From Candidatus Peribacteria bacterium (lineage in GTDB: Bacteria > Patescibacteriota > Gracilibacteria > Peribacterales > Peribacteraceae), in the NCBI GenBank assembly GCA_009691305.1, contig SICS01000002.1, positions 1 through 45,038 on the forward strand: a DNA stretch of 45,038 nucleotides. The letters run 5' to 3'. Positions within the stretch are counted from its first letter, which is position 1. Each line of letters starts with the position of its first letter. This document shows positions 1-45,038 of this stretch, one piece after another. The position numbers were made by a program, and so were the translations under genes. The notes below the pieces were generated by a model. The model did no database searches. It was not told the origin of the DNA and was given only the letters and a program-made list of their open reading frames with translations.

Positions 1-230
1 CTTCCACGAATATGCCCAATAGGCCGTCGGGCAGAAACGCTTGTCCCTGGATAACCAGGTGGGTGACCGCATCCCGTCACCACAGTGACGGGTGATTAAG
101 CCTCCCAATAAGACAATCAGAGAAGAAACGTTTAAGCCGCAAAACGTGCCATCGAGCTACGTGTCAAGTTACCGTGATGCACAGGCGCTGTCCAAGATTA
201 TTGCTGTTCAGAAGTGCCCAAAGTAATCCT

Positions 231-279
231 TGTCATCCCGAGTTTTTCGCTTCGGAGAAGCGAAAGTATCGAGGGGTCA
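231..279 (+). repeat. REP-like hairpin element, copy 1 (variant)
   Basis: TGTCATCCCGAG, then stem TTTCGCTTC / loop GGA / stem GAAGCGAAA, then GTATCGAGGGGTCA. Same architecture as the copies at 27.6, 31.1, 43.5, 43.6 and 44.8 kb. Lies just 3' of the convergent pgeF-like gene. Confidence 0.6.
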
Positions 280-288
280 TTAAGTCTC

Positions 289-1008
289 TCAACTTCTTTT
301 CAGCCCACCAACAAGCATGTTACTATGACCTGTTTTGACCATGTCACGGTCGCCCCCGCGGTAGGTCCAGTAGGTCTGCGGATTGCACCGCGTGCAGTCG
401 GGATGACGCTCGAAATGTTCAGGGGAAACTCCGAGTTCCAGAAATTGCGCTGTCGCAGCGCCTTGGAGATCAGCAAATTTTCCGTTGATGAATTCGGTCG
501 AGATATTTGGAAGCTCGCGTGCCGGGTCACTGAATTCCGCACACTGTTTACAGATCGACGGTCCCGCAGCGACGAGCGTCTCTCCCGGTGCGATGCCCCA
601 CTCCCCTTTCAGCACTGTGAAGAATTCTGGAATCGCCCCCGCGATCAGCCCTCTCCATCCCACATGCAAAACGCCACAGACATTCTGCGTCGGCGCAAAC
701 ATGACGAAATTCTGGCAGTCCGCCCACCGCGTGCAGAGGAGGAGATCAGGGGCATCGGTGAGCATTCCGTCTGCTTCTTGGGAGCGGTTGAGGTCCTGGG
801 AGCGGGCTGTCATCCTGAGCCCGTCGAAGGACGGCCCGCGTACGACCACCGTCCGCTTTCCATGCGCCTGATTCAATCCCGCAGCGTCTTTCATTCCAAG
901 AGTTTTCGCTGCAGCGGCGTCACTCCGAATGTCGTCCTCTTTTATGAAGATGCTGACGGCGATGCGGTCTGCAAAAGGCCGGAGGAAAAGAAAAGGAGAT
1001 TGGATCAT
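289..1008 (-). CDS. pgeF: YfiH/PgeF-family (DUF152, Cu-oxidase_4) purine nucleoside phosphorylase / peptidoglycan editing factor
   Basis: ORF 289..1107 minus contains the family motifs HVGWRG and C-terminal CTRCNPQTYWTYRGG. I start it at the internal ATG at 1008 (MIQSPF...) because the upstream part would overlap the divergent gene. Confidence 0.8.
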   Translation of the reverse strand: MIQSPFLFLRPFADRIAVSIFIKEDDIRSDAAAAKTLGMKDAAGLNQAHGKRTVVVRGPSFDGLRMTARSQDLNRSQEADGMLTDAPDLLLCTRWADCQNFVMFAPTQNVCGVLHVGWRGLIAGAIPEFFTVLKGEWGIAPGETLVAAGPSICKQCAEFSDPARELPNISTEFINGKFADLQGAATAQFLELGVSPEHFERHPDCTRCNPQTYWTYRGGDRDMVKTGHSNMLVGGLKRS

Positions 1009-1028
1009 TAAGTATACTATAGGTGTGT

Positions 1029-1649
1029 ATGGCGTTGAAGCAGAGCACATACTGGTCCAAGAAATATCCTGTGAAAACACAGGGGGTGCATCCGTTTGCA
1101 AAGGCAATGTTCAAACGCCTTCCGAAAAAGCCGGGCAAGCTGCTCGATTTGGGATGCGGATATGGTGACGATGCGCTGTATTTTGCACGTCGCGGATGGA
1201 ACGTAACGGGTCTGGATTTTTCTGCAGAGAGCATGCGCAGGCTGCGGAAGCGACTGGAGAAGAAAAATGTTGCAGTGGTTCCGGTGCAGCATGACATCAA
1301 AAAACGCCTGCCCTTCCCCGACAATTCATTTGATGCGCTCTTCGCCCATCTATCCGTGCATTACTTTGACGATACGACGACAGAGCGGATCTTTACAGAA
1401 ATGCGCCGTGTGCTGCGAAAAGGTGGGCTGCTATTTGTGAAATGTAAATCCGTCGATGATGCACTCTATGGGAAAGGAAAGCGGATAGGGTCAGATACGT
1501 ATAAATCGGATCACGTCCGACATTTTTTCAGTGCTGACTACATGCGGGAAAAACTTCGTCACTGTGAAATAAAAAATATCCGCAAATCTTCAGGGATCTA
1601 CGACACCCATAAATCCGCATTCGTCGAAGCTTTCGCAAAGAAAAATTGA
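1029..1649 (+). CDS. class I SAM-dependent methyltransferase
   Basis: SAM-binding motif I LLDLGCGYGDDALYFARRGWNVTGLDFS and overall Methyltransf_11/25-like layout. First ATG is at 1029 (the ORF track starts at GTG 1023). Confidence 0.8.
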   Translation: MALKQSTYWSKKYPVKTQGVHPFAKAMFKRLPKKPGKLLDLGCGYGDDALYFARRGWNVTGLDFSAESMRRLRKRLEKKNVAVVPVQHDIKKRLPFPDNSFDALFAHLSVHYFDDTTTERIFTEMRRVLRKGGLLFVKCKSVDDALYGKGKRIGSDTYKSDHVRHFFSADYMREKLRHCEIKNIRKSSGIYDTHKSAFVEAFAKKN

Positions 1650-2426
1650 CTATAACGTGTCCAATAGATGCGGAATTTGCCCAATCACATCGCGCGTCGT
1701 GTAGGCAAAGCCTTTCTCGTGCGCGAGGATCACGCCTGCGCGTTTGATCACCTTGCTCGCCATCACGCATGCCTCCGCCGGTTTGACGCCCTGTGCGACC
1801 AGTCCGCAGATGAGCCCGGCAAGTGCGTCTCCTGTTCCGCCAACCGTGAGCCCCGCGTTACCGCCTTTGGTACTCTTCACTTTTCCATCGGTTCCGGCCG
1901 TCTGGTCTATTTTTGCCTTGAGGTGGATCACGACGTCAGATGTTTTCGCAGCCTCGCCGATCTTCTTCGGATCAATGCCCATCCGTTCCAATTCACCCAG
2001 GTGCGGCGTCACGACAACAGTTTTTCCTTTCGCGGCAGTCAGTGTCCACGATTGTAGTGCAGTTGCATCGAGGATCATGGGGCAACGGGCAGAGGTGATG
2101 AGTTCTTGAATCAATTGTAGAGCGCCAGGCGTACGACTCAGCCCCGGACCGATGACCGCGCAGTCCACGGTCGCAAGTAATTCCAGTAGGGGCGGAAGAT
2201 CTTTCGCCCCTAATTCATTATCCAGAAACGGATGGACCTGAAAATTGAGGGATTGCATTCGCGCAACTTCCTGATGAATTGCGGGGAGTGCGAGGTAGAT
2301 CAGATCAACTCCGGACGCTTCTGCTGCGAGTGCGGAGAAGATAGGTGCACCGTGCTGATGCAGCGAGCCGCCGATGATGGCCACCTTTCCATTCTCGCCT
2401 TTGTGGGAATCAGAGGGTCGTTGCAT
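1650..2426 (-). CDS. nnrD: ADP-dependent NAD(P)H-hydrate dehydratase (YjeF C-terminal / carbohydrate kinase family)
   Basis: N-terminus HKGENGKVAIIGGS and C-terminal GGTGDALAGLI motif, typical of the YjeF_C family. 258 aa. Confidence 0.85.
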   Translation of the reverse strand: MQRPSDSHKGENGKVAIIGGSLHQHGAPIFSALAAEASGVDLIYLALPAIHQEVARMQSLNFQVHPFLDNELGAKDLPPLLELLATVDCAVIGPGLSRTPGALQLIQELITSARCPMILDATALQSWTLTAAKGKTVVVTPHLGELERMGIDPKKIGEAAKTSDVVIHLKAKIDQTAGTDGKVKSTKGGNAGLTVGGTGDALAGLICGLVAQGVKPAEACVMASKVIKRAGVILAHEKGFAYTTRDVIGQIPHLLDTL

Positions 2427-2519
2427 GGGTGAAGTCTACGCCTCCTCCAAACGCTTTCCCTTCTATACAGCCCTATTTCTGGACGAGGCGCGTTTGTGGT
2501 GATAGAAGTATCCATCCCC

Positions 2520-3911
2520 ATGTCCCTCGACCACCAATTGCACAATGGCGACACTCAAACGGAGCTTTCTCCTTCACGTTCACGGGAATCCAAACGTTCA
2601 CGGGGATCCAACGGCCACGTCAAAAGCCCATTGGAGACATACCTCAAAGAGATCGGTGAAGCGCCTCTGCTCACAGCCGGTGAAGAAAAGGAGTTGGGCC
2701 AGAAGATCAGGGCGGGTGATACGGAAGCCCGTGAACGCATGATCCGTTCGAATCTACGCCTTGTGGTGGGCATTGCGCATGGCTTTCTCGGCAAGGGTTT
2801 GGGATTGCAAGATCTTATCCAAGAAGGCGCACCCGGGTTGATGCGTGCCGTGCAAGGGTTCGACCCCGAATTCAACACGCGCTTTTCAACATATGCCACC
2901 TACTGGATCAAGCGGTCGATACGTCAAGCAATTGCCGATAAGGCAAGAAACATCCGACTTCCTTCCTACATGCCTTCAAAGCTGGCTCGTTGGAAAAAAT
3001 TGAGAGAGGAATTGAACGAGCTTTTCGGATACGAGCCGTCCTTCGACCAAATCGCCGATGAGTTTGGCCTCAAGAAGAACAGGATAAAGCAGCGGTCGCT
3101 CTTCAGGCAGGCTCTCATCAGTTCGAAGTCGACATGGCAGGATGGTGGTCCCAGCGGCGAGGCCCACATCGATGAAATGGTGCAGGATGAGAGAGAGGCA
3201 GCTGCTGAAGAGAAAATTATGGACGCCGAAAATATCGGTCTCATTTTGGAAATAATTGACCAATTGGATCCGCGCGAAGCCATGATCCTTCGCTTGCGCT
3301 ACGGACTGGCTGACGAGGAACCGAAAACACTCAAAGAAATTGGCGAGTCAGTTGGCCTCACCATGGAGCGTGTCCGCCGAATTCAAAGCGAAGCGATCGG
3401 GAAAATACAAAAAAAACTCCATCTATCTCCCGATAACAACGGCCAAGCCCTACAAGCGGAAGTGCGCATCTTTGCGCCCCCAACACCGAGCATGCTCATC
3501 CACGAGCATCAGGTGCTGCTCCGGCACCGCCTCCTTATCCTGACTCAGGTGAGCAAATTTCCTGGGCCAAAAAGAAAGCTCTTCCTTCGCTCAAAGGAAG
3601 TGAATCGGCAGCAATATTCACACCTGCAGTATTGCCGTGAGGCGATGAAGACCCTCTTGGAACCTGACCTGATGCAAAAATGGGAATTTGTTCTGGGGGT
3701 GTTACAGAATGTCCAGAGCATAGCCACAGACAAGATAAATATCTGCCTGCAGGGGCATGACATGAGCAAACAAAATTTTAATAAATACATGCTACGGATG
3801 GAGAACATCTCCTTTGCACACACCGTTGGAAAAATATCGGAGAAAGATCCGGCGAGGGCGTTCAAGGAAGTAGATTTTCTACAAAGTACAAAGCAGCCTA
3901 AGCGCGAGTGA
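2520..3911 (+). CDS. sigma-70 family RNA polymerase sigma factor (RpoD-like) with ~165-aa C-terminal extension
   Basis: Region 1.2/2 (YLKEIGEAPLLTAGEEKELGQKI, RMIRSNLRLVVGIAHGF, LQDLIQEG, FSTYATYWIKRSIRQAI). Region 4 (LDPREAMILRLRYGL, TLKEIGESVGLTMERVRRIQSEAIGKIQ). The frame stays open for a further ~165 codons with no recognisable domain. ATG at 2520; the track starts at GTG 2496. Confidence 0.85.
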   Translation: MSLDHQLHNGDTQTELSPSRSRESKRSRGSNGHVKSPLETYLKEIGEAPLLTAGEEKELGQKIRAGDTEARERMIRSNLRLVVGIAHGFLGKGLGLQDLIQEGAPGLMRAVQGFDPEFNTRFSTYATYWIKRSIRQAIADKARNIRLPSYMPSKLARWKKLREELNELFGYEPSFDQIADEFGLKKNRIKQRSLFRQALISSKSTWQDGGPSGEAHIDEMVQDEREAAAEEKIMDAENIGLILEIIDQLDPREAMILRLRYGLADEEPKTLKEIGESVGLTMERVRRIQSEAIGKIQKKLHLSPDNNGQALQAEVRIFAPPTPSMLIHEHQVLLRHRLLILTQVSKFPGPKRKLFLRSKEVNRQQYSHLQYCREAMKTLLEPDLMQKWEFVLGVLQNVQSIATDKINICLQGHDMSKQNFNKYMLRMENISFAHTVGKISEKDPARAFKEVDFLQSTKQPKRE

Positions 3912-5004
3912 AACGTTTGAATGCACCCGATACTTCAGCGGCGATGCGCTCCCGGAACCGCTCCGCCGAAAACTGTTTGGCATGTTCACGGATTCCGGTG
4001 GGGTCAAACTGTATGGTTGAGGACTTCTGCAGCGCCTGGATGAGCGACGGCACGGTCTGCTCGGCGAAGAAGAGGCCGGTCTTGCCGTCGATAACTGTAT
4101 CAAGCGTCCCGCCTTTGCCGTACGCAATCACGGGGGTGCCGCAAGCCTGCGCTTCTACCGGCACGAGACCGGCGTCCTCGTGCGTCGGGAAGAGGACGGC
4201 GCTGGCGGAGGCGTAGAGCAGGGGGAGTTCTTCATCCGTCACGCGTCCGCGGAAGGTCACGGTCGGGCCGGCCATCGCTTTCAATCTCCGCTCCTCCTGG
4301 CCTTTGCCGACGATCACGAGTGGCAACCGGAGCTCATTGGCGGCCGAGACCACGAGGTCGAACCGCTTGTACGGCACCAGCCGTCCCACGGCGAGCAGGG
4401 ATGACCGCTGCTTCGCGTCGACGAGCGCAGGCTTGAAGAAGCGGTCCTGCACCGGCGGCGGGATCACCGTTGATGTCCTCCCGTAGATGCGTTCGATGCG
4501 CCCCGCCGTCTCGCTCGAGTTCGCGATGAACGCGTCCACGCGCCTCGCCGTCGAGAGGTCCCACCGACGCAGGCGCATCAGTTCGCGCTTTACACGACGG
4601 CGCAGGATGTGCGGCACGTGGAAGTCATCCAGGTACTGGTTTTCCATCTCCCACGCGTAGCGCATCGGCGTGTGGCAGTAGCAGACGTGCACTGCGTTGC
4701 TCGGCGGGATGATCCCCTTCCCCACTGCATGGGATGAACTCACGATCACATCGAAGCCGTGGAAATCGATCCCCTCTATCGCGCGTGGCATGAGTGGCAG
4801 CAGCACCTGGTGCCGTCGAATCATTCGGTAGAAGCGTTGCAGTGGCGTCACGTGGATCAACCGGTCATCGAACAGTCCCGGCAGCTGCGGCTTCGCCACC
4901 GTTGTAAAGATGGGGCTCTCGGGCCAAAGCTGGTGCAGCTCCGCAAGCGCGCGCTCGGCTCCGCCTGCGGTCGTCAGCCAATCTGCAACGAGAGCCAATT
5001 TCAC
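3898..5004 (-). CDS. family 4 (GT-B) glycosyltransferase
   Basis: VKLALVADWLTTAGGAERAL N-terminus, and a C-terminal Glycos_transf_1 region (LVIVGKGQEE, EDAGLVPVEAQACGTPVIA). The 100 upstream codons of track ORF 3898..5301 look non-coding, so GTG 5004 is taken as the start. The 3' end overlaps the sigma gene by 14 nt (convergent). Confidence 0.85.
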   Translation of the reverse strand: MKLALVADWLTTAGGAERALAELHQLWPESPIFTTVAKPQLPGLFDDRLIHVTPLQRFYRMIRRHQVLLPLMPRAIEGIDFHGFDVIVSSSHAVGKGIIPPSNAVHVCYCHTPMRYAWEMENQYLDDFHVPHILRRRVKRELMRLRRWDLSTARRVDAFIANSSETAGRIERIYGRTSTVIPPPVQDRFFKPALVDAKQRSSLLAVGRLVPYKRFDLVVSAANELRLPLVIVGKGQEERRLKAMAGPTVTFRGRVTDEELPLLYASASAVLFPTHEDAGLVPVEAQACGTPVIAYGKGGTLDTVIDGKTGLFFAEQTVPSLIQALQKSSTIQFDPTGIREHAKQFSAERFRERIAAEVSGAFKRFTRA

Positions 5005-5023
5005 AATACAAGTATAGGGGAGC

Positions 5024-5062
5024 GGGCATACCTGCCCGCTGGGCAGGCAAGTATGCCTGCCC
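5024..5062. repeat. pair of GCAGGCA-N4-TGCCTGC type short hairpins in a divergent intergenic region
   Basis: GGGCATACCTGCCC (5024-5037) and GGGCAGGCAAGTATGCCTGCCC (5041-5062). The 18-mer core 5044-5061 recurs inverted at 43045-43062 and, with a different loop, at 39334-39351. Confidence 0.6.
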
Positions 5063-5104
5063 CCAGGAAACAATGCCTGCGCATATTTCCGTCGAGGCAT
5101 TAGA

Positions 5105-6064
5105 ATGCCCTCCGTGCTTAAACGTCTCACTCGCCCCCTCCCCCGCCAATTCAACCGCCCCGTCACCCAGGGGACGCGGATGTTCGTCGAGCGGCGGCAT
5201 AAGCGCGATCGCCAGCATTCCCGAGAGCGGTCACGCCGATGGGTCCGCCGGTGGAGGACGTTCCTGGTCGAACGGCTCGCTGCCTCCCGCCGCTGGTTCA
5301 AATACCTGCTCGCGCTCGCTGCCGTGCTTGTCGTGTGCCTCTTCCTCTTTTCACCGCTGCTCCAAATCCGCGAAGTCCGTGTCGTTCGTACCGAAGGCCG
5401 CGTAGACCTGCAGAAGGTGCTCGAGACGCTCTCGCCCCTCTATGGCCAGCACCTGCTGTTCCTCTCCACCCGCGACGTCACCGCGCGCGTGCGCCAGGTG
5501 GTGCCCGATGCGGTGAGCGTGAGTGTCACGAAGCAGTACCCGTCACAGGTATCGGTGCGCATCATGCTCGCGCCACTCGTCGCGCATGTGCGCATCGCAG
5601 CCGACGAAACATTACTCGCGTCGGGCAGTGGGTCGGTGGTGTCGTCCGGCGCGTCGGGTTCTGTCGTCATCAAAGCGGACAGCGAGTACCTCACCGGCAA
5701 CGGCCTCCTCGTCTCCGCCGACCGCCCGCCGACGGCGGAACCACTGCCCACCATCCGCGTCGTCGACTGGAGCGTGCGGCCCGTGCCTGGCACCGTGATC
5801 CTCCCCCCCGAATTTTTTGACCGGCTTCGCCGCGCCGAGAATGCGCTGACGCTGGAGTTCGGCCAACAGGTTGGCCTGCGCACCGTGTACCTTCGCGCGC
5901 GCGAATTCCACCTGGATACGCCCGCGATCAGTTTTTGGTTCGACATCCGCACGCCGCTCGAAGCCCAACTGCAGCGTCTGCGCACCTTCCTCAAAGCCGT
6001 AAAATTGCCCGAAGTGAAGGAGTACATCGATCTCCGGCTGACGGGGAGGGTTGTGTACCAATAA
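5105..6064 (+). CDS. ftsQ: cell division protein FtsQ/DivIB-like (POTRA domain)
   Basis: Arg-rich cytoplasmic N-terminus, one TM helix (YLLALAAVLVVCLFLF), then a POTRA-like segment IREVRVVRTEGRVDLQKVLETLSPLYGQHLLFLSTRDVTARVRQVVPDAVSVSVTKQYPSQVSVRI. Confidence 0.65.
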   Translation: MPSVLKRLTRPLPRQFNRPVTQGTRMFVERRHKRDRQHSRERSRRWVRRWRTFLVERLAASRRWFKYLLALAAVLVVCLFLFSPLLQIREVRVVRTEGRVDLQKVLETLSPLYGQHLLFLSTRDVTARVRQVVPDAVSVSVTKQYPSQVSVRIMLAPLVAHVRIAADETLLASGSGSVVSSGASGSVVIKADSEYLTGNGLLVSADRPPTAEPLPTIRVVDWSVRPVPGTVILPPEFFDRLRRAENALTLEFGQQVGLRTVYLRAREFHLDTPAISFWFDIRTPLEAQLQRLRTFLKAVKLPEVKEYIDLRLTGRVVYQ

Positions 6065-6076
6065 AACTCGGCAGTT

Positions 6077-6125
6077 AGGAGCGCGCGTTCGGCGCGCGTG
6101 ATCACGCAGGCCGAACGCCTGCTCC
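6077..6125 (+). repeat. 49-bp nested palindromic element, copy 1
   Basis: AGGAGCGCGCGTTCGGCGCGCGTGATCACGCAGGCCGAACGCCTGCTCC. Identical to 8340-8388. Outer arms GGAGC..GCGTTCGGC / GCCGAACGC..GCTCC surround the perfect palindrome GCGTGATCACGC. Confidence 0.85.
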
Positions 6126-6216
6126 CAATTTCTGCTGTATCAAGGGCACTCCGACGCTGGACAACCTTTCACTTTCTGGTCTTAATCGCTGCGATCCCTG
6201 CTACCATGCGCGCCGC

Positions 6217-7095
6217 ATGGAAAGCTTACCTCTTGTCCTGTCGGTCTTCCTGATGGGGCTGCTTCCGTTGTCGGTGGTGCCCACACCATCGCCATCGGCG
6301 GTCGCGTCGCTCTCGGTCGTCGCGCCGGCAATCATCGGCACGCAGGAATTCCCCGGCCAGCGCCTCGCCCGGTCCCTCTCCGCATCCGGCGTCGTGATCG
6401 TGGATCTCCAGAGCGGGCAGGAACTTTTCGCCCGGTACGCCGATACGCGGCGGTCGGTCGGGAGCCTCACCAAGCTCATGACGGCGGTGATCATTGCCGA
6501 GTCGCACGAGATGGATGAAGTCGTCACGGTCCCCAAAGGCATCGAGAAAACCGATGGCAGCACGATGCGCCTGCCGCCAGGTTCTCATTTCACCGTCGGC
6601 GACCTCCTCTCTGCCCTGCTCATCCCGTCGGCCAACGACGCTGCGGAGACGCTCGCTCGCTACCACAGCGGGTCGCGCGAAGCTTTCGTCAAAGAGATGA
6701 ATGAGCGTGCGGCGATGCTCGGGCTCCGCAATTCCTCCTTCGCTAACCCCAGTGGCCTCGATGACACTGTGCAGTGGTCGACCCCGCGTGACATCGCCTG
6801 GCTGGCCTCGTACGCGCTGCGCAACCCCGAGCTCCGCAGCCGGATGTCCACCGCGCATGCCACCATCAAGAGTGCCGAAGGCGATATTTTCACCCTCGAG
6901 CACACGCACGCTCTTCTCGGCAAAGACAGCATGGTCATCGCCGGCAAAACCGGCACCACCATCGCCGCCAAACAGTGCCTGTTCTCGCTCGTGACCGAAC
7001 ACGGGCGCGAGTACGTTGTCGTCCTGCTCGGGTCGCGTGAGCGCTACGCAGACATGCGTGCAGTGCTTCGGATCTTGGTCACGCTCTTCGCTTGA
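6217..7095 (+). CDS. D-alanyl-D-alanine carboxypeptidase (peptidase S11, PBP5/6 type)
   Basis: Signal peptide, then SxxK (SLTK in SVGSLTKLMTAVI), SxN (SAND) and KTG (KTGTT) motifs in canonical order. Confidence 0.85.
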   Translation: MESLPLVLSVFLMGLLPLSVVPTPSPSAVASLSVVAPAIIGTQEFPGQRLARSLSASGVVIVDLQSGQELFARYADTRRSVGSLTKLMTAVIIAESHEMDEVVTVPKGIEKTDGSTMRLPPGSHFTVGDLLSALLIPSANDAAETLARYHSGSREAFVKEMNERAAMLGLRNSSFANPSGLDDTVQWSTPRDIAWLASYALRNPELRSRMSTAHATIKSAEGDIFTLEHTHALLGKDSMVIAGKTGTTIAAKQCLFSLVTEHGREYVVVLLGSRERYADMRAVLRILVTLFA

Positions 7096-7100
7096 TTCCC

Positions 7101-8132
7101 ATGCGGACCCCCCTCATCCACTGGCTGTCGCTACGCGTGCGCATCCTGCTCGCCCTGCTGTTTGTCGTCAGCACGTTGCTGCCGCCGTACGTTCCCGTGT
7201 CCGCGGGTGCGATCGAAGATCTGGAATTGCCGTCGCAACAGTTCCTGTTCGTGGAGGAAGGCTTCCTCATGAAGACCTCGTCGCTCGGCGAGCAGGGCTC
7301 GCGCCTGGCGTTCGGCGAGGGCATCATGCACGTGGTGAAGGAAGGAGAATCGATCGAGAAGATCGCCGCGCACTACGGCATCACCGCGCAGACGATTCGC
7401 TGGGCCAATGGCCTCATCGGCACCAACACGCTCAAGCCGGGCCAGGAACTCCTCATCCTGCCGGTAGACGGCGTCATCCACACGGTGCGCCGTGGACAGA
7501 CACTCGGCCGCATCGCGCAGCTATACGACATCTCCGAGGCCGACATCGTTCGGCAAAATCGCATCCAGGGCGGCTTCATCCTGGCGGGACAACAGCTGGT
7601 CATCCCCGGCGGCAAGATGATCGGGAACACCACCATCGCGTCCGAAGGCTCGCTGCGGTTTGCCGACAGCCTGCCTACCAAAGACATCCGCCTCTCCATC
7701 AACCTTCCCAATAATGAGGGCCCGAGCATCGCCCCTATTGCGGGAGCACTCCTCTCGCAGACTCTGCTGCAGATGCCCTGCAAGGACTGTAAATTTACAC
7801 AGAAGTACGGTCCCGGGCACTACGCCGTCGACCTTCAGGAGAAGGGCGGTGGGCCTATCTATGCGGCTGAAGCCGGCATCGTGATTCGCGCCGACATGGG
7901 CTGGAACGGCGGCTACGGCAACGTGATCGAAATCGACCACGGCAACGGGCTCGTAACCCTCTACGCACATAACAAGATAATCAACGTGCGTGTGGGCGAT
8001 GCGGTCAGCCGTGGGCAGGGCATCGCCGAAATGGGCAACACCGGGCTCGTCCACGGTCCCACAGGCATCCACGTGCACTTCGAAGTCCGTGTGAACGGCG
8101 TAAAGAAGAACCCCGCGCTCTACCTGGAGTAG
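7101..8132 (+). CDS. LysM-domain M23 metallopeptidase
   Basis: Two LysM repeats (HVVKEGESIEKIAAHYGITAQTIRWANGL; HTVRRGQTLGRIAQLYDISEADIVRQN). M23 signature HYAVDL ... GYGNVIEIDHGNGLVTLYAHN ... GIHVHFEV. The track start TTG 7092 overlaps the dac stop; first ATG is at 7101. Confidence 0.88.
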   Translation: MRTPLIHWLSLRVRILLALLFVVSTLLPPYVPVSAGAIEDLELPSQQFLFVEEGFLMKTSSLGEQGSRLAFGEGIMHVVKEGESIEKIAAHYGITAQTIRWANGLIGTNTLKPGQELLILPVDGVIHTVRRGQTLGRIAQLYDISEADIVRQNRIQGGFILAGQQLVIPGGKMIGNTTIASEGSLRFADSLPTKDIRLSINLPNNEGPSIAPIAGALLSQTLLQMPCKDCKFTQKYGPGHYAVDLQEKGGGPIYAAEAGIVIRADMGWNGGYGNVIEIDHGNGLVTLYAHNKIINVRVGDAVSRGQGIAEMGNTGLVHGPTGIHVHFEVRVNGVKKNPALYLE

Positions 8133-8135
8133 TAT

Positions 8136-8164
8136 TTGCTATAAATACTGTTTTGTAGTATAAT
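8136..8164 (+). promoter_or_regulatory. near-consensus sigma-70 promoter (TTGCTA-N17-TATAAT)
   Basis: TTGCTA at 8136-8141, 17-nt spacer, TATAAT at 8159-8164. Located upstream of the small ORF, MBOAT and AlgJ-like genes. Confidence 0.5.
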
Positions 8165-8194
8165 ATTCACAGACACCAATATCCCAACACGCGT

Positions 8195-8329
8195 ATGGAT
8201 ACCGCCAATTTGCACCGGTCTTTCTGGGAACTCATCCGCGATCCCTACGTCCGGAGCGGGCTCTACCTGTGGCTGATGATCGCGGGGTTGTGCGTGCTGG
8301 TGGCGAATGGGTTGGGGACTGGAATCTGA
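8195..8329 (+). CDS. possible 44-aa single-TM membrane peptide preceding the MBOAT gene
   Basis: ATG 8195 to TGA 8327-8329: MDTANLHRSFWELIRDPYVRSGLYLWLMIAGLCVLVANGLGTGI. GC-rich codons like neighbouring genes and one hydrophobic helix. No clear SD; too short for the ORF track. Confidence 0.3.
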   Translation: MDTANLHRSFWELIRDPYVRSGLYLWLMIAGLCVLVANGLGTGI

Positions 8330-8339
8330 TAGAGCAATC

Positions 8340-8388
8340 AGGAGCGCGCGTTCGGCGCGCGTGATCACGCAGGCCGAACGCCTGCTCC
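8340..8388 (+). repeat. 49-bp nested palindromic element, copy 2
   Basis: 49/49 identical to 6077-6125, same orientation. Sits between the small ORF and the MBOAT gene. Confidence 0.85.
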
Positions 8389-8434
8389 TAAGCAATAGTT
8401 TGATATACTTCAGCTCTCGTGTTCGCACGGCCCT

Positions 8435-9796
8435 ATGCTTTTCGGTAGTGATATTTTCCTGCTCTGGTTCCTGCCGATCACACTCGCGTCATATTTCCTG
8501 TGTCCGGGGAAATACCGGAATCTTTTGTTGCTCATTGCGAGCTATCTTTTCTATGCATGGTGGGACGTCGCGTCGCTGGGGTTAATGATCGTCGCGACGG
8601 TGATCAATTACGTTGCTGGGATATTCATCAGCCGCGCGCGCGACACATCCTCGAAGTATTGGCTCCTCACGGCTGTCATCGTCATAGACGTACTGATCCT
8701 CTGCTTCTTCAAGTACGAGCGGATGCTCGCGACGACCATCAACGATGCCGCAGGCCACGGCCTGATCCCGATCTTGAATGTGATCCTCCCGATCGGCATT
8801 TCGTTCTATCTTTTTGAGGCGATCAGCTACTGCGTCGAGTGTGCACGGGGCGGGTCACGAGCCAAATCTTTCGTCGAATTCGCCTGCTACCTCAGCCTCT
8901 TTCCGCACGTGCTCGCCGGCCCGATCATCCGGTTTTCGCAAATCGACGACCAACTCCGCACGCGTAAGCACTCCTTCCTCCTGGGGGCCGAAGGTGGCTA
9001 CCGCTTCCTGCTCGGGCTCAGCAAAAAAATCCTGATCGCCGATTCCGTAGCGATGGTCGCCGACTCCGCGTTCGCCGCGACTCCCTCATCGTCGCTCCTC
9101 GCGTGGATGGGCATCGCCGCATACACGCTGCAGATCTACTTCGATTTCTCCGGCTACAGCGACATGGCGATCGGCCTCGGCCTGATGTTCGGGTTCCGGT
9201 TCCCCGAGAACTTCAATCTCCCCTACTTCTCCATCAGCATCACCGAGTTCTGGCGGCGGTGGCACATGACGCTCTCCTCCTGGTTCCGCGACTACGTCTA
9301 CATCGGCCTGGGCGGCAACCGTGGGGGCACGTTCCGCACGCTGCGGAACCTCTTCCTGACGATGCTCCTGGCGGGGTGGTGGCACGGCGCCAACTGGACC
9401 TTCGTCGTGTGGGGCGGGTACTACGGCGCGCTGCTCTGCATCGAGCGCCTGCTGCATCCCTCGGGCGTCCTGGAACGCCTGCCCACGGCCCTCCGTCGTC
9501 TCCTCACACTCTTCTTGGTGATGATGGGATGGGTGCTCTTCCGCAGCCAAACCTTCACGCAGGCGATGGCGTACTACGCGGCGCTCTTCTCGTTCACTCC
9601 TGGCAGTGTCCTCTCCCATCGGTTCGCACTGATCACGGTCGTTGTCGGCATCATCGCTGCATGTGTCGAGTACTACGTTCCGCAGAAGCCGCGATATTCC
9701 CTGTCCCTTGTTTTTCAATCCTGTGTCCTTTTCCTCCTCTGCCTCATCGTGATCTTCGGCGATAACGCGTCCCCCTTCATCTACTTTCAGTTCTGA
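8435..9796 (+). CDS. MBOAT-family membrane O-acyltransferase (AlgI/PatA/DltB-like)
   Basis: Polytopic membrane protein with the family region FWRRWHMTLSSWFRDYVYIGLGGNRGG ... WWHGANWTFVVWG, including the conserved His. Confidence 0.9.
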   Translation: MLFGSDIFLLWFLPITLASYFLCPGKYRNLLLLIASYLFYAWWDVASLGLMIVATVINYVAGIFISRARDTSSKYWLLTAVIVIDVLILCFFKYERMLATTINDAAGHGLIPILNVILPIGISFYLFEAISYCVECARGGSRAKSFVEFACYLSLFPHVLAGPIIRFSQIDDQLRTRKHSFLLGAEGGYRFLLGLSKKILIADSVAMVADSAFAATPSSSLLAWMGIAAYTLQIYFDFSGYSDMAIGLGLMFGFRFPENFNLPYFSISITEFWRRWHMTLSSWFRDYVYIGLGGNRGGTFRTLRNLFLTMLLAGWWHGANWTFVVWGGYYGALLCIERLLHPSGVLERLPTALRRLLTLFLVMMGWVLFRSQTFTQAMAYYAALFSFTPGSVLSHRFALITVVVGIIAACVEYYVPQKPRYSLSLVFQSCVLFLLCLIVIFGDNASPFIYFQF

Positions 9797-10953
9797 TGCC
9801 CTCCGCACCCAACAATCCCCGGCTTTACTGCGTAGTCCTCCTCAGCCTGCTCGGGGTGGTGGTGCTCGGTGATCGCATCGCTGCGCTCACGTTCCAACCG
9901 GGATCACTCTTCTTCCGCGGATGGGAGTATGTGAGCGGTGCGGGGCGGTACAACAACGCGCGTCGCAGCATCATCTACACACAGCGCGAGTACGGTGACC
10001 TTGGCAACATGCTGGGCGTCGATGCCTACAAGCAATGGCGGATGAATACGTACACGATGGACGATGAGGGCTACCGCAACGCACACGGCGCACGGAACCC
10101 CAAAGCGAAGGTCCTGCTCGTCGGCGATTCCTTCATCTCCGGCGTGGGCAATACCGATGACGATACGTTCGCGGTGCGACTCCAGGCGGCCCTCGGACGC
10201 CCCGTTGAGCCCTACGTGCCCGGCGATCTCTCGCTGCTGCTGCGTGAGAAGCGATTCCCCGAGAGCGTGAAAGGCTCTCTCCTGGTCTGGGGCAGGGTCG
10301 AGAGGAATCTGACGTCTGAGGATGGCGAGATGGCCAAGTGGCTGCGTGACTCCGTCTGTTTCGCTGAGACACCGCGGGAGAAGTCCATCAACGATGCCAA
10401 GACCTGGGTCAAACGTCTCATCGGCGGCCTCACCGAATATTTCCACATCTCGCCACTACGCCGCCTGGGCCAACACCTCTTCCAGGAGCTCCGCTTCGCC
10501 GTCACGGGAGGCCACGCATCCAGCGTCGTCGTCCCCGAGAACGGGTCCGACATACTCTTCTTCGCCAAAGATGTCGGCCTGCTCTCGCAATCTGCAGACG
10601 ACCGTCAGATGACGTCCGTCGCCGATGCCATCGCCCACGCGCGCGATTGCCTCGGCACGCTTGGCATATCACTCCTCGTCGTCACGATCCCCGATAAGTC
10701 GCACGTCTACGTTGCCGATGTTCCCGCGTCCCGCAAACCTGCCAAGCCCCTCTCCCCCGATCCGCTTGAGGTCCTCGAGAAGCTGCTGCGCGGCCGGAAG
10801 ATCGCGTCGGTCAATCTCACACCCGCGTTCATCCAGCAGGCCAAGAATGCCAAGCGTCTCTACTGGAACGACGACACGCATTGGAACCCCACGGGCATCA
10901 ACCTGGCGGCCGTGCATACCGCGAGTGCTATCAAGAAGCTGAAGTTGAAATAG
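9796..10953 (+). CDS. AlgJ/AlgX/PatB-like SGNH-fold acyltransferase (DHHW family)
   Basis: N-terminal TM anchor, GDS block (LLVGDSFISG) and DTHW block (WNDDTHWNPTG). The start overlaps the MBOAT stop (TGATG), suggesting translational coupling. Confidence 0.75.
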   Translation: MPSAPNNPRLYCVVLLSLLGVVVLGDRIAALTFQPGSLFFRGWEYVSGAGRYNNARRSIIYTQREYGDLGNMLGVDAYKQWRMNTYTMDDEGYRNAHGARNPKAKVLLVGDSFISGVGNTDDDTFAVRLQAALGRPVEPYVPGDLSLLLREKRFPESVKGSLLVWGRVERNLTSEDGEMAKWLRDSVCFAETPREKSINDAKTWVKRLIGGLTEYFHISPLRRLGQHLFQELRFAVTGGHASSVVVPENGSDILFFAKDVGLLSQSADDRQMTSVADAIAHARDCLGTLGISLLVVTIPDKSHVYVADVPASRKPAKPLSPDPLEVLEKLLRGRKIASVNLTPAFIQQAKNAKRLYWNDDTHWNPTGINLAAVHTASAIKKLKLK

Positions 10954-11069
10954 GGGAAAGAGGTTTGTCAGCTTCATGAAACGGTGATACGATACTTTGG
11001 CTCCTCGTCCAGTTGGGCGGAGGAGGCAAAGGTGACAGCTCTTTTTGCATCGCGCAGTTCATCTATCGC

Positions 11070-11145
11070 GGATCCGTAGCTCAATGGTTAGAGCGCTCCC
11101 CTGTCACGGGAGAGGTTGCGGGTTCGAGCCCCGTCGGATCCGCCA
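11070..11145 (+). tRNA. tRNA-Asp (anticodon GTC), CCA encoded
   Basis: Manual cloverleaf. Acceptor GGATCCG/CGGATCC, D arm GCTC..GAGC, anticodon arm CTCCC-CTGTCAC-GGGAG (GTC at positions 34-36), T arm GCGGG-TTCGAGC-CCCGT, discriminator G, then CCA. Confidence 0.92.
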
Positions 11146-11201
11146 GAATATTTAAACCACAACCAAGCTGCCAGAATTCCAAAACTTCCTCCGAGACCCC
11201 T

Positions 11202-11238
11202 CGTAGCTCCGCAGAGCGAAGTGGGGTCGGATCCGCCA
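11202..11238 (+). pseudogene. truncated tRNA-Asp-like fragment (D-arm-like segment plus exact 3' acceptor/CCA copy)
   Basis: CGTAGCTC (as in the tRNA D arm) followed by GTCGGATCCGCCA at 11226-11238. The latter is a 13/13 copy of tRNA positions 11133-11145. No anticodon arm. Confidence 0.55.
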
Positions 11239-11307
11239 TTGGTACACAGTTAGAATCTTACGATTGCATGAATTGCTTATTTTGCGGTATTTATTCAGAA
11301 TCGCGTC

Positions 11308-12225
11308 ATGCAAACGATACTGAATGATCCTGAGATTGATGCATTCTTGCAACGTTTTACAAACAAGGCGTTGTGGATTCAGTTTCTCGTTCTGATTCCA
11401 GTCACACTCTTTGTTCTCTTGGTTCTTTGGGTGGTTTCTCTGGCCACGGCATTGGGCATCGGTTTTCGGGATGGCTGCGTTAACGGTGGAGCTGCCTGCG
11501 CTATTCCTGTCACTCAACTTATTGAATTGATCCTTGTTCCGGCAACTTTCATTCTCCTCTTGGTTTCCGTTGTGAGCATTCTGAGGAAAAGAATTTTAGG
11601 ATATAAGTTATTCGCGATATGTATCGGCCTAACGATCGTACAAGCAATAATTCCGGGAAATTACGTCTTCCCCCTCCTTCAAGAAGTCAGCAGCCAATTC
11701 TTTCCATACTCACGATCAGAAACACCTTCTCCTGCCCGCGTGCTACTCTCTGAGGACAGGCGAGCTGCATTAGGTACCGATGTCAAAGAGTACAAGGATG
11801 AGAAAAGAAAATTTTCTATTGAATATCCCTCCAAATGGACAATGGTTCAAAACAACCCAGGTGGTCGTTCGTCTGCAGTCTATGCTGGCAATGTGTATCT
11901 CAATTTTTATCCTTCGGAAAACTCGTCATCAAATGCCTATAAGATTTTCCGTGGGTTTGATATCCAAATATATGACAATGAGACCCTTGCTGGATTTGCA
12001 AAAAATCTTTCCAAAGAATCGCCTGATATCCATATTACTCAAATAACCAGCATCAACGGATTTGCGGGCTTCCAGTATGACAACTCATTGGCAGATATGG
12101 TTGGTGAACAACAGATCCATACTCAGGTATTGCAGGTCGGAAATAAGGTATTTGAGATTCGGGCTGATCGGAATGAATCATTGGAGCTGCAACGGTATAT
12201 AGGAACTATTCAAAACCTTCCCTGA
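11308..12225 (+). CDS. hypothetical membrane protein (AT-richer than neighbouring genes)
   Basis: 305-aa ORF with several N-terminal hydrophobic helices and a soluble C-terminal domain. No family recognised. Composition is visibly AT-richer than neighbouring genes. Confidence 0.6.
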   Translation: MQTILNDPEIDAFLQRFTNKALWIQFLVLIPVTLFVLLVLWVVSLATALGIGFRDGCVNGGAACAIPVTQLIELILVPATFILLLVSVVSILRKRILGYKLFAICIGLTIVQAIIPGNYVFPLLQEVSSQFFPYSRSETPSPARVLLSEDRRAALGTDVKEYKDEKRKFSIEYPSKWTMVQNNPGGRSSAVYAGNVYLNFYPSENSSSNAYKIFRGFDIQIYDNETLAGFAKNLSKESPDIHITQITSINGFAGFQYDNSLADMVGEQQIHTQVLQVGNKVFEIRADRNESLELQRYIGTIQNLP

Positions 12226-12337
12226 ATCATTGTTGGGAGACAAGAATTTTAGTTTCTGGGTTATTTGTCTCAGATCGATCTTCACGAGTTCTAACAGCAT
12301 CCTTCCTGCCCGTCCGTAGGCGAGAGGAGGCGGGTCG

Positions 12338-13951
12338 ATGCCGCCATACATCTCAGGCATACTTCCAGCCATGACCATGAAGTCTCTGCGGCGCGACCGC
12401 TGGAAGGCCATTCCCCTCTTCGCGGTTTTTCTTGTTGTCGGGTTGTTGCTGTATGGCCATGGGCTCACAAACGCCTTCGTCACGCTGGATGACGATATGC
12501 TGATCACGCTCAACACGGTCGTCCACGAGCTCTCCCCCCACTCCATCGCACGCGCTTTTACGATGTACGACCCCGAGCTGTACATCCCGCTCACCCTCGT
12601 CGCCTATCAAATCTTGTACCACTTCTTCGGGTTGCTGCCCGAGGCGTATCACCTACTCAGTCTCCTCCTCCACGTTGCCAACGCGCTGTTGGTATTCCTT
12701 TTCATCCGCGAACTCTCGGGCCGGCGTGGGGTGGCACTGATGACTGCGCTGCTTTTCCTGGTGCATCCTCTTCATGTGGAAGCCGTGATGTGGGCCTCTG
12801 CGATCAAGGATGTGCTGTCCTCGTTTTTCCTCTTACTGTCGCTGTTTTTCTACATGCGCTTCCTCCGGAAAGGGTCGAAAAAATATCTCCGCTGGAGCAT
12901 GGAGGCGTTTGGTGTGGGGTTACTCTGCAAAGTCTCGATCATCATCCTGCCCATCCTCTTGCTGTTGATTGATGTACGGGAGAAGCGCCGTATCGGGGAG
13001 AAAAACCTGCAAGAGAAACTCCCCTACTTCGTCCTCGCGGTCGTCTTCGGCTTTATCGCGGTCGTCGGAAAACTCAGTGCTGTGTCGCAGATGAACATGT
13101 CCGATCTGGTCCTCGTGAGCGCGAAGGCGACGCTCTTCCAACTCACCAGCCTTGTCTGGCCCACGGATCTCTCCGTCCTCTATCCGTACCATGGCCCCAT
13201 CAGCCTCAGCTCCCCTCCCTTCCTCGTACCAGTGATTTTCTGCTTCGCACTGGGCTCTTTGGCGGTTGTACTCCGGAAGAAAATGCCGAATGTGCTCTTC
13301 TGTACGGGCTTTTTCGTCCTCGCGCTTTTCCCGAGCTTCTTCAACTATGCGAAGGTTGATATCTACATCACGTCCGACCGGTACGCGTACATCCCGTCGA
13401 TTGGCTTCTTCTTTCTCGCAGTGTCCGTCGCGTCCATCATCCTAAACCGACTGCACGTGTCGCACAGCGCCCGTCCCCTCCTCTCATTCATCCCCCTTTT
13501 CCTTCTTTCGGCAGTCACATTCGTTCAGGTCGAGGTGTGGAGGAACAGCGAGACGCTCTTCTCACACGCGATCCAGGTCTCTCCGCAAAGTTTCCTCGCA
13601 TACAACAATCGCGGCACGAATCGGCTGTTTGAAGGCCGCATTGATGGCGCGTTGGAGGACTTCAAGAAGGCCCTCCAGATCAACCCGGGCCACCGCGTCA
13701 TTTGGTCGAACCTCGGCGATGCGTACTTGAAGAAGCTGATGCTGCCAGAAGCAGAATCTGCCTATCGGGAAGCACTCAAAATCGAGCCGAACACCGTCGA
13801 AGCGCACGTCGGCCTCGGCAATATGTACAAGCACCTCGGACGCAAAGAAGATTCGTTAGCCGAGTACGGAATCGCGCTCTCCATCGATCAGGCCTACGTG
13901 ATCAAGAGGTTGAGTGAGGCGATCGAGCGTCAAAACGGCAGGGCTCCATGA
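12338..13951 (+). CDS. polytopic membrane protein with C-terminal TPR repeats (GT-C / PMT-TMTC-like glycosyltransferase candidate)
   Basis: About 10 predicted TM segments. First-loop acidic motif FVTLDDDMLI as in GT-C enzymes. C-terminal TPR repeats (AYNNRGTNRLFEGRIDGALEDFKKALQINPG, WSNLGDAYLKKLMLPEAESAYREALKIEPN, HVGLGNMYKHLGRKEDSLAEYGIALSID). Confidence 0.7.
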   Translation: MPPYISGILPAMTMKSLRRDRWKAIPLFAVFLVVGLLLYGHGLTNAFVTLDDDMLITLNTVVHELSPHSIARAFTMYDPELYIPLTLVAYQILYHFFGLLPEAYHLLSLLLHVANALLVFLFIRELSGRRGVALMTALLFLVHPLHVEAVMWASAIKDVLSSFFLLLSLFFYMRFLRKGSKKYLRWSMEAFGVGLLCKVSIIILPILLLLIDVREKRRIGEKNLQEKLPYFVLAVVFGFIAVVGKLSAVSQMNMSDLVLVSAKATLFQLTSLVWPTDLSVLYPYHGPISLSSPPFLVPVIFCFALGSLAVVLRKKMPNVLFCTGFFVLALFPSFFNYAKVDIYITSDRYAYIPSIGFFFLAVSVASIILNRLHVSHSARPLLSFIPLFLLSAVTFVQVEVWRNSETLFSHAIQVSPQSFLAYNNRGTNRLFEGRIDGALEDFKKALQINPGHRVIWSNLGDAYLKKLMLPEAESAYREALKIEPNTVEAHVGLGNMYKHLGRKEDSLAEYGIALSIDQAYVIKRLSEAIERQNGRAP

Positions 13952-14038
13952 TGGACGTCTGGAGGGTTTCATGGAGGCCTCCAAGATGTCTTGCGATGGA
14001 CTCCACCTTTGGTTGTGGAGGCCTTCACGGAGGCCTCC

Positions 14039-14692
14039 ATGGAGGATATGGTGGAGGCTATGACAGTCCCCTACCTCACAATCAGTGAAGCAGCAGAGAA
14101 GACAAGACGCTCCGAGAGCACGGTACGGAGGGTCATCCACAGTATCGCCAAAGAAAAACATCCCGATCGCGGATTATTGCAGCCGAGCATCGGTGAGGTG
14201 AAGGAGTTCAAGAAGAAAGGGGAAAACTTCACGTGGAAGATTGCCGAGGAAGTCCTGCTCCGGAATTTGCAGCGAGTCCAGGAGCAAGAGAAAAAAAAGA
14301 CCACTCCATTCTCTTCCAACGTCGACGTTGAAATCCTTGCCATGTTGAAGCACGAGCTGGAGCAGAAGAGTAAGCACATCGAAAAGCAGTGGGAGGTGAT
14401 CGCCTCCTTGAATGAGCGGTTGCGCGAAGGGAACATCCTGATGGGTACGTTGCAGAAGCGCCTGGCGATTCCGGAGGCCTCCACGCCGTCGGAATCGGTC
14501 CTGGAGGCCGTCACCCTGAAGCCCTCCCCGCCTGACCGGCGGGCAGGCGCGGAGGCCTCCGTGAAGCCCCCCAAGAAGGCCTCCAAAATGCCCTCCACTG
14601 GAGCCTCCAAGAAGGCCTCCATGGAGGCCTCCACGCACACGTCATCCAGCAAGAAGAAGAGGGGATTCTTCGCTTGGTTTAGCGGAAATTAG
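14039..14692 (+). CDS. hypothetical HTH (excisionase/MerR-like) plus coiled-coil protein with EAS/KKAS repeat tail
   Basis: YLTISEAAEKTRRSESTVRRVIHSI resembles an HTH_17-type motif. Central coiled-coil-like segment and Lys/Ser/Ala repeat tail. Start uncertain (TTG 13991, ATG 14039, 14048 or 14060). Confidence 0.55.
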   Translation: MEDMVEAMTVPYLTISEAAEKTRRSESTVRRVIHSIAKEKHPDRGLLQPSIGEVKEFKKKGENFTWKIAEEVLLRNLQRVQEQEKKKTTPFSSNVDVEILAMLKHELEQKSKHIEKQWEVIASLNERLREGNILMGTLQKRLAIPEASTPSESVLEAVTLKPSPPDRRAGAEASVKPPKKASKMPSTGASKKASMEASTHTSSSKKKRGFFAWFSGN

Positions 14693-16158
14693 AGGTTTGG
14701 GGTCTTGGTGTGCCAGTCCGTCGCCTGTTGGTACGCATGTGCCGCACGCAGGATGGTGCCTTCTTGCCATTGTGCCCCCATCAATTGGAGCCCTATTGGT
14801 AGCGCTGGAACGCCACTTTTTGTGTTCGAAAATCCGCAGGGAATCGAGAGCGCGGGGATGCCTGCCATCACTGCTCCATCCATGAATGCGTCCTCCAGAT
14901 ACATAGCCACCGGATCGTTCGCATGTGCCCCTACGGTGAAGGCCGGAGTGGGGGATACGGGTGCCAACACCACATCCACTTTTTTGAAGGCCTCCGTGAA
15001 GTCCTGCCCGATCAACGTCCGCACTTTCTGCGCTTGTCGGTAGTACGCGTCGTAGTAGCCGGCAGAGAGCGCGTAGGTGCCCACCATGATGCGGCGTTTC
15101 ACCTCCGGGCCGAAGCCTTCCCCGCGAACTTTCTCGTAGTGGTCGAGCAAATTCTCGGCGCCCGTTACGCCATGGCCATAACGGATGCCGTCGTAGCGGG
15201 ACATGTTCGAGCTCACTTCGCAGGGGCAAATCACGTAGTAGGTCGCCAGCGCGTACTTGGTGTGGGGCAGGGAAATATCGACGAGGATTGCACCGAGTTT
15301 TTCGTATTCTTTTGCAGCATCTCGGACAGCTTTTTCCACATCGGGACTCATGCCGTCGATGAAGTATTCGTGCGGGATCCCAATCTTCAATCCCTTCACG
15401 CTGACCTTCAGTTCGGAAACGTAATCTGGCACAGCCAGGTCTGATGTCGTCCCATCCAGAGGGTCCTTGCCGGCAATCGCCTGGAGGATGATCGCCATGT
15501 CCTCTGCGGTCTTCGCGATTGGGCCGATCGTATCGAGCGAGCTGGCCATGCTCATCACGCCGTAGCGGCTTGTGCGCCCGTAGGTCGGCCGCATGCCGGA
15601 GACGTTGCAGAAGCCTGCTGGTTGCCTGATAGAGCCTCCCGTATCCGTCCCCAGCGCGAAGATCCCTTCGGCTGCGGCAACGCCTGCGGCGGAGCCTCCT
15701 GACGAGCCTCCGGCGACGCGCGTCGTGTCCCAAGGATTGCGCGTCACGCCGTAGCACGAGGTCTCCGTGCTCGCGCCCATCGTGAACTCATCGGTGTTCG
15801 TCTTCGCGATGCTGATGGCCCCCGCCTTTTTCAGTCGCTTGGTCGTCGTGGAGTCGAATGGGGGAGTGTAGGTGGGATTCCGGAGGATGTTGCTGCAGCC
15901 GGTGGTCGGCACACCCTCTTCGCAGTAGACGTCTTTGGTAAGGTAGGGGATTCCCGAAAGGGGATTGGTGAAGCCGCCGGAGGAGTCCACTTTTTTCGCT
16001 TCTGTCAGGGCTTTTTCAAAATTTCTGCTGATGATCGCATTCAGCGATTTATCGACGGACTCGATGCGGTCGATGCATGCCTGCACCAGTTCCGCGGAAG
16101 AAATCTCCTTGTTGCGGAGCTTCTTGTGGGCCTGGGCAATAGTGAGAGAGGAAATCAT
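14689..16158 (-). CDS. gatA: Asp-tRNA(Asn)/Glu-tRNA(Gln) amidotransferase subunit A
   Basis: 489 aa. Amidase signature GGSSGGSAAGVAA, and N-terminus MISSLTIAQAHKKLRNKEISSAELVQACIDRI typical of GatA. Confidence 0.95.
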   Translation of the reverse strand: MISSLTIAQAHKKLRNKEISSAELVQACIDRIESVDKSLNAIISRNFEKALTEAKKVDSSGGFTNPLSGIPYLTKDVYCEEGVPTTGCSNILRNPTYTPPFDSTTTKRLKKAGAISIAKTNTDEFTMGASTETSCYGVTRNPWDTTRVAGGSSGGSAAGVAAAEGIFALGTDTGGSIRQPAGFCNVSGMRPTYGRTSRYGVMSMASSLDTIGPIAKTAEDMAIILQAIAGKDPLDGTTSDLAVPDYVSELKVSVKGLKIGIPHEYFIDGMSPDVEKAVRDAAKEYEKLGAILVDISLPHTKYALATYYVICPCEVSSNMSRYDGIRYGHGVTGAENLLDHYEKVRGEGFGPEVKRRIMVGTYALSAGYYDAYYRQAQKVRTLIGQDFTEAFKKVDVVLAPVSPTPAFTVGAHANDPVAMYLEDAFMDGAVMAGIPALSIPCGFSNTKSGVPALPIGLQLMGAQWQEGTILRAAHAYQQATDWHTKTPNL

Positions 16159-16197
16159 GGTTGCGGGCTCGGGCTCGGGCTGGGGCTGGGGTTCGGG
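16159..16197 (-). repeat. hexamer (CCCSAG-like) repeat filling the gatC-gatA spacer, in frame with both genes
   Basis: The minus strand reads TAA CCC GAA CCC CAG CCC CAG CCC GAG CCC GAG CCC GCA ACC ATG. That is stop, PEPQPQPEPEPAT, then the gatA Met. Confidence 0.9.
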
Positions 16198-16494
16198 TTA
16201 TCCGTGGGCGGATGGTGTGACGATTTGATGATCGGCTTTGGGGAGGGGACTGCACGCGAGCAGGTCATCCGGTGTCGCGCCGTCCGTGCGGATGGCATCC
16301 TCGCGGAAACTGTTCGACTGCCCCGTCACCTGTGCCGTCGGCATGACGTCTTTGGTGTCGACTTCGCCCAGCATGTCCACGTACTGCAGGATCGAGGTGA
16401 GTTCTTTGGCGAATTTCTCGACCTCAGCATCCGTGAGAGTGAGGCGTGCGAGCTTCGCGATGTGGCGTACCTGTGCGGAAGTAAGACTCGTCAT
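16198..16494 (-). CDS. gatC: Asp-tRNA(Asn)/Glu-tRNA(Gln) amidotransferase subunit C
   Basis: 98 aa. LTSAQVRHIAKLARLTLTDAEVEKFAKELTSILQYVDMLGEVDT is a typical GatC sequence. Immediately upstream of gatA. Confidence 0.9.
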   Translation of the reverse strand: MTSLTSAQVRHIAKLARLTLTDAEVEKFAKELTSILQYVDMLGEVDTKDVMPTAQVTGQSNSFREDAIRTDGATPDDLLACSPLPKADHQIVTPSAHG

Positions 16495-16514
16495 CCGTCG
16501 CAGGATAGGGGATC

Positions 16515-16904
16515 ATGCGGGGCATGCAACTCCAGAGATTGCGCGGCCGGAAGGTCTGCGACCGCCTCATACGGCACGGAAACGCCTGGAAAGGCCGCCA
16601 CATGCACGTTCGGTGGCTGGTTGGTGCTCCACGACATCCGGCGGCCAAAGACCGCGCAGCGGCCATTTATGTGGGAACCTTGGCCTCCACCAAGCTCGAT
16701 AAGTCTGCTGTGAAACGAAATAGAATGCGCCGTCGGTGCCGGGAGGCCCTCCGCTTGAGCCTCAAAGAACTTCCGGAGATTTCCCAGTCGCTCCAGTTGT
16801 TGATTGCCCCGCGCTCCTCTAGCCTGAGTGCCCCGTTTCCTGCGCTCCAGCAGGACATCCAGTCCTTCTTCTCACTCCATGCCAGAAGCACTCAAGCGCA
16901 ATAA
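16515..16904 (+). CDS. rnpA: ribonuclease P protein component
   Basis: Basic protein with the RNR motif region KSAVKRNRMRRRCREALR. Followed by yidC, as in the conserved rnpA-yidC arrangement. No rpmH seen upstream. Confidence 0.85.
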   Translation: MRGMQLQRLRGRKVCDRLIRHGNAWKGRHMHVRWLVGAPRHPAAKDRAAAIYVGTLASTKLDKSAVKRNRMRRRCREALRLSLKELPEISQSLQLLIAPRSSSLSAPFPALQQDIQSFFSLHARSTQAQ

Positions 16905-18270
16905 TCTTTTCCAGTTCGCCGTCCTCTTCATCACGCTGTACCTGGGCATGCAGTTGCTGTTCGGTGTGTTCTTCCCGTCGCAAAACCAGCCGCAACAGAC
17001 GGCGGGCCCGCGCCTGACTGCGAGCTCCAGTTTCATGATCGGGAACCACCCCATCGTCACGCTCGAAAACAGGCCGAGTGGCTCACAGTCTTTTGGCGTC
17101 GGTGGATGGGTGCAATCGAAGTGGTGCTCTGCTCAGAGGTTCTTTACGGGGATGCCCACTGCCCATGAATGCGCAGCGAAAGCGGTCGCCTACACTGGTA
17201 CGCCACTCACTCTGGAAAACCGCTGCCCACAGCCATCATTTGATGTCTTCACCGTGCAGGATGCCGGCGCGCCGGGAGAGAAGGTCACCCCCGTCACCTC
17301 CGCCGACCTCGCCGTTCCGTGCGACCCCATCGCCACATTCGGTCCCGGCGAGAGTATCCCCATCAGCCTCGCACCGTGGAAGTATTCGCTGTTCGAAAAA
17401 GTTGGCGTCTACGAAGTGCGCATCCCGGGCGCGGCCGTCGCCACATCTGGATCCGGCGCAGCAGTCGCCTCCGCGACCAGCGTGCGTTTCGCGATCGCCG
17501 AGCCGGGTATTTTCACGAAGGTTTTCCGCACGTTCATCTCCGCGCCGTTCCTCAACTTCCTCATCTTCATCGCATCGCACTCGCCCGGCTACAACCTGGG
17601 AATCGCCATCATTTTACTGACACTCGCGGTGAAAATTTTGCTCTTCTTCCCCACCCAGCACGCACTCGAAGGACAGAAGAAAATGCAGATGCTGCAGCCA
17701 AAAATTGCGGCCCTCAAATCCAAGTACGGTGACGATGCCAAGCGCATCCAGGAGGAGACCATGAAGCTCTGGAAGGAGCACAAGATCAACCCGTTCCAGA
17801 GTTGTCTGCCCATGGTCATCCAGTTTCCGGTTCTCATCGGGCTCTTCTACGTGATCCGCGACGGCAGCAACCTCGCGCTCTCGCACCACCTCATCTACGG
17901 GCCCTACCAAAATCTCTCGTGGCACTTCGGCACAAACTTCCTTGGCCTCGATCTCCTCACGCCCAATATTATTGTCATGCCTGCTCTTCTGGTCGCGATG
18001 CAGTTCTTCCAGATGAAGCTCACATTCAGCATCCAGAAGCGGAAAAAGGATAAGCAAGATGTCATTGATGTTGCCGCTGACGGTAAGCCTGTAAAAGAAG
18101 CCGCGTCGCCCGAAGACCTCCAGCAGAAGATGATGCTCTACGGATTACCGTTGATGATCGGATTCTTCGCACTCCAATTCCCCGCGGCTGTCGCGGTCTA
18201 CTGGGGCGTTTCTACACTCTTCGCTATTGGGCAGCAGGTGATTGTGAATCGAGAGCATTTGCGTGTGTAA
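16879..18270 (+). CDS. yidC: membrane protein insertase YidC
   Basis: Conserved core LLTLAVKILLFFPTQHALEGQKKMQMLQPKIAALKSKYGDDAKRIQEETMKLWKEHKINPFQSCLPMVIQFPVLIGLFYV. ATG 16879 chosen (MPEALKRNNLF...); it overlaps the rnpA end. Confidence 0.9.
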   Translation: MPEALKRNNLFQFAVLFITLYLGMQLLFGVFFPSQNQPQQTAGPRLTASSSFMIGNHPIVTLENRPSGSQSFGVGGWVQSKWCSAQRFFTGMPTAHECAAKAVAYTGTPLTLENRCPQPSFDVFTVQDAGAPGEKVTPVTSADLAVPCDPIATFGPGESIPISLAPWKYSLFEKVGVYEVRIPGAAVATSGSGAAVASATSVRFAIAEPGIFTKVFRTFISAPFLNFLIFIASHSPGYNLGIAIILLTLAVKILLFFPTQHALEGQKKMQMLQPKIAALKSKYGDDAKRIQEETMKLWKEHKINPFQSCLPMVIQFPVLIGLFYVIRDGSNLALSHHLIYGPYQNLSWHFGTNFLGLDLLTPNIIVMPALLVAMQFFQMKLTFSIQKRKKDKQDVIDVAADGKPVKEAASPEDLQQKMMLYGLPLMIGFFALQFPAAVAVYWGVSTLFAIGQQVIVNREHLRV

Positions 18271-18284
18271 AACCGGATTGCGGA

Positions 18285-18686
18285 TTACGAATTTCGGAAG
18301 CTTGGTCGGGCAGAAAGATATCGAATAAAGCCGCCAATCATACGCCCCAGTTTTTCTGTCAGCTCCTTGAGCTTTCGGAATGTTTCTTGATCAATGTATT
18401 GCTCATCTAGCGCATCATAAAGTTGTGCACGAACTTCGCCCGCAGATCGTTTTGCATATCCGAGAAATTGAATGAATTCAGGGTTTGTTTGTGCTTCAGC
18501 ACCTTCAGCTACGTTGTACATAATAGATCGTGCAGCACGTGTGATTTGATCAATGAATGTAAAATCTTTACGCACGTTTGGATGCCTGCAGATGGAACGC
18601 ACTTCGCGTACCAACAGCCTGGCTTCTTGCCAAATTTCCATGTCCTCGAACTTGTGAGAAGGCGTCATGAGCCCATTGTGAAGCAT
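18285..18686 (-). CDS. four-helix-bundle protein (23S rRNA intervening-sequence protein family, TIGR02436/PF05635; Avd-like)
   Basis: FEDMEIWQEARLLVREV ... QITRAARSIMYNVAEGAEAQTNPEFIQFLGYAKRSAGEVRAQLYDA matches the family pattern. The last codons (RPSFRNS) are encoded by the heptamer array. Alternative start at ATG 18668. Confidence 0.85.
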   Translation of the reverse strand: MLHNGLMTPSHKFEDMEIWQEARLLVREVRSICRHPNVRKDFTFIDQITRAARSIMYNVAEGAEAQTNPEFIQFLGYAKRSAGEVRAQLYDALDEQYIDQETFRKLKELTEKLGRMIGGFIRYLSARPSFRNS

Positions 18687-18764
18687 GAAATTTCATTGAA
18701 TAGTCTCTTAAAAAAGATTCTTGTCCGTGTGCCATATTCTTGGCTATCTGATGTGGTAAATTCA

Positions 18765-18786
18765 GTTCCACTACCCTGTGGAACAT
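18765..18786. promoter_or_regulatory. GTTCCAC-N6-GTGGAAC palindrome upstream of 4HB gene 1
   Basis: GTTCCACTACCCTGTGGAACAT, about 80 nt upstream of the 4HB start. Related 22-mers occur at 34899-34920 and 39199-39220. Confidence 0.55.
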
Positions 18787-18830
18787 CCCGCAATCCGCCA
18801 TCCGAAATCCGCAATCCGCAATTATTCCTT

Positions 18831-19901
18831 TTAGGCGACTGTCACCTCCTTGCATAGGTACACGTCCTGTATTGCGTTGAGGATCTCCACCCCCTCTTCC
18901 ATTGGCTTCTGGAAGGCCTTCCTACCCGAGATCAACCCTGCGCCGCCGGCGCGCTTGTTGATCACGGCGGTCATCACGGCCTGCTGCAGATCGTTGTCGC
19001 CGCTGGCCCCCCCACTGTTGATCATGCCGATGCGTCCCATGTAGCAGTTAGCCACCTGGTAGCGGCACAAATCGATGGGGTGGTCGCTGCTCAAATTCTC
19101 GTACATGCGCTTGTCTAATTTCCCGTACGAGCTGTCCCCGGTGTTGAGCGCTTTGAACCCGCCGTTCACCTCGGGAAGTTTCTGTTTGATGATGTCCGCC
19201 TCGAGCGTCACGCCCAAGTGGTTCGCCTGCCCCGTGAGGTCCGCGGCAAGGTGGTAATCGACCCCGTCTTTCTTGAATGCGGAGTTGCGGACGTAGCACC
19301 ACAAAACCGTGAAGAGCCCTAGCTGATGCGCCTTTGCGAATGCCTGCCCCACCTCCACAATCTGCCGTCCGGACTCGTTCGACCCGAAGTAAATCGTCGC
19401 GCCGACGCCCGCCGCGCCCATGTCCGCGGCTTGTTCGACGGTCGAAAACATTACCTGGTCGAACTTGTTCGGGTAGGTCATCAACTCGTTGTGGTTGAGC
19501 TTCACGATGAAGGGGATTTTCGATGCGTATTTCTTCGAAACAATGCCGAGCGCGCCCACCGTCGAGGCCACCGCATTGCATCCGCCCTTCACCGCGAGTT
19601 GCACCAAATTCTCCGGGTCAAAGTAGTCGGGATTTTTCGCAAATGACGCTCCAGCCGAGTGCTCAATCCCCTGGTCGACCGGCAAAATCGAGAGGTAGCC
19701 TGTGCCCTTTAAACGGCCGTGGTTGTAGAGCGACTTCAAATTGTCGATAACCTTTTTTGACCTGTCTGAAGCCGAAAAAACCTCTTCCACCGTTTTCATA
19801 CTGGGGAGATGGAGCTTCTCTTTGGCGATCGTTTTTGATGCGTGATTCAGGAGGCTGTCGGCTTTGTCTCCCAGGAGAGTGCGGATGTCGGCGTAGTTCA
19901 T
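18831..19901 (-). CDS. fbaB: class I fructose-bisphosphate aldolase (FbaB/DhnA family)
   Basis: Collinear with E. coli FbaB as I recall it: [97 protein letters not shown]. Start taken at MNYADIRT (19901). Confidence 0.93.
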
Positions 19902-20348
19902 GAAAAAAGGGGAATGCCTCCACAGTAGCATGTCACTTTCCCCTCGTCATTGGCCCTTACAGTGAATCTGCAATTCTCCTCAATCGGATGACAATGGAGT
20001 CCTCTCCTGGAAGGTCCACAATTTCAGCCTCTTCGCGCAGTGTGCTCCCGATCAGCGTGTGGTACAGCTGGCACCTGTTGGCGTTCGAATTCCGTTGCAA
20101 GATCGACGATTGCGTCATGCCCTCGCATGATGTCTTTTTTGTGGATTTCGCTGATAAGTCCGCGAACGACGTTTGCCTGATTTGCAGGAGAGAGTTGATC
20201 CATCCGCTTGATTGTATGCCGCTTCAAAATTTGACGCAATATCAAAATATTCTATTGTATTAATATGAAGAATTACTTACAATACAATCATCCTGAATGA
20301 AATTGGCATAGTTTTGCCAATCAGGATGTTCCTCAAGAGGAGGTACGT

Positions 20349-20531
20349 ATGAAACGAGAGCGAGGACGTTCTCCCGCACCCACAGCGGCACTCTGCAGGC
20401 TCGAGAAGGCAATTCTTCTCCTGCAGAATCGTGGAATTCCCGAGCAAGGCATTGATGCCTACATTCGGGGGCAAATTCTGCTCGACATCGCTCGCGCACG
20501 CGAGCGGCGTCAACAGCCGAGTCTCAATTGA
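20349..20531 (+). CDS. small hypothetical protein (60 aa)
   Basis: Strong SD (GAGGAGG) 5 nt before ATG 20349. Hairpin plus T-run terminator downstream and palindromes upstream. No family recognised. Confidence 0.35.
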   Translation: MKRERGRSPAPTAALCRLEKAILLLQNRGIPEQGIDAYIRGQILLDIARARERRQQPSLN

Positions 20532-20542
20532 CTCGGCAAAAA

Positions 20543-20585
20543 CCGGCAAGTACGCCTCAAAAAGGAAGCCTTGCCGGGCTTTTTG
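20543..20585. terminator. hairpin with flanking A/T runs (possible bidirectional terminator)
   Basis: AAAAACCGGCAAG ... CTTGCCGGGCTTTTT. Confidence 0.45.
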
Positions 20586-20703
20586 ACGTGAAAAGCCATT
20601 TTCTTTTCGGTTAGACCATGCGAAAATTCTCGGGAGTCTACCGATATTGGCCGTCAATGGGATGGCCGAGTTGGTGGATAAATCTCCTCATGGAGGACAC
20701 ATC

Positions 20704-20910
20704 ATGTTGGTGCTGACTCGAAAAGTCGGTGAGTCCATTGTTATCGCTGATGACATTGTAGTCACCATTCTCAGCGTCGAGGGTACCGGACGGGGGCAGC
20801 GCGTGCGCCTCGGCATCACTGCCCCACGGGCAGTCCCCGTCGACAGGGCAGAGGTCCATCGTCGGCGCAGGAATGCGCCGGTCGCCCCGCCAGCAAAAAG
20901 AACGTCCTAA
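20704..20910 (+). CDS. csrA: carbon storage regulator CsrA
   Basis: [47 protein letters not shown] matches the CsrA family. SD GGAGGA lies upstream of ATG 20704 (the track ORF starts earlier, at 20647). Confidence 0.88.
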
Positions 20911-20924
20911 AGGACGTCACAAAG

Positions 20925-20955
20925 AGGCCAGCACCGTGCTGGCCTTCTTTATTTT
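20925..20955 (+). terminator. rho-independent terminator after csrA
   Basis: AGGCCAGCAC / GTGCTGGCCT stem followed by TCTTTATTTT. Confidence 0.6.
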
Positions 20956-21007
20956 GAATCTCTTCTTATTCTTCTCAATCCTCTTTTTCCTCTCTATCCT
21001 TTGGTCC

Positions 21008-22462
21008 ATGTCCCTCTCCCTGTACAACACGCTTTCCAAAAAGGAAGAAGTCTTCGACTCCATTCAGGGGAAAAGTATAACAATGTATACCTGCGGACCC
21101 ACGGTCTACGGCCGGCCACATATCGGAAACTACTCGTCGTTCCTCATGGCCGACTTCTTGCGGCGATGGTTGGAGGTGAGCGGGTACGCAGTGAAGCATG
21201 TAAAGAACATCACCGACGTCGGGCACCTCCTTCATGATGCCGACCACGGTGACGACAAGATCCAGAAGGAGGCGGAGAAGGAGAAGATGCATCCGCTCGA
21301 GATCGCCAAGCGGTACACCGAGCACTATCTCGAGGATGAAAAGGCATTGAACATGCTCGAGCCGTTGGCGCGACCGCGTGCGAGCGAATATGTCCCGCAA
21401 ATGCTCACGATCATCAAGACGCTGCTGGAGAAGGGGAATGCCTACGAGACGGAAGACGGCATCTATTTCGCAGTGCTCACTTTTCCGCAGTACGGAGCCC
21501 TTTCTGGCAATACTTTGGCCAACCTGAATGCCGGTGCGCGCATTCATGTGGATGAGAACAAGAAGCACCCGGCCGATTTCGCGCTCTGGAAAAAATGCGT
21601 TGGCGACAATGGTCGCCATGTCCTGCGCTGGAAATTCTCAACAGGGGAGTTGAGCCACACCGAAGGGGAGGATGTGATGAGCGGGTTTCCTGGATGGCAC
21701 ATCGAATGCTCCGCGATGAGTTCCTCCCTCCTTGGGCAGCAGATTGATCTGCACACAGGCGGTGAAGATAATATTTTCCCGCATCACGAATGCGAAATCG
21801 CACAGAGTGAGGCGTCGACAGGGAAACAGTTCGTCCGTTTCTGGCTCCATAAAAGGAGGATCGATCTCGGTGAGGCGAAGATGTCAAAGAGTCTTGGCAA
21901 CGTTTTGACGGTCCCCGATATCGTCGCGAAGGGGTACTCGCCACTCGATCTTCGGTACTACCTACTCTCCGTGCACTACCGGACAAATTTGAAGTTCGCG
22001 TGGAAGGGGATAGATGACGCGCGCAAAGCGCGGACGAAAATCGTCGAGTGGATCGACGAGATCAAAAAGATGTCTGCGAAAGAGGGGACTGACCACCTCA
22101 AAGAGATCGCTGTGTTTATCGACGACTTCACAGCAGCTCTGAATGCAGATCTCAATACTCCTGCAGCCCTAGCTAAAATCTTTGATGTCATGTCGTGGTC
22201 TCGGAACCAATCGCTGTCGAAAAGTTCGCTCAGTGTCCTGCAGTTGTTCACCACACAGATCGAAAAAACATTCGGCTGCTTCAAACCCGGACCCGAGCCC
22301 GAGCCCGTGCCCGCGAACGTCCAACAGCTTGTCGACCAACGGAAGGCCGCCCGAGACGGGAAGGATTTTAAAGAATCCGACCGTCTGCGCGACGCCATCA
22401 AGGATGCAGGCTTCGACGTGAAGGACAGTGCCACCGGGCAGAGCGTCCGGAAGGCCTTTTGA
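21008..22462 (+). CDS. cysS: cysteine--tRNA ligase
   Basis: MYTCGPTVYGRPHIGN (HIGH), KMSKSLGN (KMSKS) and Zn-binding region GWHIECSAM. Start at MSLSLYNTL (21008); the upstream part of the track ORF is rejected. Confidence 0.95.
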   Translation: MSLSLYNTLSKKEEVFDSIQGKSITMYTCGPTVYGRPHIGNYSSFLMADFLRRWLEVSGYAVKHVKNITDVGHLLHDADHGDDKIQKEAEKEKMHPLEIAKRYTEHYLEDEKALNMLEPLARPRASEYVPQMLTIIKTLLEKGNAYETEDGIYFAVLTFPQYGALSGNTLANLNAGARIHVDENKKHPADFALWKKCVGDNGRHVLRWKFSTGELSHTEGEDVMSGFPGWHIECSAMSSSLLGQQIDLHTGGEDNIFPHHECEIAQSEASTGKQFVRFWLHKRRIDLGEAKMSKSLGNVLTVPDIVAKGYSPLDLRYYLLSVHYRTNLKFAWKGIDDARKARTKIVEWIDEIKKMSAKEGTDHLKEIAVFIDDFTAALNADLNTPAALAKIFDVMSWSRNQSLSKSSLSVLQLFTTQIEKTFGCFKPGPEPEPVPANVQQLVDQRKAARDGKDFKESDRLRDAIKDAGFDVKDSATGQSVRKAF

Positions 22463-23257
22463 GCCTTTTTGTACACTTTCCTTGGCACAGAGGGGCTAAA
22501 AGGGCCACTTTCGTCATTAAATCTTGTCGTTATTGTCACTTTGCACTAGGAAAATAAGTCCGCTTTCGCTTCTGACTGGCCTTAATGTCCTCATAACGTT
22601 CAACAGGGACGTTTTAGGGGTATTTCGGGGTAATTCTGTGAAGTTCAATAGACCTTTTGGTAACTGTATTTCACGTCCCTTGGGGCATAGCGAACCGAAA
22701 AACCCTTTTTGCAACAGCATTTGACCCCTGCATTCGAGGGTACCGACCCCACTTTCCTACCGGAAATTCTTTAGAGAAACGCTGTATAAACTCGTTATAC
22801 ATGCCGGAAATGGCTGCTCGATCTTTGGGGCCTGCGTAACAGAACCCCCTCCCGGGCGTTATCTGCACTGCCACCTCTTATGGGTCAGAGGCTTGATTCC
22901 TACGCGTTCTGTTCGGTAGGATCCCGCTGATCCGCACTCAATACGAAGTATGGGAGCGTGGTCGGCGCGTACGTGATCTTTTACATATCGGCCCCTGCCT
23001 CCCTCGGGATGACAGGTCTCATCACATCGCACTCCTTATATAGGCGTGATGGTCGTGCTTCGAAAAGGTTCCGGTTGTACTGAACCCCCATGGTGGGGGA
23101 TTTCTGCTGTTCACGAGAAGAGTGAACAACGTATCGGGTTTGTTTCATCTCTTTATATTTAAGGAGGAGGGTGCCCATTTATTGCGGCACCCGTTCCCAA
23201 CGCAATCACGGTGCGTGTTACAACTGGTTTTTTATTTCTTCTTTTACTTCCTTTCTT

Positions 23258-26200
23258 ATGGACATTTCTCGTTTTAAGAAAGTCCTCGCAGGTGTGTCGG
23301 CCACGGCGATCATGCTGACCCAGATGGGTACGGCGATCGCTGCGTACTCCGACGTTGCCTCCGGGGTCTGGTTCGAGGAAGCCGTCAACGCTTTCACAAG
23401 CGACGGTATCCTCGACAAGAGCCAACCTCGCTTCCGCGGCGGCGAAAACGCCAACCGCGCGGAGTACGTGAAGCTCCTCGTCATGCTGAACGGTGGTCTC
23501 CTCTCCACACCGCCAGCCGTAGCTAGCTTCGATGACGTTAAGTCGTCGGCCTGGTTCTACGCATACATGGAGGAAGCGGGCAAGGAACAGTGGGTCCGCG
23601 GCGACGGCAACTGCTACGGCAGCCATCCGTGCTACGCACGCCCAGGCGCAAACATTAACCGCGCCGAGGCTGCAGCCCTCATTGTCCGCGCCTTCGGCCT
23701 CGAGGCCACAGGCGCAGCTCCTCAATTCGTCGATAACCCGTCCGGCCAGTGGTACACCGAGTCTATCCAGACTGCGGCTGATCACTGCGTCCTCCAGGGC
23801 GACGATTCCACCGGCCGTGTTCGTCCCAGCGACAACATGAACCGCGCGGAAATGGTTGTCATGCTCTACCGCGTTGACCAGGGTCTCACCTACGGTACCG
23901 ATTGTGGTATGGGTGGTCCGTCTGCCAGCGCAGGTATCAGCGGCGCCAAGGCTACGAGTTCTTCCATGGTCGAAGTTGAGTTCAACACGTCTATGGACAA
24001 GATGTCCGCCGAGACCGCCAGTCACTACGCTGTGACCGGCGCAAGCCCGGCCGTTTCCGTTTCGTCCGCAAAGCTCGTCTCCAGCGACACGGTTGAGCTC
24101 ACGCTCTCCGGCCAGCTTTCCGGCGGCAACGAGTACACGGTGACCGCAACCGACGTAAAAGCGTCGGACGGCACGGTTTTCTCCGATTCCACGTCCTTTA
24201 ATGGCTACACGGCTCTTCCGACGAGCAACAGCACCCTTCAGGTTGCTCTCTCGTCCAAGAACCCCGTTGGCGACACCCTCCCGCAGGGAGCGGTTGGCGT
24301 CACGATGGCTTCCATGGATATCACCGCTTCTTGCGATGATGCCGCTGCCATCACTGACCTGACCATCCTTCACGAGGGCTTCGGTGCAAACACGGACATC
24401 GATGGCGTTTACGCCACGGTGAACGGCGCACGCATCAGCCGCAAGCGCACGATCGACAGCAAGGACCAGACGGCGACCGTCCACTTGAGCACTCCTTTGG
24501 AGATCGCTGCATGCAAGACCGTCACTGTCGACATCACTGCCGATTTCAGCTCCACGGCTATCACGTCGGCTGAGCACAACTTGGCCGTCGAACTTCCGTC
24601 GGACGTTTTGTCCAACGCGAAGCAGGTCACCGGTAACTTCCCCCTCCGCGGAAGCACGTTCAAAGTGGCAGCTGTCCGCAGCGGCCGCGTGAGCATTGCT
24701 TACCGCACCGTTTCCCCGACGGAAGTCGAAGTCGGGAACAAGGGTGTTGTCGTCGGCAAGTTCGAAGTGTCCACCGATTCTACGGAGGACCAGACGATCT
24801 ACTCGATGACCGTCGAGCAGAACGGCACCATCCACGATGGTGATATGTCCAACATGAAGATCCGCCGCAGCGACGGCACCGTCCTCAGCAACACTGTTGA
24901 GTCCACGGTTGGCGACTTCGCCACATTCGTCTTTGACCCGCCATTCACGATCCTGGAAGGCGACAAGATGAACATGGATATCATTGCAGATATCAATGGT
25001 GGTGCAGGCGACACGATCAAGATCCACTTTGAAGAGACGTCGGATATCTTTGCCGTCGGTTCCCTCTACGGGTACGGCGTCAACGGCCAGCTCTACGGTT
25101 CGCGCATTGCGCTCGCCACGGAGACGACCACCCTCCCGGCAACCGTTACGGTTGACGCTGGAGAGTTCACCGTCGAAATCGACGGTCCGACACAGCAGAG
25201 TTACACCCGCGATCAGAACGAGGCAGTCCTCGCAAACGTGATCTTCACCACTGGTGGTGAGCGTATCAACGTTCGCAAGCTGTTCGTTCTCGTCCAGGGC
25301 GCCACGTCTTCCGGCGGCACCTTGAACAGCAACGGTGGCACTTCATACGATGACATCAGCGAAGTCCTGGAGAACGTCCAGCTCCGCAACAAGGCAACTG
25401 GTCGCAGCATCGACGGCGTCCGTATCACGGATACTGGCGCATCCGGCCAGACCTCCTCAGTCGGTACGTACCAGATCTACCGTTTCGATGACTTCACGAT
25501 CAACGGTAAAGAGACCTACGAGATCCGCGTCGACTTCATCGACAACGGCACAGGTAACAACCCGAAGGGTGGCGACACCTTCCGCGTCCACATCTGTGGC
25601 GAGCCGACGGAGATCAGCAGCGTGGCGAACACCACGGGTTGCGCATTCGGCGGCCACTTGTCTTCGACCATCACCTCTTTCCAGATGCAGATTGAAGGGC
25701 TCTCGACTGGCGACAAAGTCAGCGATGTCCGCCCCCGCGGCACGATCACCGGTAACTCGCAGCGCATCGCCGACGCGAGCCTGACGATCGCCGTCCGCGC
25801 TACGGGCACGTCCGACACCGCTGTCAAGAACAGCAAGAACATCAACATGGTGCGATTTGAGACGCGCGCTGGTGAGGCAAAGGACATTCTTCTCACCAAG
25901 CTCATCTTCAACTCCGCTACCGGTGTAACCGTCCTCCAGAGCGGCCAGAACTACACTCTGTGGGTCGACACCGACGGCGATGGCAAAGTCGACACCGTCC
26001 TCCAGAAGGGCGTTACCTCCCAGGCGAGCAAGATCACCTTTAGTGAGCTCACGGGCGGCGGCTTCGTCATCCCGAAGGAGAAGACAGTCGTCTTCGAACT
26101 TCACTCTGATATCGCCGCCTCGTTGCCGAGCGATGAAATCCAGCTCAAGTTCTCCACCGCCGACACGTTCGTCGAGGCGGAGACTGTTGATCGCGGCAGC

Positions 26201-27544
26201 AGCCTTTCCGGCATCAAGCTGAACGGCACCTGCAGCGCCAGCTGTGATATCACCGTTACGACGGTGACGACGCAGGTCTGGACGCTCGTCAGCCAGGGTG
26301 ACCTCTACGTCACGCTGGACACGACTCCGGTCCGCAACAGACAGCTTCTCGGTGGGACCCTCGCGGATTCGATCTTCCGCTTGAACTTCCACTCTGAGAA
26401 CGAAGACATCGATGTCACGGACATCCAGCTCAACTCCTCTGGTACGTTGGCTGGCTCCGTTGACCGTCTTGAGCTCTACAAGGAAGGTGCAACGACGCCG
26501 TTCGGCTCCGCCACCATTGGTGGATGTGGATCTGACCGCACTCGTTCCCTCCAGGTCAACGTCGCTACGAGCTCCGGCTCCCGCGCCTTCTGTTTGAAGA
26601 TGCAGACCCGCCAGCTTGTCGTCTCCAAGGGCACGGACGTGAAAGTCCTCGTCAAGCCCCGCATGAAGACGGACGTTGACGGTGCAATTTCCGGTACTGG
26701 CGTCACCTTCTTCCTCGTCAGTGATTCCGCATCGGACAACTCCTCGGGTTCCGGCGCTATCCGCGCTCGTGGCGACCAGTCCAGCAACAGCCTCGGCCGC
26801 AACGATGGTGACAGCACCAACGAAGGTGAAGTCTTCATCGGCATCGCCACTGCTTCCACGAACGGAGGCAACGGCGCCGGCATCAACCGCAGCATTGTTG
26901 GTAGCAAGAACTTCACGGTGCTCAGCAAGATCCAGACGATCGCCAACGCCAACCCCGATGCAAACGGCACCAACGTGCCGACCGGAGTTGCGGACATCGG
27001 TCAGTTTAAGATCTCCGCTGCACCAAACGGCAACTCGAAGAACGGCTTGAACAAAGTCGTCCTCTCCGGCGTTGTGTTCAACGTCAACGCTACGAACGTC
27101 TTGCTCGACGGTTCCACCTTCAAGTTCTACAACAAGTCGAACTCCACGGTGACCCGCACATGCACGGCGTATAACCAGACGACTGGTGTCGCCATCGCGT
27201 CCACCACGACGTCAGGCTCGTTCGTCGTCTCCTGCACGTTCTTGAACAAGACGGCAGTGACGCTCGTGAACACCACGATCGACCAGGGTTCGGATCAGAC
27301 GTTCGTGCTCCAGGCCAACGTCACCAACCCGAAGGTCAGCAGCACGTCCACGTCCACGCTGCAGGTCCAGCTTGTCAACTTCGACTCGTCTGCACTCACC
27401 TCCTTCGGTACGGCCTCCACTTCGAGCCACTTCGAATGGGTTGATAGCGACAGTGCTACGGTTGCATCAGCTACGACCTCCTCCGTCTTCCGCTGGGTTG
27501 AGTACCCAGAGACAACGATCAAGTCCACGAGCTACCAGGGTTAA
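23258..27544 (+). CDS. S-layer-type surface protein: signal peptide, three SLH domains, Ig-like and beta-rich repeats (~1428 aa)
   Basis: Signal peptide MDISRFKKVLAGVSATAIMLTQMGTAIAA. Three SLH-like modules (YSDVASGVWFEEAVNAF...NRAEYVKLLV; FDDVKSSAWFYAYMEEA...NRAEAAALIVRAF; FVDNPSGQWYTESIQTA...NRAEMVVMLYRV). The rest is a long Thr/Ser/Gly/Val/Asn-rich sequence, nearly Cys-free. Confidence 0.85.
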   Translation: MDISRFKKVLAGVSATAIMLTQMGTAIAAYSDVASGVWFEEAVNAFTSDGILDKSQPRFRGGENANRAEYVKLLVMLNGGLLSTPPAVASFDDVKSSAWFYAYMEEAGKEQWVRGDGNCYGSHPCYARPGANINRAEAAALIVRAFGLEATGAAPQFVDNPSGQWYTESIQTAADHCVLQGDDSTGRVRPSDNMNRAEMVVMLYRVDQGLTYGTDCGMGGPSASAGISGAKATSSSMVEVEFNTSMDKMSAETASHYAVTGASPAVSVSSAKLVSSDTVELTLSGQLSGGNEYTVTATDVKASDGTVFSDSTSFNGYTALPTSNSTLQVALSSKNPVGDTLPQGAVGVTMASMDITASCDDAAAITDLTILHEGFGANTDIDGVYATVNGARISRKRTIDSKDQTATVHLSTPLEIAACKTVTVDITADFSSTAITSAEHNLAVELPSDVLSNAKQVTGNFPLRGSTFKVAAVRSGRVSIAYRTVSPTEVEVGNKGVVVGKFEVSTDSTEDQTIYSMTVEQNGTIHDGDMSNMKIRRSDGTVLSNTVESTVGDFATFVFDPPFTILEGDKMNMDIIADINGGAGDTIKIHFEETSDIFAVGSLYGYGVNGQLYGSRIALATETTTLPATVTVDAGEFTVEIDGPTQQSYTRDQNEAVLANVIFTTGGERINVRKLFVLVQGATSSGGTLNSNGGTSYDDISEVLENVQLRNKATGRSIDGVRITDTGASGQTSSVGTYQIYRFDDFTINGKETYEIRVDFIDNGTGNNPKGGDTFRVHICGEPTEISSVANTTGCAFGGHLSSTITSFQMQIEGLSTGDKVSDVRPRGTITGNSQRIADASLTIAVRATGTSDTAVKNSKNINMVRFETRAGEAKDILLTKLIFNSATGVTVLQSGQNYTLWVDTDGDGKVDTVLQKGVTSQASKITFSELTGGGFVIPKEKTVVFELHSDIAASLPSDEIQLKFSTADTFVEAETVDRGSSLSGIKLNGTCSASCDITVTTVTTQVWTLVSQGDLYVTLDTTPVRNRQLLGGTLADSIFRLNFHSENEDIDVTDIQLNSSGTLAGSVDRLELYKEGATTPFGSATIGGCGSDRTRSLQVNVATSSGSRAFCLKMQTRQLVVSKGTDVKVLVKPRMKTDVDGAISGTGVTFFLVSDSASDNSSGSGAIRARGDQSSNSLGRNDGDSTNEGEVFIGIATASTNGGNGAGINRSIVGSKNFTVLSKIQTIANANPDANGTNVPTGVADIGQFKISAAPNGNSKNGLNKVVLSGVVFNVNATNVLLDGSTFKFYNKSNSTVTRTCTAYNQTTGVAIASTTTSGSFVVSCTFLNKTAVTLVNTTIDQGSDQTFVLQANVTNPKVSSTSTSTLQVQLVNFDSSALTSFGTASTSSHFEWVDSDSATVASATTSSVFRWVEYPETTIKSTSYQG

Positions 27545-27587
27545 TACCCAGATCGTTTGTTCTCCTGACTTCGCATAGTCACCAATG

Positions 27588-27614
27588 GCCCCTCTCGAAA
27601 GAGAGGGGCTTTTT
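27588..27614 (+). terminator. rho-independent terminator of the S-layer gene
   Basis: GCCCCTCTC-GAAA-GAGAGGGGC followed by TTTTT. Confidence 0.8.
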
Positions 27615-27616
27615 GG

Positions 27617-27716
27617 TATCTCGATACGTTCGTGGCTCCGCCACGAACTACTCGATATGACAGGTGCTGTCATCCCGAGTAGCCCGCAGCGGAGCTGCGG
27701 GCGTAACGAGGGATCA
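27617..27716. repeat. REP-like elements, inverted doublet (copies 2 and 3; REPIN-like)
   Basis: Reverse copy at 27617-27662 and forward copy at 27668-27716 (TGTCATCCCGAGTAGC-CCGCAGC-GGA-GCTGCGG-GCGTAACGAGGGATCA), head to head. The FemAB-type gene stop (TCA 27714-27716 on plus) lies in the last 3 nt of the forward copy. Confidence 0.75.
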
Positions 27717-28712
27717 TCCCAGGAGTTTTCTCTTCATTCGAAGCAGAGTTTTTGTGACGGGACGCAGAATGATTTCCTGCTCCGGGGGATACGTGATGAC
27801 CGAGCCGCCGAACTTGGCTTTGAATTCGCTGACGCTGGCCCAGGGGTGTTTTTTTAGTGGAGACGGCGACGTCTCCGCTTGGGGGGCGATGCCGAACAGG
27901 TCGTAGGAGGTGCAGCCGTGGGATCGGCAATACTTTATGGCTTCCCACTGCAGTAAATACGGAGCCATGAGCTCCCTGTGGGCGTTGGAGGAGGCGCCAT
28001 AGTAATACGTGGCCTGCGTGCCCCAGACGACGCCCAGGAGCCCTGCCACATGCGTCTTTTGGGCGGTCATGGCCAGCATCAGGAAGCTGCCGGGCAAACC
28101 CCTCAGGAAGTGCTCGTAGAAGGCTGCCTTGTGGCCGCGGAAGCTGTCCCTGCGTGCCGTCTCTTCTCCTAGGCGGGCATAGGCCTCGGTGTCATCCGAT
28201 TGCTCGACATCGATACCATGTTTTTCGGCCAGCCGGATGTTATAGCGGCCCTTGGGTTTCATTTGGGCGAGCAGTGCCTCATCATTCAGTGTTAGATCAA
28301 GAATCCGAGTCGCTTCAGGCATGACGAATCGGCCTGAGTTGCGAATTTCGGATTTCGGATTTCGGAAAGGTAGATGTGGTGAAAAATGAATAGTGAGAGC
28401 GCCATTCTCTTTTGCATCTGCAATGATTCTTTCTATAAAATCCGTAATCCGTAATCCGTAATCCGTAATCATAAGCGGTCCGCGCGGTATCTCCCACGTA
28501 CTCAGTCCAAGACTCGTCCTATCAATCACCACGAGAGCGGAGGCCATGATCTGCTCAGCATCCATCTGCGCATAAATCCGCACCTCGCGCTGAAGAGCTT
28601 TCTGAAATTGGCTCCATTCCAGCGACTGCCACAATGAACCTTCGGGGTGCGTCTTGATCCACTGATCATAGGCATGCAAATCCTCCGGCGATGTAAGGCA
28701 ACGAATATCCAT
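27714..28712 (-). CDS. FemAB-family peptidoglycan interpeptide-bridge (aminoacyl-tRNA-dependent) transferase
   Basis: [81 protein letters not shown] are family hallmarks. Confidence 0.85.
28342..28470. repeat. inverted CGGATTN heptamer arrays inside the FemAB-type coding sequence, read through in frame
   Basis: Plus strand CGAATTT-CGGATTT-CGGATTT-CGGAAAG (28342-28369). Minus strand CGGATTA x3 plus CGGATTT (28438-28465). Translated as [11 protein letters not shown] and [10 protein letters not shown] in the track protein. Confidence 0.8.
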
Positions 28713-28735
28713 ACGTCGTAGAGTATACTCACCCT

Positions 28736-29338
28736 ATGCCCTACACCCTCCCTGCCCTTCCCTACGGCTTCGATGCCCTGGAGCCGCATATTGATGCGAA
28801 GACGATGGAAATTCACCACACCAAGCACCATCAGGCGTACGTGGATAAGGTGAACAAGGCGCTGGAGGGAACCGAGTGGGCGGAGAAGGGGATTGAAGAG
28901 GTCCTGCAGGCCCTGGATAAGCTCCCCGCCGACAAGAAGAAGCCGGTGCAGAACAATGGAGGCGGGCATTACAACCACAGTCTGTTCTGGAGCATCATGG
29001 CTCCGAATGCCGGGGGCAAGCCGTCCGGAGATCTCGCGAAGGCCATTGATGAGGCGTTCGGTTCCTTTGAGGAATTCCAGAAGAAGTTCGAAGAGACGGC
29101 GACCAACCAGTTCGGGTCCGGATGGGCGTGGTTATACGTCGATGATAAGAAGCTCTTCCTCAAAGGCTATCCCAACCAGGACTCCCCGATCATGGAGGGC
29201 AAGACGCCAATCTTCGGCGTCGATGTGTGGGAGCACGCGTACTACCTCAAGTATCAGAATAAGCGCCCCGATTACCTCAAAGCGTTCTGGAATGTCGTGA
29301 ATTGGAAAGAAGTTGAACGACGATTCGCGGAAGCCTGA
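28736..29338 (+). CDS. sodA: Fe/Mn-family superoxide dismutase
   Basis: [32 protein letters not shown] and [18 protein letters not shown] motifs. Metal specificity (Fe versus Mn) cannot be decided by eye. Confidence 0.93.
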
Positions 29339-29347
29339 ATCTACGAG

Positions 29348-29372
29348 CCACCCTGAGCTTGTCGAAGGGTGG
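29348..29372. repeat. short hairpin CCACCCTGAGCTTGTCGAAGGGTGG (possible terminator or REP variant)
   Basis: 6-bp stem CCACCC/GGGTGG just after the sod stop. The CACCCTGAG flank resembles the REP 5' flank CATCCCGAG. Confidence 0.35.
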
Positions 29373-29496
29373 AACATTGTGAATTGGGAGGAGGTCGCGC
29401 GTAGGGCGAAAGAGGCATGTTAAAGGCTCCAGGAAGCCAAAAAAACAGGATTCAGGAGTTTTCCTAGGCCTGTAATTTGAGTCCTGAAACCTTTTC

Positions 29497-31032
29497 CTAC
29501 TTTCCATTTCTATTCTTGTTTTTTCCGTTCGTGTGCAGCTGCCGTTCGATCGTCTCAAAAGCACTCTGCATGCGGCCGCCGTTTTTCTTTTCGAACTTCG
29601 TCATGCCGCCGCCCTTCCAGATCTTGTCGATGTTCACGCGGTAAAGGTTGTTGTACTTCTCCAGTTCGTTGGGTCCCGCCATCTTGAGCACGTCGAGCTC
29701 GGGCGCGAACATTTCGGAGTACCGGTCACGGCGGCGGATCAGTCGGGTCGTCCCGTCCGGCGCGATCATGATCATGGCGGCGCGGCGGATGGTGTTGAAG
29801 TTATTGGCCATCACCTGTGCGTAGCCGCCAACGTCCATCACCGCGAGGAGGTCGCCGGCACGCAACTTGGGCATGTCGATGTTCTGGACGATCAGGTCCC
29901 AACAGTCGCAGGTGTTGCCTGCGATGGTAACCGAGTGGATGCGCGGGAAATTTAACTTGGAGGCGGGCAGGACGTCGTAGCTCACGTCCGTCTGCACAAG
30001 CGCGTCGGGGATGAAGTTGTATGAGGAGCCGTCCGCGATCACCACGCGGTTCTTGGCACCCAGGCGCTTGCGAGAGATTGCCTTCATCAATCCGATGCCG
30101 GCGTTGAGGACGATGCTCTTCCCTGGTTCAAAAATCAGCTGTACGGGATGGTCGATGCCGTGGCGGTCCAGCAGGCTCTGGAAATACTTGGGGAAGTCGC
30201 GCATTTCCTCGATGGGGAACGCGTGCTGGTCGCCGATTGCTGCGGGGAATCCTCCGCCCAGGTCCAAGCGGCGGACGCGTACGCCGCGGTCTTGGCAGCG
30301 GCGGATGAGTTTGACGAAGGTGCGGGCGGCGGCTTTCAGTACTTTGGGGTGGTACACATAGCCGCCCATGAAGTGGAAACCCTGAAAGTCCACATATGGG
30401 CTTTGCACAGCCAAATCTACAGCTCGCTCAGCGTAGCCGATGGGGATACCGTACTTGTTCTTGCGCGTCGACCACGTGCCGATCTGCAGCATCGGGTTGA
30501 TGCGGATCATTGTGTCGATGTGCTTGCGCAGTTTCCTGGCGGTGTTGGCGATGTGCTCGATGTCCTCCAGCGAGTCGGCGGTGATCGCCTGGATGCCCAT
30601 CTTGGCGGCGAAGAAGAGATCCTGCTCGGTCTTGAAGAGGTTCGTGAACGTGAGCTGCTTCGGCTTGAAGTCCGCAAGCAGTCCAAGAATCAGTTCCCCG
30701 ACGCTGGAGCAGTCAAGGTCGAAACCTTCCTCGCGGACGATGCGGAGGATCTCCAGGTTGCTGGCGCATTTCACCGCGTATTGGAGGCTGATCTGGTTCC
30801 CGAACACCTTCTTAAAACGCCTGCAGCGGTTGCGGATTTCGCTCTCCACCATCACATACAGCGGCGTCCCATACTTATGCACGATGTCATCCACACGCAC
30901 GCCTTCTATCATCATCATTCCATCCTTGGTTTGTGTCAGGAAATTTCCCCAACGGTCACGCATGTACCGTGTGTTAACCGGCTGACCGGTGGTGTGGCGC
31001 TTCTTGAGAAGATCCAGTGGACGTTTACCCAT
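29497..31032 (-). CDS. PLP-dependent group IV (Orn/DAP/Arg) decarboxylase, probable arginine decarboxylase
   Basis: GTPLYVMVESEI, YAVKCASNLEILR (PLP Lys region), LDLGGGFP, EPGKSIV and GNTCDCWD motifs of the alanine-racemase-fold decarboxylases. The substrate is inferred only from the adjacent aguA/aguB genes. Confidence 0.8.
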   Translation of the reverse strand: MGKRPLDLLKKRHTTGQPVNTRYMRDRWGNFLTQTKDGMMMIEGVRVDDIVHKYGTPLYVMVESEIRNRCRRFKKVFGNQISLQYAVKCASNLEILRIVREEGFDLDCSSVGELILGLLADFKPKQLTFTNLFKTEQDLFFAAKMGIQAITADSLEDIEHIANTARKLRKHIDTMIRINPMLQIGTWSTRKNKYGIPIGYAERAVDLAVQSPYVDFQGFHFMGGYVYHPKVLKAAARTFVKLIRRCQDRGVRVRRLDLGGGFPAAIGDQHAFPIEEMRDFPKYFQSLLDRHGIDHPVQLIFEPGKSIVLNAGIGLMKAISRKRLGAKNRVVIADGSSYNFIPDALVQTDVSYDVLPASKLNFPRIHSVTIAGNTCDCWDLIVQNIDMPKLRAGDLLAVMDVGGYAQVMANNFNTIRRAAMIMIAPDGTTRLIRRRDRYSEMFAPELDVLKMAGPNELEKYNNLYRVNIDKIWKGGGMTKFEKKNGGRMQSAFETIERQLHTNGKNKNRNGK

Positions 31033-31086
31033 TTCTTGAAAAATGAAACAGAGCCGAAGTATAGACAGTCACGCTCGCGTGTAAAG

Positions 31087-31193
31087 TCCCTCGTTACGAA
31101 ATCTGCTCCGCAGCTTTCTACTCGGGATGACATTTCGACTTGAATGTCATTCCGAGTAGCTCGCGGGGGATCCGCGAGCGTAACGAGGAATCA
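31087..31193. repeat. REP-like elements, inverted doublet (copies 4 and 5; REPIN-like)
   Basis: Reverse copy at 31087-31132 and forward copy at 31145-31193 (TGTCATTCCGAGTAGC-TCGCGGG-GGA-TCCGCGA-GCGTAACGAGGAATCA). The stop of the DHS-like gene (31191-31193) is the terminal TCA of the forward copy. Confidence 0.75.
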
Positions 31194-32288
31194 CAAATCG
31201 AGAAGAACTGCGGCGATCCACGGGAACGCGACGGTGACATCAGACTGGATGATCTGGAAGTAGCTCTCCGTGGAGAGCTTGTCCCAGGTGATCTTCTCTT
31301 TGCCGCCTGCGCCGGAGTACGAGCCGTACGACATCGGCGACGAGCCGATCTCGATGAAACCCGCCCAGTCGCGGATTTTGCCGTGCAGCTGCAGATCGTG
31401 CTTGAGGGAGGGGACGATGCAGATGGGGAAGTCGGCGGCGATTCCTCCTCCTAATTGAAGAAACGCGATCGGCGCGTCTTTTGCTTCTTCCATGTACCAG
31501 TCGTACATCCAGGTGAAGTACTCGAGCCCTCCTTTCATGATGGTCGGATCGAGCAGCGGATCTTTGTTCTTCCGCCACTTTCCGCCGTAGGTGTAGCTCG
31601 CGAAGATATTGCCCATCGTGGAATCTTCAAAGCCCGGGATCACAATCGGGATGTTCTTTTCGTAGGCTGCGAGTGCCCAGCAATCATCCGGGTTCGCCAT
31701 CGGATCGGGCTTGATCAGTTTCTCCTTAAAGAGGCGACGGAAGTATTCGTGCGGAAAGTACCGCTCTCCTTTCTTTTGTGCCTCTTTCCACATCTTCAAA
31801 AGGTGAGGCTCCATGATGCGAACGCTTTCGTCTTCGGGCAGGAACGTGTCGGTAATGCGGCGCAGTCCCGTATCGCGCAGCTCGGCCTCCTGATCCGGCG
31901 TCAGTTCCGTGTAGCGGGGGATATAGGCGTAGTGCGAGTGGGCGACGTAGCGGTAATAGGACTCCTCGTGATTTGCGGCAGTGCACGATACGAGGTGCAC
32001 TTTGTTTTTCCGGATGAGCTCAGCGAGCGTCACACCAATCTGGAACGAACTCAGCGCTCCGGCAATCGTCACGACAAGCTTCCCTCCATTCTTCAGATGT
32101 TCCTTCAGCCACAGGGCCGACTGGAGCGTCGAGCCGCCGTTACAGTGGCGCAGTGTGCGCTCGGCAAACGCGGAGACAGGAGTTTTGCTCTTGTGGACGC
32201 CATCGGTTACCGTGCCCAGTTTCGACAAATCATTCTCCGGGATAATGAATTTTTTCAGGGCGGGGGAAAGCTGATCGAATTGTTTCAT
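31191..32288 (-). CDS. deoxyhypusine synthase-family protein (bacterial homospermidine synthase-like)
   Basis: DHS-family features (VVTIAGALSSFQIGVTLAELIRKNKVHLVSCTAANHEE, FLQLGGGIAADFPICIVP). Start taken at MKQFDQ (32288). Confidence 0.8.
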   Translation of the reverse strand: MKQFDQLSPALKKFIIPENDLSKLGTVTDGVHKSKTPVSAFAERTLRHCNGGSTLQSALWLKEHLKNGGKLVVTIAGALSSFQIGVTLAELIRKNKVHLVSCTAANHEESYYRYVAHSHYAYIPRYTELTPDQEAELRDTGLRRITDTFLPEDESVRIMEPHLLKMWKEAQKKGERYFPHEYFRRLFKEKLIKPDPMANPDDCWALAAYEKNIPIVIPGFEDSTMGNIFASYTYGGKWRKNKDPLLDPTIMKGGLEYFTWMYDWYMEEAKDAPIAFLQLGGGIAADFPICIVPSLKHDLQLHGKIRDWAGFIEIGSSPMSYGSYSGAGGKEKITWDKLSTESYFQIIQSDVTVAFPWIAAVLLDL

Positions 32289-32367
32289 AGGTAACAGGGG
32301 CGGATGAACAAATCGCATTCTAGGGAAATTCCCCACATGCTCCAGCAATTTTTGCTATGTTTCCCCT

Positions 32368-33231
32368 ATGTCCAAAAAAGTCACTATCGGCCTCGTACAG
32401 ATGTCCATGGAACATCATCCAGCCGGTAATCTGGAGTATGCCATCGAGATGGTCGCCAAAGCGGCGGACAAAGGCGCGCAGATCGTGTGTCTGCCTGAGC
32501 TCTTCCAGAGCCCGTACTTCTGCCAGAAGAAGGATGACAAAAGCGCATTCGATCTCGCAGAGCCAATCCCCGGCCCTGCAACTAAAGCGCTTTCCGAAGC
32601 GGCAAAGAAGCACAAGATCGTCCTCGTCGGTGGATCGATCTTCGAGAAGACAAAAGAGGGGACGTACTACAACACCACGCCGGTCTTCGATACCGACGGC
32701 TCGCTCCTCGGAACCTATAGGAAGACGCATATTCCCGAAGACATCCTCTATCACGAAAAACAGTACTTCAGTCCCGGCGATACCGGCATCAAGGTCTTCA
32801 AAACGAAATATGGGAAGATCTGCCCGCTGATCTGCTATGACCAGTGGTTTCCGGAAGCCGCGCGCCTCGCCACGCTCCAGGGTGCCGAGATCCTCATTTA
32901 CCCCACCGCGATCGGTGTCATCGATTCCGCAGTCGAAGAGAACATCACGGGAGACTGGGAGCAGATGTGGCGGAACGTGATGCTCGGGCATGCGGCGGCG
33001 AACAACGTCTACGTGTGCGGCCTCAATCGGGTGGGCACCGAAGGCGCCATCACCTTCTGGGGCGGCTCCTTTATAGCGGCGCCGAGCAGCGAGGTCCTCG
33101 CGAAGGCGGGTAATAAGGAGGAGATCATCCTGGCGGTATGTGATCTTGACCGGGTGAAGGCGATACAGGAGGCTTGGATGTTTTTGAAGAATAGGAGACC
33201 GGAGGTTTATGACGGACTTACGAAGCACTAA
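32368..33231 (+). CDS. aguB: N-carbamoylputrescine amidase (carbon-nitrogen hydrolase family)
   Basis: Nitrilase-superfamily Glu/Lys/Cys blocks (IVCLPELF, YRKTHIP, ICYDQWFPE). Adjacent to agmatine deiminase. Confidence 0.85.
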   Translation: MSKKVTIGLVQMSMEHHPAGNLEYAIEMVAKAADKGAQIVCLPELFQSPYFCQKKDDKSAFDLAEPIPGPATKALSEAAKKHKIVLVGGSIFEKTKEGTYYNTTPVFDTDGSLLGTYRKTHIPEDILYHEKQYFSPGDTGIKVFKTKYGKICPLICYDQWFPEAARLATLQGAEILIYPTAIGVIDSAVEENITGDWEQMWRNVMLGHAAANNVYVCGLNRVGTEGAITFWGGSFIAAPSSEVLAKAGNKEEIILAVCDLDRVKAIQEAWMFLKNRRPEVYDGLTKH

Positions 33232-33316
33232 GCACTAAACTCTAAGCCCTAAACAATATCTCAATTCCCAATGAAAAAAATTGTTTAGGATTTAGTACTT
33301 AGGATTTAGAATTTCG
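33221..33316. repeat. gene-less hairpin made of inverted heptamer arrays (CTAANNN units)
   Basis: Left arm CGAAGCA-CTAAGCA-CTAAACT-CTAAGCC-CTAAACA (33221-33255), 26-nt loop. Right arm on minus CGAAATT-CTAAATC-CTAAGTA-CTAAATC-CTAAACA (33282-33316). The aguB stop lies in the left arm. Confidence 0.8.
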
Positions 33317-33323
33317 CCTGACT

Positions 33324-34391
33324 ATGCCATCTTCACTCCAGCATCATCTCCGAATGCCAGCTGAATGGGAGCCCCACGCAGGCACCATCCTTACGTGGCC
33401 GCATAACGAGCGGCACTTTCCCGGCCTCTTCGACCAGGTTCCCGCCATTTGGGCGCGAATGATCAAAGAACTCGAAGTCGGCGAAGATGTGCATGTGATC
33501 ATCCACGATGAGGAGGCAGAGAAGTCCGCGAAAGCCGAGATGAAGAAGCTAAAGGTTCAGGGTGATCGGGTTCATCTCCATCGCATCCCGAATAACTTCG
33601 CGTGGGCGCGCGATCACGGGCCGATTGTCGTCAAAAACCGCGCGGGGGAACGCCTCTTCCTCGATTGGGGCTACAACGCGTGGGGCGGCCAATGGGAGTT
33701 TGCGCTTGATGATGCTGTGCCGACGCTCCTCGCGAAGGATCTCGGTCAACCGTCAGTCACACTGCCGATGATCCTCGAAGGCGGATCCATCGATGTGAAC
33801 GGACAGGGGACTCTCCTCACGACGGAAAACTGTCTCCTGAATCCCAACCGCAATCCGGGGCTCACCAAAGCGCAAATCGAGCAGCAACTGAAGGACAATC
33901 TCGGCGTTACGAATGTCCTCTGGCTCGGGGAGGGGATTATGGGCGATGACACGAGCGGACATGTGGACGACCTCACGCGGTTCGTGGATCCATGCACCGT
34001 CGTCACGATCATTCATGAGAATCCTGATGATCCTGATTACGAGCCGCTGCAGGAAAATCTGCGCCGATTGCAGACGATGAAAGATCAAGATGGTCAGGCA
34101 CTGGAGATCATCACCATCACGCAGCCGAAGCCCGTCCTCGTTCACGAACACAAACCGAGTAGCATGGCGGTCGTGCCGGACGAAGGCTTCCGCATTCCGG
34201 CGAGTTACGCCAACTTCTACATCGGCAACGAGTGTGTGCTGTTACCGGTCTGGGATGATCCGCAGGATGCGGCCGCGATCAAGACTCTACAGAAATGTTT
34301 TCCGAACCGTCGAATTGTGCCTATCGATAGTCGTGTGTTGACGTGGGGGTGGGGGTCGTTTCATTGTGCGACACAACAAATCCCCAAGTAG
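33324..34391 (+). CDS. aguA: agmatine deiminase
   Basis: MPAEWEPHAGTILTWPH N-terminus and C-terminal GSFHCATQQIP with the catalytic Cys, typical of the PAD_porph/agmatine deiminase family. Confidence 0.92.
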   Translation: MPSSLQHHLRMPAEWEPHAGTILTWPHNERHFPGLFDQVPAIWARMIKELEVGEDVHVIIHDEEAEKSAKAEMKKLKVQGDRVHLHRIPNNFAWARDHGPIVVKNRAGERLFLDWGYNAWGGQWEFALDDAVPTLLAKDLGQPSVTLPMILEGGSIDVNGQGTLLTTENCLLNPNRNPGLTKAQIEQQLKDNLGVTNVLWLGEGIMGDDTSGHVDDLTRFVDPCTVVTIIHENPDDPDYEPLQENLRRLQTMKDQDGQALEIITITQPKPVLVHEHKPSSMAVVPDEGFRIPASYANFYIGNECVLLPVWDDPQDAAAIKTLQKCFPNRRIVPIDSRVLTWGWGSFHCATQQIPK

Positions 34392-34420
34392 GGAAAAGAA
34401 ACCGGAAACCAGAAGCCAGG

Positions 34421-34801
34421 TTAGGTGAGGGGTTGAGGTTGAGGTGTGTAGTATTTTTGGATGATGGAATGGAAAATAAGTTTCAAACTTCGAGCTTCTT
34501 TCAGGAGCGATAGTCGCTCTTGCTCAAGAGCTGGTTCAAGTCTCATATCAAACATGTCTAACCAGAACATGGATTCCTTTGCCTCCTTCCGGGAAATTTT
34601 CAGATGGTATGCACAATCTTTCTTTGTGAACGCTTCGTTGGCCTCAATATAGTTAGCACCGACAGAACCTGATGATCGAAGGAGCTGTTTTGCGTCATCA
34701 GAGTAGGCAAGTTGCTTCGGCAATTGATGGAGCCACCGGCGGATGTTTTTGCCAAAGTCAGCAGTCCTTTCGGCCAGATCCTGTCTTTCAGCATTCGTCA
34801 T
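34421..34801 (-). CDS. four-helix-bundle protein (23S rRNA intervening-sequence protein family; Avd-like)
   Basis: QLLRSSGSVGANYIEANEAFTKKDCAYHLKISRKEAKESMFWLDMF matches the family pattern. The C-terminal TPQPQPLT is encoded by the flanking repeat array. Confidence 0.8.
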   Translation of the reverse strand: MTNAERQDLAERTADFGKNIRRWLHQLPKQLAYSDDAKQLLRSSGSVGANYIEANEAFTKKDCAYHLKISRKEAKESMFWLDMFDMRLEPALEQERLSLLKEARSLKLIFHSIIQKYYTPQPQPLT

Positions 34802-34898
34802 GCCATTACCATATGTGACTTACAGATGGCGGAAACGCAGTTAGAAATAGAAAAAATGATCGTGCCTAACTTTTTATCTAATGTAAGCCAAAAAATCA

Positions 34899-34920
34899 GT
34901 TCCACACCCCCATGGAACAT
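34899..34920. promoter_or_regulatory. palindrome GTTCCACACCCCCATGGAACAT upstream of 4HB gene 2
   Basis: Identical 22-mer at 39199-39220. About 100 nt upstream of the 4HB start. The adjacent block 34869-34890 is 19/22 identical (inverted) to 39228-39249. Confidence 0.6.
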
Positions 34921-34997
34921 ACCCCATACCTTGTACTTTACCCGGCTTCTAAGACCTGGATTCTCGTACCTTTTGCCGATTCTCGTCACAAATTCAT

Positions 34998-35025
34998 TTG
35001 ACCTCCACCCGGATCTCTTTACAAT
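34998..35025 (+). promoter_or_regulatory. candidate sigma-70 promoter for rpoB (TTGACC-N16-TACAAT)
   Basis: TTGACC at 34998-35003 and TACAAT at 35020-35025, about 110 nt upstream of the rpoB ORF. Confidence 0.4.
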
Positions 35026-35135
35026 CTCCCCGTTATCTCGCAGTGGCTTCGATTGTGTTGTGAGTGCTGCGTCCCGGTTCTGTCATGCGTCGTCATGCGA
35101 CGGTGCGTGGCCACTCCTTTTTCCCTCCTTATTGT

Positions 35136-38100
35136 ATGGCGAAGAAAGCGAAGAAGTCCCTCAAAAAATCCAAGCCCGCAAAAGCGGTGAAGAAGGTTGT
35201 CAAAAAGGTCGCCCCCAAAAAGGTAGTGCCGAAGGCCGCCATCAAGGCTGCAGCCCCCGCCGCACGGCCAGGATCGAAATTTCAATTAAAAAAAGGAGGG
35301 GGAAAGCCGGTGGAGCAGCAGGACATCCTGAGGCCGCTCAAGAAGTTGAACGTCCCGAAGAAGCCCTACCAGATGCATGTAGATGAAGAGGTGGTGCCGC
35401 ATGTGCACCCGCACGTGATTCCGCCCGCGGGACGCACGCCTGCGGTCTTCGCGCGGTTGCCGGACTTGCCACAGCCCAAGAAAATTGAAATGGGGCGCGT
35501 GTTGTTGGTTGAACAAGACGATCACTCGCACGTGCCATCACTCATTGAAATGCAGATCCTCAGCTACAAGTGGTTCCTGACCGAAGGCCTCAAGGAACTA
35601 CTGGAAGAGATCACGCCGATCACGGACTTCTCGGGCAAAAAGCTCGAGCTCCGCATCCTCGGCCACACCTTCGACGTTCCCAAGTACGACCCCGAGACCT
35701 GCAAGCGCCGCAACCTCAGCTACGAAGGTGCCATGAAGGGTTACGTCCAGCTGATCAACCGCGAAACGGGTGAAATCAAGGAGCAGGACGTATTCCTAGG
35801 CTCCATCCCGCTGATGACCGATTCCGGCACATTCGTCGTGGACGGCATCGAGCGCGTGGTCGTCCACCAATTGGTCCGCTCCCCGGGCGTGTTCTTTAGC
35901 AAGATGCCCGACCACCCCAAGTACCATGCCGCCAAGATCATCCCGAAGCGCGGCGTGTGGCTGGAAATCGAGACGGACCGCCGCGGCATCATCAGCTGCA
36001 AGATCGACCGCAAGCGCAAGATCCCCATCACGCAGCTGCTCCGCGTCTTCGGCTACGCCGGCGATGGCCAGATCCTCGACCTCTTTAAGGACATCACGAA
36101 CCCCGACCACGATTACATCCTCACGACCCTCGAGAAAGATCCGGTCCGCACGGTCGAAGAGGCGTACCAGAGCGTCTACCGCAAGATCCGCCCCGGTGAC
36201 CTTGCGACGCCCGAAAACGCCAAGCAGCTGATCGATTCCCTCTTCTTCGACTTCAAGAAGTACGACATGGGCTCCATCGCCCGCTACAAACTGAACCGCC
36301 GCTTCAACCTCAAGACGCCAAGCGACGAAGCACACCGCGTCTTCCAGGTCAGCGACTTCCTTGAGATCCTCCGCGAACTCGTCCGCCTCAACAACGGCGT
36401 CGGTGTGGCCGATGATATCGACCACCTCAGCAATCGCCGCGTCCGCTCCGTCGGCGAACTTGTGCAGAACAAGTATCGCGTGGGCCTCGTCCGCACCGAG
36501 CGCATTGTCAAGGATCGCATGACCGTGATGGACATCGAGACCGTCACCCCCACCCAGCTCATCAACTGTCGCCCGATCACGGCCGCGATGCGCGAATTCT
36601 TCGCGAGTTCGCAGCTCTCTCAGTTCATGGACCAGACGAACCCGCTGGCCGAACTCGCCCACAAGCGCCGCCTCTCGGCGATGGGTCCCGGAGGACTCTC
36701 CCGCGAGCGCGCGAGCTTCGACGTCCGCGACGTGCACACCAGCCACTACGGCCGTATCTGTCCGATCGCGACTCCTGAAGGTCCGAACATCGGTCTCGTC
36801 GTCCACTTGGCAGGGTTTGCCCGCGTGAACGAATACGGATTTCTCGAGACCCCGTATCGCGAGGTGAAACACACGATTCCGCTCGATCCCGACAGGCTTC
36901 TCGGCCGCATCCTGGACGTCACAGTAAAGGAGAGCCGCAAGGTGGTCGCCAAGGAAGGTGAGGTGATCGATAAGAAGGATTTGGCACGCAAAATCGTCTC
37001 GATCCTCAAGAAGGAAGGCGCCAAGGACATCGCCGTGCGCGCCTACATCACGAGCAAAGTCATCTACGTCGACGCCGAGCAGGAGCGCCACCTCACGATC
37101 GCCCAGGCTGAAACGCACACCAGCGAGTTCGACGAATTCATGACGACCCGCGTTTCCTCCCGCAAAGCAGGGGAGCCGCTGCTCGCCCATGTCCGCGACA
37201 TCACGCACGTCGACGTTTCGCCCCGCCAGATCCTCTCGATTTCCACCTCTCTCATCCCATTCCTGGAGCACGATGACAACACCCGCGCATCCATGGGCAC
37301 GAACATGCAACGCCAAGCCGTCCCGCTGATCAAGCCGCACTCGCCGCTCGTCGGCACCGGTATCGAAGGCCTCGCCGCCCGCGCATCGGGCCACGCGCTC
37401 CTTGCCGAAGAGGACGGTGAAGTTACCGCCGTCGATTCGCGCGAAGTCTCCGTCGTCTACAGCTCGGGAAAGAAGCGCACCCACAAGCTCCACACATTCG
37501 TTCGCAGCAACCAGGGCACGTGTTTCCACATGCGTCCTCGCGTGTTGCGCGGCCAGAAAGTCCGCCGTGGCGAACCGCTCGCTGATGGCGCGTCTGTTGA
37601 GGACGGCGAATTGGCACTCGGGCAGAACCTACTTGTCGCCTACATGTCGTGGGAAGGCTACAACTTCGAAGATGCTGTCATCATCAGCGACCGCGTCGTG
37701 GAGGAAGGGTTCTTCGACTCCGTCCATATCGAGTCCTACATCACAGACGTGCGCGATACCAAACTCGGACCAGAAATCGTCACGCGCGACATCCCGAACG
37801 TCGGCGAAGCAAAACTCAAGGATCTCGGCACCGACGGTGTCGTCCGCATTGGTGCGACCGTCCACGAAGGCGACATCCTGGTCGGCAAGATCACGCCGAA
37901 AGGGGAGACCGAACTCACCCCTGAGGAACGCCTTCTGCAAGCCATCTTCGGCGACAAGGCGAAGGATGTGAAAGATTCGTCCCTGCGTCTCCCCGGCGGT
38001 GCTGGCGGAAAGGTGGTCGACGTCCACATCTTCGACCGCGCGGAGGGCGACGAACTGCCTACGGGCGTCATCAAGCAGATCAAAGTCTTCGTCGCACAGA

Positions 38101-39065
38101 CCCGCAAGATCCAGGTGGGTGACAAGATGGCCGGCCGCCACGGGAACAAAGGCGTCGTGTCACGCGTCGTCCCGCGCGAGGACATGCCGTTCCTCGCGGA
38201 CGGCACACACGTCGATATCATCCTGAACCCGCTCGGTGTCACCTCCCGCATGAACATCGGACAGATCCTCGAGACCCACTTGGGTTGGGCATGCAAAGAG
38301 CTCGGCATCAAGATCGCGACGCCGCCGCTCAACGGGATCTCCCCCGAACAGATCGATGAATTCCTGAAGCAGGCAAAACTTCCCAAGTCCGGGAAGATCC
38401 AGCTCTTCGATGGTCGCACCGGCGAACCGTTCAAGTACGAGACGACCGTCGGGCAGGTGTACATGCTCAAACTTCTCCACCTTGTCGAAGATAAGATCCA
38501 CGCTCGCTCTGTCGGACCGTACTCGCTTGTCACCCAGCAGCCGCTCGGAGGCAAGGCGCAGCACGGAGGACAGCGCTTCGGGGAAATGGAAGTGTGGGCG
38601 CTCGAGGCCTACGGCGCCGCATACACGCTGCAGGAAATGCTCACGATCAAGTCCGATGACGTCATCGGCCGCAGCAAAGCGTACGAGGCGATCGTCAAGG
38701 GCGAACCGATCCGCCGTCCGTCCATTCCGGAATCCTTCAACGTCTTGGTGAAAGAACTCCAAGCGCTGGGTCTCAAAGTCGAACTGCTCAAGTTCAAGGA
38801 GGAAGTCGCTCCCGAGGAACGCGTGACGGTCGACGAAGGCGTCATCGAACCGGTCGAGCTCAGCTCCCGTATCGAGGCGGAAGAAGCCGCCGAAGGCGCG
38901 GTGCCCGAGGCCGACAAGATCGCCGAACTGGAGGAGATCAGCACCGAGCCCATCGAGGAAGTGATCGCCGGCATCGAAGAAGGCGCCGAGGTCGAAGCCT
39001 CCGGCGAAGGGGCCAAACAAGAAATGCAGGATGCCGCGAGTGAGGAAGCGCAGGAAGCGGCGTAA
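35136..39065 (+). CDS. rpoB: DNA-directed RNA polymerase subunit beta, with Lys-rich N-terminal and acidic C-terminal extensions
   Basis: Canonical RpoB blocks (SLIEMQILSYKWFL, RMNIGQILETHLGW, GGQRFGEMEVWALEAYGAAYTLQEMLTIKSDD). In-frame N-terminal MAKKAKKSLKKSKPAKAVKKVVKKVAPKK... and about 88 acidic C-terminal residues. Alternative core start at ATG 35490. Confidence 0.95.
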   Translation: MAKKAKKSLKKSKPAKAVKKVVKKVAPKKVVPKAAIKAAAPAARPGSKFQLKKGGGKPVEQQDILRPLKKLNVPKKPYQMHVDEEVVPHVHPHVIPPAGRTPAVFARLPDLPQPKKIEMGRVLLVEQDDHSHVPSLIEMQILSYKWFLTEGLKELLEEITPITDFSGKKLELRILGHTFDVPKYDPETCKRRNLSYEGAMKGYVQLINRETGEIKEQDVFLGSIPLMTDSGTFVVDGIERVVVHQLVRSPGVFFSKMPDHPKYHAAKIIPKRGVWLEIETDRRGIISCKIDRKRKIPITQLLRVFGYAGDGQILDLFKDITNPDHDYILTTLEKDPVRTVEEAYQSVYRKIRPGDLATPENAKQLIDSLFFDFKKYDMGSIARYKLNRRFNLKTPSDEAHRVFQVSDFLEILRELVRLNNGVGVADDIDHLSNRRVRSVGELVQNKYRVGLVRTERIVKDRMTVMDIETVTPTQLINCRPITAAMREFFASSQLSQFMDQTNPLAELAHKRRLSAMGPGGLSRERASFDVRDVHTSHYGRICPIATPEGPNIGLVVHLAGFARVNEYGFLETPYREVKHTIPLDPDRLLGRILDVTVKESRKVVAKEGEVIDKKDLARKIVSILKKEGAKDIAVRAYITSKVIYVDAEQERHLTIAQAETHTSEFDEFMTTRVSSRKAGEPLLAHVRDITHVDVSPRQILSISTSLIPFLEHDDNTRASMGTNMQRQAVPLIKPHSPLVGTGIEGLAARASGHALLAEEDGEVTAVDSREVSVVYSSGKKRTHKLHTFVRSNQGTCFHMRPRVLRGQKVRRGEPLADGASVEDGELALGQNLLVAYMSWEGYNFEDAVIISDRVVEEGFFDSVHIESYITDVRDTKLGPEIVTRDIPNVGEAKLKDLGTDGVVRIGATVHEGDILVGKITPKGETELTPEERLLQAIFGDKAKDVKDSSLRLPGGAGGKVVDVHIFDRAEGDELPTGVIKQIKVFVAQTRKIQVGDKMAGRHGNKGVVSRVVPREDMPFLADGTHVDIILNPLGVTSRMNIGQILETHLGWACKELGIKIATPPLNGISPEQIDEFLKQAKLPKSGKIQLFDGRTGEPFKYETTVGQVYMLKLLHLVEDKIHARSVGPYSLVTQQPLGGKAQHGGQRFGEMEVWALEAYGAAYTLQEMLTIKSDDVIGRSKAYEAIVKGEPIRRPSIPESFNVLVKELQALGLKVELLKFKEEVAPEERVTVDEGVIEPVELSSRIEAEEAAEGAVPEADKIAELEEISTEPIEEVIAGIEEGAEVEASGEGAKQEMQDAASEEAQEAA

Positions 39066-39075
39066 ACGGAATCTC

Positions 39076-39190
39076 TACCCCCTCCCCCAGCCCCTCCCCC
39101 TGAGGGGAGAGGGGAGTTGGGGTATCTCCACAATTCAACAAGCCCCTTTCTCCCGCGCACGGGGGAAAGGGGTTGGGGATAGGGGGTTTT
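39076..39190. repeat. CCCCNNN / GGGGNNN heptamer-type hairpins after rpoB
   Basis: TACCCCCTCCCCCAGCCCCTCCCCCTGAGGGGAGAGGGGAGTTGGGGTA (39076-39123) and CCCCTTTCTCCCGCGCACGGGGGAAAGGGGTTGGGGATAGGGGG (39143-39186). May also act as the rpoB terminator. Confidence 0.6.
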
Positions 39191-39196
39191 GAGTGG

Positions 39197-39260
39197 ATGT
39201 TCCACACCCCCATGGAACATCCGAACGTGGCTTACATAAGAGTAAAAGTCTCCATCTCAA
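39197..39260 (+). promoter_or_regulatory. cassette-type palindrome plus conserved leader block, oriented toward ssb
   Basis: ATGTTCCACACCCCCATGGAACAT (39197-39220) followed by TGGCTTACATAAGAGTAAAAGT (39228-39249). Both match the region upstream of 4HB gene 2. Confidence 0.55.
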
Positions 39261-39333
39261 AAAGTGATCTTCTCCGACCCCCCTCCCGCGATCAGCCGGG
39301 ACTTTTTACGATGATCGACCGCTCTTTCTCCTC

Positions 39334-39351
39334 GCAGGCAGGTATGCCTGC
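39334..39351. repeat. GCAGGCA-GGTA-TGCCTGC hairpin
   Basis: Member of the short hairpin family also seen at 5041-5062 and 43045-43062. Lies 27 nt upstream of the ssb start. Confidence 0.55.
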
Positions 39352-39377
39352 ACTTCTATTTCTTTCCCCCATTTCTT

Positions 39378-39779
39378 ATGAAATCGGTGAATACTGTCAC
39401 ACTTCTCGGGAACGTCTCGCGCGATCCCGAACTTAAATCCACCCCGACCGGGCAGACCGTCTGCACGTTCGGCCTTGCCACCAACCGCGTCTGGAAGGAC
39501 GCGAATGGCGAGAAGCAGACCCTTCCCGAGTTCCACAACGTTATCGCGTGGGCTGGGCTCGCCGATCTCTGCGGCAAGTACGTCAAAAAAGGGAAGCCCC
39601 TCTACGTGAAGGGCTACCTCAAGACCCACACCTGGGAAGACAACCAGAACAAGATGAAGCACTACATGACGGAGGTCGTCATGCAGGACCTGGTGCTCCT
39701 CGGTTCCAAGTCCGCCGCGAGCGATGCTGCGGAGGAAGTGGAGGACGAGGAAAAAGAGGAAGAGGCTGTCGCTGTGTGA
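39378..39779 (+). CDS. ssb: single-stranded DNA-binding protein
   Basis: OB-fold N-terminus MKSVNTVTLLGNVSRDPELKSTPTGQTVCTFGLATNRVWKD...EFHNVIAWAGLADLCGKYVKKGKPLYVKGYL. Acidic tail ends EEEAVAV rather than the usual DDDIPF-type tip. Confidence 0.92.
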   Translation: MKSVNTVTLLGNVSRDPELKSTPTGQTVCTFGLATNRVWKDANGEKQTLPEFHNVIAWAGLADLCGKYVKKGKPLYVKGYLKTHTWEDNQNKMKHYMTEVVMQDLVLLGSKSAASDAAEEVEDEEKEEEAVAV

Positions 39780-39794
39780 TCAGCTCTGGTAAAA

Positions 39795-39826
39795 AGCCGC
39801 GGGCAGTACTGCTCGTGGCTTTTTTA
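39795..39826 (+). terminator. rho-independent terminator after ssb
   Basis: AGCCGCGGGCAG-TAC-TGCTCGTGGCT (with G-U pairs) followed by TTTTTT. Confidence 0.6.
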
Positions 39827-39981
39827 CATTCATGAAAATTATTCCCCGAACCTTATTTAGGTTCTGCAGAAACTATTCTGCCACCTAAATCAATTAGCAT
39901 CCGTGCGTGCAACTCGTTGATTCCCTGTCCGACTGTTTCATCCAAAATTCTACAGCGTCATTTACGATTGGATCCGGGGCT

Positions 39982-40305
39982 TCATTGCGTCTCTCCATCT
40001 ACCGTCCCCTCAGAGTTCAATAATTCCTCAAGTGCGTTTCTGCATTGATTTGTTAGACCTATGCCAGCGAGAGGATCCTTGTAGAGATCCTCTATGGATA
40101 TCTTTTTTCTTTCCGCGACGTATTGTGCGTGCAGCGCCTCGGCAGTATTCCTCCTTGTGTCATTAAGAGGTAATGCGTCTGCCTTCGTGAGGAGGGCCGC
40201 AATTTTTGCGTGGTCTTCTCGAGACTTGGCATTAATCTCACGCAAAAGCCTGACTTCTGCCGCAAGCTCTTGCTCAGGCCGTATTTTTGGAGAAATCTCA
40301 GTCAT
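39982..40305 (-). CDS. hypothetical protein (107 aa, AT-richer)
   Basis: Clean ORF with helical, charged composition. TTGACA-type -35 and AT-rich -10-like sequence close to the ATG on the minus strand. No family recognised. Confidence 0.4.
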   Translation of the reverse strand: MTEISPKIRPEQELAAEVRLLREINAKSREDHAKIAALLTKADALPLNDTRRNTAEALHAQYVAERKKISIEDLYKDPLAGIGLTNQCRNALEELLNSEGTVDGETQ

Positions 40306-40391
40306 TGCCGCAGTATTATGCCATTTTTATGAATGTCAATTATTCACGTCATTTCCCCGCCTTTCCCCCTCTCCAAAAGGCTTTTTTCTCC

Positions 40392-40419
40392 TTGACCCCC
40401 CTCCCGCCCCGAGTAAAAT
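40392..40419 (+). promoter_or_regulatory. candidate rRNA promoter (TTGACC-N16-TAAAAT)
   Basis: TTGACC at 40392-40397 and TAAAAT at 40414-40419, about 310 nt upstream of the 23S 5' end. Followed by a leader hairpin ACCCGCAGGAAT...ATTCTGCGGGT. Confidence 0.4.
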
Positions 40420-40695
40420 CCCTTCGCTCTATGCAGCTTCCCGTCCACCCGCAGGAATAGTGTCGTTTTGACTACTAATTCTGCGGGTGTGCGTGAGCCA
40501 CCCGCTTTTTTTATCCCCTGATAATAAAGCAGCCTGACCGGTCGTTTGCTCGTCTGCTCGGGTGTGTGGTGCTCCTTCTTCCTCGCCGTGCTTCTTGTCA
40601 GCATCGGAAACCGTTTGTAGCGAAGACTTCTTCATCGCTACAGACACAATAAAAGAGAATCAATTCATTAGTATTTTGTGAACAAGACTGGAGTA

Positions 40696-40724
40696 GTACC
40701 CAGCTTGTAGCACATGAACAGTAT
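40696..40724 (+). other. 5' strand of the 23S processing stem (pairs with 44786-44814)
   Basis: GTACCCAGCTTGTAGCACATGAACAGTAT is complementary, apart from a few mismatches or G-U pairs, to ATACTGTTCGTGTGCTACAACTTGGGCAC downstream of the 23S. This is a typical RNase III stem arrangement. Confidence 0.7.
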
Positions 40725-41385
40725 TTTTTGAGAAATGTTACTCATCGCAACACATGGATGCCTCGACTCTGCATTCCGATGAAGGACGTGGCCAGCAACG
40801 ATATGCTTCGGTGAGCCGCTAGGCAGGCGTTACCAGCCGAAGATTTCCGAATGGGGAAACCCCACGAGAGTTCTGTCTCGTGATCCGCTCACGCGGAAGG
40901 TCACTCTGTGAACTGAAACATCTCAGTAACAGAGGAAAAGAAATTAAATTAAAGATTCCCCCAGTAGTGGCGAGCGAACAGGGATCAGCCCAAACCGCGT
41001 ACTTGTACGCGGGGTTGTAGGACCTCGATATGTGATTCCTTCCTTTATAGAAGAACGTCCCTGGAACGGGCGGCCATAGAGGGTGATAGCCCCGTAAGCG
41101 AAATAGAGGAAGACACTAGAGGAATCCTGAGTAGGGTCGGACACGTGAAATCCGGCCTGAATCCGGGTGGACCACCATCCAAGGCTAAACAGATGCAGAG
41201 ATCAATAGCGGATAGTACCGTGAGGGAAAGGTGAAAAGCACCCCGGAAGGGGGATGAAATAGTCTCTGAAATGTGTTGCGTCCAAGGAGTCGGAGCGGAC
41301 TTGTTCCGTCACGACGTTCCTTTTGCATAATGAGCCAACGAGTGTGTTCTCAGTGGCGTGGCTAAGGCAGTTTCCTAGCCGGAGC

Positions 41386-41417
<32 letters not shown>

Positions 41418-41812
41418 TCGCTGGGACACGACCCGAAACCGGGTGAGCTATCCATGAGCAGGTTGAAGCCCGCCGAAAGGCAGGTGGAGGACCGAACCAT
41501 AGCGTATCGCAAGACGTTGGGATGACTTGTGGATAGGAGTGAAAAGCTAATCGAACCCGGAGATAGCTGGTTCTCCTCGAAATGCCTTTAGGGGCAGCCT
41601 CGTCGGGCACGGCGGGGGGTAGAGCGACTGTTTGGATGCGGGAGTCACCTCGACTTACCAAATCCTGACAAACTCCGAATACCCGCCTTTAATGCCGACG
41701 GGAGTGAGACAGTGGCAGCGAATTGCCATTGTCGTAAGGGAAAGAGCCCTTACCATTCGCTAAGGTCCCAAATTATCGTTCAGTGGGAAAGGTGGTGTAT
41801 GTGCATCAACAA

Positions 41813-41843
<31 letters not shown>

Positions 41844-42177
41844 TAAAGAAAGCGTAACAGCTCACTGGTCGACGCACGTATGCGCCGAAAACTCAACGGG
41901 GCTAAACGATAAACCGAAGCGGTGGATCTCCTATGTCCTTCGGGACGTAGGTGGTGGTAGAGGAGCGTTCCGTTCAGCTGTGAAGCAGTGTTGTGAAGCA
42001 TTGTGGAGCGTACGGAAGCGAGACTGTTGGCATGAGTAACTACTAGGCAGGTGAAAACCCTGCCCGCCGAATCCCCAAGGTTTCCCACGCAACGGCAATC
42101 GGCGTGGGGTTAGTCGGTCCTAAGGTCAGGCCGAAAGGCGTAGCCGATGGATAACAGGTCAATATTCCTGTACTTCT

Positions 42178-42345
42178 CGGGAATCGATAAAAGGGCGGTC
42201 GTTGAGAGTTTTACGAGCCTCTGTCTCTACCATTTTGTACATATACATAGACGCAGGTCTTCGACCTGCGGATCGCGCGTCGAAGACGCGCGCTATGTGT
42301 CCAAGATGGTAGAGATATGTTCGCGAAAAAGGATACTTCCGTTCT
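42178..42345 (+). other. ~150-nt insertion / expansion segment in 23S domain III
   Basis: Between CCTGTAC and GTGACGGGATGGGAAG, E. coli and Bacillus have about 25-30 nt and this gene has about 175 nt. It contains stem 42224-42233/42306-42315 enclosing two hairpins (GCAGGTC-TTCG-GACCTGC and GCGCGTC-GAA-GACGCGC). Confidence 0.6.
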
Positions 42346-42801
42346 AGGAGCGGTGTGACGGGATGGGAAGATCGCAGCGTGCGCATTGACTGCACGTGTA
42401 ACACGTAAGACGTTGAGAGTGGTAGGGAAATCCGCCACTTGAGTCGAGCGTGGAATCCAAATGGCTCCCGCGAGGGGGTCGAGTGCGTACCTTTCCGTCT
42501 CCAAGAAAACCATCGCTCACAGAGTTCCGGGAAACCGTACCGCAAACCAACACCGGTGGGGTGGTCGAGTAGACCAAGGCGAACGGGAAAACTCGCGTTA
42601 AGGAACTCGGCAATGAAGCGTCCGTAACTTCGGGATAAGGACTACCAGTCTGTAGTGGATTGGTTGCAACAAAAGAGGTCAGGCGACTGTTTATCAAAAT
42701 CACAGGTCCCTGCTAAGCTGCAAAGCAATGTATAGGGGCTGATGCCTGCCCAGTGTCAGAAGGTCACGTAAGGGGGTTTACGCCTCCGAACTAAGCCCTG
42801 A

Positions 42802-42855
<54 letters not shown>

Positions 42856-43044
42856 GGTCGAATAACCCCGTACCAGTCGCGCTTCGGCGCTCCGGTACAG
42901 GGCATGCTTGCCCGAATGATCAGCAATGATCAGCACTGAGGAATTTTTTCTAGATTTTGATAGTAAGTCTCGCGGTCGAGACCCGCGATGCCCCAAGCGA
43001 AAGCAAAGGGCGATCTCATAATTATTTTTTTGTTGGCGCCGAGC

Positions 43045-43062
43045 GCAGGCATACTTGCCTGC
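43045..43062. repeat. GCAGGCA-TACT-TGCCTGC hairpin inside the intron
   Basis: Exact reverse complement of 5044-5061. Confidence 0.6.
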
Positions 43063-43494
43063 AAAGAGTTAAGGAATCTCTCTAAAAATTCTGATTACAG
43101 ACCGTATTGTGGATACCATTCACCCCACGTCGCTCGCTTCGGCGAGCTATGCGGGGCAAACAGTGTAAAACGTCGCCATATGCTGGAACATCCGAGTATC
43201 CCCTATGCCGTAAGGTACGGGGTGCGGACAATCAGCAGGAAAGAATTTCTTATTTTTCTTCCATTCATTATGACACGTACCAAAGAATCTCCGGCTCTCG
43301 ACGACAAGCAATTGCCGAAGGGAGTAGATGGATACAATCTCGCCTTGATTGAAGCGGCACCTGCTGCCATTTGGCAGTTAGGTTTTGCAGAGATATGCGG
43401 GAATTACCGTCAGGAAATTCAGGAGTGCGGTGCATTCAGTGAATCGGATAATAAGAACTGATCCTCAGAGACTTTACGCGATGCCCGCGACTTG

Positions 43495-43540
43495 TTCCTC
43501 GTTACGCTCGTGACTCTGTCACGAGCTACTCGGAATGACA
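43495..43540 (-). repeat. REP-like element copy 6, in the P8 loop of the intron
   Basis: Minus strand reads TGTCATTCCGAGTAGC-TCGTGAC-AGA-GTCACGA-GCGTAACGAGGAA. Flanked directly by the P8 stem CCGCGAC/GTCGCGG. Confidence 0.75.
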
Positions 43541-43621
43541 GTCGCGGAGATGATAAAGTCCGATCCCTGTGGCGACACAGGGCGCGCGAAATTGAAGCGC
43601 GGCTAAAAAACAATCGTTATG

Positions 43622-43667
43622 TCCCTCGATACGAAAATCGCTCGGCGATTTTCTACTCGGGATGACA
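43622..43667 (-). repeat. REP-like element copy 7, in the 3' peripheral region of the intron
   Basis: Minus strand reads TGTCATCCCGAGTAG-AAAATCGC-CGA-GCGATTTT-CGTATCGAGGGA. Confidence 0.7.
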
Positions 43668-43725
43668 TAGGTGTAAGTGCGCTCCTGCAAGGGAGATCTC
43701 GGTTCACCACCGAGAGGAACGCGCT

Positions 43726-43790
43726 GAATTGAAAATTGATAATTGAAAATGGGAAATTATTTTCCATTTACCATTTTTCATTTTTCATTC
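43726..43790. repeat. AT-rich inverted heptamer-array hairpin near the intron 3' end
   Basis: AATTGAA-AATTGAT-AATTGAA-AATGGGA-AATTATT facing, on the minus strand, AATGAAA-AATGAAA-AATGGTA-AATGGAA. Confidence 0.7.
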
Positions 43791-44361
43791 GCATGTTTAT
43801 GAAGTTCCGACCCGCACGAATGGTATAACGGTCTGATCACTGTCTCGACGCGAGGTCCGGTGAAATTTCAATCCTGGTGCAAATGCCAGGTAGACCACGG
43901 TAGGACGAAAAGACCCTATGAAGCTTTACTGTACGCTGACATTGTTTCGTTGATTTGCGTGCGCAGAATAGGTGGGAGGCTTTGAGGCTCTAGCTTCGGT
44001 TAGGGCGGAGCCAACTTTGAGATACCACCCTCGCGTTTCGCCGAAACTCACCCTGTCTCTGAAACAGAGCGGGGGACAGTGTTTGCCGGGCAGTTTAACT
44101 GGGGCGGTTGCCTCCTAAAGTGTAACGGAGGCGCGCAAAGGTCCACTAGCGCCGGATGGAAATCGGCGTTGTCGTGTAATCGCACAAGTGGGCCTGACTG
44201 TGAGACTTACAGGTCGAGCAGGGACGAAAGTCGGTGATAGTGATCCGGCAGCCGGACAACTTATACTTGTCCTTACCACGTGGGTGGGCTGTCGCTCAAC
44301 GGATAAAAGTTACTCTAGGGATAACAGGCTGATCGGTTCCAAGCGCCCACAGCGACGAACC

Positions 44362-44478
<117 letters not shown>

Positions 44479-44518
44479 TGGCCTCTATCCTCCGTGGTCA
44501 CTTAGAAACGTGAAGAAA

Positions 44519-44551
<33 letters not shown>

Positions 44552-44609
44552 AACCTCTGGTGTACCTGTTGTCGCGTCAGCGGCATTGCAGGGTAGCTAT
44601 GTTTGGACG

Positions 44610-44642
<33 letters not shown>

Positions 44643-44785
44643 CCTTCTGAGATTGCGTTTCTCCATCAGCCCGCCGGAAGACGACCGGCTAGATCGGCCA
44701 CAGATGTACGTGCGGCAACGCATTCAGTCGAGTGGTACGAACGGGCAATTGAACATTTTTCAACCTTAGCCTTTAACAGCTAGGG

Positions 44786-44814
44786 ATACTGTTCGTGTGC
44801 TACAACTTGGGCAC
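44786..44814 (+). other. 3' strand of the 23S processing stem
   Basis: Pairs with 40696-40724 (see that feature). Confidence 0.7.
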
Positions 44815-44830
44815 GCCAGGTTCTATACTA

Positions 44831-44878
44831 TGTCACCCCGAGTAGCTCGTGACGGAGTCACGAGCGTAACGAGGGGCA
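44831..44878 (+). repeat. REP-like element copy 8, in the 23S-5S spacer
   Basis: TGTCACCCCGAGTAGC-TCGTGAC-GGA-GTCACGA-GCGTAACGAGGGGCA. The stem is nearly identical to that of copy 6 but in the opposite orientation. Confidence 0.75.
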
Positions 44879-44908
44879 ATAATTGATTCTTCAAATCATG
44901 AGTGCAGT

Positions 44909-45027
44909 GTTCTGGTGCTTTTTGCGGCGGGGTCACACCTGATCCCATTCCGAACTCAGCAGTTAAGCCCGCCAGCGCCGATGGTAGCTTCCCAGAACGG
45001 GGCGCAAGAGTAGGTCAGCGCCAGAAC
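44909..45027 (+). rRNA. rrf: 5S rRNA
   Basis: Helix I GTTCTGGTGC / GCGCCAGAAC. Conserved CCTGATCCCATTCCGAACTCAG, GCGCCGATGGTAG and AGAGTAGG blocks. Flanked by a short processing stem ATGAGTGCA / TGCACTCAT. Confidence 0.93.
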
Positions 45028-45038
45028 TTTGCACTCAT

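Follow-up and report, generated by a model that had tools for sequence, protein, structure and literature searches.

A four-helix-bundle gene enclosed by inverted heptamer arrays between yidC and fbaB of a Peribacteria bacterium, and the occurrence of this layout around PF05635 genes of many phyla

The convergent genes yidC and fbaB of a Candidatus Peribacteria bacterium are separated by a comparatively AT-rich cassette that directly adjoins both of them, and the locus raises the question of what kind of element this is and whether its repeated ends are peculiar to the site. In our study, the whole stretch of 45,038 nucleotides that carries the locus (hereafter the window) was analysed together with related loci from other genomes. 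A preliminary description, made from the letters alone, had taken the gap for one unit with inverted CGGATTN arrays at both ends, and had proposed an intervening sequence (IVS)-like, hairpin-ended cassette lying outside rRNA and possibly mobile or formerly mobile. The first of these points holds, as the sequence, Tandem Repeats Finder and the inverted-repeat pairs are in agreement. The features discussed below are collected in Table 1.

Table 1. Coordinates of the cassettes, hairpins and palindromic boxes of the window (arms named in gene orientation)
Feature	Position	Strand	Description
Whole cassette	18271..18830	-	Fills the gap from the yidC stop (18268-18270) to the fbaB stop (18831-18833)
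5' arm	18786..18823	-	CGGATTG CGGATTT CGGATGG CGGATTG CGGG; five tandem heptamers
3' arm	18274..18300	-	Plus strand reads CGGATTG CGGATTA CGAATTT CGGAAG
Four-helix-bundle (4HB) gene	18285..18668	-	127 aa and stop; PF05635/TIGR02436; mechanical ORF runs to ATG 18686
Palindromic box	18765..18784	-	GTTCCAC-N6-GTGGAAC, directly inside the 5' arm
Gene-less hairpin in femAB	28339..28472	-	CGGATTA x4 / AAATCCG x3; in frame in coding sequence; z -4.5
Gene-less hairpin aguB-aguA	33218..33314	+	AAGCACT-type / TTTAGGA-type; z -4.6; aguB is a CN hydrolase gene
Second, degenerate cassette	34392..34975	-	Between aguA and rpoB
Third box copy	39199..39218	.	GTTCCACACCCCCATGGAAC, identical to the copy in the second cassette
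Gene-less hairpin in 23S insertion	43725..43792	+	AATTGAA / TTTTCAT; z -3.6

Tandem Repeats Finder assigned the 5' arm (18788-18822) a period of 7 with 5.0 copies and a score of 56, and the pattern CGGATTNCGGATT, with at most two mismatches allowed, was matched 17 times against 5.5 expected, a count reached by 0 of 100 shuffles. Among the four pairs (I1-I4) of the inverted-repeat search, the arm pair 18277-18298/18801-18822 spans 22 nt and is 91% complementary; as terminal inverted repeats the arms measure 22-25 nt with 84-91% complementarity. The MFE and centroid folds predicted for the sense-strand RNA are both closed by an arm-arm stem of about 27 bp (z=-2.7; none of 100 shuffles folds as well). 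The interior is AT-richer, as had been noticed: the cassette has a GC of 0.448, whereas yidC reaches 0.570, fbaB 0.564 and the window 0.560, and a value this low occurs in only 1.7% of 550-nt windows. The flanking products were identified as YidC (PF02096) and a DeoC/FbaB aldolase (PF01791), and with the 23S gene at 40731-44762 the cassette is situated outside rRNA. Its terminal stem, AT-richer interior and single PF05635 ORF thus bear out the IVS-like unit that had been proposed. A scan of the cassette found neither a sigma-70-like promoter nor an intrinsic terminator above shuffle expectation.

The ORF at 18285-18686(-) matches PF05635 (E=4e-31, 107.8 bits, cut-off 33.8) and TIGR02436 (E=1.7e-30, 105.4 bits, cut-off 24), the other listed profile match, DUF7752, being far below its cut-off. 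The start of the gene is likely at 18668, judging from the homologues and from database entry P0001 with 127 aa. As described earlier, the final codons come from the array, F-R-N-S and the stop TAA falling within the left array that forms the 3' arm. The AF2 model has four helices and a pLDDT of 93.2; the expected Avd-like fold was recovered by Foldseek, with TM values by query and by target of 0.84 and 0.94 for 2GSC, 0.75 and 0.87 for 2RLD, and 0.75 and 0.88 for Avd 4DWL. The depositions 2GSC and 2RLD hold five chains each, and a Xanthomonas homologue has been described as a homopentamer (PMC4990558). The motif RxxxSxxxNxxE, known for the 4HB family (PMC3936711), is present as R44, S48, N52 and E55 in TRAARSIMYNVAEG. 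A 35-sequence alignment shows no variation at S48, N52 and E55 and hardly any at R44 (>=90% conserved), the full set of invariant polar residues being D40, Q41, S48, N52, E55, K73, S75 and E78. The protein is under strong purifying selection, with a dN/dS of 0.095 against the orthologue of locus L002.

The relationship to Avd brings up the idea that the cassette is part of a diversity-generating retroelement (DGR), in which the 4HB protein would serve as the Avd accessory factor. The Foldseek matches include DGR ribonucleoprotein structures as well as 4DWL, Avd being contained in the solved DGR ribonucleoprotein reverse-transcriptase entry 8UBE, and no Pfam family occurs more often than PF05635 beside DGR reverse transcriptases (PMC10053308). 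However, yidC and fbaB flank the cassette so directly that a reverse transcriptase has no room, and a template/variable repeat pair was not found, the direct repeats in 18200-18900 being of 10-15 nt only. DGR membership of the locus is in effect refuted; the 4HB protein could still serve a reverse transcriptase with a template repeat at another place in the genome.

The array termini proved to be no peculiarity of this genome. A flank-to-flank stem score of at least 14 was found for 60 of 66 homologous genes from many phyla and for only 4 of 234 control intervals obtained by shifting inside these loci (p=1.6e-32), and stem scores within a locus were higher than those across loci (median 19.5 vs 8.5). 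Around 80 homologues, 134-135 period-7 arrays were counted in 364 kb as compared with 2-32 for other periods. The resulting density of 36.8 per 100 kb is about 20-fold that of 389 kb of control loci, which had been selected by fbaB in a metagenome scan (1.8 per 100 kb). The arrays are concentrated within about 150 nt of both ends of the 4HB genes; many homologues come from contigs of about 1 kb with arrays at their ends, and the same layout is present in the finished isolate sequences of Riemerella and Nostoc. A gene in a heptamer hairpin is the rule for the PF05635 family across many phyla, and such termini, for which a test of systematic occurrence had been recommended, are confirmed as systematic. 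No 23S rRNA match was found around the 4HB genes in 161 loci, hence there is no true rRNA IVS among them. In full-text literature searches, no paper was found to describe inverted heptamer arrays as a general flanking feature of PF05635 genes; this general enclosure links the family to rRNA IVSs.

The arrays are mostly 21-36 nt long, corresponding to 3-5 units, with a median stem of 31 bp. An R-GTT-Y core was present in 34 of 40 arrays (13.8 expected); the repeat units otherwise differ between loci, the GTT being conserved while the other four of seven positions are free. A G+T-rich 5' arm occurs in 47 of 60 loci, and the arms have a strand polarity relative to the 4HB gene. Among 2078 aligned stem positions the mismatches comprise 65 G.U and 69 A.C pairs and show no wobble preference, and selection on one RNA strand is not claimed from this test. 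In all 79 loci the 4HB gene has a lower GC than its flanking sequence, and this GC follows that of the host (r=0.87). Because the offset is universal and tracks the host, the lower GC of the cassette is no proof of recent import, and its use as a mark of such import was rejected. The 4HB tree is star-like, with an identity of 0.62 within and 0.60 between genomic contexts; as it does not follow context, vertical inheritance at the site and re-insertion are not separable by it.

Further hairpins were found in the window, where a second cassette and several gene-less relatives had been pointed out. All three of the latter (Table 1) were confirmed, and period 7 was dominant over periods 4-12 among tandem arrays. 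The loop of the femAB hairpin is native coding sequence encoding a conserved FemAB segment. Its position is kept in 5 of 5 genomes read with a different unit in each (GAGAATT and GTGAAAA among them), the arms still being complementary. Insertion of the whole hairpin into femAB is ruled out by FemX and orthologue alignments. This hairpin shares CGGATT with the yidC-fbaB cassette, and the other hairpins of the window have other units. At the aguB-aguA junction locus L162 has a hairpin of a different unit (AATCATG) and L164 has none. The 23S rRNA gene contains a group-I-like insertion of about 950 nt, close to whose 3' end the third hairpin is located; the intron ORF gave no Pfam match.

The second cassette is real, though degenerate. 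It carries a divergent PF05635 gene at 34421-34801(-) (Pfam E=1.4e-10) and a box at 34899-34918, and its GC is 0.445; its flanks at 34397-34445 and 34925-34965 are decayed and heptamer-like, with an arm complementarity (stem) score of 9 that equals the background. The protein aligns weakly to A1 by hhalign and is 34% identical to the L082 protein encoded at the fbaB-yidC junction, and the aguA-rpoB junction of L164 lacks the cassette.

The palindrome reported upstream of the 4HB gene is present, 79 nt from ATG 18686 and 97 nt from ATG 18668, and is predicted to form a small hairpin of -10.4 kcal/mol; it is possibly an operator, a promoter part or an RNA hairpin. As a systematic companion of PF05635 genes it was not sustained. 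Among the loci compared, the strict form was restricted to L002, L012, L013 and the window, which has three copies, and most other 4HB loci are without it. The box is confined to a subset of Peribacteria, and the third copy of the window follows rpoB and precedes ssb by 160 nt, in a neighbourhood that lacks a 4HB gene. A family-wide role of the box was accordingly rejected.

Comparison of the orthologous fbaB-yidC junctions showed the site to be filled, gene-less or empty. It is filled by a cassette in the window and L002 (CGGATTN), L015 (CGTTACT), L017 (CGTTTAT), L018 (CGTTGAT) and L022 (CGTTTTT/CGTTCTT), and at each filled junction the arms match each other despite the different units; cassettes with units other than that of the window belong to more distant relatives. 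The close relatives L163 and L162, whose FbaB proteins are 92% and 90% identical, have gene-less heptamer hairpins with units different from the CGGATT cassette. Empty sites, for which such a comparison had been recommended, do exist: L164 has a gap of 1 nt, and L165 has a plain GC-rich hairpin. The fbaB-based metagenome scan gave mostly loci without a yidC neighbour and one extra junction, L082. An additional ORF of 100 aa lies between the arms of L018; neither it nor the extra ORF of L082 has a Pfam match. No target-site duplication was seen at the filled, gene-less or empty junctions, and no transposase at the junctions compared. In the four 21-kb regions L162-L165, which carry hairpins, no 4HB gene was detectable with the A1 profile.

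These findings bear on the reading, foreseen in the preliminary description, that the gene is an ordinary resident with chance flanks. In its fuller form the flanks are mere terminators or insulators between convergent yidC and fbaB, and slippage during replication produces the heptamer periodicity as a side effect. The plain GC-rich hairpin at the L165 junction would fit, and heptamers have been reported as the most abundant long simple repeats of bacteria and attributed to polymerase slippage (PMC4679880, PMC4692102). On the other hand, arms that stand 500 nt apart cannot be an intrinsic terminator, the terminator scan of the cassette was negative, and slippage alone would not be expected to conserve a GTT core. 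Moreover, the association is highly specific to one protein family, and hairpins occur within a coding sequence and an rRNA intron as well. The resident-gene explanation is disfavoured and considered highly improbable.

A DNA-level mobile cassette, MITE-like or integron-cassette-like, would account for the same polymorphism at the junction of close relatives. Its inverted arrays would be terminal inverted repeats or hairpin recombination sites of a recombinase encoded elsewhere, and the gene-less hairpins would be deletion derivatives. The extra ORF within the L018 arms, the incongruence of 4HB phylogeny with genomic context, the scatter of family members in cas loci and rRNA insertions (PMC3936711, PMC11270868) and the homologues on short array-ended contigs are in line with it. 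Terminal inverted repeats, as expected of MITE and IS elements, are present, though the arms are tandem arrays and not unique terminal sequence. Against mobility of this kind stand the missing transposase and target-site duplication and the copies of the same genome, which have no common arm sequence; near-identical copies were not found in the 45 kb of this genome, where CGGATT is shared by the femAB hairpin only. The gene-less hairpins of the closest relatives differ in unit from the cassette, the femAB loop is native sequence at a conserved position, and the GC offset follows the host everywhere. Of the suggested mobility, past or present, the presence/absence polymorphism is retained, whereas neither a transposase nor a target-site duplication nor a family of near-identical copies was seen, and we regard a mobile cassette as distinctly unlikely.

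The best explanation, to which we give an even chance, is an IVS-type stem-loop module in an intergenic site, with a stem cut by RNase III, arms maintained at the DNA level, and a persistent hairpin in which the 4HB gene is a passenger under selection. The two inverted arrays of 4-5 heptamers each would pair and close a loop of about 500 nt which carries one gene for a pentamer-type 4HB (PF05635, Avd-like) protein. By analogy with the IVSs of Coxiella, Leptospira and Salmonella, the arms of the transcript would form a double-stranded stem cut by RNase III, and this cut would detach the 4HB message from the fbaB read-through transcript. Such cutting would also explain why modules of this type are tolerated in rRNA, introns and intergenic spacers. 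Because the stem mismatches show no wobble preference, arm complementarity is probably upheld mainly by DNA-level processes and not by selection on one RNA strand; slippage within the arrays and hairpin-templated copying between the arms are the candidates. Hairpins that lack a 4HB gene are found at this junction of the closest relatives as well as at further junctions, and others are located in an rRNA intron and in a coding sequence. Since the closest relatives carry gene-less hairpins of different units and the femAB loop is native coding sequence, the hairpin rather than the gene cassette looks to be the primary unit. It may persist for long as the unit of gain, loss and turnover, with the 4HB gene riding in its loop.

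An R-GTT-Y core and a G+T-rich 5' arm would be needless for a plain RNase III stem and hint at sequence-specific recognition. This leads to a doubtful but conceivable alternative in which the arrays are binding sites of the 4HB protein itself. Each subunit of a homopentameric ring would read one R-GTT-Y core within a run of about five tandem units, the nucleic acid being single-stranded RNA or DNA, in parallel with TRAP on triplet repeats and with the RAYT gene flanked by REP hairpins. Binding would autoregulate the 4HB gene and, in trans, would maintain, process or regulate the gene-less hairpins. The tight linkage of gene and arrays across phyla, the conserved core among otherwise free positions, the arm polarity, the array and stem lengths, the five-chain depositions with the Xanthomonas homopentamer and Avd in 8UBE, and the invariant polar residues with a low dN/dS are all consistent with such a system, and the missing wobble bias is compatible with recognition of DNA. 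However, GTT is often missing from units of the window (CGGATTN, AAGCACT, AATTGAA) and from the femAB orthologues (GAGAATT, GTGAAAA). Variation of the units within one genome is awkward for a single sequence-specific protein, and the regions L162-L165 hold hairpins with no 4HB gene detectable there by the A1 profile.

Should this recognition extend to the family at large, heptamer-array hairpins and PF05635 4HB proteins would be one widespread two-part system, the pentamer recognising arrays of about five R-GTT-Y units; we consider this unlikely. Acting in trans, the protein would maintain, spread, process or regulate gene-less hairpins between genes, within coding sequences (femAB, for example) and in structured RNAs, among them rRNA IVSs, introns and RNase P RNA. 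Such a system would connect the rRNA IVSs with the heptamer repeats of cyanobacteria (STRRs) and Xanthomonas (pairs) and with what the Avd relatives outside DGRs do. The function of the large PF05635 family is not known; no family is closer to the DGR factor Avd, and PF05635 has been noted in the neighbourhood of CRISPR-cas loci. To our knowledge, the origin and spread of 23S rRNA intervening sequences have been unclear since about 1990, and the meaning of bacterial heptamer repeats is a long-standing puzzle. The rule that the genes lie in the loop of a heptamer hairpin with a GTT core, together with positional persistence despite sequence turnover, makes the question testable now. In practical terms, short-read assemblies are broken at the arrays, the C-terminal tails of 4HB proteins vary because of them, and host proteins can acquire from them peptides with a 7-residue period.

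Among the known systems, the 23S IVSs of Leptospira and Coxiella burnetii with their S23p/IVS protein resemble the cassette. Both have a loop of about 430-550 nt that holds a single PF05635 ORF of about 120-130 aa, both are closed by a stem of about 27-28 bp formed by terminal inverted repeats, and both have a GC below that of the host. In Coxiella, RNase III cleaves an IVS stem of 28 bp, and 3-4 GACAGAT heptamers stand in tandem at the 5' end of the IVS; excision by RNase III is established for the IVSs of Coxiella, Leptospira and Salmonella (PMC4990558). In contrast, the present cassette lies between two protein-coding genes and not in an rRNA helix, and both of its arms are explicit heptamer arrays. 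Its protein is under purifying selection, whereas the Coxiella ORF is reported as decaying and its authors concluded that the IVS protein is probably not made (PMC4990558). Avd of the DGRs has the same four-helix-bundle fold and is homologous at the level of CDD family cd16375 (PMC10053308); unlike it, the cassette has neither reverse transcriptase nor template/variable repeats, and a search of the PDB with the family profile found 2GSC and 2RLD and missed Avd.

The REP/REPIN-RAYT systems are alike in that a single gene stands between inverted hairpin-forming repeats, which also occur gene-less elsewhere and mostly in intergenic sites. The 4HB protein, in contrast, shows nothing of an HUH/Y1 transposase, each locus has tandem arrays of its own unit as arms in place of one genome-wide sequence family, and one hairpin is found in a coding sequence. 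The STRR heptamers of heterocystous cyanobacteria share the tandem 7-nt units, the location between genes or in structured RNA genes, and the capacity to form stem-loops. Vioque is said to have described STRR heptamers in RNase P RNA in 1997. In Xanthomonas, 70-75 convergent pairs of GGGAATC heptamers with potential stem-loops are known (PMC4692102). Those descriptions make no link to PF05635, the words 'S23' and 'intervening' being absent from PMC4692102, whereas here the arrays belong to a CPR bacterium and bracket a gene, and both the GTT core and the co-variation of the arms are documented.

Judging by the names of the best homologues and of related loci, the window belongs to a Candidatus Peribacteria (CPR) genome. 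The 560-nt gap between yidC and fbaB was found to be occupied by a single unit, whose parts are listed in the table. The arrays of this cassette and the complementarity of its arms are far above chance expectation, and in the predicted sense RNA both arms pair to form a closing stem of ~27 bp in the MFE as well as the centroid structure. The interior has a GC content of 44.8% in comparison to 56% for the window. Profile comparison has placed the encoded protein in the four-helix-bundle (4HB) family PF05635 (E=4e-31), with a TIGR02436 match too, and in the AF2 model (pLDDT 93) it forms a four-helix bundle which superposes on XCC0516 (2GSC) and BT_0352 (2RLD). Against its closest orthologue, in the comparison locus L002 (86% identity), the gene has a dN/dS of 0.095, and the protein is therefore functional. 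Sequence, profile and fold checks have borne out all that the preliminary description had stated as description. Avd (4DWL, 8UBE), the protein of diversity-generating retroelements (DGRs), is a more distant structural match. A DGR role is excluded at the yidC-fbaB locus because both a reverse transcriptase and a template/variable repeat pair are absent.

Coordinates of the cassette, related hairpins and neighbouring genes in the window
Feature	Position	Strand	Description
yidC	16828-18270	+	PF02096
fbaB	18831-19931	-	PF01791; converges with yidC
Cassette, 5' arm (gene orientation)	18823-18786	-	five tandem heptamers CGGATTG CGGATTT CGGATGG CGGATTG CGGG
Cassette, box	18784-18765	-	20-nt palindrome GTTCCAC-N6-GTGGAAC
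Cassette, leader	between box and 4HB gene	-	~95 nt
Cassette, 4HB gene	18668-18288, stop 18287-18285	-	127 codons
Cassette, 3' arm	18300-18274	-	supplies last four 4HB codons and stop
femAB	27714-28712	-	FemA/FemB family peptidoglycan bridge-formation transferase
Gene-less hairpin in femAB	28339-28472 (arrays 28342-28369 and 28437-28472)		inside reading frame
Gene-less hairpin aguB/aguA	33218-33314		intergenic
Second cassette	34392-34975		divergent PF05635 gene; upstream box as in first cassette; arms decayed
23S rRNA gene	40731-44762		
Gene-less hairpin in 23S rRNA insertion	43725-43792		near 3' end of ~950-nt group-I-like insertion

The gene-in-heptamer-hairpin layout is the rule for the PF05635 family. 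The comparison covered 80 loci encoding relatives of the cassette protein, one genome per species, from Peribacteria, Verrucomicrobiota, Planctomycetota, Acidobacteriota, Nitrospirota, Bacteroidota, Chloroflexota, Desulfobacterota and others. Period 7 was the commonest short tandem repeat around these homologues (134-135 arrays, against 2-32 for the other periods in the range 4-12), concentrated within ~150 nt of either gene end, and 4HB loci had 36.8 such arrays per 100 kb, whereas 389 kb of fbaB-selected loci had 1.8 per 100 kb. The 5' and 3' flanks were mutually complementary (local score of at least 14) in 60 of 66 4HB genes, as against 4 of 234 same-locus intervals shifted by 1-1.5 kb (p=1.6e-32), and the proposed search for 4HB genes lying systematically between inverted heptamer arrays has therefore given a positive answer. 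The flank stems have a median length of 31 bp with 85% Watson-Crick pairs, and the median arm-pairing score was 19.5 within a locus and 8.5 across loci. Because finished isolate sequences of Riemerella anatipestifer (AGGTTYA arrays) and a Nostoc plasmid (GGGGAAA/CCCCTTT arrays) carry a 4HB gene in the same layout as the cassette, it is not an artefact of metagenome assembly.

The heptamer unit varies between loci yet keeps a core (logo R-G-T-T-Y-N-N): GTT occurs in 34 of the 40 array consensus units, where 13.8 are expected after shuffling. The arms also have a polarity with respect to the gene: 47 of 60 loci have a G+T-rich 5' arm, and A+C-richness of the 3' arm was seen in 88% of arrays. The conserved core, this polarity and the length of 3-5 units fit with binding of the arrays by a pentameric 4HB protein, either as a rival or as a complement to a stem cut by RNase III; a plain RNase III stem needs none of them. 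In 79/79 loci the 4HB gene had a lower GC content than its flanks, by a mean of 8.6 points, and its GC content follows that of the host (r=0.87); AT-richness is hence a family property, and low GC as evidence of recent import was rejected. Many homologues lie on contigs of only ~0.6-1.4 kb, several ends of which fall inside heptamer arrays (L009, L030, L033). This suggests that the arrays disrupt short-read assemblies, and 4HB copy numbers in metagenome-assembled genomes are therefore probably underestimated. In Verrucomicrobiota, Desulfoluna and Bacteroidota loci (L033, L036, L042, L043, L044), a full GTT-type/AAC-type hairpin precedes the start codon in addition to the 3' arm; here the 5' arm has two candidate partners, and the layout could permit a switch.

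The orthologous junctions of other Peribacteria, given here with FbaB identity to the window, were found in several states. L002 (89%) has a cassette with the CGGATT unit of the window, and L015, L017, L018 and L022 (~77%) have 4HB cassettes with units CGTTACT, CGTTTAT, CGTTGAT and CGTTTTT respectively, the arms matching within each. Gene-less heptamer hairpins occupy L163 (92%; 77-nt gap, unit CGTTTGC) and L162 (90%; 74-nt gap, unit GGTTAAT), L164 (84%) is empty with a 1-nt gap, and L165 (79%) has an ordinary GC-rich hairpin. L082 (75%) combines a gene-less hairpin with a divergent 4HB gene of the second-cassette type. The gene-less junction hairpins fold strongly (z -4 to -6). The persistent unit is probably the hairpin rather than the 4HB gene. 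As the 4HB tree is incongruent with genomic context, vertical inheritance at the junction is indistinguishable from re-insertion.

A classical transposon has some support from this polymorphism among filled, gene-less and empty states, from the passenger ORF of L018 (100 aa, no Pfam match, at 2920-3222 on the minus strand between the arms, alongside the 4HB gene) and from reports of PF05635 members within cas loci and rRNA insertions, whereas transposase and target-site duplication are absent and the arm sequences are not shared. The earlier interpretation is partly supported: the reading as an IVS-like unit with hairpin ends stands, as do its gene-less relatives and the empty sites, and mobility stays conjectural. 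Heptamer-armed cassettes can carry additional content, as in L018 and L082; in the latter, 4108-5460 holds the gene-less hairpin, a 91-aa ORF and the divergent 4HB gene with a degenerate GGTTCCAC...GAAC box before it.

The gene-less relatives noted in the window proved to be three heptamer hairpins. At the aguB-aguA junction, a hairpin built of a different unit is present in the syntenic region L162 and none in L164. Of the three, the femAB hairpin tells most. Alignments with FemX structures and 16 Peribacteria orthologues have shown that its loop is a conserved FemAB coding segment and that its arms are translated into variable peptides that repeat every 7 residues. In the DNA of four orthologues (L162-L165, ~10240-10420), inverted heptamer arrays are present at both window positions, with units GAGAATT, GTGAAAA, GTGGAAA and TGTTGAA where the window has CGGATTA, and the arms are complementary within each genome although the unit changes from genome to genome. 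Since positions and complementarity are kept while units are swapped, heptamer hairpins keep their position but not their sequence, both arms changing in concert, and they need not have been imported as cassettes. In L164, a third array of its femAB unit lies ~700 nt off, within the neighbouring sod gene.

The second cassette was confirmed in its gene and box and not in its arms, and the box is not general among cassettes. A third GTTCCACACCCCCATGGAAC box copy, identical to that of the second cassette, lies in the rpoB-ssb spacer (39066-39377) together with G-rich/C-rich inverted repeats CCCCTCCCCCT / GAGGGGAGAGGGG. The gene order is rpoB, ssb, 23S rRNA gene, and the window has no rpoC-sized ORF between rpoB and the 23S gene. 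The ~950-nt 23S insertion (42857-43809) follows ...CCUUGUCGGGU, roughly at E. coli position 1925-1931. Its match to the group I intron RF00028 is weak (29 bits, E=5e-5, under the gathering score), and it contains a 157-aa ORF (42988-43461) with no Pfam match. Another insertion of ~175 nt (42230-42405, near model position 1500) has neither heptamer periodicity nor an ORF, and is a putative IVS-like helix extension because its ends, CTCTACCATTTTG ... CAAGATGGTAGAG, are long and complementary. Elsewhere, a tandem repeat of period 12/24/36 nt (GGAGGCCTCCAA...) at 14551-14634 lies within ORF 13991-14692, with related GGAGGCCTCCAC copies at 14017-14062.

The cassette is most likely an intervening sequence (IVS)-type module outside rRNA, because its architecture matches that of PF05635-encoding 23S rRNA IVSs. 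In fbaB read-through RNA or in a transcript of the cassette, the arms would pair into a double-stranded stem open to cleavage by RNase III; cutting would delimit the 4HB message and may account for the harmlessness of such modules in rRNA, introns and spacers. The repeated arms can pair in several registers, which would make the long-range pairing tolerant of insertions and deletions. Stem mismatches have shown no preference for G.U over A.C (65 vs 69), and for this reason the concerted change of the arms is probably due mainly to DNA-level processes, namely slippage inside the arrays and copying from one arm to the other with the hairpin as template.

Heptamer repeats have been described as cyanobacterial STRRs, reportedly also inside the RNase P RNA gene (Vioque 1997), and that description is not known to draw a link to PF05635. 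In Xanthomonas, GGGAATC arrays form 70-75 convergent pairs, and the text draws no PF05635 link and lacks the terms S23 and 'intervening' (PMC4692102). Earlier papers place PF05635 genes in cas loci (PMC3936711), in CPR rRNA insertions (PMC11270868) and beside DGR reverse transcriptases (PMC10053308), and none of the three mentions flanking arrays. No statement that these genes generally lie between heptamer arrays was found in the searchable full texts, whose coverage excludes most subscription journals, and the family-wide regularity appears to be undescribed. The cassette itself would belong with the IVS / heptamer-repeat hairpins, an already known kind of element. In the Coxiella 23S rRNA IVS, the 28-bp stem formed by the termini is cleaved at its midpoint by RNase III, and 3-4 tandem GACAGAT heptamers make up the 5' part (PMC4990558). 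The cassette shares the architecture of the 23S rRNA IVSs encoding PF05635 proteins and differs from them in its location outside rRNA.

Follow-up and report, generated by a model that had tools for sequence, protein, structure and literature searches.

In the window analysed here, a stretch of 45,038 nucleotides from a Candidatus Peribacteria bacterium, a family of structured DNA palindromes that extends across phyla is represented by eight complex copies along with three reduced relatives. With a probability of roughly 0.6, these repeats are single-strand or cruciform DNA hairpins that serve as the cognate substrate of a GIY-YIG nuclease, in analogy to the relationship between REPINs and RAYTs. 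That enzyme is most probably a minimal, SLX1-like protein of ~95 amino acids. The combination suggests a second, so far undescribed "REP plus nuclease" system.

An earlier note on this DNA had listed eight hairpin repeats of ~50 bases; all are present, against a chance expectation of none, and their positions are borne out both by a check of the sequence and by a covariance model (Table 1). All eight are built alike, from TGTCAYC-CCGAGTAG through a variable stem of 8 bp, a loop of 3 nt and the complement of the stem to CGTAWCGAGG-GR, and the pattern CCGAGTAG-N19-CGTAWCGAGG has six exact matches in the window as opposed to none in 100 dinucleotide shuffles. When the window was searched, with filters off, using a covariance model built from cross-phylum copies, exactly the eight were recovered, with scores of 42–66 bits and E-values of 1e-8 to 1e-14, the runner-up scoring 17.6 bits. 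The geometry is tighter than originally described. The variable stem is paired as described, but its length is invariably 8 bp plus a closing G-C rather than 7–9 bp; similarly, the triloop stands, but the tetraloop attributed to copy 5 does not, since the loop is 3 nt long in every copy (in copy 5 it is closed by a G.T pair, a 5-nt loop being the alternative reading). The two inverted doublets are real, with the TGTCAT/GTAG ends facing each other across spacers of 5 nt (doublet A) and 12 nt (doublet B).

Table 1. Complex hairpin copies and reduced relatives in the window, with covariance-model scores.
Feature	Position	Core	Strand	Score	Remarks
Copy 1, singlet	231-277	238-274	+	42.4 bits, E 1.1e-8	TGTCATC-CCGAGTTT-TTCGCTTC-GGA-GAAGCGAA-AGTATCGAGG-GGT; folds P1+P2, z -3.9
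Copy 2, doublet A left arm	27616-27662	27619-27655	-	57.3 bits	fold z -4.75
Copy 3, doublet A right arm	27668-27714	27675-27711	+	66.1 bits, E 1.3e-14	top score among the eight
Copy 4, doublet B left arm	31086-31132	31089-31125	-	58.3 bits	P2 AAAGCTGC/GCAGATTT, one G.A mismatch
Copy 5, doublet B right arm	31145-31191	31152-31188	+	56.9 bits	P1 ATTCC/GGAAT
Copy 6, in 23S rRNA insertion	43494-43540	43497-43533	-	59.1 bits	loop AGA
Copy 7, in 23S rRNA insertion	43621-43667	43624-43660	-	57.5 bits	loop CGA
Copy 8, in 23S-5S spacer	44831-44877	44838-44874	+	62.3 bits
Simple-type relative	808-832		+	17.6 bits	TGTCATC-CTGAG-cccgt-CGAAG-GAC
Simple-type relative	29348-29372		+		CCACC-CTGAG-cttgt-CGAAG-GGTGG
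Collapsed copy	23000-23014		-	14.2 bits	TGTCATCC-CGAG-GGA

Seven of the eight copies are intergenic or lie in an rRNA spacer or intron, at a density of eight copies per 45 kb. Copy 1, the most diverged of the eight, with GTTT in place of GTAG, is located between the end of a plus-strand gene and the stop of a laccase-domain gene (289-1107, minus strand). Copies 6 and 7 are both antisense to the 23S rRNA, copy 6 within a stretch with a sub-threshold match to the group I intron model, and copy 8 is sense to the rRNA operon; the stem CTCGTGAC is common to copies 6 and 8.

On the GTAG-bearing strand, each copy folds into a two-helix hairpin with covariation. A tag, TGTCAYC in the window and CCGTTCRYC in other lineages, precedes an outer helix, P1, the inner end of which, 5'-CCGAG/CGAGG-3', contains two invariant sheared-type G.A pairs; there follow a conserved asymmetric internal loop (UA / GUAW), a 9-bp helix of free sequence, P2, and a lineage-specific loop. 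The flanks, which had been regarded as constant single-stranded tags, form P1 and covary, as exemplified by TCGAG/CGAGA (the compensated C-G to T-A change found in the core of copy 2, TCGAG...CGAGA), by CTGAG/CGAAG and by the -1/+1 and -2/+2 positions. A formal analysis of 89 distinct copies, drawn from many phyla, supports the covariation that the earlier note proposed to check: 89.2% of the pairing cells are paired, compared to 63.9% in shuffles, both-sided changes occur at 13 of 15 pairs, and the covariation score is 0.613 compared to 0.154 in shuffles, a value reached by 0 of 500 shuffles and by none of the slid registers (0.10–0.15). The fold is strand-specific. At helical positions G.T is found 59 times and A.C 22 times, G.A 87 times and C.T 15 times, and the core G.A tandem is invariant; the choice of strand is based on this asymmetry and not on folding energies, which do not discriminate between the two strands. 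GTAG, present in 7/8 window copies and in 143/144 unique copies, has helices on both sides.

Several known motifs were compared with this fold. Readings of the internal loop as a K-turn, a loop E or a UAA/GAN motif were rejected, as their registers clash with covariation-supported pairs. The hammerhead core resembles the element in linear order (CUGAUGA-G[stem II]C-GAAAC, as compared to CYGAGUA-G[stem]C-GUAWC) and in the stacking of G.A-type pairs on a variable stem. However, the hammerhead is a three-way junction, and the element lacks a cleavage-site strand; the assignment was discarded because U stands at the positions equivalent to G8 and A13, the covariation is that of a two-helix hairpin and Rfam gives no match.

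Among the reduced relatives, the one at 808-832 retains the tag and the tandem-G.A core, with a short cap instead of UAG-P2-CGUAW. It lies inside the laccase-domain ORF, the frame of which is intact, and hairpins of this design flank the GIY-YIG genes of Nitrospirota, Nitrospinota, Eremiobacterota and Burkholderiales. The second simple-type relative is found 10 nt past a superoxide dismutase gene. The half-copy previously reported near 23003-23014 is also seen; it comprises the tag and P1 with a single CGAG, that is, the element minus everything between its two CGAG repeats, and represents either a deletion between these repeats or an unfilled site.

The family had been thought of as a feature of this lineage, but the identical core is present in at least ten phyla. 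The exact 18-base signature with fixed spacing occurs at more than 117 loci, with several copies per genome, in Peribacteria, Binatia, Chloroflexota, Alphaproteobacteria, Bacteroidota and other groups, and only the loop differs between lineages (GGA/GAA in Peribacteria, CTT in Dehalococcoidia, TTG or GAA in alphaproteobacterial copies). The general description of a dispersed, mostly intergenic palindromic family, with GTAG beside a covarying stem and with singlets as well as inverted doublets, is supported by these data. In other loci the doublets are of both polarities, and gene-less inverted pairs with the CGAGG ends facing are seen in L022, L034 and L093.

Copies are gained and lost between related genomes. 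At the intergenic site of doublet A, syntenic Peribacteria metagenome-assembled genomes carry a singlet (L001 and L042) or no copy (L014) where the window has the doublet. In L014, the ortholog of copy 4 has compensated changes in P2 (AAATTGC/GCAATTT), and copy 5 is missing from the corresponding site, which makes a single discrete unit polymorphic for presence or absence. As for the hallmarks of MITEs, there was no target duplication at the single clean presence/absence site examined, and no transposase-bearing parent was found. Metagenome contigs from the DNA runs that hold the window contain extra copies and other doublets and no clean excision alleles. Assembly graphs break exactly at the unit ends. 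Copies in viral contigs were not found. A search of the available literature library by sequence strings and keywords yielded no earlier paper on these repeats and none that combines GIY-YIG with REP, REPIN or bacterial MITEs.

The repeats are connected to a protein by the architecture of their surroundings. In many phyla, two inward-facing copies, with the CGAGG ends pointing to the gene and within tens of bases of it, bracket a gene encoding a 95–106-aa SLX1-like GIY-YIG nuclease (UPF0213/YhbQ/COG2827). Starting from the element, the gene was identified in 5 of 117 loci (PF01541, E-values of 1e-16 to 1e-19), in all five within ~150 nt of copies and in three (L018, L032, L071) with a two-sided bracket. 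Starting from the protein, a first survey with a generalised hairpin detected an upstream copy on the plus strand in 63 of 80 loci, a downstream copy on the minus strand in 73 and both in 58; covariance-model matches in the protein-seeded loci pile up at 1432-1497(+) and 1760-1837(-), with the gene at 1501-1770. The corresponding figures in a second, broader survey, which took in Flavobacteria, Nitrospirota, Chloroflexota and Peribacteria, were 54, 52 and 38 of 80, the bracket again being borne out by the covariance model, and simpler hairpins with the tandem-G.A core bracket the GIY-YIG gene in other lineages. The upstream copy is invariably sense to the nuclease gene and ends 12–20 nt before its start; the downstream copy of every bracket is antisense. 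Both flanks of one nuclease gene share one hairpin variant, and the nearest protein relative has the same variant in 56 of 64 cases versus 16.5 expected, a correspondence confounded by shared host ancestry. In Sphingomonas, the gene resides in a syntenic locus, nrdR-GIY-YIG-methyltransferase, across species, and the gene-adjacent hairpin is conserved with compensatory changes as the spacer drifts. Since the 45-kb window contains no GIY-YIG gene, the link to the nuclease in the source organism is drawn from relatives. Four loci of related Peribacteria bear on it: one (L071/L199) has the full bracket, another (L008/L274) downstream copies only, and the other two (L203 and L206) no complex copies. 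A cluster of ABC-ATPases near the element proved to be a single-linkage artefact.

The catalytic residues Y8, Y18, R28, H32 and E65 hardly vary among 82 flanked nucleases, and judging by these sequences the flanked nuclease looks active. Its closest matches among solved structures are 1ZG2 (E 1.5e-20), 1YWL (E 3e-17) and SLX1 (E 2e-4). The former two are UPF0213 proteins with no assigned function, SLX1 is a structure-specific endonuclease, and the bacterial proteins differ from it in lacking an SLX4 partner or RING domain (PMC1564403). The libraries of defence-system and phage families contain no match for the nuclease. SLX1 cleaves branched and stem-loop DNA according to its structure rather than its sequence. 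To our knowledge, no function has been assigned to the minimal bacterial SLX1-like GIY-YIG proteins since their structures were determined in 2005, and no description of the family as tied to specific genomic hairpins was found in the literature searched.

On the basis of these data, the nuclease would recognise the folded hairpin, either as single-stranded DNA or as an extruded cruciform, via the invariant G.A platform and the tag, and would nick near the hairpin base. Host repair or replication would then duplicate, invert or delete units, which could account for the singlets, for doublets in either polarity and for the collapsed CGAG scar. The gene for the nuclease would stay low-copy at a stable position, as RAYT genes do, and the window copies would be non-autonomous members, because the nuclease gene would lie elsewhere in the genome. 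Unlike HUH-Y1 enzymes, a hydrolytic GIY-YIG nuclease is unable to rejoin DNA, and the repeats would therefore need another, host-repair-dependent route by which to spread. The broader proposal, that UPF0213/YhbQ/COG2827 proteins are dedicated nucleases of ancient, cross-phylum tandem-G.A hairpin repeats and constitute a second, mechanistically distinct counterpart of REPIN-RAYT, we consider evenly balanced between being right and wrong.

Alternatively, a selfish GIY-YIG gene might use the hairpins as its homing or landing site and become inserted between a pair of them, with the repeats spreading or persisting otherwise, as a host-selected structure or through another enzyme. Enzymes of the GIY-YIG type are well-known homing endonucleases, the nuclease gene is always located within an inverted pair, and the gene-less inverted pairs described above are compatible with such a role. 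However, the Sphingomonas gene is found across species at one syntenic housekeeping position and not in many doublets, the protein is devoid of the DNA-binding extension typical of homing GIY-YIG enzymes, and its match to a group I intron endonuclease family has an E-value of only 0.006, far below the cutoff. Furthermore, the hairpin core is so extremely conserved across phyla that it calls for a conserved reader, and no neighbour other than the nuclease is conserved. On balance, the homing scenario is unlikely.

The element might also function at the RNA level. It could regulate the nuclease gene from the 5' UTR, stabilise mRNA, mark a processing site or be a hairpin bound by CsrA or another protein, and the dispersed copies would then act in cis on the genes beside them. 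A strand-specific fold with G.U-type wobbles and G.A tandems suits RNA equally well, metatranscriptome assemblies contain copies at high depth, and the GAGG in the 3' half of the upstream hairpin, given its sense orientation and its distance from the start codon, could double as a ribosome-binding region, which hints at a regulatory role. The COG2827 RNA motif, a hairpin upstream of COG2827 genes, is catalogued as a candidate cis-regulatory RNA, and it likewise is a conserved structured element beside genes of the same protein family. Unlike that motif, however, the element is also found inverted downstream of the gene, antisense to it in every bracket, and dispersed genome-wide. The strand-bias check suggested by the earlier note revealed no preference for the sense strand of flanking genes (20 sense versus 36 antisense, in tandem gene contexts and on crude gene calls), doublets occur in both polarities, and an rRNA intron contains two copies in antisense orientation. 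An identity as intrinsic terminators was rejected, as no T-run (U-tract) follows any window copy; a good, canonical intrinsic terminator (27587-27615) already directly precedes copy 2 and thus doublet A. Rfam contained nothing relevant for the window at the gathering score, for 27500-27800 at E up to 10 or for 15 + 20 related loci, and the element has no match even at E <=1. As to the idea that NGA loops are bound by CsrA, which is encoded at 20647-20910, GGA/GAA loops are a trait of Peribacteria, loops including GGA are not conserved across lineages, and nothing ties CsrA to the element. An action of the repeats primarily as RNA is accordingly quite improbable.

The comparison with REPs and REPINs is instructive in both directions. 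Shared features are short strand-specific hairpins with GTAG at the 5' foot, many mostly intergenic copies, singlets and inverted doublets, copy turnover between relatives and a small nuclease-type gene flanked by inverted copies at a stable locus. In contrast, the flanked gene encodes a hydrolytic GIY-YIG (SLX1-like) nuclease here and a Y1 transposase there, GTAG is part of an internal loop between two helices here and a free 5' tag there, and the core with its tandem G.A is conserved across phyla here, with P2 free to vary. Because a RAYT gene is normally flanked by its own REPs, such genes would be expected to be enriched in element-seeded loci; a tblastn search with eight RAYT/TIRYT proteins (E <=0.01) gave no match in 197 loci plus the window (1.16 Mb, >270 copies), where other Y1 transposase genes are not detectable either, in line with the absence of a RAYT gene from the window that had already been noted. 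The initial proposal, in which a RAYT (Y1 HUH transposase) gene located elsewhere in the genome mobilises a classical REP/REPIN population, is very improbable: the GTAG adjoining the palindrome foot, the high-copy, mostly extragenic character of the family with its inverted doublets and the existence of GTAG-tagged REP families in several phyla including Chloroflexi (PMC3733652) are in its favour, but the gene found between inverted copies is the GIY-YIG nuclease, at least 18 bases are identical across phyla whereas REP sequences are lineage-specific apart from GTAG, and GTAG is not universal in the super-family, being missing from the simple-type relatives, with GAGTG carried by Flavobacteria.

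If the repeats are indeed hairpin substrates of the GIY-YIG nuclease, an arrangement known only for the HUH-Y1 RAYTs would have evolved independently with a hydrolytic enzyme. Such a relationship would explain the abundant GC-rich intergenic hairpins, such as ...CTGAGCTTGTCGAAG..., of Proteobacteria, Nitrospirota, Chloroflexota, Bacteroidota and CPR bacteria, and hence the origin of hairpin repeats that are strewn over the genomes of many phyla, give rise to spurious ORFs and break up metagenome assemblies. It would also provide a testable function for a very widespread orphan family (UPF0213/YhbQ, the bacterial SLX1 homologues). The invariant 5'-YGAR-3' tandem-G.A platform would present a defined problem of protein-nucleic-acid recognition, and a structure- and sequence-specific nuclease of ~95 aa could serve in the laboratory.

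Possibly, the same explanation extends to the transposase-less CGTC-tagged REPs described by Di Nocera, De Gregorio and Rocco (2013), which include Neisseria dRS3 and Rickettsia RPE-4/-6 and consist of a CGTC/TGTC/CCTC tag, an 8–9-bp AT-first stem, a 4–5-nt loop and a CCA tail, with no associated transposase according to that paper (PMC3733652). In both groups, a 5' CGTC/TGTC/CCTC tag is followed by an AT-first, C-rich stem; both are found mainly in Alphaproteobacteria, including sphingomonads, and in distant phyla, mostly as inverted dimers. However, the CGTC REPs, for example those encoding VIPAKAGIQ, are plain palindromes without the tandem-G.A core or the GTAG/P2 insert, whereas the element described here has two helices, a G.A internal loop, a 3-nt loop and no CCA tail. 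After comparison with REP-encoded peptides, membership in the CGTC REPs was ruled out by architecture, and these repeats are possibly a distant relation of the tandem-G.A hairpins.

All eight complex repeat copies that the earlier note placed in the window are borne out at their positions, and each has the same invariant geometry: (T)GTCAYC, CCGAGTAG, a variable arm of 8 bp, a 3-nt loop, the matching arm, CGTAWCGAGG and GR. The pattern CCGAGTAG-N19-CGTAWCGAGG has six matches in the window versus none in 100 shuffles, and the covariance model R1, run with filters off, returned the same eight copies only, at 42–66 bits, the next-best match scoring 17.6 bits. The two inverted doublets are real, with TGTCAT ends facing each other across spacers of 5 and 12 nt, and the proposed half-copy is present as one of three reduced relatives.

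Doublets, reduced relatives and neighbouring features in the window
Feature	Position	Strand	Remarks
Doublet A (copies 2 and 3)	~27616-27714
Doublet B (copies 4 and 5)	~31086-31191
Reduced relative	808-832	+	TGTCATC-CTGAG-cccgt-CGAAG-GAC, simple-type (short cap); intragenic in laccase-domain (PF02578) ORF 289-1107(-), reading frame intact
Reduced relative (half-copy)	23000-23014	-	TGTCATCC-CGAG-GGA
Reduced relative	29348-29372
Intrinsic terminator	27587-27615		GGCCCCTCTCGAAAGAGAGGGGC + T-run; canonical; ends 1457-aa gene, directly before doublet A
23S rRNA gene	40731-44762
Insertion in 23S rRNA gene	42848-43811		~960 bp, directly 3' of CCTTGTCGGGT (E. coli ~1931), last base G
Group I intron core in insertion	43125-43582		RF00028, 29.3 bits, sub-threshold
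ORF in insertion	42988-43461		157 aa, no Pfam match
CsrA gene	20647-20910		PF02599; overlaps start of next ORF by ~38 nt; ORFs called mechanically
Cysteinyl-tRNA synthetase ORF	20873-22462
Segment of raised G+C	4000-11000		0.61-0.65 vs ~0.50-0.57 across most of window

A scan for the exact signature in one genome per species matched at least 117 loci, and the copies in the matches listed amount to 144 distinct 57-mers. The flanks pair, C1C2G3A4G5 with C6'G7'A8'G9'G10', as C1-G10', C2-G9', G3.A8', A4.G7' and G5-C6'. The element as a whole consists of a tag, an outer helix P1 closed off by an invariant tandem G.A, the internal loop UA/GUAW, an inner helix P2 of 8 bp preceded by a G-C pair, and a loop. 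The context 5'-YGAR-3' is that in which tandem G.A pairs take the stable sheared form, in DNA and RNA alike. Rare core variants are compensated (TCGAG/CGAGA, also in window copy 2, and CTGAG/CGAAG), and the positions outside the core covary freely, both -1:+1 (CG 119, GC 11, TA 5, AT 2) and -2:+2 (CG 56, TA 49, TG 30); in some lineages P2 contains a further CGAG/CGAG module. The covariation expected by the earlier note is present in a formal test on 89 copies, which scored 0.613 versus 0.154, with none of 500 shuffles reaching 0.613 and slid registers giving only 0.10–0.15; paired cells made up 89.2% versus 63.9% in shuffles, and 13 of 15 pairs had both-sided changes. At helical positions G.T exceeds A.C (59 vs 22) and G.A exceeds C.T (87 vs 15), so it is the GTAG strand that takes up the fold; energy models give equally good folds for the two strands (z -3 to -4.7). 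The loop varies by lineage: Peribacteria and the window have GGA or GAA, Dehalococcoidia CTT and Alphaproteobacteria TTG or GAA, which leaves no basis for the suggestion that CsrA binds GGA loops.

Genomes of carriers among the matches listed contain several copies each; the groups represented include Peribacteria (CPR), Binatia, Dehalococcoidia, Anaerolineae, Alphaproteobacteria (Rhodospirillaceae, Sphingomonas), Bacteroidota, Gemmatimonadota, Armatimonadota, Spirochaetota and others; none of 2.9 million viral contigs carries the element, and no Rfam family matches the window or the related loci searched. The organism of the window comes from a freshwater metagenome, and related Peribacteria MAGs are syntenic with window 24–32 kb at 66–80% identity. 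At the orthologous site of doublet B, one of these MAGs (L014) has the left copy alone, the window having one additional discrete unit, and the site of doublet A holds a doublet, a singlet or nothing according to genome. This gain and loss is evidence of turnover at the DNA level. In four alphaproteobacterial MAGs (L023, L101, L104, L115) an extra half copy, CGTATCGAGGGA, lies 5–7 nt 3' of the full element and could be a 3'-half duplication or the trace of a unit insertion route. Peribacteria loci also show an unrelated second palindromic repeat (GTTCCACACCCCTATGGAAC-like) beside element copies (L006 ~2650, L071 ~3495-3525, L008 ~3080-3100).

All-against-all clustering of the ORFs of the 117 element-seeded loci listed singled out a small ORF of 93–106 aa, common to Binatia and Peribacteria, that encodes a GIY-YIG catalytic domain (PF01541, E 1e-16 to 1e-19). 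At three loci (L032, L018, L071) it lies between two copies, their CGAGG ends pointing inward, 7–126 nt from the ORF. Protein-seeded searches agree: in the first set R1 matches pile up at 1432-1497(+) and 1760-1837(-) around a gene at 1501-1770, and in the second they bunch likewise. With a generalised hairpin (P1 + YYGAG...CGARR + P1'; 498 in the first 80 loci versus 44 in shuffled sequence), an upstream (+) hairpin was counted at 63 of 80 loci, a downstream (-) one at 73 and both at 58; a second, broader survey gave 54, 52 and 38 of 80. Loci lacking the window-type element have instead a simpler relative, with the same tag and tandem-G.A core and a short cap only: Novosphingobium and Erythrobacter have ccgttcgtgTCGAGcgaagTCGAGAcac, Nitrospirota, Nitrospinota, Eremiobacterota and Burkholderiales have tgtcaycCTGAGcttgtCGAAGgrtgaca, Flavobacteria have gtcacTTCGAGTG-P2-tGTATCGAGAAgtc, and there is also a compensated GTGAG/CGAAC form. 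The hairpin variant is identical on both flanks of a gene, and nearest-neighbour nucleases share a variant in 56 of 64 cases versus 16.5 expected, to which shared host ancestry contributes.

Taken together, with a probability of roughly 0.6, the window copies are non-autonomous members of a cross-phylum tandem-G.A hairpin repeat, for which a minimal SLX1-like GIY-YIG nuclease would act as cognate enzyme; the fold, the link with the gene and the turnover are demonstrated, and we infer cleavage by the nuclease, DNA as its substrate and the route of propagation. No nuclease gene of the organism's own was seen in the window. The earlier REPIN-like reading survives in part as to kind, the arrangement working like that of REPIN/RAYT systems, but fails as to partner and scope: a tblastn search with eight RAYT/TIRYT proteins (supplement of PMC3733652) found no match in 1.16 Mb, and a core that is identical across phyla is not REP-like. 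CGTC-tagged REPs (Di Nocera et al.) resemble the element in their YGTCAT tag, alphaproteobacterial bias and absence of a transposase, but are plain palindromes. In a search of openly available papers, we found none linking GIY-YIG nucleases to bacterial REP- or MITE-type repeats.

Alternatively, the element could function as cis-acting RNA, the upstream hairpin covering the nuclease gene's ribosome-binding region. Against this, copies show no preference for the sense strand of neighbouring genes (20 sense versus 36 antisense, on crude gene calls), the downstream copy of the bracket invariably runs antisense to the nuclease gene, doublets occur in both polarities, two window copies lie antisense to the rRNA within the 23S insertion, and doublet A follows a canonical terminator and is thus unnecessary for termination. 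A hammerhead ribozyme, whose core (CUGAUGA-G..C-GAAAC) resembles in linear order that of all element copies (CYGAGUA-G..C-GUAWC), is rejected on both structure and Rfam. GIY-YIG nucleases are combined with hammerheads in eukaryotic Penelope-like elements.

As for the candidate cognate nuclease, its nearest solved structures are 1ZG2 (E 1.5e-20) and 1YWL, both "hypothetical UPF0213" proteins, with SLX1 next; a 2006 phylogenomic survey described UPF0213-type proteins as a minimal stand-alone prokaryotic Slx1 family of unknown role (PMC1564403). Y8, Y18, R28, H32 and E65 are essentially invariant among 82 flanked proteins; no defence-system or phage family matches the nuclease, which stays below the cutoff of every NCBIfam model. 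On an annotated sphingomonad replicon the gene, labelled just "GIY-YIG nuclease family protein", lies between nrdR and an RNA methyltransferase gene. Sphingomonas species share synteny at this locus, where the adjoining hairpin is kept with compensatory changes and the spacer drifts. Metatranscriptome contigs cover the nuclease gene at low depth, and the assembly breaks at 1433 and 1482, the bounds of the 50-nt unit CCGTTCGTC...GAGGGA. At two Sphingomonas loci (L145:1495-2580, L198:1479-2527) the GIY-YIG ORF overlaps the downstream methyltransferase gene, and in strain Leaf20 it runs on without a stop across the right-hand hairpin and into that gene, an overlap that recalls the GIY-YIG-SPOUT methyltransferase fusion on record (PMC1564403).

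Follow-up and report, generated by a model that had tools for sequence, protein, structure and literature searches.

We found that a FemAB-family aminoacyltransferase gene from Peribacteria contains two inverted heptamer arrays, which are translated in frame on either side of a native segment of the enzyme. This arrangement recurs at one fixed site of the FemAB genes of Peribacteria, with a repeat unit that varies from lineage to lineage and arms that usually change together. On balance, we favour the view that the arms are an in-frame split copy of a dispersed repeat similar to the STRR arrays of cyanobacteria and to the stems of 23S rRNA intervening sequences (IVS), which would evolve in concert at the DNA level and be tolerated by the enzyme as loops. 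The window (the whole 45,038-nt stretch of DNA that was analysed) contains the following features at this locus.

27714..28712, minus strand: FemAB-family aminoacyltransferase gene (femAB), 332 aa, intact ORF carrying both arrays
28439..28470, minus strand: arm A, the 5' arm in the mRNA, GATTA(CGGATTA)3CGGATT, 4.6 heptamers, detected by TRF
28370..28438, minus strand: native FemAB coding segment between the arms, approximately aa 93-115, the loop of the predicted hairpin
28342..28369, minus strand: arm B, the 3' arm in the mRNA, reading CTTTCCG AAATCCG AAATCCG AAATTCG on the minus strand

Comparison with Pfam assigned the femAB product to PF02388 (FemAB; 1e-43, 150 bits for a cut-off of 24), and phmmer matches to the FemX/FmhB structures 6snr, 3gkr, 4ii9 and 1lrz placed it in the same family. 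More than 2500 homologues were found, the nearest named ones being those of Peribacteria/Peregrinibacteria. The translation of the ORF reads through both arrays exactly as written in the original prediction, made from the letters alone, which also judged that the total length was not obviously increased. In agreement with this, the protein has 332 residues, as compared to 335-343 in the FemX structures 3gkr and 4ii9. The span from PRGP to KGRYN is 83 aa here; in Peribacteria without arrays it is 75-78 aa, and in distant orthologues 74-103 aa.

The presence of inverted CGGATTN arrays inside femAB was confirmed from the plus-strand letters, by TRF and by an inverted-repeat search. Arm A corresponds to nucleotides 243-274 of the gene and encodes a 12-residue peptide (aa 81-92); TRF reported AATCCGT x4.6 on the plus strand (28439-28470) with 100% matches. 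The core of arm B (gene nucleotides 347-371, window 28342-28366) encodes aa 116-124, FRNPKSEIR. The plus-strand letters of 28342-28369 are CGAATTT CGGATTT CGGATTT CGGAAAG, and TRF detected ATTTCGG x3.1 at 28345-28366, also with 100% matches. The inverted-repeat search returned 28-nt arms, 82% complementary and spaced by 74 nt; overall, the distance between the arms is 69-74 nt. Folding of the sense RNA of this region gave -38.3 kcal/mol (z -4.2), showing that the transcript or single-stranded DNA can adopt a predicted stem of 6-bp blocks split by 1x1 mismatches.

The AlphaFold model of FemAB had a mean pLDDT of 91.4. Confidence dipped in residue blocks 81-90 (pLDDT 66), 111-120 (pLDDT 77) and 281-290; block 121-130 was only mildly lowered. 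Arm A was modelled as coil up to residue 88 followed by the first turn of helix 89-102, and arm B as coil (111-122), placing the array peptides (aa 81-92 and 116-124) in coil, low-confidence loops. The segment between the arms was predicted with high confidence as helix 89-102 and strand 105-110. It is conserved in 30/30 aligned orthologues and aligns with FemX ...VDEAVKALDGRAYVLRFDPEV; the alignment with 3gkr and 4ii9 extends across the region, supporting the earlier impression that this segment is native. According to the model, each arm overwrites one tolerant surface loop of FemAB, at either side of a native helix-strand unit, and the best reading of the arm-encoded residues is that they are arbitrary loop residues translated in frame.

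Heptamer arrays, typically ~31 nt long, were found at the same two loops in Peribacteria FemAB orthologues. Their units are lineage-specific (AATKGAR, GAATCTG, AGCTTTN, GGACTTA and GGGAGTA among others) and the encoded peptides differ in every lineage. Orthologues therefore have different peptides encoded by different repetitive DNA, not the same peptides encoded by non-repetitive DNA, the outcome that the original prediction had named as fatal to it. Arrays at the same two loops with a unit differing by lineage suggest that the arms are a resident copy of a genome-wide family. The comparison with L110 (P0006; 66% identity, the nearest relative with DNA) illustrates this turnover: ATGACGG/CCGTCAT is found where the window has ATTACGG/CCGAAAT, hence the same unit position is altered in every unit of both arms. 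The orthologue with peptides closest to those of the window is P0005; the DNA comparison was made with L110 instead.

Arm covariation was judged by comparing own-partner with foreign-partner scores instead of RNAalifold or pair counts, because aligning arrays of differing units would have meant fitting the alignment to the stem. In 15 of the 48 analysable orthologue loci, the best stem started 15-23 nt past the P of PRGP and enclosed a loop of 70-101 nt; eight different unit families were represented among these 15 loci, and the own partner arm outscored all 47 foreign partners in 10 of them. Where clear arrays were present at both sites, 9 of 11 pairs were complementary, none were direct and two were unrelated. 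L004 and L018 have perfect stems of 21-28 bp; in L011 and L023, both sites contain fresh, non-complementary arrays. FemAB orthologues also bear single arrays, unrelated pairs and arrays at three further loops, and distant clades have an array at site B alone. A stem score of at least 11 was found in 15/48 loci, and many of the Peribacteria orthologues examined had weak or decayed stems only, which fits decay and renewal.

Members of the same repeat class were identified elsewhere in the window.

18274..18298, no strand assigned: left terminal array of a PF05635 cassette (cassette 1), CGGATTG CGGATTA CGAATTT CGGA, same unit family as the femAB arms
18285..18686, minus strand: PF05635/TIGR02436 four-helix-bundle ("23S rRNA intervening sequence protein") gene, Pfam 4e-31, TIGR02436 1.7e-30
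18788..18822, no strand assigned: right terminal array of the PF05635 cassette, CCGCAAT x5, detected by TRF
33223..33314, no strand assigned: intergenic inverted heptamer-array hairpin with AAGCACT-type/TTTAGGA-type arms and a ~30-nt loop, detected by TRF; same repeat class, different unit
43727..43789, plus strand: heptamer-array hairpin at the 3' end of an insertion in the 23S rRNA gene, AATTGAA x4.6/ATTTTCC x4.4, detected by TRF

A scan of the window for CGGATTNCGGATT with one mismatch at most returned 10 sites for 0.38 expected, a number reached in 0/100 shuffles. Outside femAB, these sites were found at the cassette ends only (18274-18293 and 18792-18818), as anticipated from the units that femAB was said to share with the termini of cassette 1. 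The cassette ends are themselves inverted (18274-18298 and 18794-18818; 25 nt, 84% complementary) and have the same polarity as the femAB arms, 5' ATTNCGG and 3' CCGNAAT. The hairpin at 33223..33314 folded to -24.6 kcal/mol (z -5.0), with 5 bp and two mismatches per 7 nt. The hairpin at 43727..43789 folded to -23.3 kcal/mol (z -4.0); it lies in an insertion of ~945 nt with a match to Intron_gpI (E 2.8e-5), and its unit family is that of the femAB arms in other Peribacteria. In total, the window contains nine arrays of period 7 or 14, with six or more different units among them. Logan k-mer depth was 53-77 over the femAB array compared with 6-8 in its flanks, and Logan contigs from other loci had a CGGATTT arm joined to an AATCCGT arm via 9- or 11-nt loops between unrelated flanks. 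The same arm pair, with one mismatch per 7 bp, thus exists at other loci of the genome.

Across 1.285 Mb of Peregrinibacteria loci, 7 was the commonest tandem-repeat period (216 arrays and a further 61 with period 14, as compared to 62 with period 6 and 73 with period 8). Whether coding or not, period-7 arrays had a length mode of 31-32 nt, corresponding to five copies of a 3-4-nt core at 7-nt spacing. Inverted pairs numbered 54; some were intergenic hairpins, others PF05635 cassettes or copies lying in frame within other genes. The process is genome-wide and not specific to femAB, which supports a dispersed repeat as the origin of the arms. Of the 193 arrays measuring 24 nt or more, 66-70 were in FemAB, which made up ~6% of the examined DNA, an excess above what simple tolerance predicts; much of it may correspond to a few ancient events passed down vertically. 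In literature searches of incomplete coverage, we found no paper describing heptamer arrays in Peregrinibacteria, nor any that places inverted heptamer arrays around PF05635 genes.

We therefore hypothesize that the femAB arms are the two halves of the organism's dispersed inverted heptamer-array repeat, a class that resembles both the cyanobacterial STRR arrays and the stems bounding PF05635 "23S IVS protein" cassettes. Concerted evolution at the DNA level would keep the arrays repetitive and matched, through slippage (in 21-nt steps inside the ORF) combined with gene conversion, either from dispersed copies or of one arm with the other. For femAB, the arrays would in essence be a selfish or structural resident, and any influence on the mRNA, such as providing a target for a double-strand-specific RNase, would be a by-product. 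They would not be a mobile insertion with cargo, nor mainly a phase-variation switch.

The main rival to this explanation is that the arms form a selected cis-acting hairpin in the femAB mRNA, pairing around the 70-nt coding loop to tune synthesis of the cross-bridge enzyme. The hairpin could act as a substrate for an RNase III-type double-strand-specific RNase or as a translation-coupled stability element, and the heptamer arrays would merely be the genome's raw material for stems. Together, we regard these roles as a serious but distinctly lesser possibility. The original prediction of an mRNA hairpin holds as far as folding potential is concerned: the sense RNA has a stable predicted fold, the position of the stem is conserved and its arms covary across Peribacteria. 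The polarity of the arms is that of the PF05635 cassette, array enrichment in FemAB is strong, and RNase III cleaves the PF05635-bearing IVS of Coxiella at the first of 2-3 tandem GACAGAT heptamers (PMC4990558). The 9/11 complementary pairs and the perfect stems of L004 and L018 could also be taken as a counterpoint in favour of selection on pairing.

However, the data gave no sign of action at the RNA level. A G.U excess on the sense strand, sought as a sign of RNA-level selection, was found neither in femAB stems (1 G.U and 11 A.C mismatches) nor in PF05635 cassette stems (22 G.U and 24 A.C), all of these being small, non-independent counts; this missing excess favours a DNA-level origin of arm complementarity. 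The low proportion of loci that keep a stem, together with the distant clades that have the site-B array alone, argues against a conserved hairpin, and the fresh arrays of L011 and L023, unable to pair, indicated that non-pairing is tolerated. Cleavage within the ORF would furthermore destroy the message.

Avd, the DGR homologue, is pentameric and binds nucleic acids. It appears unlikely that the ~31-nt arrays are sites actively written or maintained and recognised by PF05635 proteins, which would be Avd-like and possibly pentameric, with femAB in their processing network. If true, this would place the cross-bridge enzyme within a dispersed, factor-dependent RNA/DNA processing network of CPR bacteria, and the lineage-specific units would reflect factor-site co-evolution and not passive concerted evolution. 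The proposal that a trans-acting factor has the arrays as its cognate sites, the best candidate being the PF05635 protein encoded by the cassette with the same unit, seems improbable; such a factor would bind or process every array of its unit genome-wide, including those of femAB. In its favour, inverted heptamer arrays whose units are lineage-specific lie on both sides of PF05635 genes in at least 12 phyla (~20/29 loci), the CGGATTN unit is common to cassette 1, femAB and the flanks of a Peribacteria PF05635 homologue with 85% identity (L081), and the 31-32-nt arrays present their five cores every 7 nt. Against it, a search for exact (CGGATTA)3.4 arrays matched over 120 genomes spread across many phyla, and a PF05635-like ORF was found within 400 nt in only 1 of 80 examined; since heptamer arrays are so common, these matches are as likely convergent as related. 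In L032, the cassette and femAB units also differ.

It was also proposed that slipped-strand gain or loss of one 7-nt unit, by shifting the frame of femAB, switches cross-bridge synthesis off and on in the population. The arithmetic of this proposal stood: a simulated change of 7 or 14 nt at either array, the unit not being a multiple of 3, introduced a stop at aa 91-145, and a 21-nt change kept the frame. Copy number of IVS heptamers varies among Coxiella strains (PMC4990558), and the heptanucleotide tracts of simple-sequence contingency loci such as Haemophilus hmw1A are phase-variable (PMC8262952). These loci and femAB both have an intragenic unit that is not a multiple of 3, so that a one-unit change truncates the protein. 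Unlike contingency loci, the femAB tracts are very short (3.1 and 4.6 units), all 79 of the 79 recoverable orthologue ORFs are in frame, and the repeat belongs to a genome-wide, mostly non-coding family with the same length mode regardless of coding. The target would be a cytoplasmic housekeeping enzyme. The femAB locus was found in six sequencing runs and examined as Logan contigs; the copy number of both arrays was identical in contigs from five metagenomes (three studies), bearing in mind that assembled contigs drop rare variants, and one metagenome contig covered the whole array region with 0 gaps. No RNA run containing femAB sequence was found. Phase variation of femAB is thus mechanistically possible yet unsupported, and we give it little credence.

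Inverted repeats of 22-28 nt around a short segment, with the same ends bounding a gene cassette, could suggest an intragenic inverton or a mobile mini-element whose arms flip or move the segment as cargo; we consider this very improbable. The enclosed DNA is the conserved FemAB helix-strand unit and nothing foreign, and simulated inversion of the segment introduced a stop at codon 92 or 98. Neither an inverted nor an excised form of the femAB locus was present in the contigs examined, and Pfam scans of ~35 window ORFs detected only housekeeping genes, none of them coding for a reverse transcriptase, transposase or recombinase. A domesticated mini-element, as originally stated, is also at odds with arms that each overwrite a loop and with orthologues bearing single arrays, unrelated pairs or arrays at further loops. 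On the question of insertion or replacement raised with it, the orthologue alignment indicated that the arms overwrite loops, with no inserted DNA between them.

Further candidates were rejected. Joints annotated as "skips 75/81" were not femAB deletions but came from other loci, where the same arms have different flanks. A repeat arising by chance or at the protein level was discarded because the peptides differ in every lineage while the periodicity and complementarity of the DNA are maintained. Neither translational bypass nor excision of the enclosed segment from the RNA was retained, because this segment is the conserved helix-strand of the fold. An assembly artefact was excluded by the same sequence in five metagenomes; judging from contig naming, the arrays are also present in assemblies from several assemblers.

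Heptamer tandem repeats are an over-represented class in bacteria, known since the STRRs, the short tandemly repeated repetitive heptamer arrays of heterocyst-forming cyanobacteria; they are found in Calothrix, whose heptamers are mentioned in PMC4692102, and Vioque is said to have described in 1997 STRR arrays inside the cyanobacterial RNase P RNA gene, where they lengthen a helix. To our knowledge, heptamer tandem repeats have no accepted mechanism or function. Similarly to STRRs, the Peribacteria arrays are made of tandem heptamers, several unit families being present in each genome; they are dispersed, mostly intergenic and often inverted so that they can form hairpins, and can lie in structured RNAs (here the 23S insertion, 43727-43789). 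The femAB arrays are themselves tandem 7-nt units with dispersed copies in several unit families. Unlike STRRs, they are found in a CPR phylum (Peribacteria/Peregrinibacteria, not cyanobacteria), with units other than the named STRR units and a modal length of ~31 nt, and the femAB copy is in frame in an enzyme gene at a class-wide conserved position with unit turnover. We know of no description of STRRs in frame inside an enzyme gene at a class-conserved position. REP/BIME elements are extragenic hairpin repeats, dispersed and species-specific, which show concerted evolution and are associated with RAYT transposases. The class to which the femAB repeat belongs likewise consists of species-specific dispersed hairpins that would evolve in concert; REPs differ in being extragenic, RAYT-linked (no RAYT gene was seen here) and not built of tandem units.

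Rickettsia palindromic elements (RPEs) are selfish palindromic repeats found in frame in protein-coding genes (PMC10969869). Like them, the femAB repeat is a dispersed palindrome translated in a housekeeping ORF where the fold tolerates it, as indicated by the read-through ORF and by two arms in coil with low pLDDT. RPEs are contiguous insertions of ~150 bp that add length and have a conserved family sequence and peptide, whereas the femAB arms are 7-nt arrays split by native coding sequence, with little or no added length and no conserved peptide. The 23S rRNA IVS with an S23p/PF05635 ORF, known from Coxiella and Leptospira, have inverted terminal stems with heptamer repeats, and the cassette at 18273-18822 conforms to this organisation (stem, PF05635 ORF, stem). 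The femAB arms resemble this cassette in units and polarity; in contrast, they have no PF05635 ORF, lie outside rRNA and enclose host coding sequence (FemAB residues 93-115). The analysis connects dispersed heptamer hairpins, PF05635-bearing rRNA IVS stems and Rickettsia-type in-frame palindromic repeats, previously handled apart.

The femAB locus is a natural experiment, in which the same two positions of an enzyme have ~31-nt arrays across a whole CPR class. Since units are replaced by lineage with the arms in step, the rate and mode of array renewal become measurable, including slippage, conversion from dispersed copies and selection on pairing. For annotators, seven-residue peptide repeats in CPR proteins are products of a DNA repeat and not protein motifs; contig breaks at heptamer arrays are likewise products of the DNA repeat.

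The array sequences and the in-frame read-through described in the original prediction were both borne out: the sequences were read directly from the window DNA, and the ORF yields the peptide quoted there. On the plus strand, arm B reads CGAATTT CGGATTT CGGATTT CGGAAAG (3.1 units) and arm A reads (AATCCGT)4.6, the minus strand of the latter being GATTA(CGGATTA)3CGGATTT. Tandem Repeats Finder gave 100% matches for both arrays; as 28-nt arms they are inverted relative to each other, with 82% complementarity and a spacing of 74 nt. The motif CGGATTNCGGATT was found 10 times in the window allowing at most one mismatch, against 0.38 expected, and 0 of 100 shuffles reached 10; the remaining six matches lie at both ends of the cassette near position 18.3 kb (cassette 1).

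Features of the window
27714..28712, minus strand: FemAB ORF, 332 aa, containing both arrays
28439-28470, minus strand: arm A, 5' arm in the femAB mRNA; gene nt 243-274, aa 81-92; coil in the AlphaFold model
28342-28369, minus strand: arm B, 3' arm; core at gene nt 347-371, aa 116-124; coil in the AlphaFold model
18273-18822: cassette 1; arms of the femAB unit family, 25 nt, 84% complementary
about 34397-34967: second PF05635 cassette, degenerate; divergent PF05635 paralogue at 34421-34801, minus strand (Pfam 1.4e-10)
33223-33314: intergenic heptamer hairpin with a unit other than CGGATTN

The ORF product belongs to the FemAB family (PF02388, 1e-43), and its residues 3-289 align with solved Weissella FemX structures. 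In that alignment the 21 residues between the arms pair with FemX ...VDEAVKALDGRAYVLRFDPEV; the same stretch is conserved across 30 orthologues. An AlphaFold model built on that alignment (mean pLDDT 91.4) places a helix (89-102) and a strand (105-110) between the arms, which themselves coincide with pLDDT dips to 66 (residues 81-90) and 77 (residues 111-120); in this model the array-encoded peptides are loop residues. No foreign DNA was detected between the arms by the FemX alignment, the orthologues or the model. The idea of a domesticated mini-element, taken literally, fails, as the enclosed segment is native and the protein of normal length.

The closest homologues were found in Candidatus Peribacteria/Peregrinibacteria (49-66% identity). 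At both array positions, the peptide of nearly all close orthologues was a different one and repeated every seven residues (for example MENGEWRMEN...FSILNSQFSIS; WNLESGIWNPES...KIPDSKFQIRNS; LSTFHFQLSTFHFPLSTFHFQLST). Among the 80 orthologue loci fetched, 48 were analysable for stems, and in 15 of these the best regional stem was an inverted heptamer-array pair in the same place, with a loop of 70-101 nt and with arm 1 starting 15-23 nt past the first PRGP base. The unit varied by locus: ATTACGG in the window, GGAATAT, AAGTGGA/AAGTTGA, AGCTTTN, GGACTTA, GAATCTG, GGGAGTA and a widespread AATKGAR group. In 10 of the 15 loci an arm was more complementary to its own partner than to all 47 foreign partners; in most of the exceptions the better partner was of the same unit family. 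Where both sites held clear arrays, 9 of 11 pairs were complementary at the unit level, none was direct and two were unrelated (loci L011 and L023). The nearest relative with retrievable DNA (L110, 66% identity) has ATGACGG/CCGTCAT against ATTACGG/CCGAAAT in the window, so that all units of the two arms differ at one and the same position. On a rough tree, neighbouring branches carried different units and AATKGAR appeared in several separate clades. Distant orthologues (33-40% identity, e.g. Gracilibacteria) had no pair, several having an array at site B alone, and Peribacteria orthologues without arrays had a region shorter by 5-10 residues. The femAB arrays combine an old position with a young sequence, and their arms usually match.

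Arrays recurred at five sites in FemAB orthologues (approximately residues 48-57, 81-92, 112-127, 214-222 and 277-288 in window numbering), all of them hairpin turns or loops in the AlphaFold model. One orthologue locus (L012, 10167-10933) has four in-frame arrays of one unit family forming nested inverted pairs, another (L014, 10658-10906) an in-frame direct pair of GAAAGCC arrays, and a third (L043, 10690-10880) an in-frame hairpin (about -97 kcal/mol) in which the conserved FemAB PIAGLIG strand lies between a G-rich and a C-rich arm. A short-loop hairpin also lies in frame within an unrelated 309-aa ORF (L051, 8574-8657).

In a survey of the window together with Peregrinibacteria loci L001-L080 (1.285 Mb in all), period 7 was the most frequent tandem-repeat class, with 216 arrays and a further 61 of period 14; periods 6 and 8 had 62 and 73 arrays. 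The lengths of period-7/14 arrays peaked sharply at 31-32 nt (about 4.5 units), whether or not the DNA was coding; this peak persisted across assemblies of apparently different assemblers, as judged from contig naming, and hints at some process or constraint that sets array length. The 54 inverted pairs in this sample comprised short-loop intergenic hairpins, 400-1200-nt cassettes and in-frame copies in other genes, and an inverted partner was found for 43 of 232 arrays versus a direct partner for 18. Of 193 arrays measuring 24 nt or more, FemAB accounted for 66-70, yet for about 6% of the DNA examined. This excess, the chief argument for femAB being special, probably reflects in part a few old events inherited vertically. 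The k-mer depth in contigs of five freshwater metagenomes was 53-77 over (AATCCGT)n versus 6-8 in the femAB flanks, and contigs with unrelated flanks linked one arm of CGGATTT and one of AATCCGT over a 9- or 11-nt loop; the femAB arm pair, including its systematic one mismatch per 7 bp, is thus dispersed in the organism.

Two other repeats of the window were recorded. C-rich and G-rich repeats just past rpoB (39078-39116 and 39150-39190: CCCCCT x4, GAGGGGA x2.1, ...GGGGGAAAGGGGTTGGGGATAGGGGG) are able to pair and may represent a terminator-like structure or a degenerate array hairpin. A period-12/24/36 repeat (GGAGGCCTCCA...) at 14551-14634, unrelated to the heptamer family, lies within ORF 13991-14692, for which no Pfam match was found.

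We favour, with a little more confidence than doubt, the view that array repetitiveness and arm matching are kept at the DNA level. Both would be maintained by slippage and by gene conversion, with dispersed copies or from arm to arm. Four observations support this: many arrays are perfect though genome divergence is saturated, the window arms repeat the family-wide mismatch pattern, fresh non-complementary pairs exist, and sense-strand stem mismatches show no preference for G.U, either in femAB stems (1 G.U vs 11 A.C) or in PF05635 cassettes (22 vs 24).

The main alternative, which we consider possible but distinctly less probable, is that pairing is selected and that a putative hairpin controls the femAB message, for instance as an RNase III target by analogy with IVS (23S rRNA intervening sequence) stems. 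The arrays do have the hairpin-forming potential proposed earlier, the transcript being predicted to fold into four 6-bp blocks with A.A mismatches between them and a coding loop of about 70 nt (-38.3 kcal/mol, z -4.2). The conserved position, the predominance of complementary pairs (9/11) and the enrichment of femAB for arrays agree with such selection, but many orthologue cases are decayed or unpaired. Slipped-strand phase variation of femAB is very unlikely. The frameshift logic of the original prediction stood, since simulated changes of one or two units in either array truncated the protein at residues 91-145 (three-unit changes kept the frame); the expected copy-number variation did not appear among the assembled contigs. 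The tracts are merely 3.1 and 4.6 units long, 79 of 79 recoverable orthologue ORFs were intact, and assembled contigs from five metagenomes of three studies, where rare variants would be invisible, had the reference copy number, one of them covering the whole array region without gaps. Inversion or mobility of the inter-arm segment is least credible of all, as a stop codon arises at position 92 or 98 once the segment is flipped, and no inverted or excised form of the locus was seen in the assembled metagenome contigs.

Cassette 1 encloses a gene for a PF05635/TIGR02436 four-helix-bundle protein ('23S rRNA intervening sequence protein'). The second cassette, with an AGAAACC-type array on one side and only a weak inverted match (14 nt, 86%) at the far end, looks like a decaying one. 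Further PF05635 cassettes were located at L032 17586-18247 and L050 8798-9263. Relatives of the cassette-1 protein were sampled at one genome per species and 29 loci recovered (L081-L109); in about 20, from at least 12 phyla, the gene lay between inverted arrays of 7-nt period with lineage-specific units, such as GTTCCAG (Fimbriiglobus), TTTCTCG (Bryobacterales) and TCAGTAA/TCAGCCG (Acidithiobacillus). The hosts included Verrucomicrobia, Planctomycetes, Cloacimonadota, Flavobacteriales, other Bacteroidota, Ignavibacteria, Acidobacteria, Nitrospirales, Chlorobiaceae, Desulfobacteraceae, Acidithiobacillus and Victivallaceae. We found no published description of this general association, within an incomplete coverage of the literature. 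The Coxiella 23S IVS carries a PF05635 ORF, and its RNase III site contains two or three tandem GACAGAT heptamers, the number being strain-dependent (PMC4990558). A further candidate explanation, improbable in our view, is that PF05635 proteins recognise the heptamer arrays as their cognate sites.

Exact (CGGATTA)3.4 arrays turned up in over 120 genomes from many phyla (L111-L230), including Vibrio, Shewanella, Chloroflexota, Bacteroidota, Streptomyces and other CPR lineages. PF05635 adjoined such an array in just 1 of 80 cases; 29 of 125 had an inverted partner, mostly 20-150 nt away, and some arrays reached 155 nt. As heptamers are already recognised to be over-represented among bacterial repeats (PMC4692102), these matches need not be homologous, and their wide occurrence could reflect either convergence in a common repeat class or horizontal spread.

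By definition, the femAB pair is a member of neither the STRR (short tandemly repeated repetitive) sequences, the Rickettsia palindromic elements (RPEs) nor the IVS. Cyanobacterial STRR are likewise dispersed heptamers, often in inverted pairs and also inside structured RNAs, but the host and units of the femAB pair do not fit. RPEs similarly reside in ORFs (PMC10969869), but are contiguous insertions with a conserved peptide, which the femAB pair is not. Its arms are those of an IVS-type PF05635 cassette, but it has no PF05635 ORF and lies outside rRNA. We have not seen four features described in combination: arms split around native coding sequence, a position fixed across a bacterial class, lineage-specific units with changes in both arms, and an association with PF05635 cassettes that spans many phyla.

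A palindrome, (AT)GTTCCAC-N6-(G/A)TGGAAC(AT), was found three times in the window against 0 expected. Each of the two PF05635 genes has one copy (18765-18784 and 34899-34918) some 80-100 nt upstream, between gene and outer array, and the third (39199-39218) lies in the rpoB-ssb spacer; another precedes an 85%-identical PF05635 gene (L081, 666-685). It could serve the cassette as an operator, a promoter or an RNA hairpin.

The 23S rRNA gene (40731-44762) measures 4032 nt versus a 2925-nt model, with an insertion of about 945 nt (about 42857-43800) after GTCGGGT, presumably near E. coli position 1926. The insertion contains a sub-threshold group I intron match (43125-43582; 29 bits, E 2.8e-5) and an ORF (42988-43461) without a Pfam match. 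Its 3' end is a heptamer hairpin (43727-43789, AATTGAA x4.6 / ATTTTCC x4.4) whose units belong to the family of other Peribacteria's femAB arms.

The window gene for Fe/Mn superoxide dismutase (SOD, 28736-29338), femAB's divergently transcribed neighbour, has no array, and several other Peribacteria carry an AATTGAA-type array in this ORF:

L018, 7682-7699: SOD array
L021, 7276-7306: SOD array
L032, 6948-6976: SOD array
L054, 6301-6328: SOD array
L035, 9899-9929: SOD array

The array encodes ...NGKLKIEN..., seemingly a beta-hairpin when set against the SOD sequence of the window, and it complements the site-A arm of femAB at a distance of about 0.4-1.1 kb.

Follow-up and report, generated by a model that had tools for sequence, protein, structure and literature searches.

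Between aguA, which ends at 34391, and rpoB, the window (the whole 45,038-nucleotide stretch of a Candidatus Peribacteraceae genome that was analysed) carries a small unit, c2, lying antisense to both neighbours (Table 1). Its place in a family of single-gene cassettes, which in gene order consist of a 5' arm, a hairpin, a leader, an ORF and a 3' arm, is well supported. In this family, tandem heptamer-like units form the 5' arm and are followed by a 7-bp hairpin with a T-rich tract, a leader of ~90-100 nt that lacks a Shine-Dalgarno sequence, an ORF for an S23p-type four-helix-bundle protein (PF05635) and, overlapping its final codons, a 3' arm inversely complementary to the 5' arm. As an earlier note on this DNA had stated, the c2 unit has a higher AT content than the DNA around it (GC 0.46-0.47 over 34401-35200 versus ~0.57 nearby).

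The left arm of c2 has two parts. Its outer heptamers (GAAACCG/GAAACCA/GAAGCCA, 34397-34419) lie beyond the stop codon and have period 7 (TRF: 3.3 copies, 81% matches), while the inner block (GGTTAGG/TGAGGGG/TTGAGGT/TGAGGTG) overlaps the final 9 codons and has period 6 (TRF: GGTTGA x2.5, 34431-34445). Of the tandem 7-mers that the earlier note placed at the 3' end of the gene, TRF thus calls only those after the stop codon and not those in the coding block. The C-terminal extension TPQPQPLT is nevertheless read from the array, as had been proposed (ACACCTCAACCTCAACCCCTCACC, 34424-34447). No Shine-Dalgarno sequence was found in the c2 leader (34802-34888), where TATGGT stands 6 nt before the ATG, and at the opposite flank the outer TTCTCGT units of the right arm adjoin the rpoB -35 box.

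Table 1. Features of the three cassette copies, their context and the other inverted arrays in the window.
Feature	Coordinates	Strand	Remarks
c2 left arm (3' arm in gene orientation)	34392..34455		TRF and duplex
c2 gene, 126-aa four-helix-bundle protein	34421..34801	-	PF05635/TIGR02436 (S23p, 23S rRNA IVS protein); profile search
c2 leader, ~87 nt	34802..34888	-	Contains conserved TGGCTTACATTAGATAAAAAG
c2 hairpin and downstream tract	34889..34918	-	GTTCCAT-GGGGGT-GTGGAAC at 34899-34918, then TGATTTTTTGG
c2 right arm (5' arm in gene orientation), degenerate	34919..35000		Imperfect complement of left arm
rpoB promoter TTGACC-16-TACAAT	34998..35025	+	Context only, outside cassette; conserved in relative L020
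c1 3' arm (CGGATTG/CGGATTA/CGAATTT on + strand)	18271..18300		Starts directly after yidC stop
c1 gene, PF05635 protein, 127 aa from ATG conserved in orthologues	18285..18668	-	Profile search
c1 leader and hairpin	18669..18786	-	Hairpin GTTCCAC-AGGGTA-GTGGAAC at 18765-18784
c1 5' arm (CCGCAAT x5 on + strand)	18787..18825		5 nt after aldolase stop
c3, gene-less copy, after rpoB	39076..39275	+	Array hairpin, module hairpin, leader
Inverted heptamer arrays inside FemAB-family ORF	28339..28472		In frame
Gene-less inverted heptamer-array hairpin, CN-hydrolase/aguA spacer	33221..33316		TRF and inverted-repeat evidence
Gene-less heptamer-array hairpin in 23S rRNA gene	43715..43800		At 3' end of ~950-nt insertion

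The four-helix-bundle gene predicted in the earlier note was recovered by profile search against both PF05635 (E=1.4e-10, 41.8 bits; cut-off 33.8) and TIGR02436 (56.5 bits; cut-off 24), as was the c1 protein (107.8 and 105.6 bits, both over the cut-off), and the c2 protein retains all family-invariant residues. Its AF2 model (pLDDT 95.6) has four long helices, and the top Foldseek matches were 2RLD (TM 0.77/0.86, E 2e-5) and 2GSC (TM 0.75/0.82), the former also matched by phmmer (1.2e-7). PF05635 is a very large family, with thousands of homologues per search, and 'four helix bundle protein' is the routine annotation for its members. The proteins of c1 and c2 are ~18% identical and fall into two different subfamilies.

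The earlier note had also suggested structural comparison with Avd, the accessory protein of diversity-generating retroelements (DGRs; PDB 4DWL), which shares the four-helix bundle and the Pfam family with c2. The c2 model matched 4DWL only weakly (TM 0.58/0.65), much below 2RLD and 2GSC, and sequence profile search with the c2 protein did not reach Avd at E<=1. Moreover, the neighbours of c2 are aguA and rpoB, with no reverse transcriptase beside it, and the window showed no pair of long, near-identical direct repeats resembling a TR/VR; c2 thus lacks the setting of a DGR accessory protein. No PADLOC defence model matched. On profile and predicted-structure evidence, it is well supported that the c2 ORF encodes a bona fide PF05635/TIGR02436 four-helix-bundle protein of S23p type rather than an Avd-like one.

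A hairpin and leader module in three copies

The upstream string that the earlier note had aligned between the cassettes is present for c2 at 34877-34920(-) and for c1 at 18745-18786(-). When set against shuffled controls, the c1-c2 upstream similarity gave a Smith-Waterman score of 35, above all 500 dinucleotide shuffles (16.7 +/- 2.2, maximum 27; z=8.2). Similarly, a leave-out covariance model, built from four c1 orthologues with c2 excluded and run over the whole window with filters off, matched c2 at 34849-34922(-) with 50.2 bits (E=4.5e-10). By these sequence measures, the upstream hairpin and leader of c1 and c2 are homologous and form a module of roughly 75 nt, despite the low identity of the proteins. 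The module may be read as a putative control region, a label that we infer, as the earlier note did.

The conserved structure of the module is confined to the 7-bp hairpin, in which two pairs show compensatory changes (C-G to U-A in the related locus L021 and in L022) alongside two U-G wobbles; RNAalifold scored 3 of 8 predicted pairs as compensatory, the third being a loop-closing pair outside the 7-bp stem. The stem is short, with a folding term of about -10 kcal/mol. A T-rich tract follows it in five of six copies, c3 lacking it and c1 and L023 having a weak one, and hairpin plus tract pass a simple terminator scan in c2, L021 and L022 but fail in c1, L023 and c3. No sigma-70 promoter was predicted in any leader examined, although the adjacent rpoB has a near-consensus one, and inspection by eye found no conserved sigma-70, sigma-54, ECF or Bacteroidetes-type promoter in the leader. 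However, a -10-like hexamer (CACAAT, CAAAAT or TATGGT) recurs, ending 6 nt before the ATG.

Three module copies occur in the 45 kb window and none in 120 kb of related loci, and the covariance model found no copy outside its training sequences in 165 kb (window plus loci). A scan for ATGTTCCA-N8-TGGAAC-N10-15-ACATNAGA gave one match in GTDB genomes and seven in JGI metagenomes, all seemingly in unrelated coding sequences and treated, by inspection, as chance. Rfam at a permissive threshold returned nothing credible in c1 or c2. The Gram-positive LexA box is GAAC-N4-GTTC; the palindrome has its half-sites in the reverse order (GTTC...GAAC) and was therefore rejected as a LexA box.

The c1 cassette fits tightly between its neighbours, its 3' arm overlapping the end of the gene by 5 sense codons plus the stop codon (18285-18300) and its 5' arm lying beside the aldolase stop (TAA, 18831-18833, - strand). 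Three other assemblies, with c1 proteins 82-88% identical, have the cassette at this very position between the stops of the aldolase gene and the convergent yidC gene. Array copy number varies from 4 to 7 units among the orthologues. Sequence conservation thus gives good support to c1 as an old, well-kept family member. In c3, a C-rich/G-rich array hairpin (39076-39190) is followed by the module copy (39195-39275), comprising the hairpin (39195-39222) and then ~55 nt of leader, without a gene; downstream lie two terminator-like hairpins and then ssb. That c3 is a family member that lost its gene is well supported.

At the c2 site, relatives have no four-helix-bundle gene beside aguA or upstream of rpoB; however, a large gene separates aguA and rpoB in these genomes, which therefore do not offer a clean empty site for c2. 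The reading of c2 as an old, partly decayed family member, with an intact gene and degenerate arms, is well supported; it belongs to a resident family, probably still codes, and is not a recent insertion. The low protein identity, the different arm heptamers (of CGGATTG type in c1, of GAAACCG and GGTTGAG types in c2), the homologous module, the age of c1 and the third copy c3 all support, at the sequence level, the earlier note's view that c1 and c2 belong to a family of elements related through a common 5' module, with diverged proteins and ends, and did not arise by one recent duplication.

Inverted arrays within and beyond the window

The earlier note had described the right flank of c2 as an imperfect inverse of the left array. 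At the DNA level this is marginal, as the local score of 34392-34455 against the reverse complement of 34919-35000 was 18, equalled by 134 of 2000 shuffles (p ~0.07), but the claim fares better as an RNA duplex: with G-U pairs allowed, the arms gave -45.3 and -41.5 kcal/mol (z -2.6 and -3.0), and with wider flanks -55.1 (z -4.1, from 40 shuffles only). The c1 arms, by comparison, are clearly significant: none of 2000 shuffles reached the DNA score and the duplex z was -6.4. Other PF05635 loci ranged from z -3 to -10.8 (L002, L006, L021, L022, L025-L028, L030). The duplex energies showed no consistent sense-strand advantage, so RNA-level and DNA-level roles are not told apart by them.

Arrays flank the gene on both sides in 14 of 16 distinct PF05635 loci from CPR, Bacteroidota and cyanobacteria, as judged by eye and duplex energy, and their units are inverted 5-7-mers. 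In the window, TRF reported nine period-7 rows, against a mean of 0.97 (maximum 3) in 30 dinucleotide shuffles. Seven of the nine belong to clear inverted pairs; of the other two, the single c2 row has a marginal partner only and the row at 39102-39116 lies inside the c3 array hairpin. Array pairs enclose both PF05635 genes of the window, and no other whole gene is enclosed by the pairs from TRF and the inverted-repeat scan. At 13943-14650, inverted GGAGGCCTCC repeats were rejected as an array cassette, being a self-complementary motif within a protein-coding gene.

Arrays also occur without a cassette gene. In the CN-hydrolase/aguA spacer, the heptamers differ among the window, L016 and L020, yet the arms are still complementary, and the same holds for the arrays in the FemAB ORF. 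As the latter pair brackets a native FemAB coding segment, the arrays are not simply cassette ends. In the wider sampling, related genes lie within operons of other phyla, one separating cas10 from cmr3 and another the two RNR subunit genes from each other. The FtsH/purB context of P0267 is constant in all 24 contigs read. Profile-based locus searches confirmed none in viral contigs. Against plasmids, tblastn gave no match for the c2-type protein and 13 records for the c1-type query, six of which were inspected.

Proposed working of the cassette and its alternatives

The cassette may be a chromosomal counterpart of the S23p-bearing intervening sequence (IVS) of 23S rRNA, with arms that pair in RNA and a hairpin and leader that insulate and start its transcript, a reading drawn from sequence that we consider about evenly balanced between right and wrong. 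Pairing of the two arms would give a long, imperfect duplex with the gene in the loop that it closes, as in the S23p-bearing IVS, which RNase III excises from the precursor. A transcript crossing the cassette on either strand could thus be cut at the base of the stem, separating the insertion from neighbouring messages. In the Peribacteraceae lineage, the hairpin and U-tract would add insulation of their own by blocking read-through arriving over the 5' arm, and the leader would provide an independent start, possibly of a leaderless mRNA since the -10-like hexamer ends 6 nt before the ATG. Were the internal hairpin an efficient terminator, sense transcripts from upstream would not carry the two arms together, and the stem would form on read-through or antisense RNA only. 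Also against this reading stand the marginal arms of c2, the short stem with its weak or missing T tracts, leaders with no predicted sigma-70 promoter, duplex energies that favour neither strand consistently and the array pair inside FemAB. Arms built of tandem repeats would pair in a manner tolerant of register shifts, and slippage could restore complementarity, which would account for orthologous arms that pair in spite of different units and copy numbers. The protein itself would be a pentamer.

Alternatively, c2 could be a non-autonomous, MITE- or transposon-like mobile element, its arrays being terminal inverted repeats for a recombinase encoded elsewhere and its palindrome a recombination site. 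An AT-richer unit, the fit of c2 and c1 between gene ends almost without spacer, the relatives lacking the gene by aguA or rpoB, the related genes inside operons of other phyla, the gene-less remnant c3 and a hairpin loop that is inverted between c2 and c3 would all suit such an element, and the IVS has itself been proposed as a transposition remnant (PMC4990558). However, the arms differ between copies in one genome, which is unexpected for ends read by one transposase; no target-site duplication was seen by eye at the borders of c1 or c2, and no transposase or integrase among the window ORFs scanned. In addition, c1 is fixed at one site in four assemblies, P0267 keeps its context, aguA and rpoB are not collinear in relatives and so offer no clean empty site, and the searches gave only three module copies in the window and none in the 120 kb of related loci. 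We consider mobility unlikely.

It is also conceivable that nothing specific is present, the arrays being slippage-prone simple repeats and the palindrome an ordinary terminator with a small gene among them. Heptamers are reported to be the most abundant intergenic tandem repeats of prokaryotes, with slippage as a proposed cause (PMC6344855; PMC4692102; PMC4679880), array copy number varies among the c1 orthologues, and the c2 arms are barely complementary as DNA. In contrast, the window arrays stand mostly in inverted, mutually complementary pairs that enclose the two PF05635 genes and no other whole gene, 14 of 16 PF05635 loci of several phyla are bracketed, the heptamer changes between genomes at three orthologous positions while the arms still match, and c1 and c2 have kept a common hairpin and leader although their proteins are only 18% identical. 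This explanation appears quite improbable.

Finally, the palindrome GTTCCA-N8-TGGAAC could be an operator in DNA at which a dimeric regulator, perhaps the four-helix-bundle protein, controls the cassette genes and ssb, with the leader as the regulated promoter. This would agree with the dyad symmetry, the 6-7-bp half-sites and fixed 6-8-bp spacer in all copies, the copy ~160 nt upstream of ssb, the inversion of the loop without loss of the arms (c2 versus c3) and the changes in L021 and L022, which suit a symmetric protein site as well as a stem. However, the inner position is asymmetric in c2 and L023 (T opposite G), which keeps RNA pairing and breaks DNA symmetry, the T-rich tract is terminator-like, two terminator-like hairpins intervene between the c3 copy and ssb, and no further copies lie upstream of other window genes. 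We know of no DNA-binding activity in the PF05635 family that is specific to such a palindrome, and an operator seems a rather poor prospect.

For the window, the message is modest, namely that c2 belongs to a resident family, while the locus and its relatives connect PF05635 genes with heptamer arrays. As inverted heptamer arrays bracket the PF05635 gene at most of the loci examined, the rRNA IVS may be seen as a special case of a general cassette. More speculatively, cassettes with PF05635 (and PDDEXK_3) genes and gene-less inverted heptamer-array hairpins might be two states of one bacterial element class, with the intergenic heptamers of prokaryotes largely its arms or footprints and both arms written and homogenised by a dedicated mechanism that may depend on the four-helix-bundle protein, not by slippage and selection alone. 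Two observations point in this direction: the two arms change together at positions that stay the same, in FemAB even in frame, and a GGGAATC array abuts the start of Xcc0516 in Xanthomonas. We regard so broad a proposal as a long shot.

Comparison with known systems

Studies of the PF05635 family have centred on two settings only, the 23S rRNA IVS and diversity-generating retroelements. In the IVS of Coxiella and Leptospira, an S23p ORF lies between complementary termini and the stem is cut by RNase III (PMC4990558), and 23S_rRNA_IVP ORFs have been found in rRNA insertions of CPR bacteria (PMC11270868). Like the IVS of Leptospira and Coxiella burnetii (helix 45), c2 is a single-gene unit of ~0.45-0.6 kb, AT-richer than its host, with a PF05635 ORF between termini that could pair into a long stem, although their complementarity is marginal in c2. 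In contrast, c2 lies outside rRNA, between aguA and rpoB, whereas an IVS proper sits in a 23S helix (25 or 45) and is transcribed with the pre-rRNA; the 23S gene of the window occupies 40731-44762. The arms of c2 are tandem heptamer-like units where the IVS has a unique 28-bp repeat, and inside the unit there is also a hairpin with T tract, followed by ~90 nt of leader. RNase III processing, demonstrated for the IVS, would be expected of c2 by analogy.

The cassettes were rejected as integron (attC) gene cassettes because they stand singly between housekeeping genes with no integrase among the scanned ORFs; the frequency of GTTAGGC and GTTAGGT strings is close to chance (estimated at ~1 expected per 600 nt on both strands). 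Nor do they show the marks of a MITE or transposon with terminal inverted repeats: the ends differ between c1, c2, c3 and the gene-less hairpins, no duplication was seen by eye at the borders and the proteins are 18% identical. With REP/BIME, MITEs and Rickettsia palindromic elements, the arrays share the form of short intergenic inverted-repeat units foldable as RNA hairpins, and Rickettsia palindromic elements lie in frame inside protein-coding genes, like the FemAB array pair. However, the array copies in the window have no common consensus and their arms are tandem arrays, the FemAB pair flanks a native protein segment with no inserted block, and the window ORFs scanned included neither a RAYT nor any other transposase.

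A parallel to the arms is found in the intergenic heptamer repeats, reported to be the most abundant intergenic tandem repeats in prokaryotes, for which polymerase slippage has been proposed (PMC6344855; PMC4692102; PMC4679880). Tandem 7-mers between genes, often as two close arrays on opposite strands, are likewise described as convergent GGGAATC pairs for Xanthomonas and as GGGGA(C/T)T repeats for Nostoc (Rehm et al. 2015; Mrazek 2007; Mori et al. 2019). These authors regard them as candidates for G-quadruplexes or phase variation, without a link to PF05635, whereas the arrays in the window are mostly not G-rich and the arms of PF05635 cassettes bracket a gene. In the supplementary table of Rehm et al. 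2015, array 15 overlaps the start of XCC0516, which is the S23p-type protein of PDB 2GSC, the structure matched by both c1 and c2.

The gene of the cassette between aguA and rpoB

The unit between aguA and rpoB (c2, 34396-34975) belongs securely to a family of S23p-type gene cassettes, S23p being the PF05635 protein of 23S rRNA intervening sequences (IVS), and is a resident, partly decayed copy. Composition bears out the earlier note in that the region is AT-richer than the neighbouring DNA, and its ORF does encode a four-helix-bundle protein, which matches PF05635 (23S_rRNA_IVP; E=1.4e-10, profile search) and TIGR02436 ('four helix bundle protein'; 56.5 bits, cut-off 24) and retains all residues that 25 homologues from its subfamily have in common. 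The AlphaFold model, computed from the alignment of these homologues, has four long helices (pLDDT 95.6) and its top structural matches were two solved S23p-type proteins, 2RLD (TM 0.77/0.86) and Xcc0516/2GSC (TM 0.75/0.82). The DGR accessory protein Avd (4DWL), proposed for comparison in the earlier note, matched more weakly (TM 0.58/0.65, E 0.07), and sequence searches with the c2 protein matched 2RLD and 2GSC but not Avd. The gene is probably still coding.

The 3' end of the gene had been described as running into tandem 7-mers. The final eight residues, TPQPQPLT, are indeed encoded by a repeat block (ACACCTCAACCTCAACCCCTCACC), and the homologues end about ten residues short of the c2 C-terminus. 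The GAAACC units beyond the stop codon have a period of 7 (TRF), but the GGTTGA block within the coding sequence has a period of 6. Among named organisms, the nearest relatives of aguA come from Candidatus Peribacteraceae and Peribacteria (Peregrinibacteria, CPR). Elsewhere, c2 was found in one other assembly only, a Logan contig from SRR8561390 (L001), which equals the window over 3636 nt and is wholly divergent in its final 87 nt (L001 1-87 versus window 35072-35158). The divergence point lies inside the rpoB 5' region and may reflect strain variation or a branch in the assembly graph.

Coordinates of cassette features, arrays and other repeats in the window
Feature	Position	Strand	Remark
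c2 ORF	34421-34801	minus	126 aa
Palindrome, c1	18765-18784		
Palindrome, c2	34899-34918		
Palindrome, c3	39199-39218		
GAAACC units	34397-34419		3' of c2 stop codon
Gene-less hairpin	33221-33316		between CN-hydrolase gene and aguA
Gene-less hairpin	43715-43800		inside 23S insertion, at its end
Gene-less array pair	28339-28472		inside FemAB ORF 27714-28712 (minus)
23S rRNA gene	40731-44762		4032 nt versus model length 2925
23S insertion	about 42852-43805		~950 nt
Second repeat family	231-279, 27611-27716, 31081-31193, 43489-43541, 43616-43668, 44831-44879		eight copies
107-aa ORF	39982-40305	minus	within 39814-40348
58-nt palindromic sequence	6071-6128, 8334-8391		two copies
233-aa ORF	13943-14650		

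The upstream hairpin and leader

Upstream of its gene, c2 carries a hairpin and leader that recur in c1, the other PF05635 cassette of the window, and in a gene-less copy, c3. Three copies of the palindrome GTTCCA-N8-TGGAAC are present in the window, versus 0.22 in shuffles. Homology of the c1 and c2 modules, as originally proposed, was upheld by local alignment (score 35; shuffles 16.7 +/- 2.2) and by a profile scan of the whole window with filters off, in which a covariance model trained on four c1 orthologues only found the c2 module at 50.2 bits (E=4.5e-10) and c3 weakly. The c3 copy resembles c2 (22 identical hairpin bases, 20/22 leader bases; local alignment score 29, z 5.6), with its hairpin loop inverted relative to the leader, such that the + strand reads GTTCCACACCCCCATGGAAC in both although their leaders face opposite ways. 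It contains no four-helix-bundle gene, its leader (~75 nt) being followed by two terminator-like hairpins and ssb, and we read it as a cassette remnant. The suggestion that c1 and c2 represent a family of related elements, rather than a recent duplication, is supported.

Close relatives of the c1 protein (82-88% identity) are encoded in three other assemblies at the site that c1 itself occupies, 3' of the gene for a class I fructose-bisphosphate aldolase and convergent with yidC. In all three, the aldolase stop is followed in turn by the 5' array (4 to 7 units of ATTGCGG/ATTACGG), the hairpin, the leader, the gene, the 3' array and the yidC stop. The hairpin arms, GTTCCAC/GTGGAAC in c1, show compensatory changes at two loci from other assemblies, L021 (GTTCTAC/GTAGAAC) and L022 (GTTCCAT/ATGGAAC), and a U-G wobble in a third, L023, and in c2 (both GTTCCAT/GTGGAAC). 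The hairpin is the sole conserved structure between itself and the ATG (RNAalifold). Five of the six copies show a T-rich tract after the hairpin, and a simple terminator filter was passed by the hairpins of c2, L021 and L022, but not by those of c1, L023 and c3. L022 is a c1 orthologue, but its leader is closer to those of c2 and c3 (ATGGCTTCACTGAGAGAAAAAG versus TGGCTTACATTAGATAAAAAG), suggesting that leaders have been exchanged between cassettes.

No sigma-70-type promoter was predicted in any module leader, and the leaders of c2 and the c1 orthologues lack a Shine-Dalgarno sequence. A -10-like hexamer ends 6 nt 5' of the ATG (TCACAAT, TCAAAAT and TCAGACT in c1 orthologues; TATGGT in c2), and a leaderless transcript of the gene is possible. 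The hairpin and leader could serve as terminator and start. If the internal terminator were efficient, no single sense transcript would contain both arms. The adjacent rpoB has a near-consensus promoter (TTGACC-16-TACAAT), kept in one relative.

Heptamer arrays in the window and elsewhere

The c1 arrays are clearly complementary (22-nt core 91%, 0/2000 shuffles as good; duplex energy -46.9 kcal/mol, z -6.4). The 'imperfect inverse' that the earlier note saw in the c2 flanks is real only weakly, as the inverse similarity is not significant at the DNA level (134/2000 shuffles as good) and, with G-U pairs allowed, the whole 64-nt left and 70-nt right flanks form 46 pairs (-45.3 kcal/mol, z -2.6; wider flanks, z -4.1). 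The outermost right-hand units (TTCTCGT) adjoin the rpoB -35 box. At the position of this outer arm, a relative (L020) has a gene-less heptamer hairpin (GAAAACGAGG...CCTCGTTTTC), suggesting that the arm may in part be an older feature of that position.

Among the tandem repeats of the window, period-7 arrays are the commonest (9 TRF rows versus 0.97 in shuffles), and they occur in inverted pairs, that of c2 being weak. The hairpin beside aguA is kept at the equivalent spacer in L016 (9860-9960) and L020 (9888-9960), in the latter with another heptamer (ATGAATC) and arms that still match, while in a third relative, L018, the two genes overlap and there is no hairpin. The FemAB arrays are in frame (ATTACGG x4, CCGAAAT x3) and enclose a native 72-nt helix-strand segment alignable to FemX; FemAB orthologues (L016 4569-5546, L020 3793-4815) have arrays at both equivalent positions, with other units (GTGGAAA; TTGAGAA/TTGAAAA) and again complementary arms. 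Set beside these loci, the view of the arrays as neutral repeats is weakened.

Homologues of the c1 and c2 proteins beyond the c1/c2/c3 lineage have array flanks of similar layout, the 5' array stopping ~10-15 nt short of the ATG and its 3' counterpart starting from or in the final codons. Array-flanked PF05635 loci include three metagenome loci, a marine Peribacteraceae locus between ftsH and purB, and loci in Riemerella, Calothrix, two Nostoc plasmids and a Picosynechococcus plasmid (L028 395-751, where the gene separates cas10 from cmr3 in a type III-B CRISPR module). Both flanks carried arrays at 14 of 16 distinct PF05635 loci; one had a 5' array only, because the next gene overlaps, and one had none. 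The hairpin and leader were absent from all outside array-flanked loci inspected and are therefore specific to the c1/c2/c3 lineage. In addition, a PDDEXK_3 (GxxExxY-type) gene lies between inverted arrays of CACAAAA-like units (L006 1046-1640), and this family has also been reported in rRNA intervening sequences. Like the Picosynechococcus gene, the array-armed four-helix-bundle gene of one Nostoc plasmid (L030 392-760) lies within a functional gene pair, antisense between the two ribonucleotide reductase subunit genes.

The window also carries a 5S gene and an enlarged 23S rRNA gene, whose insertion comes after CTTGTCGGGT, close to E. coli position 1931, and includes a 157-aa ORF that has no Pfam match; a whole-window scan gave no group I intron match at the Rfam gathering threshold. 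A second repeat family consists of a short palindromic unit (CTCGTTACG-hairpin-CTACTCGGGATGACA), with some copies in head-to-head pairs and two inside the 23S insertion. The 107-aa ORF, with no Pfam, NCBIfam or PADLOC match, is enclosed by a 26-nt inverted repeat (CGTGGCTTTTTTACATTCATGAAAAT / ATTTTTATGAATGTCAATTATTCACG, 77% complementary) whose left arm overlaps the ssb terminator. The two 58-nt sequences are G+C-rich, 95% identical and 2.3 kb apart. The 233-aa ORF has a weak helix-turn-helix match and is rich in self-complementary GGAGGCCTCC, as 12-nt repeats at both ends; its long inverted repeats were ruled out as an array cassette, being coding sequence.

Relation to intervening sequences

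By analogy with IVS, the arms would pair in RNA and their stem would be a likely RNase III substrate. Cassette identity and this mechanism taken together have, in our judgement, an even chance of being correct. Arrays enclose native coding sequence too, and arm duplex energies show no strand bias; both points, like the internal terminator, are problems for the mechanism. Older ideas cited for IVS are a transposition remnant or mobile element (PMC4990558); a mobile element is a weakened alternative for c2, as is the reading of the palindrome as an operator.

Heptamers have been described as the most abundant intergenic tandem repeats, of unknown function (PMC6344855). In Xanthomonas, Rehm et al. 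described GGGAATC repeats forming 70-75 convergent pairs (PMC4692102); their array 15 lies over the start of XCC0516 in Xanthomonas campestris (supplementary file 2), the gene of the S23p-type protein solved as 2GSC; PF05635 is unmentioned there and XCC0516 is given only as 'conserved'. No link between heptamer arrays and PF05635 genes was found in full-text searches of an open-access library. Our results point to an apparently general association of these unexplained repeats with a very common family of proteins whose function is unknown.

ORFs of the 23S_rRNA_IVP family have been reported in CPR rRNA insertions (PMC11270868), and in the Coxiella IVS an S23p ORF is enclosed by complementary termini, whose 28-bp stem RNase III cleaves (PMC4990558). 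The c2 cassette shares the S23p-type ORF, between termini that are weakly complementary, but lies outside rRNA, with heptamer arrays as its arms and its own hairpin and leader.

Follow-up and report, generated by a model that had tools for sequence, protein, structure and literature searches.

We identify, in a stretch of 45,038 nucleotides from a Candidatus Peribacteria bacterium (the whole of which we call the window), a palindrome and an adjacent leader block upstream of ssb that together probably represent one instance of a cis-regulatory unit, made of two parts and specific to the Peribacteria lineage. Its sequence, spacing and orientation are conserved, and it is restricted to this lineage. 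The best reading of these patterns is that the unit would act as the operator of a specialised promoter, at its -35 region, and would be, as such, a regulon signal; it most likely marks a small set of co-regulated genes that would include ssb and genes for four-helix-bundle proteins.

Architecture of the rpoB-ssb spacer

The gene upstream of the spacer is rpoB, and the elements from the palindrome to the terminator of ssb are the following:

39197-39220, no strand assigned: IR1 palindrome, ATGTTCCA-CACCCCCA-TGGAACAT, putative operator at the -35 region
39228-39249, plus strand: leader block TGGCTTACATAAGAGTAAAAGT, second element of the unit, putative -10 region
39250-39377, plus strand: ssb leader, from an alignment with four relatives
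39378-39779, plus strand: ssb (PF00436, E 8e-31), predicted target gene of the unit
39791-39824: intrinsic terminator after ssb (inverted repeat I6 plus T-run)

The arms of IR1 at ssb form a perfect 8+8 inverted repeat (ATGTTCCA-N8-TGGAACAT), within which the conserved core, GTTCY-N10-RGAAC, spans 39199-39218. The initial annotation had reported the 22-mer GTTCCACACCCCCATGGAACAT to be identical at 39199-39220 and 34899-34920, and we confirmed that it occurs exactly twice in the window, at these two positions, with no such match in any of 100 dinucleotide-preserving shuffles. The block is made up of GGCTT (39229-33), four further nucleotides, an AAGAG-type half and the A-rich TAAAAG (39243-48), which gives the second element of this copy the variant form TAAGAG-TAAAAG. 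Its claimed 19/22 match to the block beside the second palindrome also held, between 39228-39249 on the plus strand and 34869-34890 on the minus strand (0 matches in shuffles), and the module does point toward ssb, as had been proposed (ATG at 39378; PF00436, E 8e-31). The 22-mer, including its asymmetric spacer, has the plus orientation at both sites and the block lies on opposite sides of it; the spacer is therefore inverted relative to block and gene. This inversion between the ssb and IVP2 copies is a detail that the earlier description had overlooked.

Downstream of the block, the ssb leader contains a conserved CTCAAAAAGTGATCT at 39256-70, a terminator-like hairpin at 39284-39301 followed by a T-run, TACGAT at 39307-12, and a hairpin GCAGGCAGGTATGCCTGC at 39334-51, and a C/U-rich tract, with no Shine-Dalgarno sequence, precedes the ATG of ssb. 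In nearly all Peribacteria ssb loci, a -10-like TAYGNT lies about 35-40 nt before the ATG, and this second conserved -10-like motif suggests that the unit may be a distal promoter of ssb rather than the sole one. Two other candidates in the window were set aside: the ORF at 39982-40305, next to ssb and considered as a candidate regulator, gave no Pfam hit and had no relative in other ssb loci, and a suspected second ssb fragment near 20544 (repeat D19) was a chance match.

Two G/C-rich hairpins stand between rpoB and the palindrome:

39082-39116, plus strand: hairpin A, just past the rpoB stop codon (arms 39082-39096 and 39102-39116)
39143-39172, plus strand: hairpin B (arms 39143-39155 and 39160-39172), in a dispersed repeat at about 39140-39190

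The 315-nt rpoB-ssb spacer has a folding z of -4.5. Hairpin A corresponds to inverted repeat I17 (15-nt arms, 80% complementary, 5-nt loop) and is present in the minimum-free-energy fold, and hairpin B corresponds to inverted repeat I19 (13-nt arms, 92% complementary), with a 3' side that enters a G-run tract at 39161-39186 (GGGGG-AAA-GGGG-TT-GGGG-ATA-GGGGG). The description of this region as heptamer-array hairpins preceding the module was accurate as to the two local hairpins, but the word array is only loosely right, since the G-runs, spaced by about 7 nt, fall under the threshold of a period-7 scan, which called no array at 39076-39377 and detected true heptamer arrays elsewhere in the window. 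Contig depth reaches 47-96 at 39149-39209, compared with about 8 nearby, and several contigs have differing flanks; the hairpin B region (39140-39190) has the behaviour of a repeat present in several copies. Neither G/C hairpin belongs to the regulatory unit: both are stem-loops that end the rpoB unit, one of them a dispersed repeat.

Conservation across Peribacteria

Comparison of the rpoB-ssb spacer in relatives, which the initial annotation had suggested, placed the unit upstream of ssb in 16 of 20 Peribacteria species. In these 20 loci, which were not selected by the motif, GTTC-N12-GAAC is exact in 10 and present with at most one mismatch in 16, where it starts 131-179 nt before the start codon; the SSB proteins are 56-74% identical. 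Among 53 other ssb loci, mostly from other members of the candidate phyla radiation (CPR), the motif was found exactly in none and with one mismatch in two, which is about chance level. The unit is missing in L179, L182 and L186, where ssb directly follows rpoB; it is also absent at ssb in L193, and was not found within 17-20 kb in the low-GC Peribacteraceae contigs L250-L262. In L175 and L181, an intrinsic terminator lies after rpoB, just upstream of the unit, which indicates that the unit sits where a promoter is needed.

Searches with the exact palindrome sequence agree with this distribution. The exact 20-mer had five hits in 596 Gb of GTDB species genomes, all of them in Peribacteria or Peregrinibacteria and each in a different gene context, and it had no match in viral contigs; the exact 22-mer had no match among GTDB genomes. 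Of six metagenome hits to the 20-mer, five share the same non-coding architecture, and the sixth falls in coding DNA and is apparently a chance match. The motif itself was the criterion by which the exact-20-mer loci were chosen, so that the identity of their sequences does not count as independent evidence. The locus was found in DNA metagenomes only, with no RNA data containing it.

Units at four-helix-bundle genes

The window holds two further units, each associated with a four-helix-bundle gene:

34897-34920, no strand assigned: second IR1 copy CAGTTCCACACCCCCATGGAACAT, between the divergent IVP2 and rpoB
34869-34890, minus strand: second block copy TGGCTTACATTAGATAAAAAGT, pointing at IVP2, 19/22 identical to the ssb block
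34421-34801, minus strand: IVP2, four-helix-bundle gene (PF05635, E 1.4e-10), downstream of the second unit
18735-18784, minus strand: third unit, with IR1 variant GTTCCACAGGGTAGTGGAAC (18765-18784), 18 nt, and TAGCCAAGAATA (18735-18746)
18285-18686, minus strand: IVP1, four-helix-bundle gene (PF05635, E 4e-31)

Both four-helix-bundle genes are preceded by the unit with the spacing and orientation seen at ssb. The third palindrome copy (18763-18786) has a spacer that differs from the other two, the left arm is CAGTTCCA in both non-ssb copies, and the third unit sits inside a cassette bounded by heptamer arrays, the inverted AATCCGC-type arrays that flank IVP1 at 18274-18298 and 18788-18822. 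This unit has orthologous counterparts in L247 and L248, where orthologous cassettes are preceded by GTTCCATGGGGTCATGGAAC and by GTTCTACAGGGCAGTAGAAC, 18 nt, then AAGCCAAAAAT, respectively, and in L249 an IVP2-type gene is preceded by GTTCCACACATCTGCGGAAC, 18 nt, then TAGAGCAAAAGT; all three units have diverged in sequence and preserve the motif. Further genes downstream of units include a ComF-like gene and small coiled-coil genes. Units with matching spacing and orientation before both kinds of gene support the central part of the initial proposal, in which ssb shares an operator, the palindrome, with the four-helix-bundle genes.

Four-helix-bundle cassettes do not in general contain the palindrome. 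In 80 loci of IVP2 relatives from many phyla, heptamer arrays of the type (NCGAAAT)n abut the start codon and no GTTCC..GGAAC stands upstream, and the four-helix-bundle genes of the Peribacteria loci L115, L250 and L260 likewise have heptamer arrays and no palindrome. This bears on the other reading offered in the initial annotation, in which the unit at ssb is what remains of a decayed four-helix-bundle cassette, its promoter having been kept and co-opted for ssb. Such an origin would fit the 19/22 identity between the ssb and IVP2 blocks, set against 17/22 between the ssb block of the window and those of L188 and L190 (counted by eye), as well as the G/C hairpins at the place of the cassette arrays and the order of G/C hairpins, unit and IVP2-type gene in L249. 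However, we give it almost no credence, given that the unit is found at ssb in 16 of 20 species, that no four-helix-bundle remnant lies near ssb (in tblastn, both proteins match their own loci only), and that four-helix-bundle genes elsewhere carry arrays without the palindrome. The identity of the two 22-mers equals a clade-wide consensus seen in other species and is therefore no sign of a recent copy. Taken together, the shared position in 16 of 20 species and the missing gene remnant indicate that the unit is ancestral to ssb in this lineage; if copying occurred, it was, if anything, the four-helix-bundle genes that acquired the unit.

We regard as highly improbable that the palindrome is a recombination or mobile-element site, that is, a tyrosine-recombinase core or an attC-like or REP-like repeat that moves the cassettes. 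An arm of 6-8 bp with an 8-bp spacer does resemble recombinase core sites, the spacer occurs in both orientations, and L249 carries the IVP1-type cassette in the orientation opposite to that in the window. Nevertheless, the position upstream of ssb is stable across species, copies are few, with a single additional one in four metagenomes and a density of about one per 15-20 kb, the palindrome is missing from four-helix-bundle cassettes elsewhere, and no recombinase gene lies nearby. Moreover, rpoB is flanked by the two identical copies as direct repeats, and recombination between them would delete this essential gene. Contigs aligned to the locus had no joints or rearrangements at the palindrome, and the single extra copy in four metagenomes led us to reject a REP- or MITE-type repeat.

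Geometry of the unit

Fifteen of 29 sites carry AAGCCA with no more than one mismatch, which stands at +19 after GAAC in 13 of them and at +20 in the other 2, and an AAGAG/AGAG-NAAAA variant occupies the same position in 7 further sites; the distance from GAAC to AAGCCA or to the A-rich element is a fixed 18 nt. A gene starts 77-200 nt downstream, on the block side, at all sites but L170, where the fetched locus ends 238 nt past the palindrome and the gene is seen in the near-identical L164. Almost no variation occurs in the right half-site, with GAAC in 20 of 21 sites, and the left half holds almost all mismatches, a pattern that also fits the -35 element of a sigma factor. Position 5/16 is Y/R, which is two-fold symmetric, and reads as non-pairing C.A or a similar combination in 7 of the 21 sites; in L175 the arms are reduced to 4 bp. 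Relative to the gene, the C-run of the spacer can be on one strand or the other; this holds even for orthologous ssb sites, as seen when CACCCCCA of the window is compared with CAGGGGTG of L187. Judged by these patterns, the palindrome apparently behaves as a double-stranded-DNA site, not as a hairpin.

A role as an RNA (or single-strand DNA) hairpin, in the form of a leader stem-loop, a processing site or a terminator, was also weighed, as the local minimum-free-energy structure contains an 8-11 bp stem and a T-run follows the hairpin at many sites. It is very unlikely in view of the 7-11 of 21 sites that are unpaired at positions 5-8 (8-11 of 21 at the inner positions), of covariation barely above that of shuffles, and of a loop that lies on either strand relative to the gene; furthermore, the ssb copy has no T-run and only 3 G-C pairs among the 8 of its stem. 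Rfam searches returned only rRNA, tRNA and generic hairpin noise over the whole window at gathering thresholds, and no match beyond generic hairpin noise for 39000-39450 at permissive E-values, and terminator calling produced none at 39197-39220. A double-stranded operator site is better suited to what we found: a symmetric sequence, a fixed position within the putative promoter, orthologous genes downstream and recurrence at several genes, which is what would be expected of an operator in a regulon.

Promoter context and proposed mechanism

The window contains two canonical promoters with which the unit can be compared:

34998-35025, plus strand: sigma70-type rpoB promoter TTGACC-16-TACAAT, about 80 nt downstream of the second IR1
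40392-40419: promoter TTGACC-16-TAAAAT, upstream of 23S rRNA

A scan for consensus sigma70 promoters found nothing in 38900-40000, and the ssb unit has no TTGACA -35, unlike the rRNA and rpoB promoters of the same window. L171 has a perfect TATAAT at a distance of exactly 17 nt from the right arm, TGGAAC, which places that arm at the -35 position. In the model that follows, the binding of a protein, the start site of transcription and the sense of regulation are inferred. A putative dimeric DNA-binding regulator would occupy the palindrome in place of a -35 hexamer, the A-rich end of the block would serve as the -10 region, and RNA polymerase would start a few bases past that end to give an ssb leader of about 120 nt. 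Since the sites have no TTGACA-like -35, the regulator would probably either recruit polymerase, in the geometry of a class II activator with a site centre near -41 to -46, or occlude it. The ssb, four-helix-bundle, ComF-like and small coiled-coil genes would thereby form a co-regulated set, of which ssb would be the oldest and most widely conserved member.

We also considered, as an unlikely possibility, that an alternative sigma factor uses the unit as its promoter, with RGAAC as the -35 element, a 17-18 nt spacer, (T/A)AAGCC as the -10 element, and a GTTC arm that is secondary or serves an extra factor. Consistent with this possibility, the right arm is invariant and the mismatches fall in the left arm, and the rigid 18-nt spacing between GAAC and AAGCC is typical of -35/-10 pairs. 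GGAAC is the classic -35 core of ECF-type promoters, and the window itself encodes a sigma70-family protein (2496-3911) with residues in regions 2.4 and 4.2 that, we presume, differ from those of E. coli RpoD. In contrast, an exact left-arm GTTC is present in 10 of 20 ssb loci that were not selected by the motif, where chance would give 1/256, two-fold symmetry is kept at position 5/16, and the downstream element is unlike the CGT-type -10 of ECF promoters. We know of no sigma factor that needs two-fold symmetry of that kind.

Other known signals were tried and rejected. A sigma54 (-24/-12) promoter fits at L163 only (TGGNAC-N5-TTGC, by eye) and at none of the other sites; a sigma32-like CCCCAT and an ECF CGT-type -10 are not conserved among the sites; and the resemblance of TGTTCCAC(A) to parS or a DnaA box is confined to a close subclade and lost in more distant ssb sites, with half-sites that are, unlike those of parS, 6-8 bp apart.

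As a sub-case of the operator reading, the palindrome could be the LexA (SOS) box of Peribacteria, and the unit would then mark a DNA-damage regulon. ssb is a recurrent SOS member in several phyla, and LexA motifs vary widely, are often composed of GTTC/GAAC tetramers, and include large palindromes such as GGTT-N10-AACC (PMC8565304). LexA homologues were also detected by tblastn in some CPR genomes (L112 and L067). However, we consider a LexA box distinctly unlikely, as the companion genes (four-helix-bundle, ComF-like and coiled-coil) are not classical SOS genes and the Gram-positive-type GAAC-N4-GTTC is absent at the unit sites. This latter motif occurs 4 times in 192 kb of Peribacteria loci, compared with about 3 expected by chance: two of the occurrences overlap each other within a single long ORF, a third falls within an HxxEH peptidase motif, and the fourth is found shortly upstream of a 23S rRNA gene. 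None of the motifs in PMC8565304 corresponds to GTTC-N12-GAAC, in line with the initial remark that the half-sites match no known LexA box. Tblastn with E. coli LexA and RecA sequences found neither in the Peribacteria loci compared, and a protein search with the RecA of L005 returned a Magasanikbacteria-type RecA. The association with genes for repair or single-stranded DNA comprises ssb, in 16 of 20 species; the other targets of the unit are not repair genes.

Implications

It is possible, and we propose this only tentatively, that GTTCY-N10-RGAAC-N18-AAGCC defines an undescribed Peribacteria regulon that couples ssb, a ComF-like DNA-uptake gene and PF05635 genes. The PF05635 family is otherwise known from rRNA intervening sequences (IVS) and as the Avd accessory protein of diversity-generating retroelements, and a unit placed before its genes hints, through co-regulation, at what these very common proteins do. 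If the proposal is correct, the regulon would tie this family to the handling of single-stranded DNA, in uptake or in the damage response, and the unit would be the first defined transcription signal in an uncultured CPR class. To our knowledge, almost nothing is known of gene regulation in the candidate phyla radiation, since none of these Peribacteria has been cultured, and a motif conserved at ssb with rigid geometry provides a concrete and testable handle on the subject. Should the unit turn out to be the ordinary operator of a minor regulator, the gain would be a modest one, a new binding motif.

Comparison with known systems

Two of the three units in the window lie inside 23S rRNA IVS cassettes with PF05635 genes, bounded by inverted heptamer arrays. 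Elsewhere, in other phyla as well as in other Peribacteria, such cassettes have arrays that abut the start codon and no palindrome, and the ssb copy of the unit has no cassette.

ECF-type promoters (-35 GGAAC, 16-17 nt, CGT-type -10) share with the unit an invariant (G)GAAC and a rigid 17-18 nt distance to a second element, but that element is AAGCC or A-rich in the unit, rather than CGT, and ECF promoters have nothing equivalent to the upstream mirror-image arm. LexA operators (GAAC-N4-GTTC in Gram-positive bacteria, GGTT-N10-AACC in Geobacter, GTTC-N7-GTTC in alphaproteobacteria) resemble the unit in their symmetric GTTC/GAAC tetramers, in their location upstream of ssb, a frequent SOS gene, and in their lineage-specific sequence. 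The order and spacing of their tetramers differ from GTTC-N12-GAAC, and only the unit is rigidly coupled to a second element at 18 nt.

The CIRCE/HrcA operator (TTAGCACTC-N9-GAGTGCTAA) is, like the unit, a long inverted repeat with a fixed spacer that recurs at a small, defined gene set across species. Its sequence and target genes differ from those of the unit, at which there are no heat-shock genes, and its spacer is not conserved, whereas that of the unit is G/C-rich and exact within a subclade. Finally, the half-sites of the unit and their 16-bp centre-to-centre distance are unlike those of CRP/FNR sites, and its placement at -41 to -46 is a predicted one, but the overall design resembles that of class II activator promoters of the CRP/FNR type (site at about -41.5): the canonical -35 element is absent, and a symmetric site of about 20 bp replaces it at a fixed distance from the -10 region.

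A two-part element shared by ssb and four-helix-bundle genes

Both the similarity of rpoB (best match a 'Candidatus Peribacteria' genome, at 73% identity) and the gene content of the window, which also carries a 5S rRNA gene and a 23S rRNA gene with insertions, place the organism (G+C about 55%) in class Peribacteria (Peregrinibacteria, candidate phyla radiation). The following features are central:

18285-18686, minus strand: PF05635 '23S rRNA intervening-sequence protein' (four-helix-bundle) gene, IVP1
18765-18784: third, diverged palindrome copy, GTTCCACTACCCTGTGGAAC, upstream of IVP1
34421-34801, minus strand: second PF05635 gene, IVP2
34869-34890: counterpart of the ssb block, on the opposite strand
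34899-34920, plus orientation: 22-mer palindrome, GTTCCACACCCCCATGGAACAT
35136-39065: rpoB
39082-39116 and 39143-39172: local G/C-rich hairpins A and B
39199-39220, plus orientation: identical 22-mer palindrome
39228-39249: block, TGGCTTACATAAGAGTAAAAGT
39378-39779: ssb

The initial annotation had reported that the 22-mer is identical at the two sites and that the adjacent blocks agree at 19/22 positions; both statements hold, and the 22-mer was absent from every shuffle. The palindrome-plus-block arrangement is genuine and goes beyond chance. What had gone unseen is that the 22-mer, asymmetric spacer included, keeps its strand at both sites and the block lies on opposite sides, so that the spacer is flipped relative to the block and the served gene. 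The former 'leader block' is the second part of a two-part unit. Alignment of all 29 sites, each oriented toward the gene it precedes, showed an AAGCCA element, with no more than one mismatch, in 15 of them; it lies at +19 past GAAC in 13 and at +20 in the other two. An AAGAG/AGAG-NAAAA variant takes the equivalent position in seven of the remaining sites, including that of ssb in the window. A T-run and GGCTT usually lie between palindrome and second element, GGCTT/AAGCC forming a small inverted repeat. The gene starts 77-200 nt beyond the unit, apart from locus L170, which ends 238 nt beyond the palindrome and whose near-identical counterpart L164 shows the gene there.

Conservation at ssb across Peribacteria

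In one genome per species (185,579 species), the exact 20-mer GTTCCACACCCCCATGGAAC had five matches; all were in Peribacteria or Peregrinibacteria, with a different gene neighbourhood each time. Among six metagenome contigs with the 20-mer, five have the same non-coding layout, and the sixth is high-GC coding DNA, apparently a chance match. In databases this large, a 20-mer should turn up about once by chance, by our estimate. On this distribution, the palindrome is a clade-wide motif and not a private duplicate. Since the 20-mer recurs in other species, identity of the two window copies is what a shared consensus site would produce, and it is no evidence for recent copying.

The initial annotation had suggested comparing the rpoB-ssb region in relatives, and a comparison at ssb proved decisive. 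Among ssb loci collected by protein similarity, hence unselected for the motif, GTTC-N12-GAAC is exact in 10 of 20 Peribacteria species (SSB 56-74% identical) and present with at most one mismatch in 16, invariably starting 131-179 nt 5' of the ATG. It is exact in none of 53 other ssb loci, mostly from other CPR bacteria, and occurs with one mismatch in two, about as expected by chance. In three motif-less Peribacteria (L179, L182, L186), ssb immediately follows rpoB after a short spacer; L193 is a fourth species without the motif at ssb. L175 and L181 have an intrinsic terminator between rpoB and the motif, immediately upstream of the latter, and the unit is therefore located where ssb needs its own promoter. 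Since the unit accompanies ssb across the lineage, and the surroundings of ssb contain no four-helix-bundle remnant, the proposal of a decayed cassette whose promoter was kept or co-opted for ssb is ruled out. One Peribacteria MAG, CAZESZ01, has two ssb loci (L177 and L183, 62% and 60% identical to the window SSB), both with the palindrome, one exact and the other with a single mismatch.

Other genes behind the unit

The alternative proposal, an operator common to ssb and the four-helix-bundle genes, is supported at its core by the window genes and three relatives. A cassette orthologous to that of IVP1 lies between deoC and yidC in two of them, its unit diverged and yet kept (GTTCCATGGGGTCATGGAAC ... 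GGCTTCACTGAGAGAAAAAG in L247; GTTCTACAGGGCAGTAGAAC, 18 nt, then AAGCCAAAAAT in L248). In L249, a syntenic 52-kb contig from a more distant relative, the IVP1-type gene lies inverted, with heptamer arrays only, and an IVP2-type gene (31% identical to window IVP2, E 1e-21) has in front of it two G/C hairpins, then GTTCCACACATCTGCGGAAC, an 18-nt interval and TAGAGCAAAAGT, the same arrangement of hairpins, palindrome and element as at ssb in the window. These loci show that four-helix-bundle genes truly carry the unit. We also observed that the yidC-deoC cassette of L249 (9140-10460, against 18270-18830 in the window) is inverted whole, arrays and gene together, and that the IVP2-type gene is inserted next to it.

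IVP2 relatives in many phyla and in the Peribacteria locus L115 have no palindrome, their (NCGAAAT)n arrays reaching the start codon, and none was present in the low-GC Peribacteraceae loci examined. As far as these loci go, the palindrome is not general to four-helix-bundle cassettes. Other genes behind the unit encode a ComF-like phosphoribosyltransferase (L172), a small coiled-coil protein family in three species (L164/L170, L171, L173) and several proteins that matched no family.

A probable double-stranded DNA site with promoter-like placement

The symmetry of the palindrome is of the half-site type, GTTCY/RGAAC. Across 21 sites, positions 5 and 16 form C-G in 7, T-A in 5, T.G in 2 and non-pairing combinations (C.A and others) in 7; positions 6-8 lack pairing in 8-11, covariation is scarcely above shuffles, and the arms shrink to 4 bp in L175. 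Relative to the gene, the spacer C-run is on one strand at some sites and on the other elsewhere, orthologous ssb sites included, and an Rfam search gave no match for the palindrome. For these reasons, we favour a two-fold symmetric protein reading double-stranded DNA over an RNA structure.

Housekeeping promoter recognition is ordinary, given the canonical promoters in the window at rpoB (34998-35025, TTGACC-16-TACAAT) and the 23S rRNA gene (40392-40419, TTGACC-16-TAAAAT). A promoter scan of the unit found no TTGACA-like hexamer. In L171, exactly 17 nt separate the right arm, TGGAAC, from a perfect TATAAT that belongs to the gene on the opposite side; the arm therefore occupies the -35 position. 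If the A-rich end of the block acts as the -10 region, the palindrome would be centred at about -41 to -46, a geometry that would suit a class-II activator or a repressor occluding the -35 region. The main rival to such an operator is that RGAAC-17/18-AAGCC is itself recognized as a promoter by an alternative sigma factor. The nearly invariant right arm, with mismatches falling in the left, speaks for this reading, but left arms are exact in 10 of 20 species against 1/256 by chance, so that symmetry seems to matter, and we regard a sigma-factor promoter as unlikely.

Two observations touch on this subject. A sigma70-family protein (2496-3911) has regions 1.2, 2, 3 and 4 followed by a C-terminal extension of about 165 aa, and differs from E. 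coli RpoD in regions 2.4 (FSTYATYWIKRSIRQ) and 4.2 (TMERVRRIQ), at the residues through which the -10 and -35 elements are contacted; this protein, possibly an alternative sigma factor, is a candidate for recognizing the unit. Separately, a -10-like hexamer, TAYGNT (39307-39312), is present 35-40 nt ahead of the ssb start codon in almost every Peribacteria species (L175-L192), with T1, A2 and T6 constant where found and a variable distance to the unit, and is possibly a second, proximal ssb promoter.

Hairpins and repeats

The G/C heptamer hairpins described before the palindrome stand in part: two local stem-loops follow the rpoB stop codon, but they fall below the threshold of a period-7 scan. 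They also differ from the cassettes, which are bounded by distant inverted arrays. With contig depth of 47-96 against about 8 and several different flanks, hairpin B (about 39140-39190) proves to be a dispersed repeat. A different repeat (the TGTCATCCCGAGTAG... family) takes its position upstream of the ssb palindrome in L184 and L187, and other G/C hairpins do so in L165 and L249; thus, the slot between the end of the upstream gene and the unit collects stem-loop repeats, which are probably terminators or insulators and, we think, outside the unit proper. Four G-runs at 39161-39186 (GGGGG-AAA-GGGG-TT-GGGG-ATA-GGGGG) make up a plus-strand motif of the G-quadruplex type, located 10 nt before the palindrome, and C-runs or G-runs adjoin it also in L163, L165, L166 and L173.

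A dispersed family consists of TGTCATCCCGAGTAGC, a variable G/C hairpin and CGTAACGAGGGA, plus the reverse complement, often as adjacent inverted pairs (231-279, 27611-27716, 31081-31193, 43489-43541, 43616-43668, 44831-44879). Copies lie in intergenic spacers, in a 23S rRNA insertion, between the 23S and 5S genes, and upstream of ssb in L184 and L187; the outer arms would be paired but for an apparent tandem G.A/A.G mismatch. Inverted heptamer arrays, (CGGATTT)n/(AAATCCGT)n, lie at 28334-28476 within an intact FemAB-family ORF (27714-28712) and are translated in frame. An 'empty' array hairpin (33218-33314; CTAAGCA-type arrays, about 30 nt from their complement) sits between carbon-nitrogen hydrolase and agmatine deiminase genes, its loop without a four-helix-bundle gene.

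Other features of the window

The 23S rRNA gene (40731-44762) exceeds the 2925-position Rfam model by about 1.1 kb, with insertions estimated by eye at about 42180-42340 and 42855-43800; the second, longer one holds an ORF without Pfam match (42988-43461), two copies of the TGTCATCCCGAGTAGC/CGTAACGAGGGA family and a heptamer-array hairpin (43725-43792). Bacterial SSBs usually end in a D-D-D-I-P-F tip; here the C-terminus (39735-39779) is an acidic tail ending ...EEVEDEEKEEEAVAV, without that tip. The rpoB product has a lysine-rich N-terminal extension, and a leader segment of the gene (35043-35075, CAGTGGCTT-N-GATTGTGT...GAGTGCTG) recurs in the closest relative (L003, 5838-5870). Before genes, at 39360-39377 and 35110-35135, C/U-rich tracts (for example TTTCTTTCCCCCATTTCTT-ATG or TTTTTCCCTCCTTATTGT-ATG) take the place of a Shine-Dalgarno sequence, as also in related contigs (L166, L173, L003). 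A 58-nt direct repeat (GCAGTTAGGAGCGCGCGTTCGGCGCGCGTGATCACGCAGGCCGAACGCCTGCTCC..., 95% identical) lies at 6071-6128, upstream of a D-Ala-D-Ala carboxypeptidase gene (6217), and at 8334-8391, upstream of an MBOAT gene (8435).

A proposed regulon compared with SOS

From sequence comparison, the description that fits the unit best is that of a conserved operator-promoter for a Peribacteria regulon, with ssb as ancestral member, and common to the four-helix-bundle genes of this genome and its relatives. Its chief use is to open the regulation of an uncultured lineage to study and to give, through co-regulation, a hint about the PF05635 family. The SOS network of Patescibacteria was reportedly the subject of a study by Sanchez-Osuna et al. 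in 2017 (cited in PMC8565304). In several phyla ssb counts among the SOS genes, and the motifs bound by LexA vary greatly (PMC8565304). As the initial annotation had remarked, the palindrome differs from described LexA boxes. The companion genes here are not repair genes, and the ComF-like target hints at DNA uptake; the regulon may be of either the SOS or the uptake type. The motif is new, but its kind is familiar.
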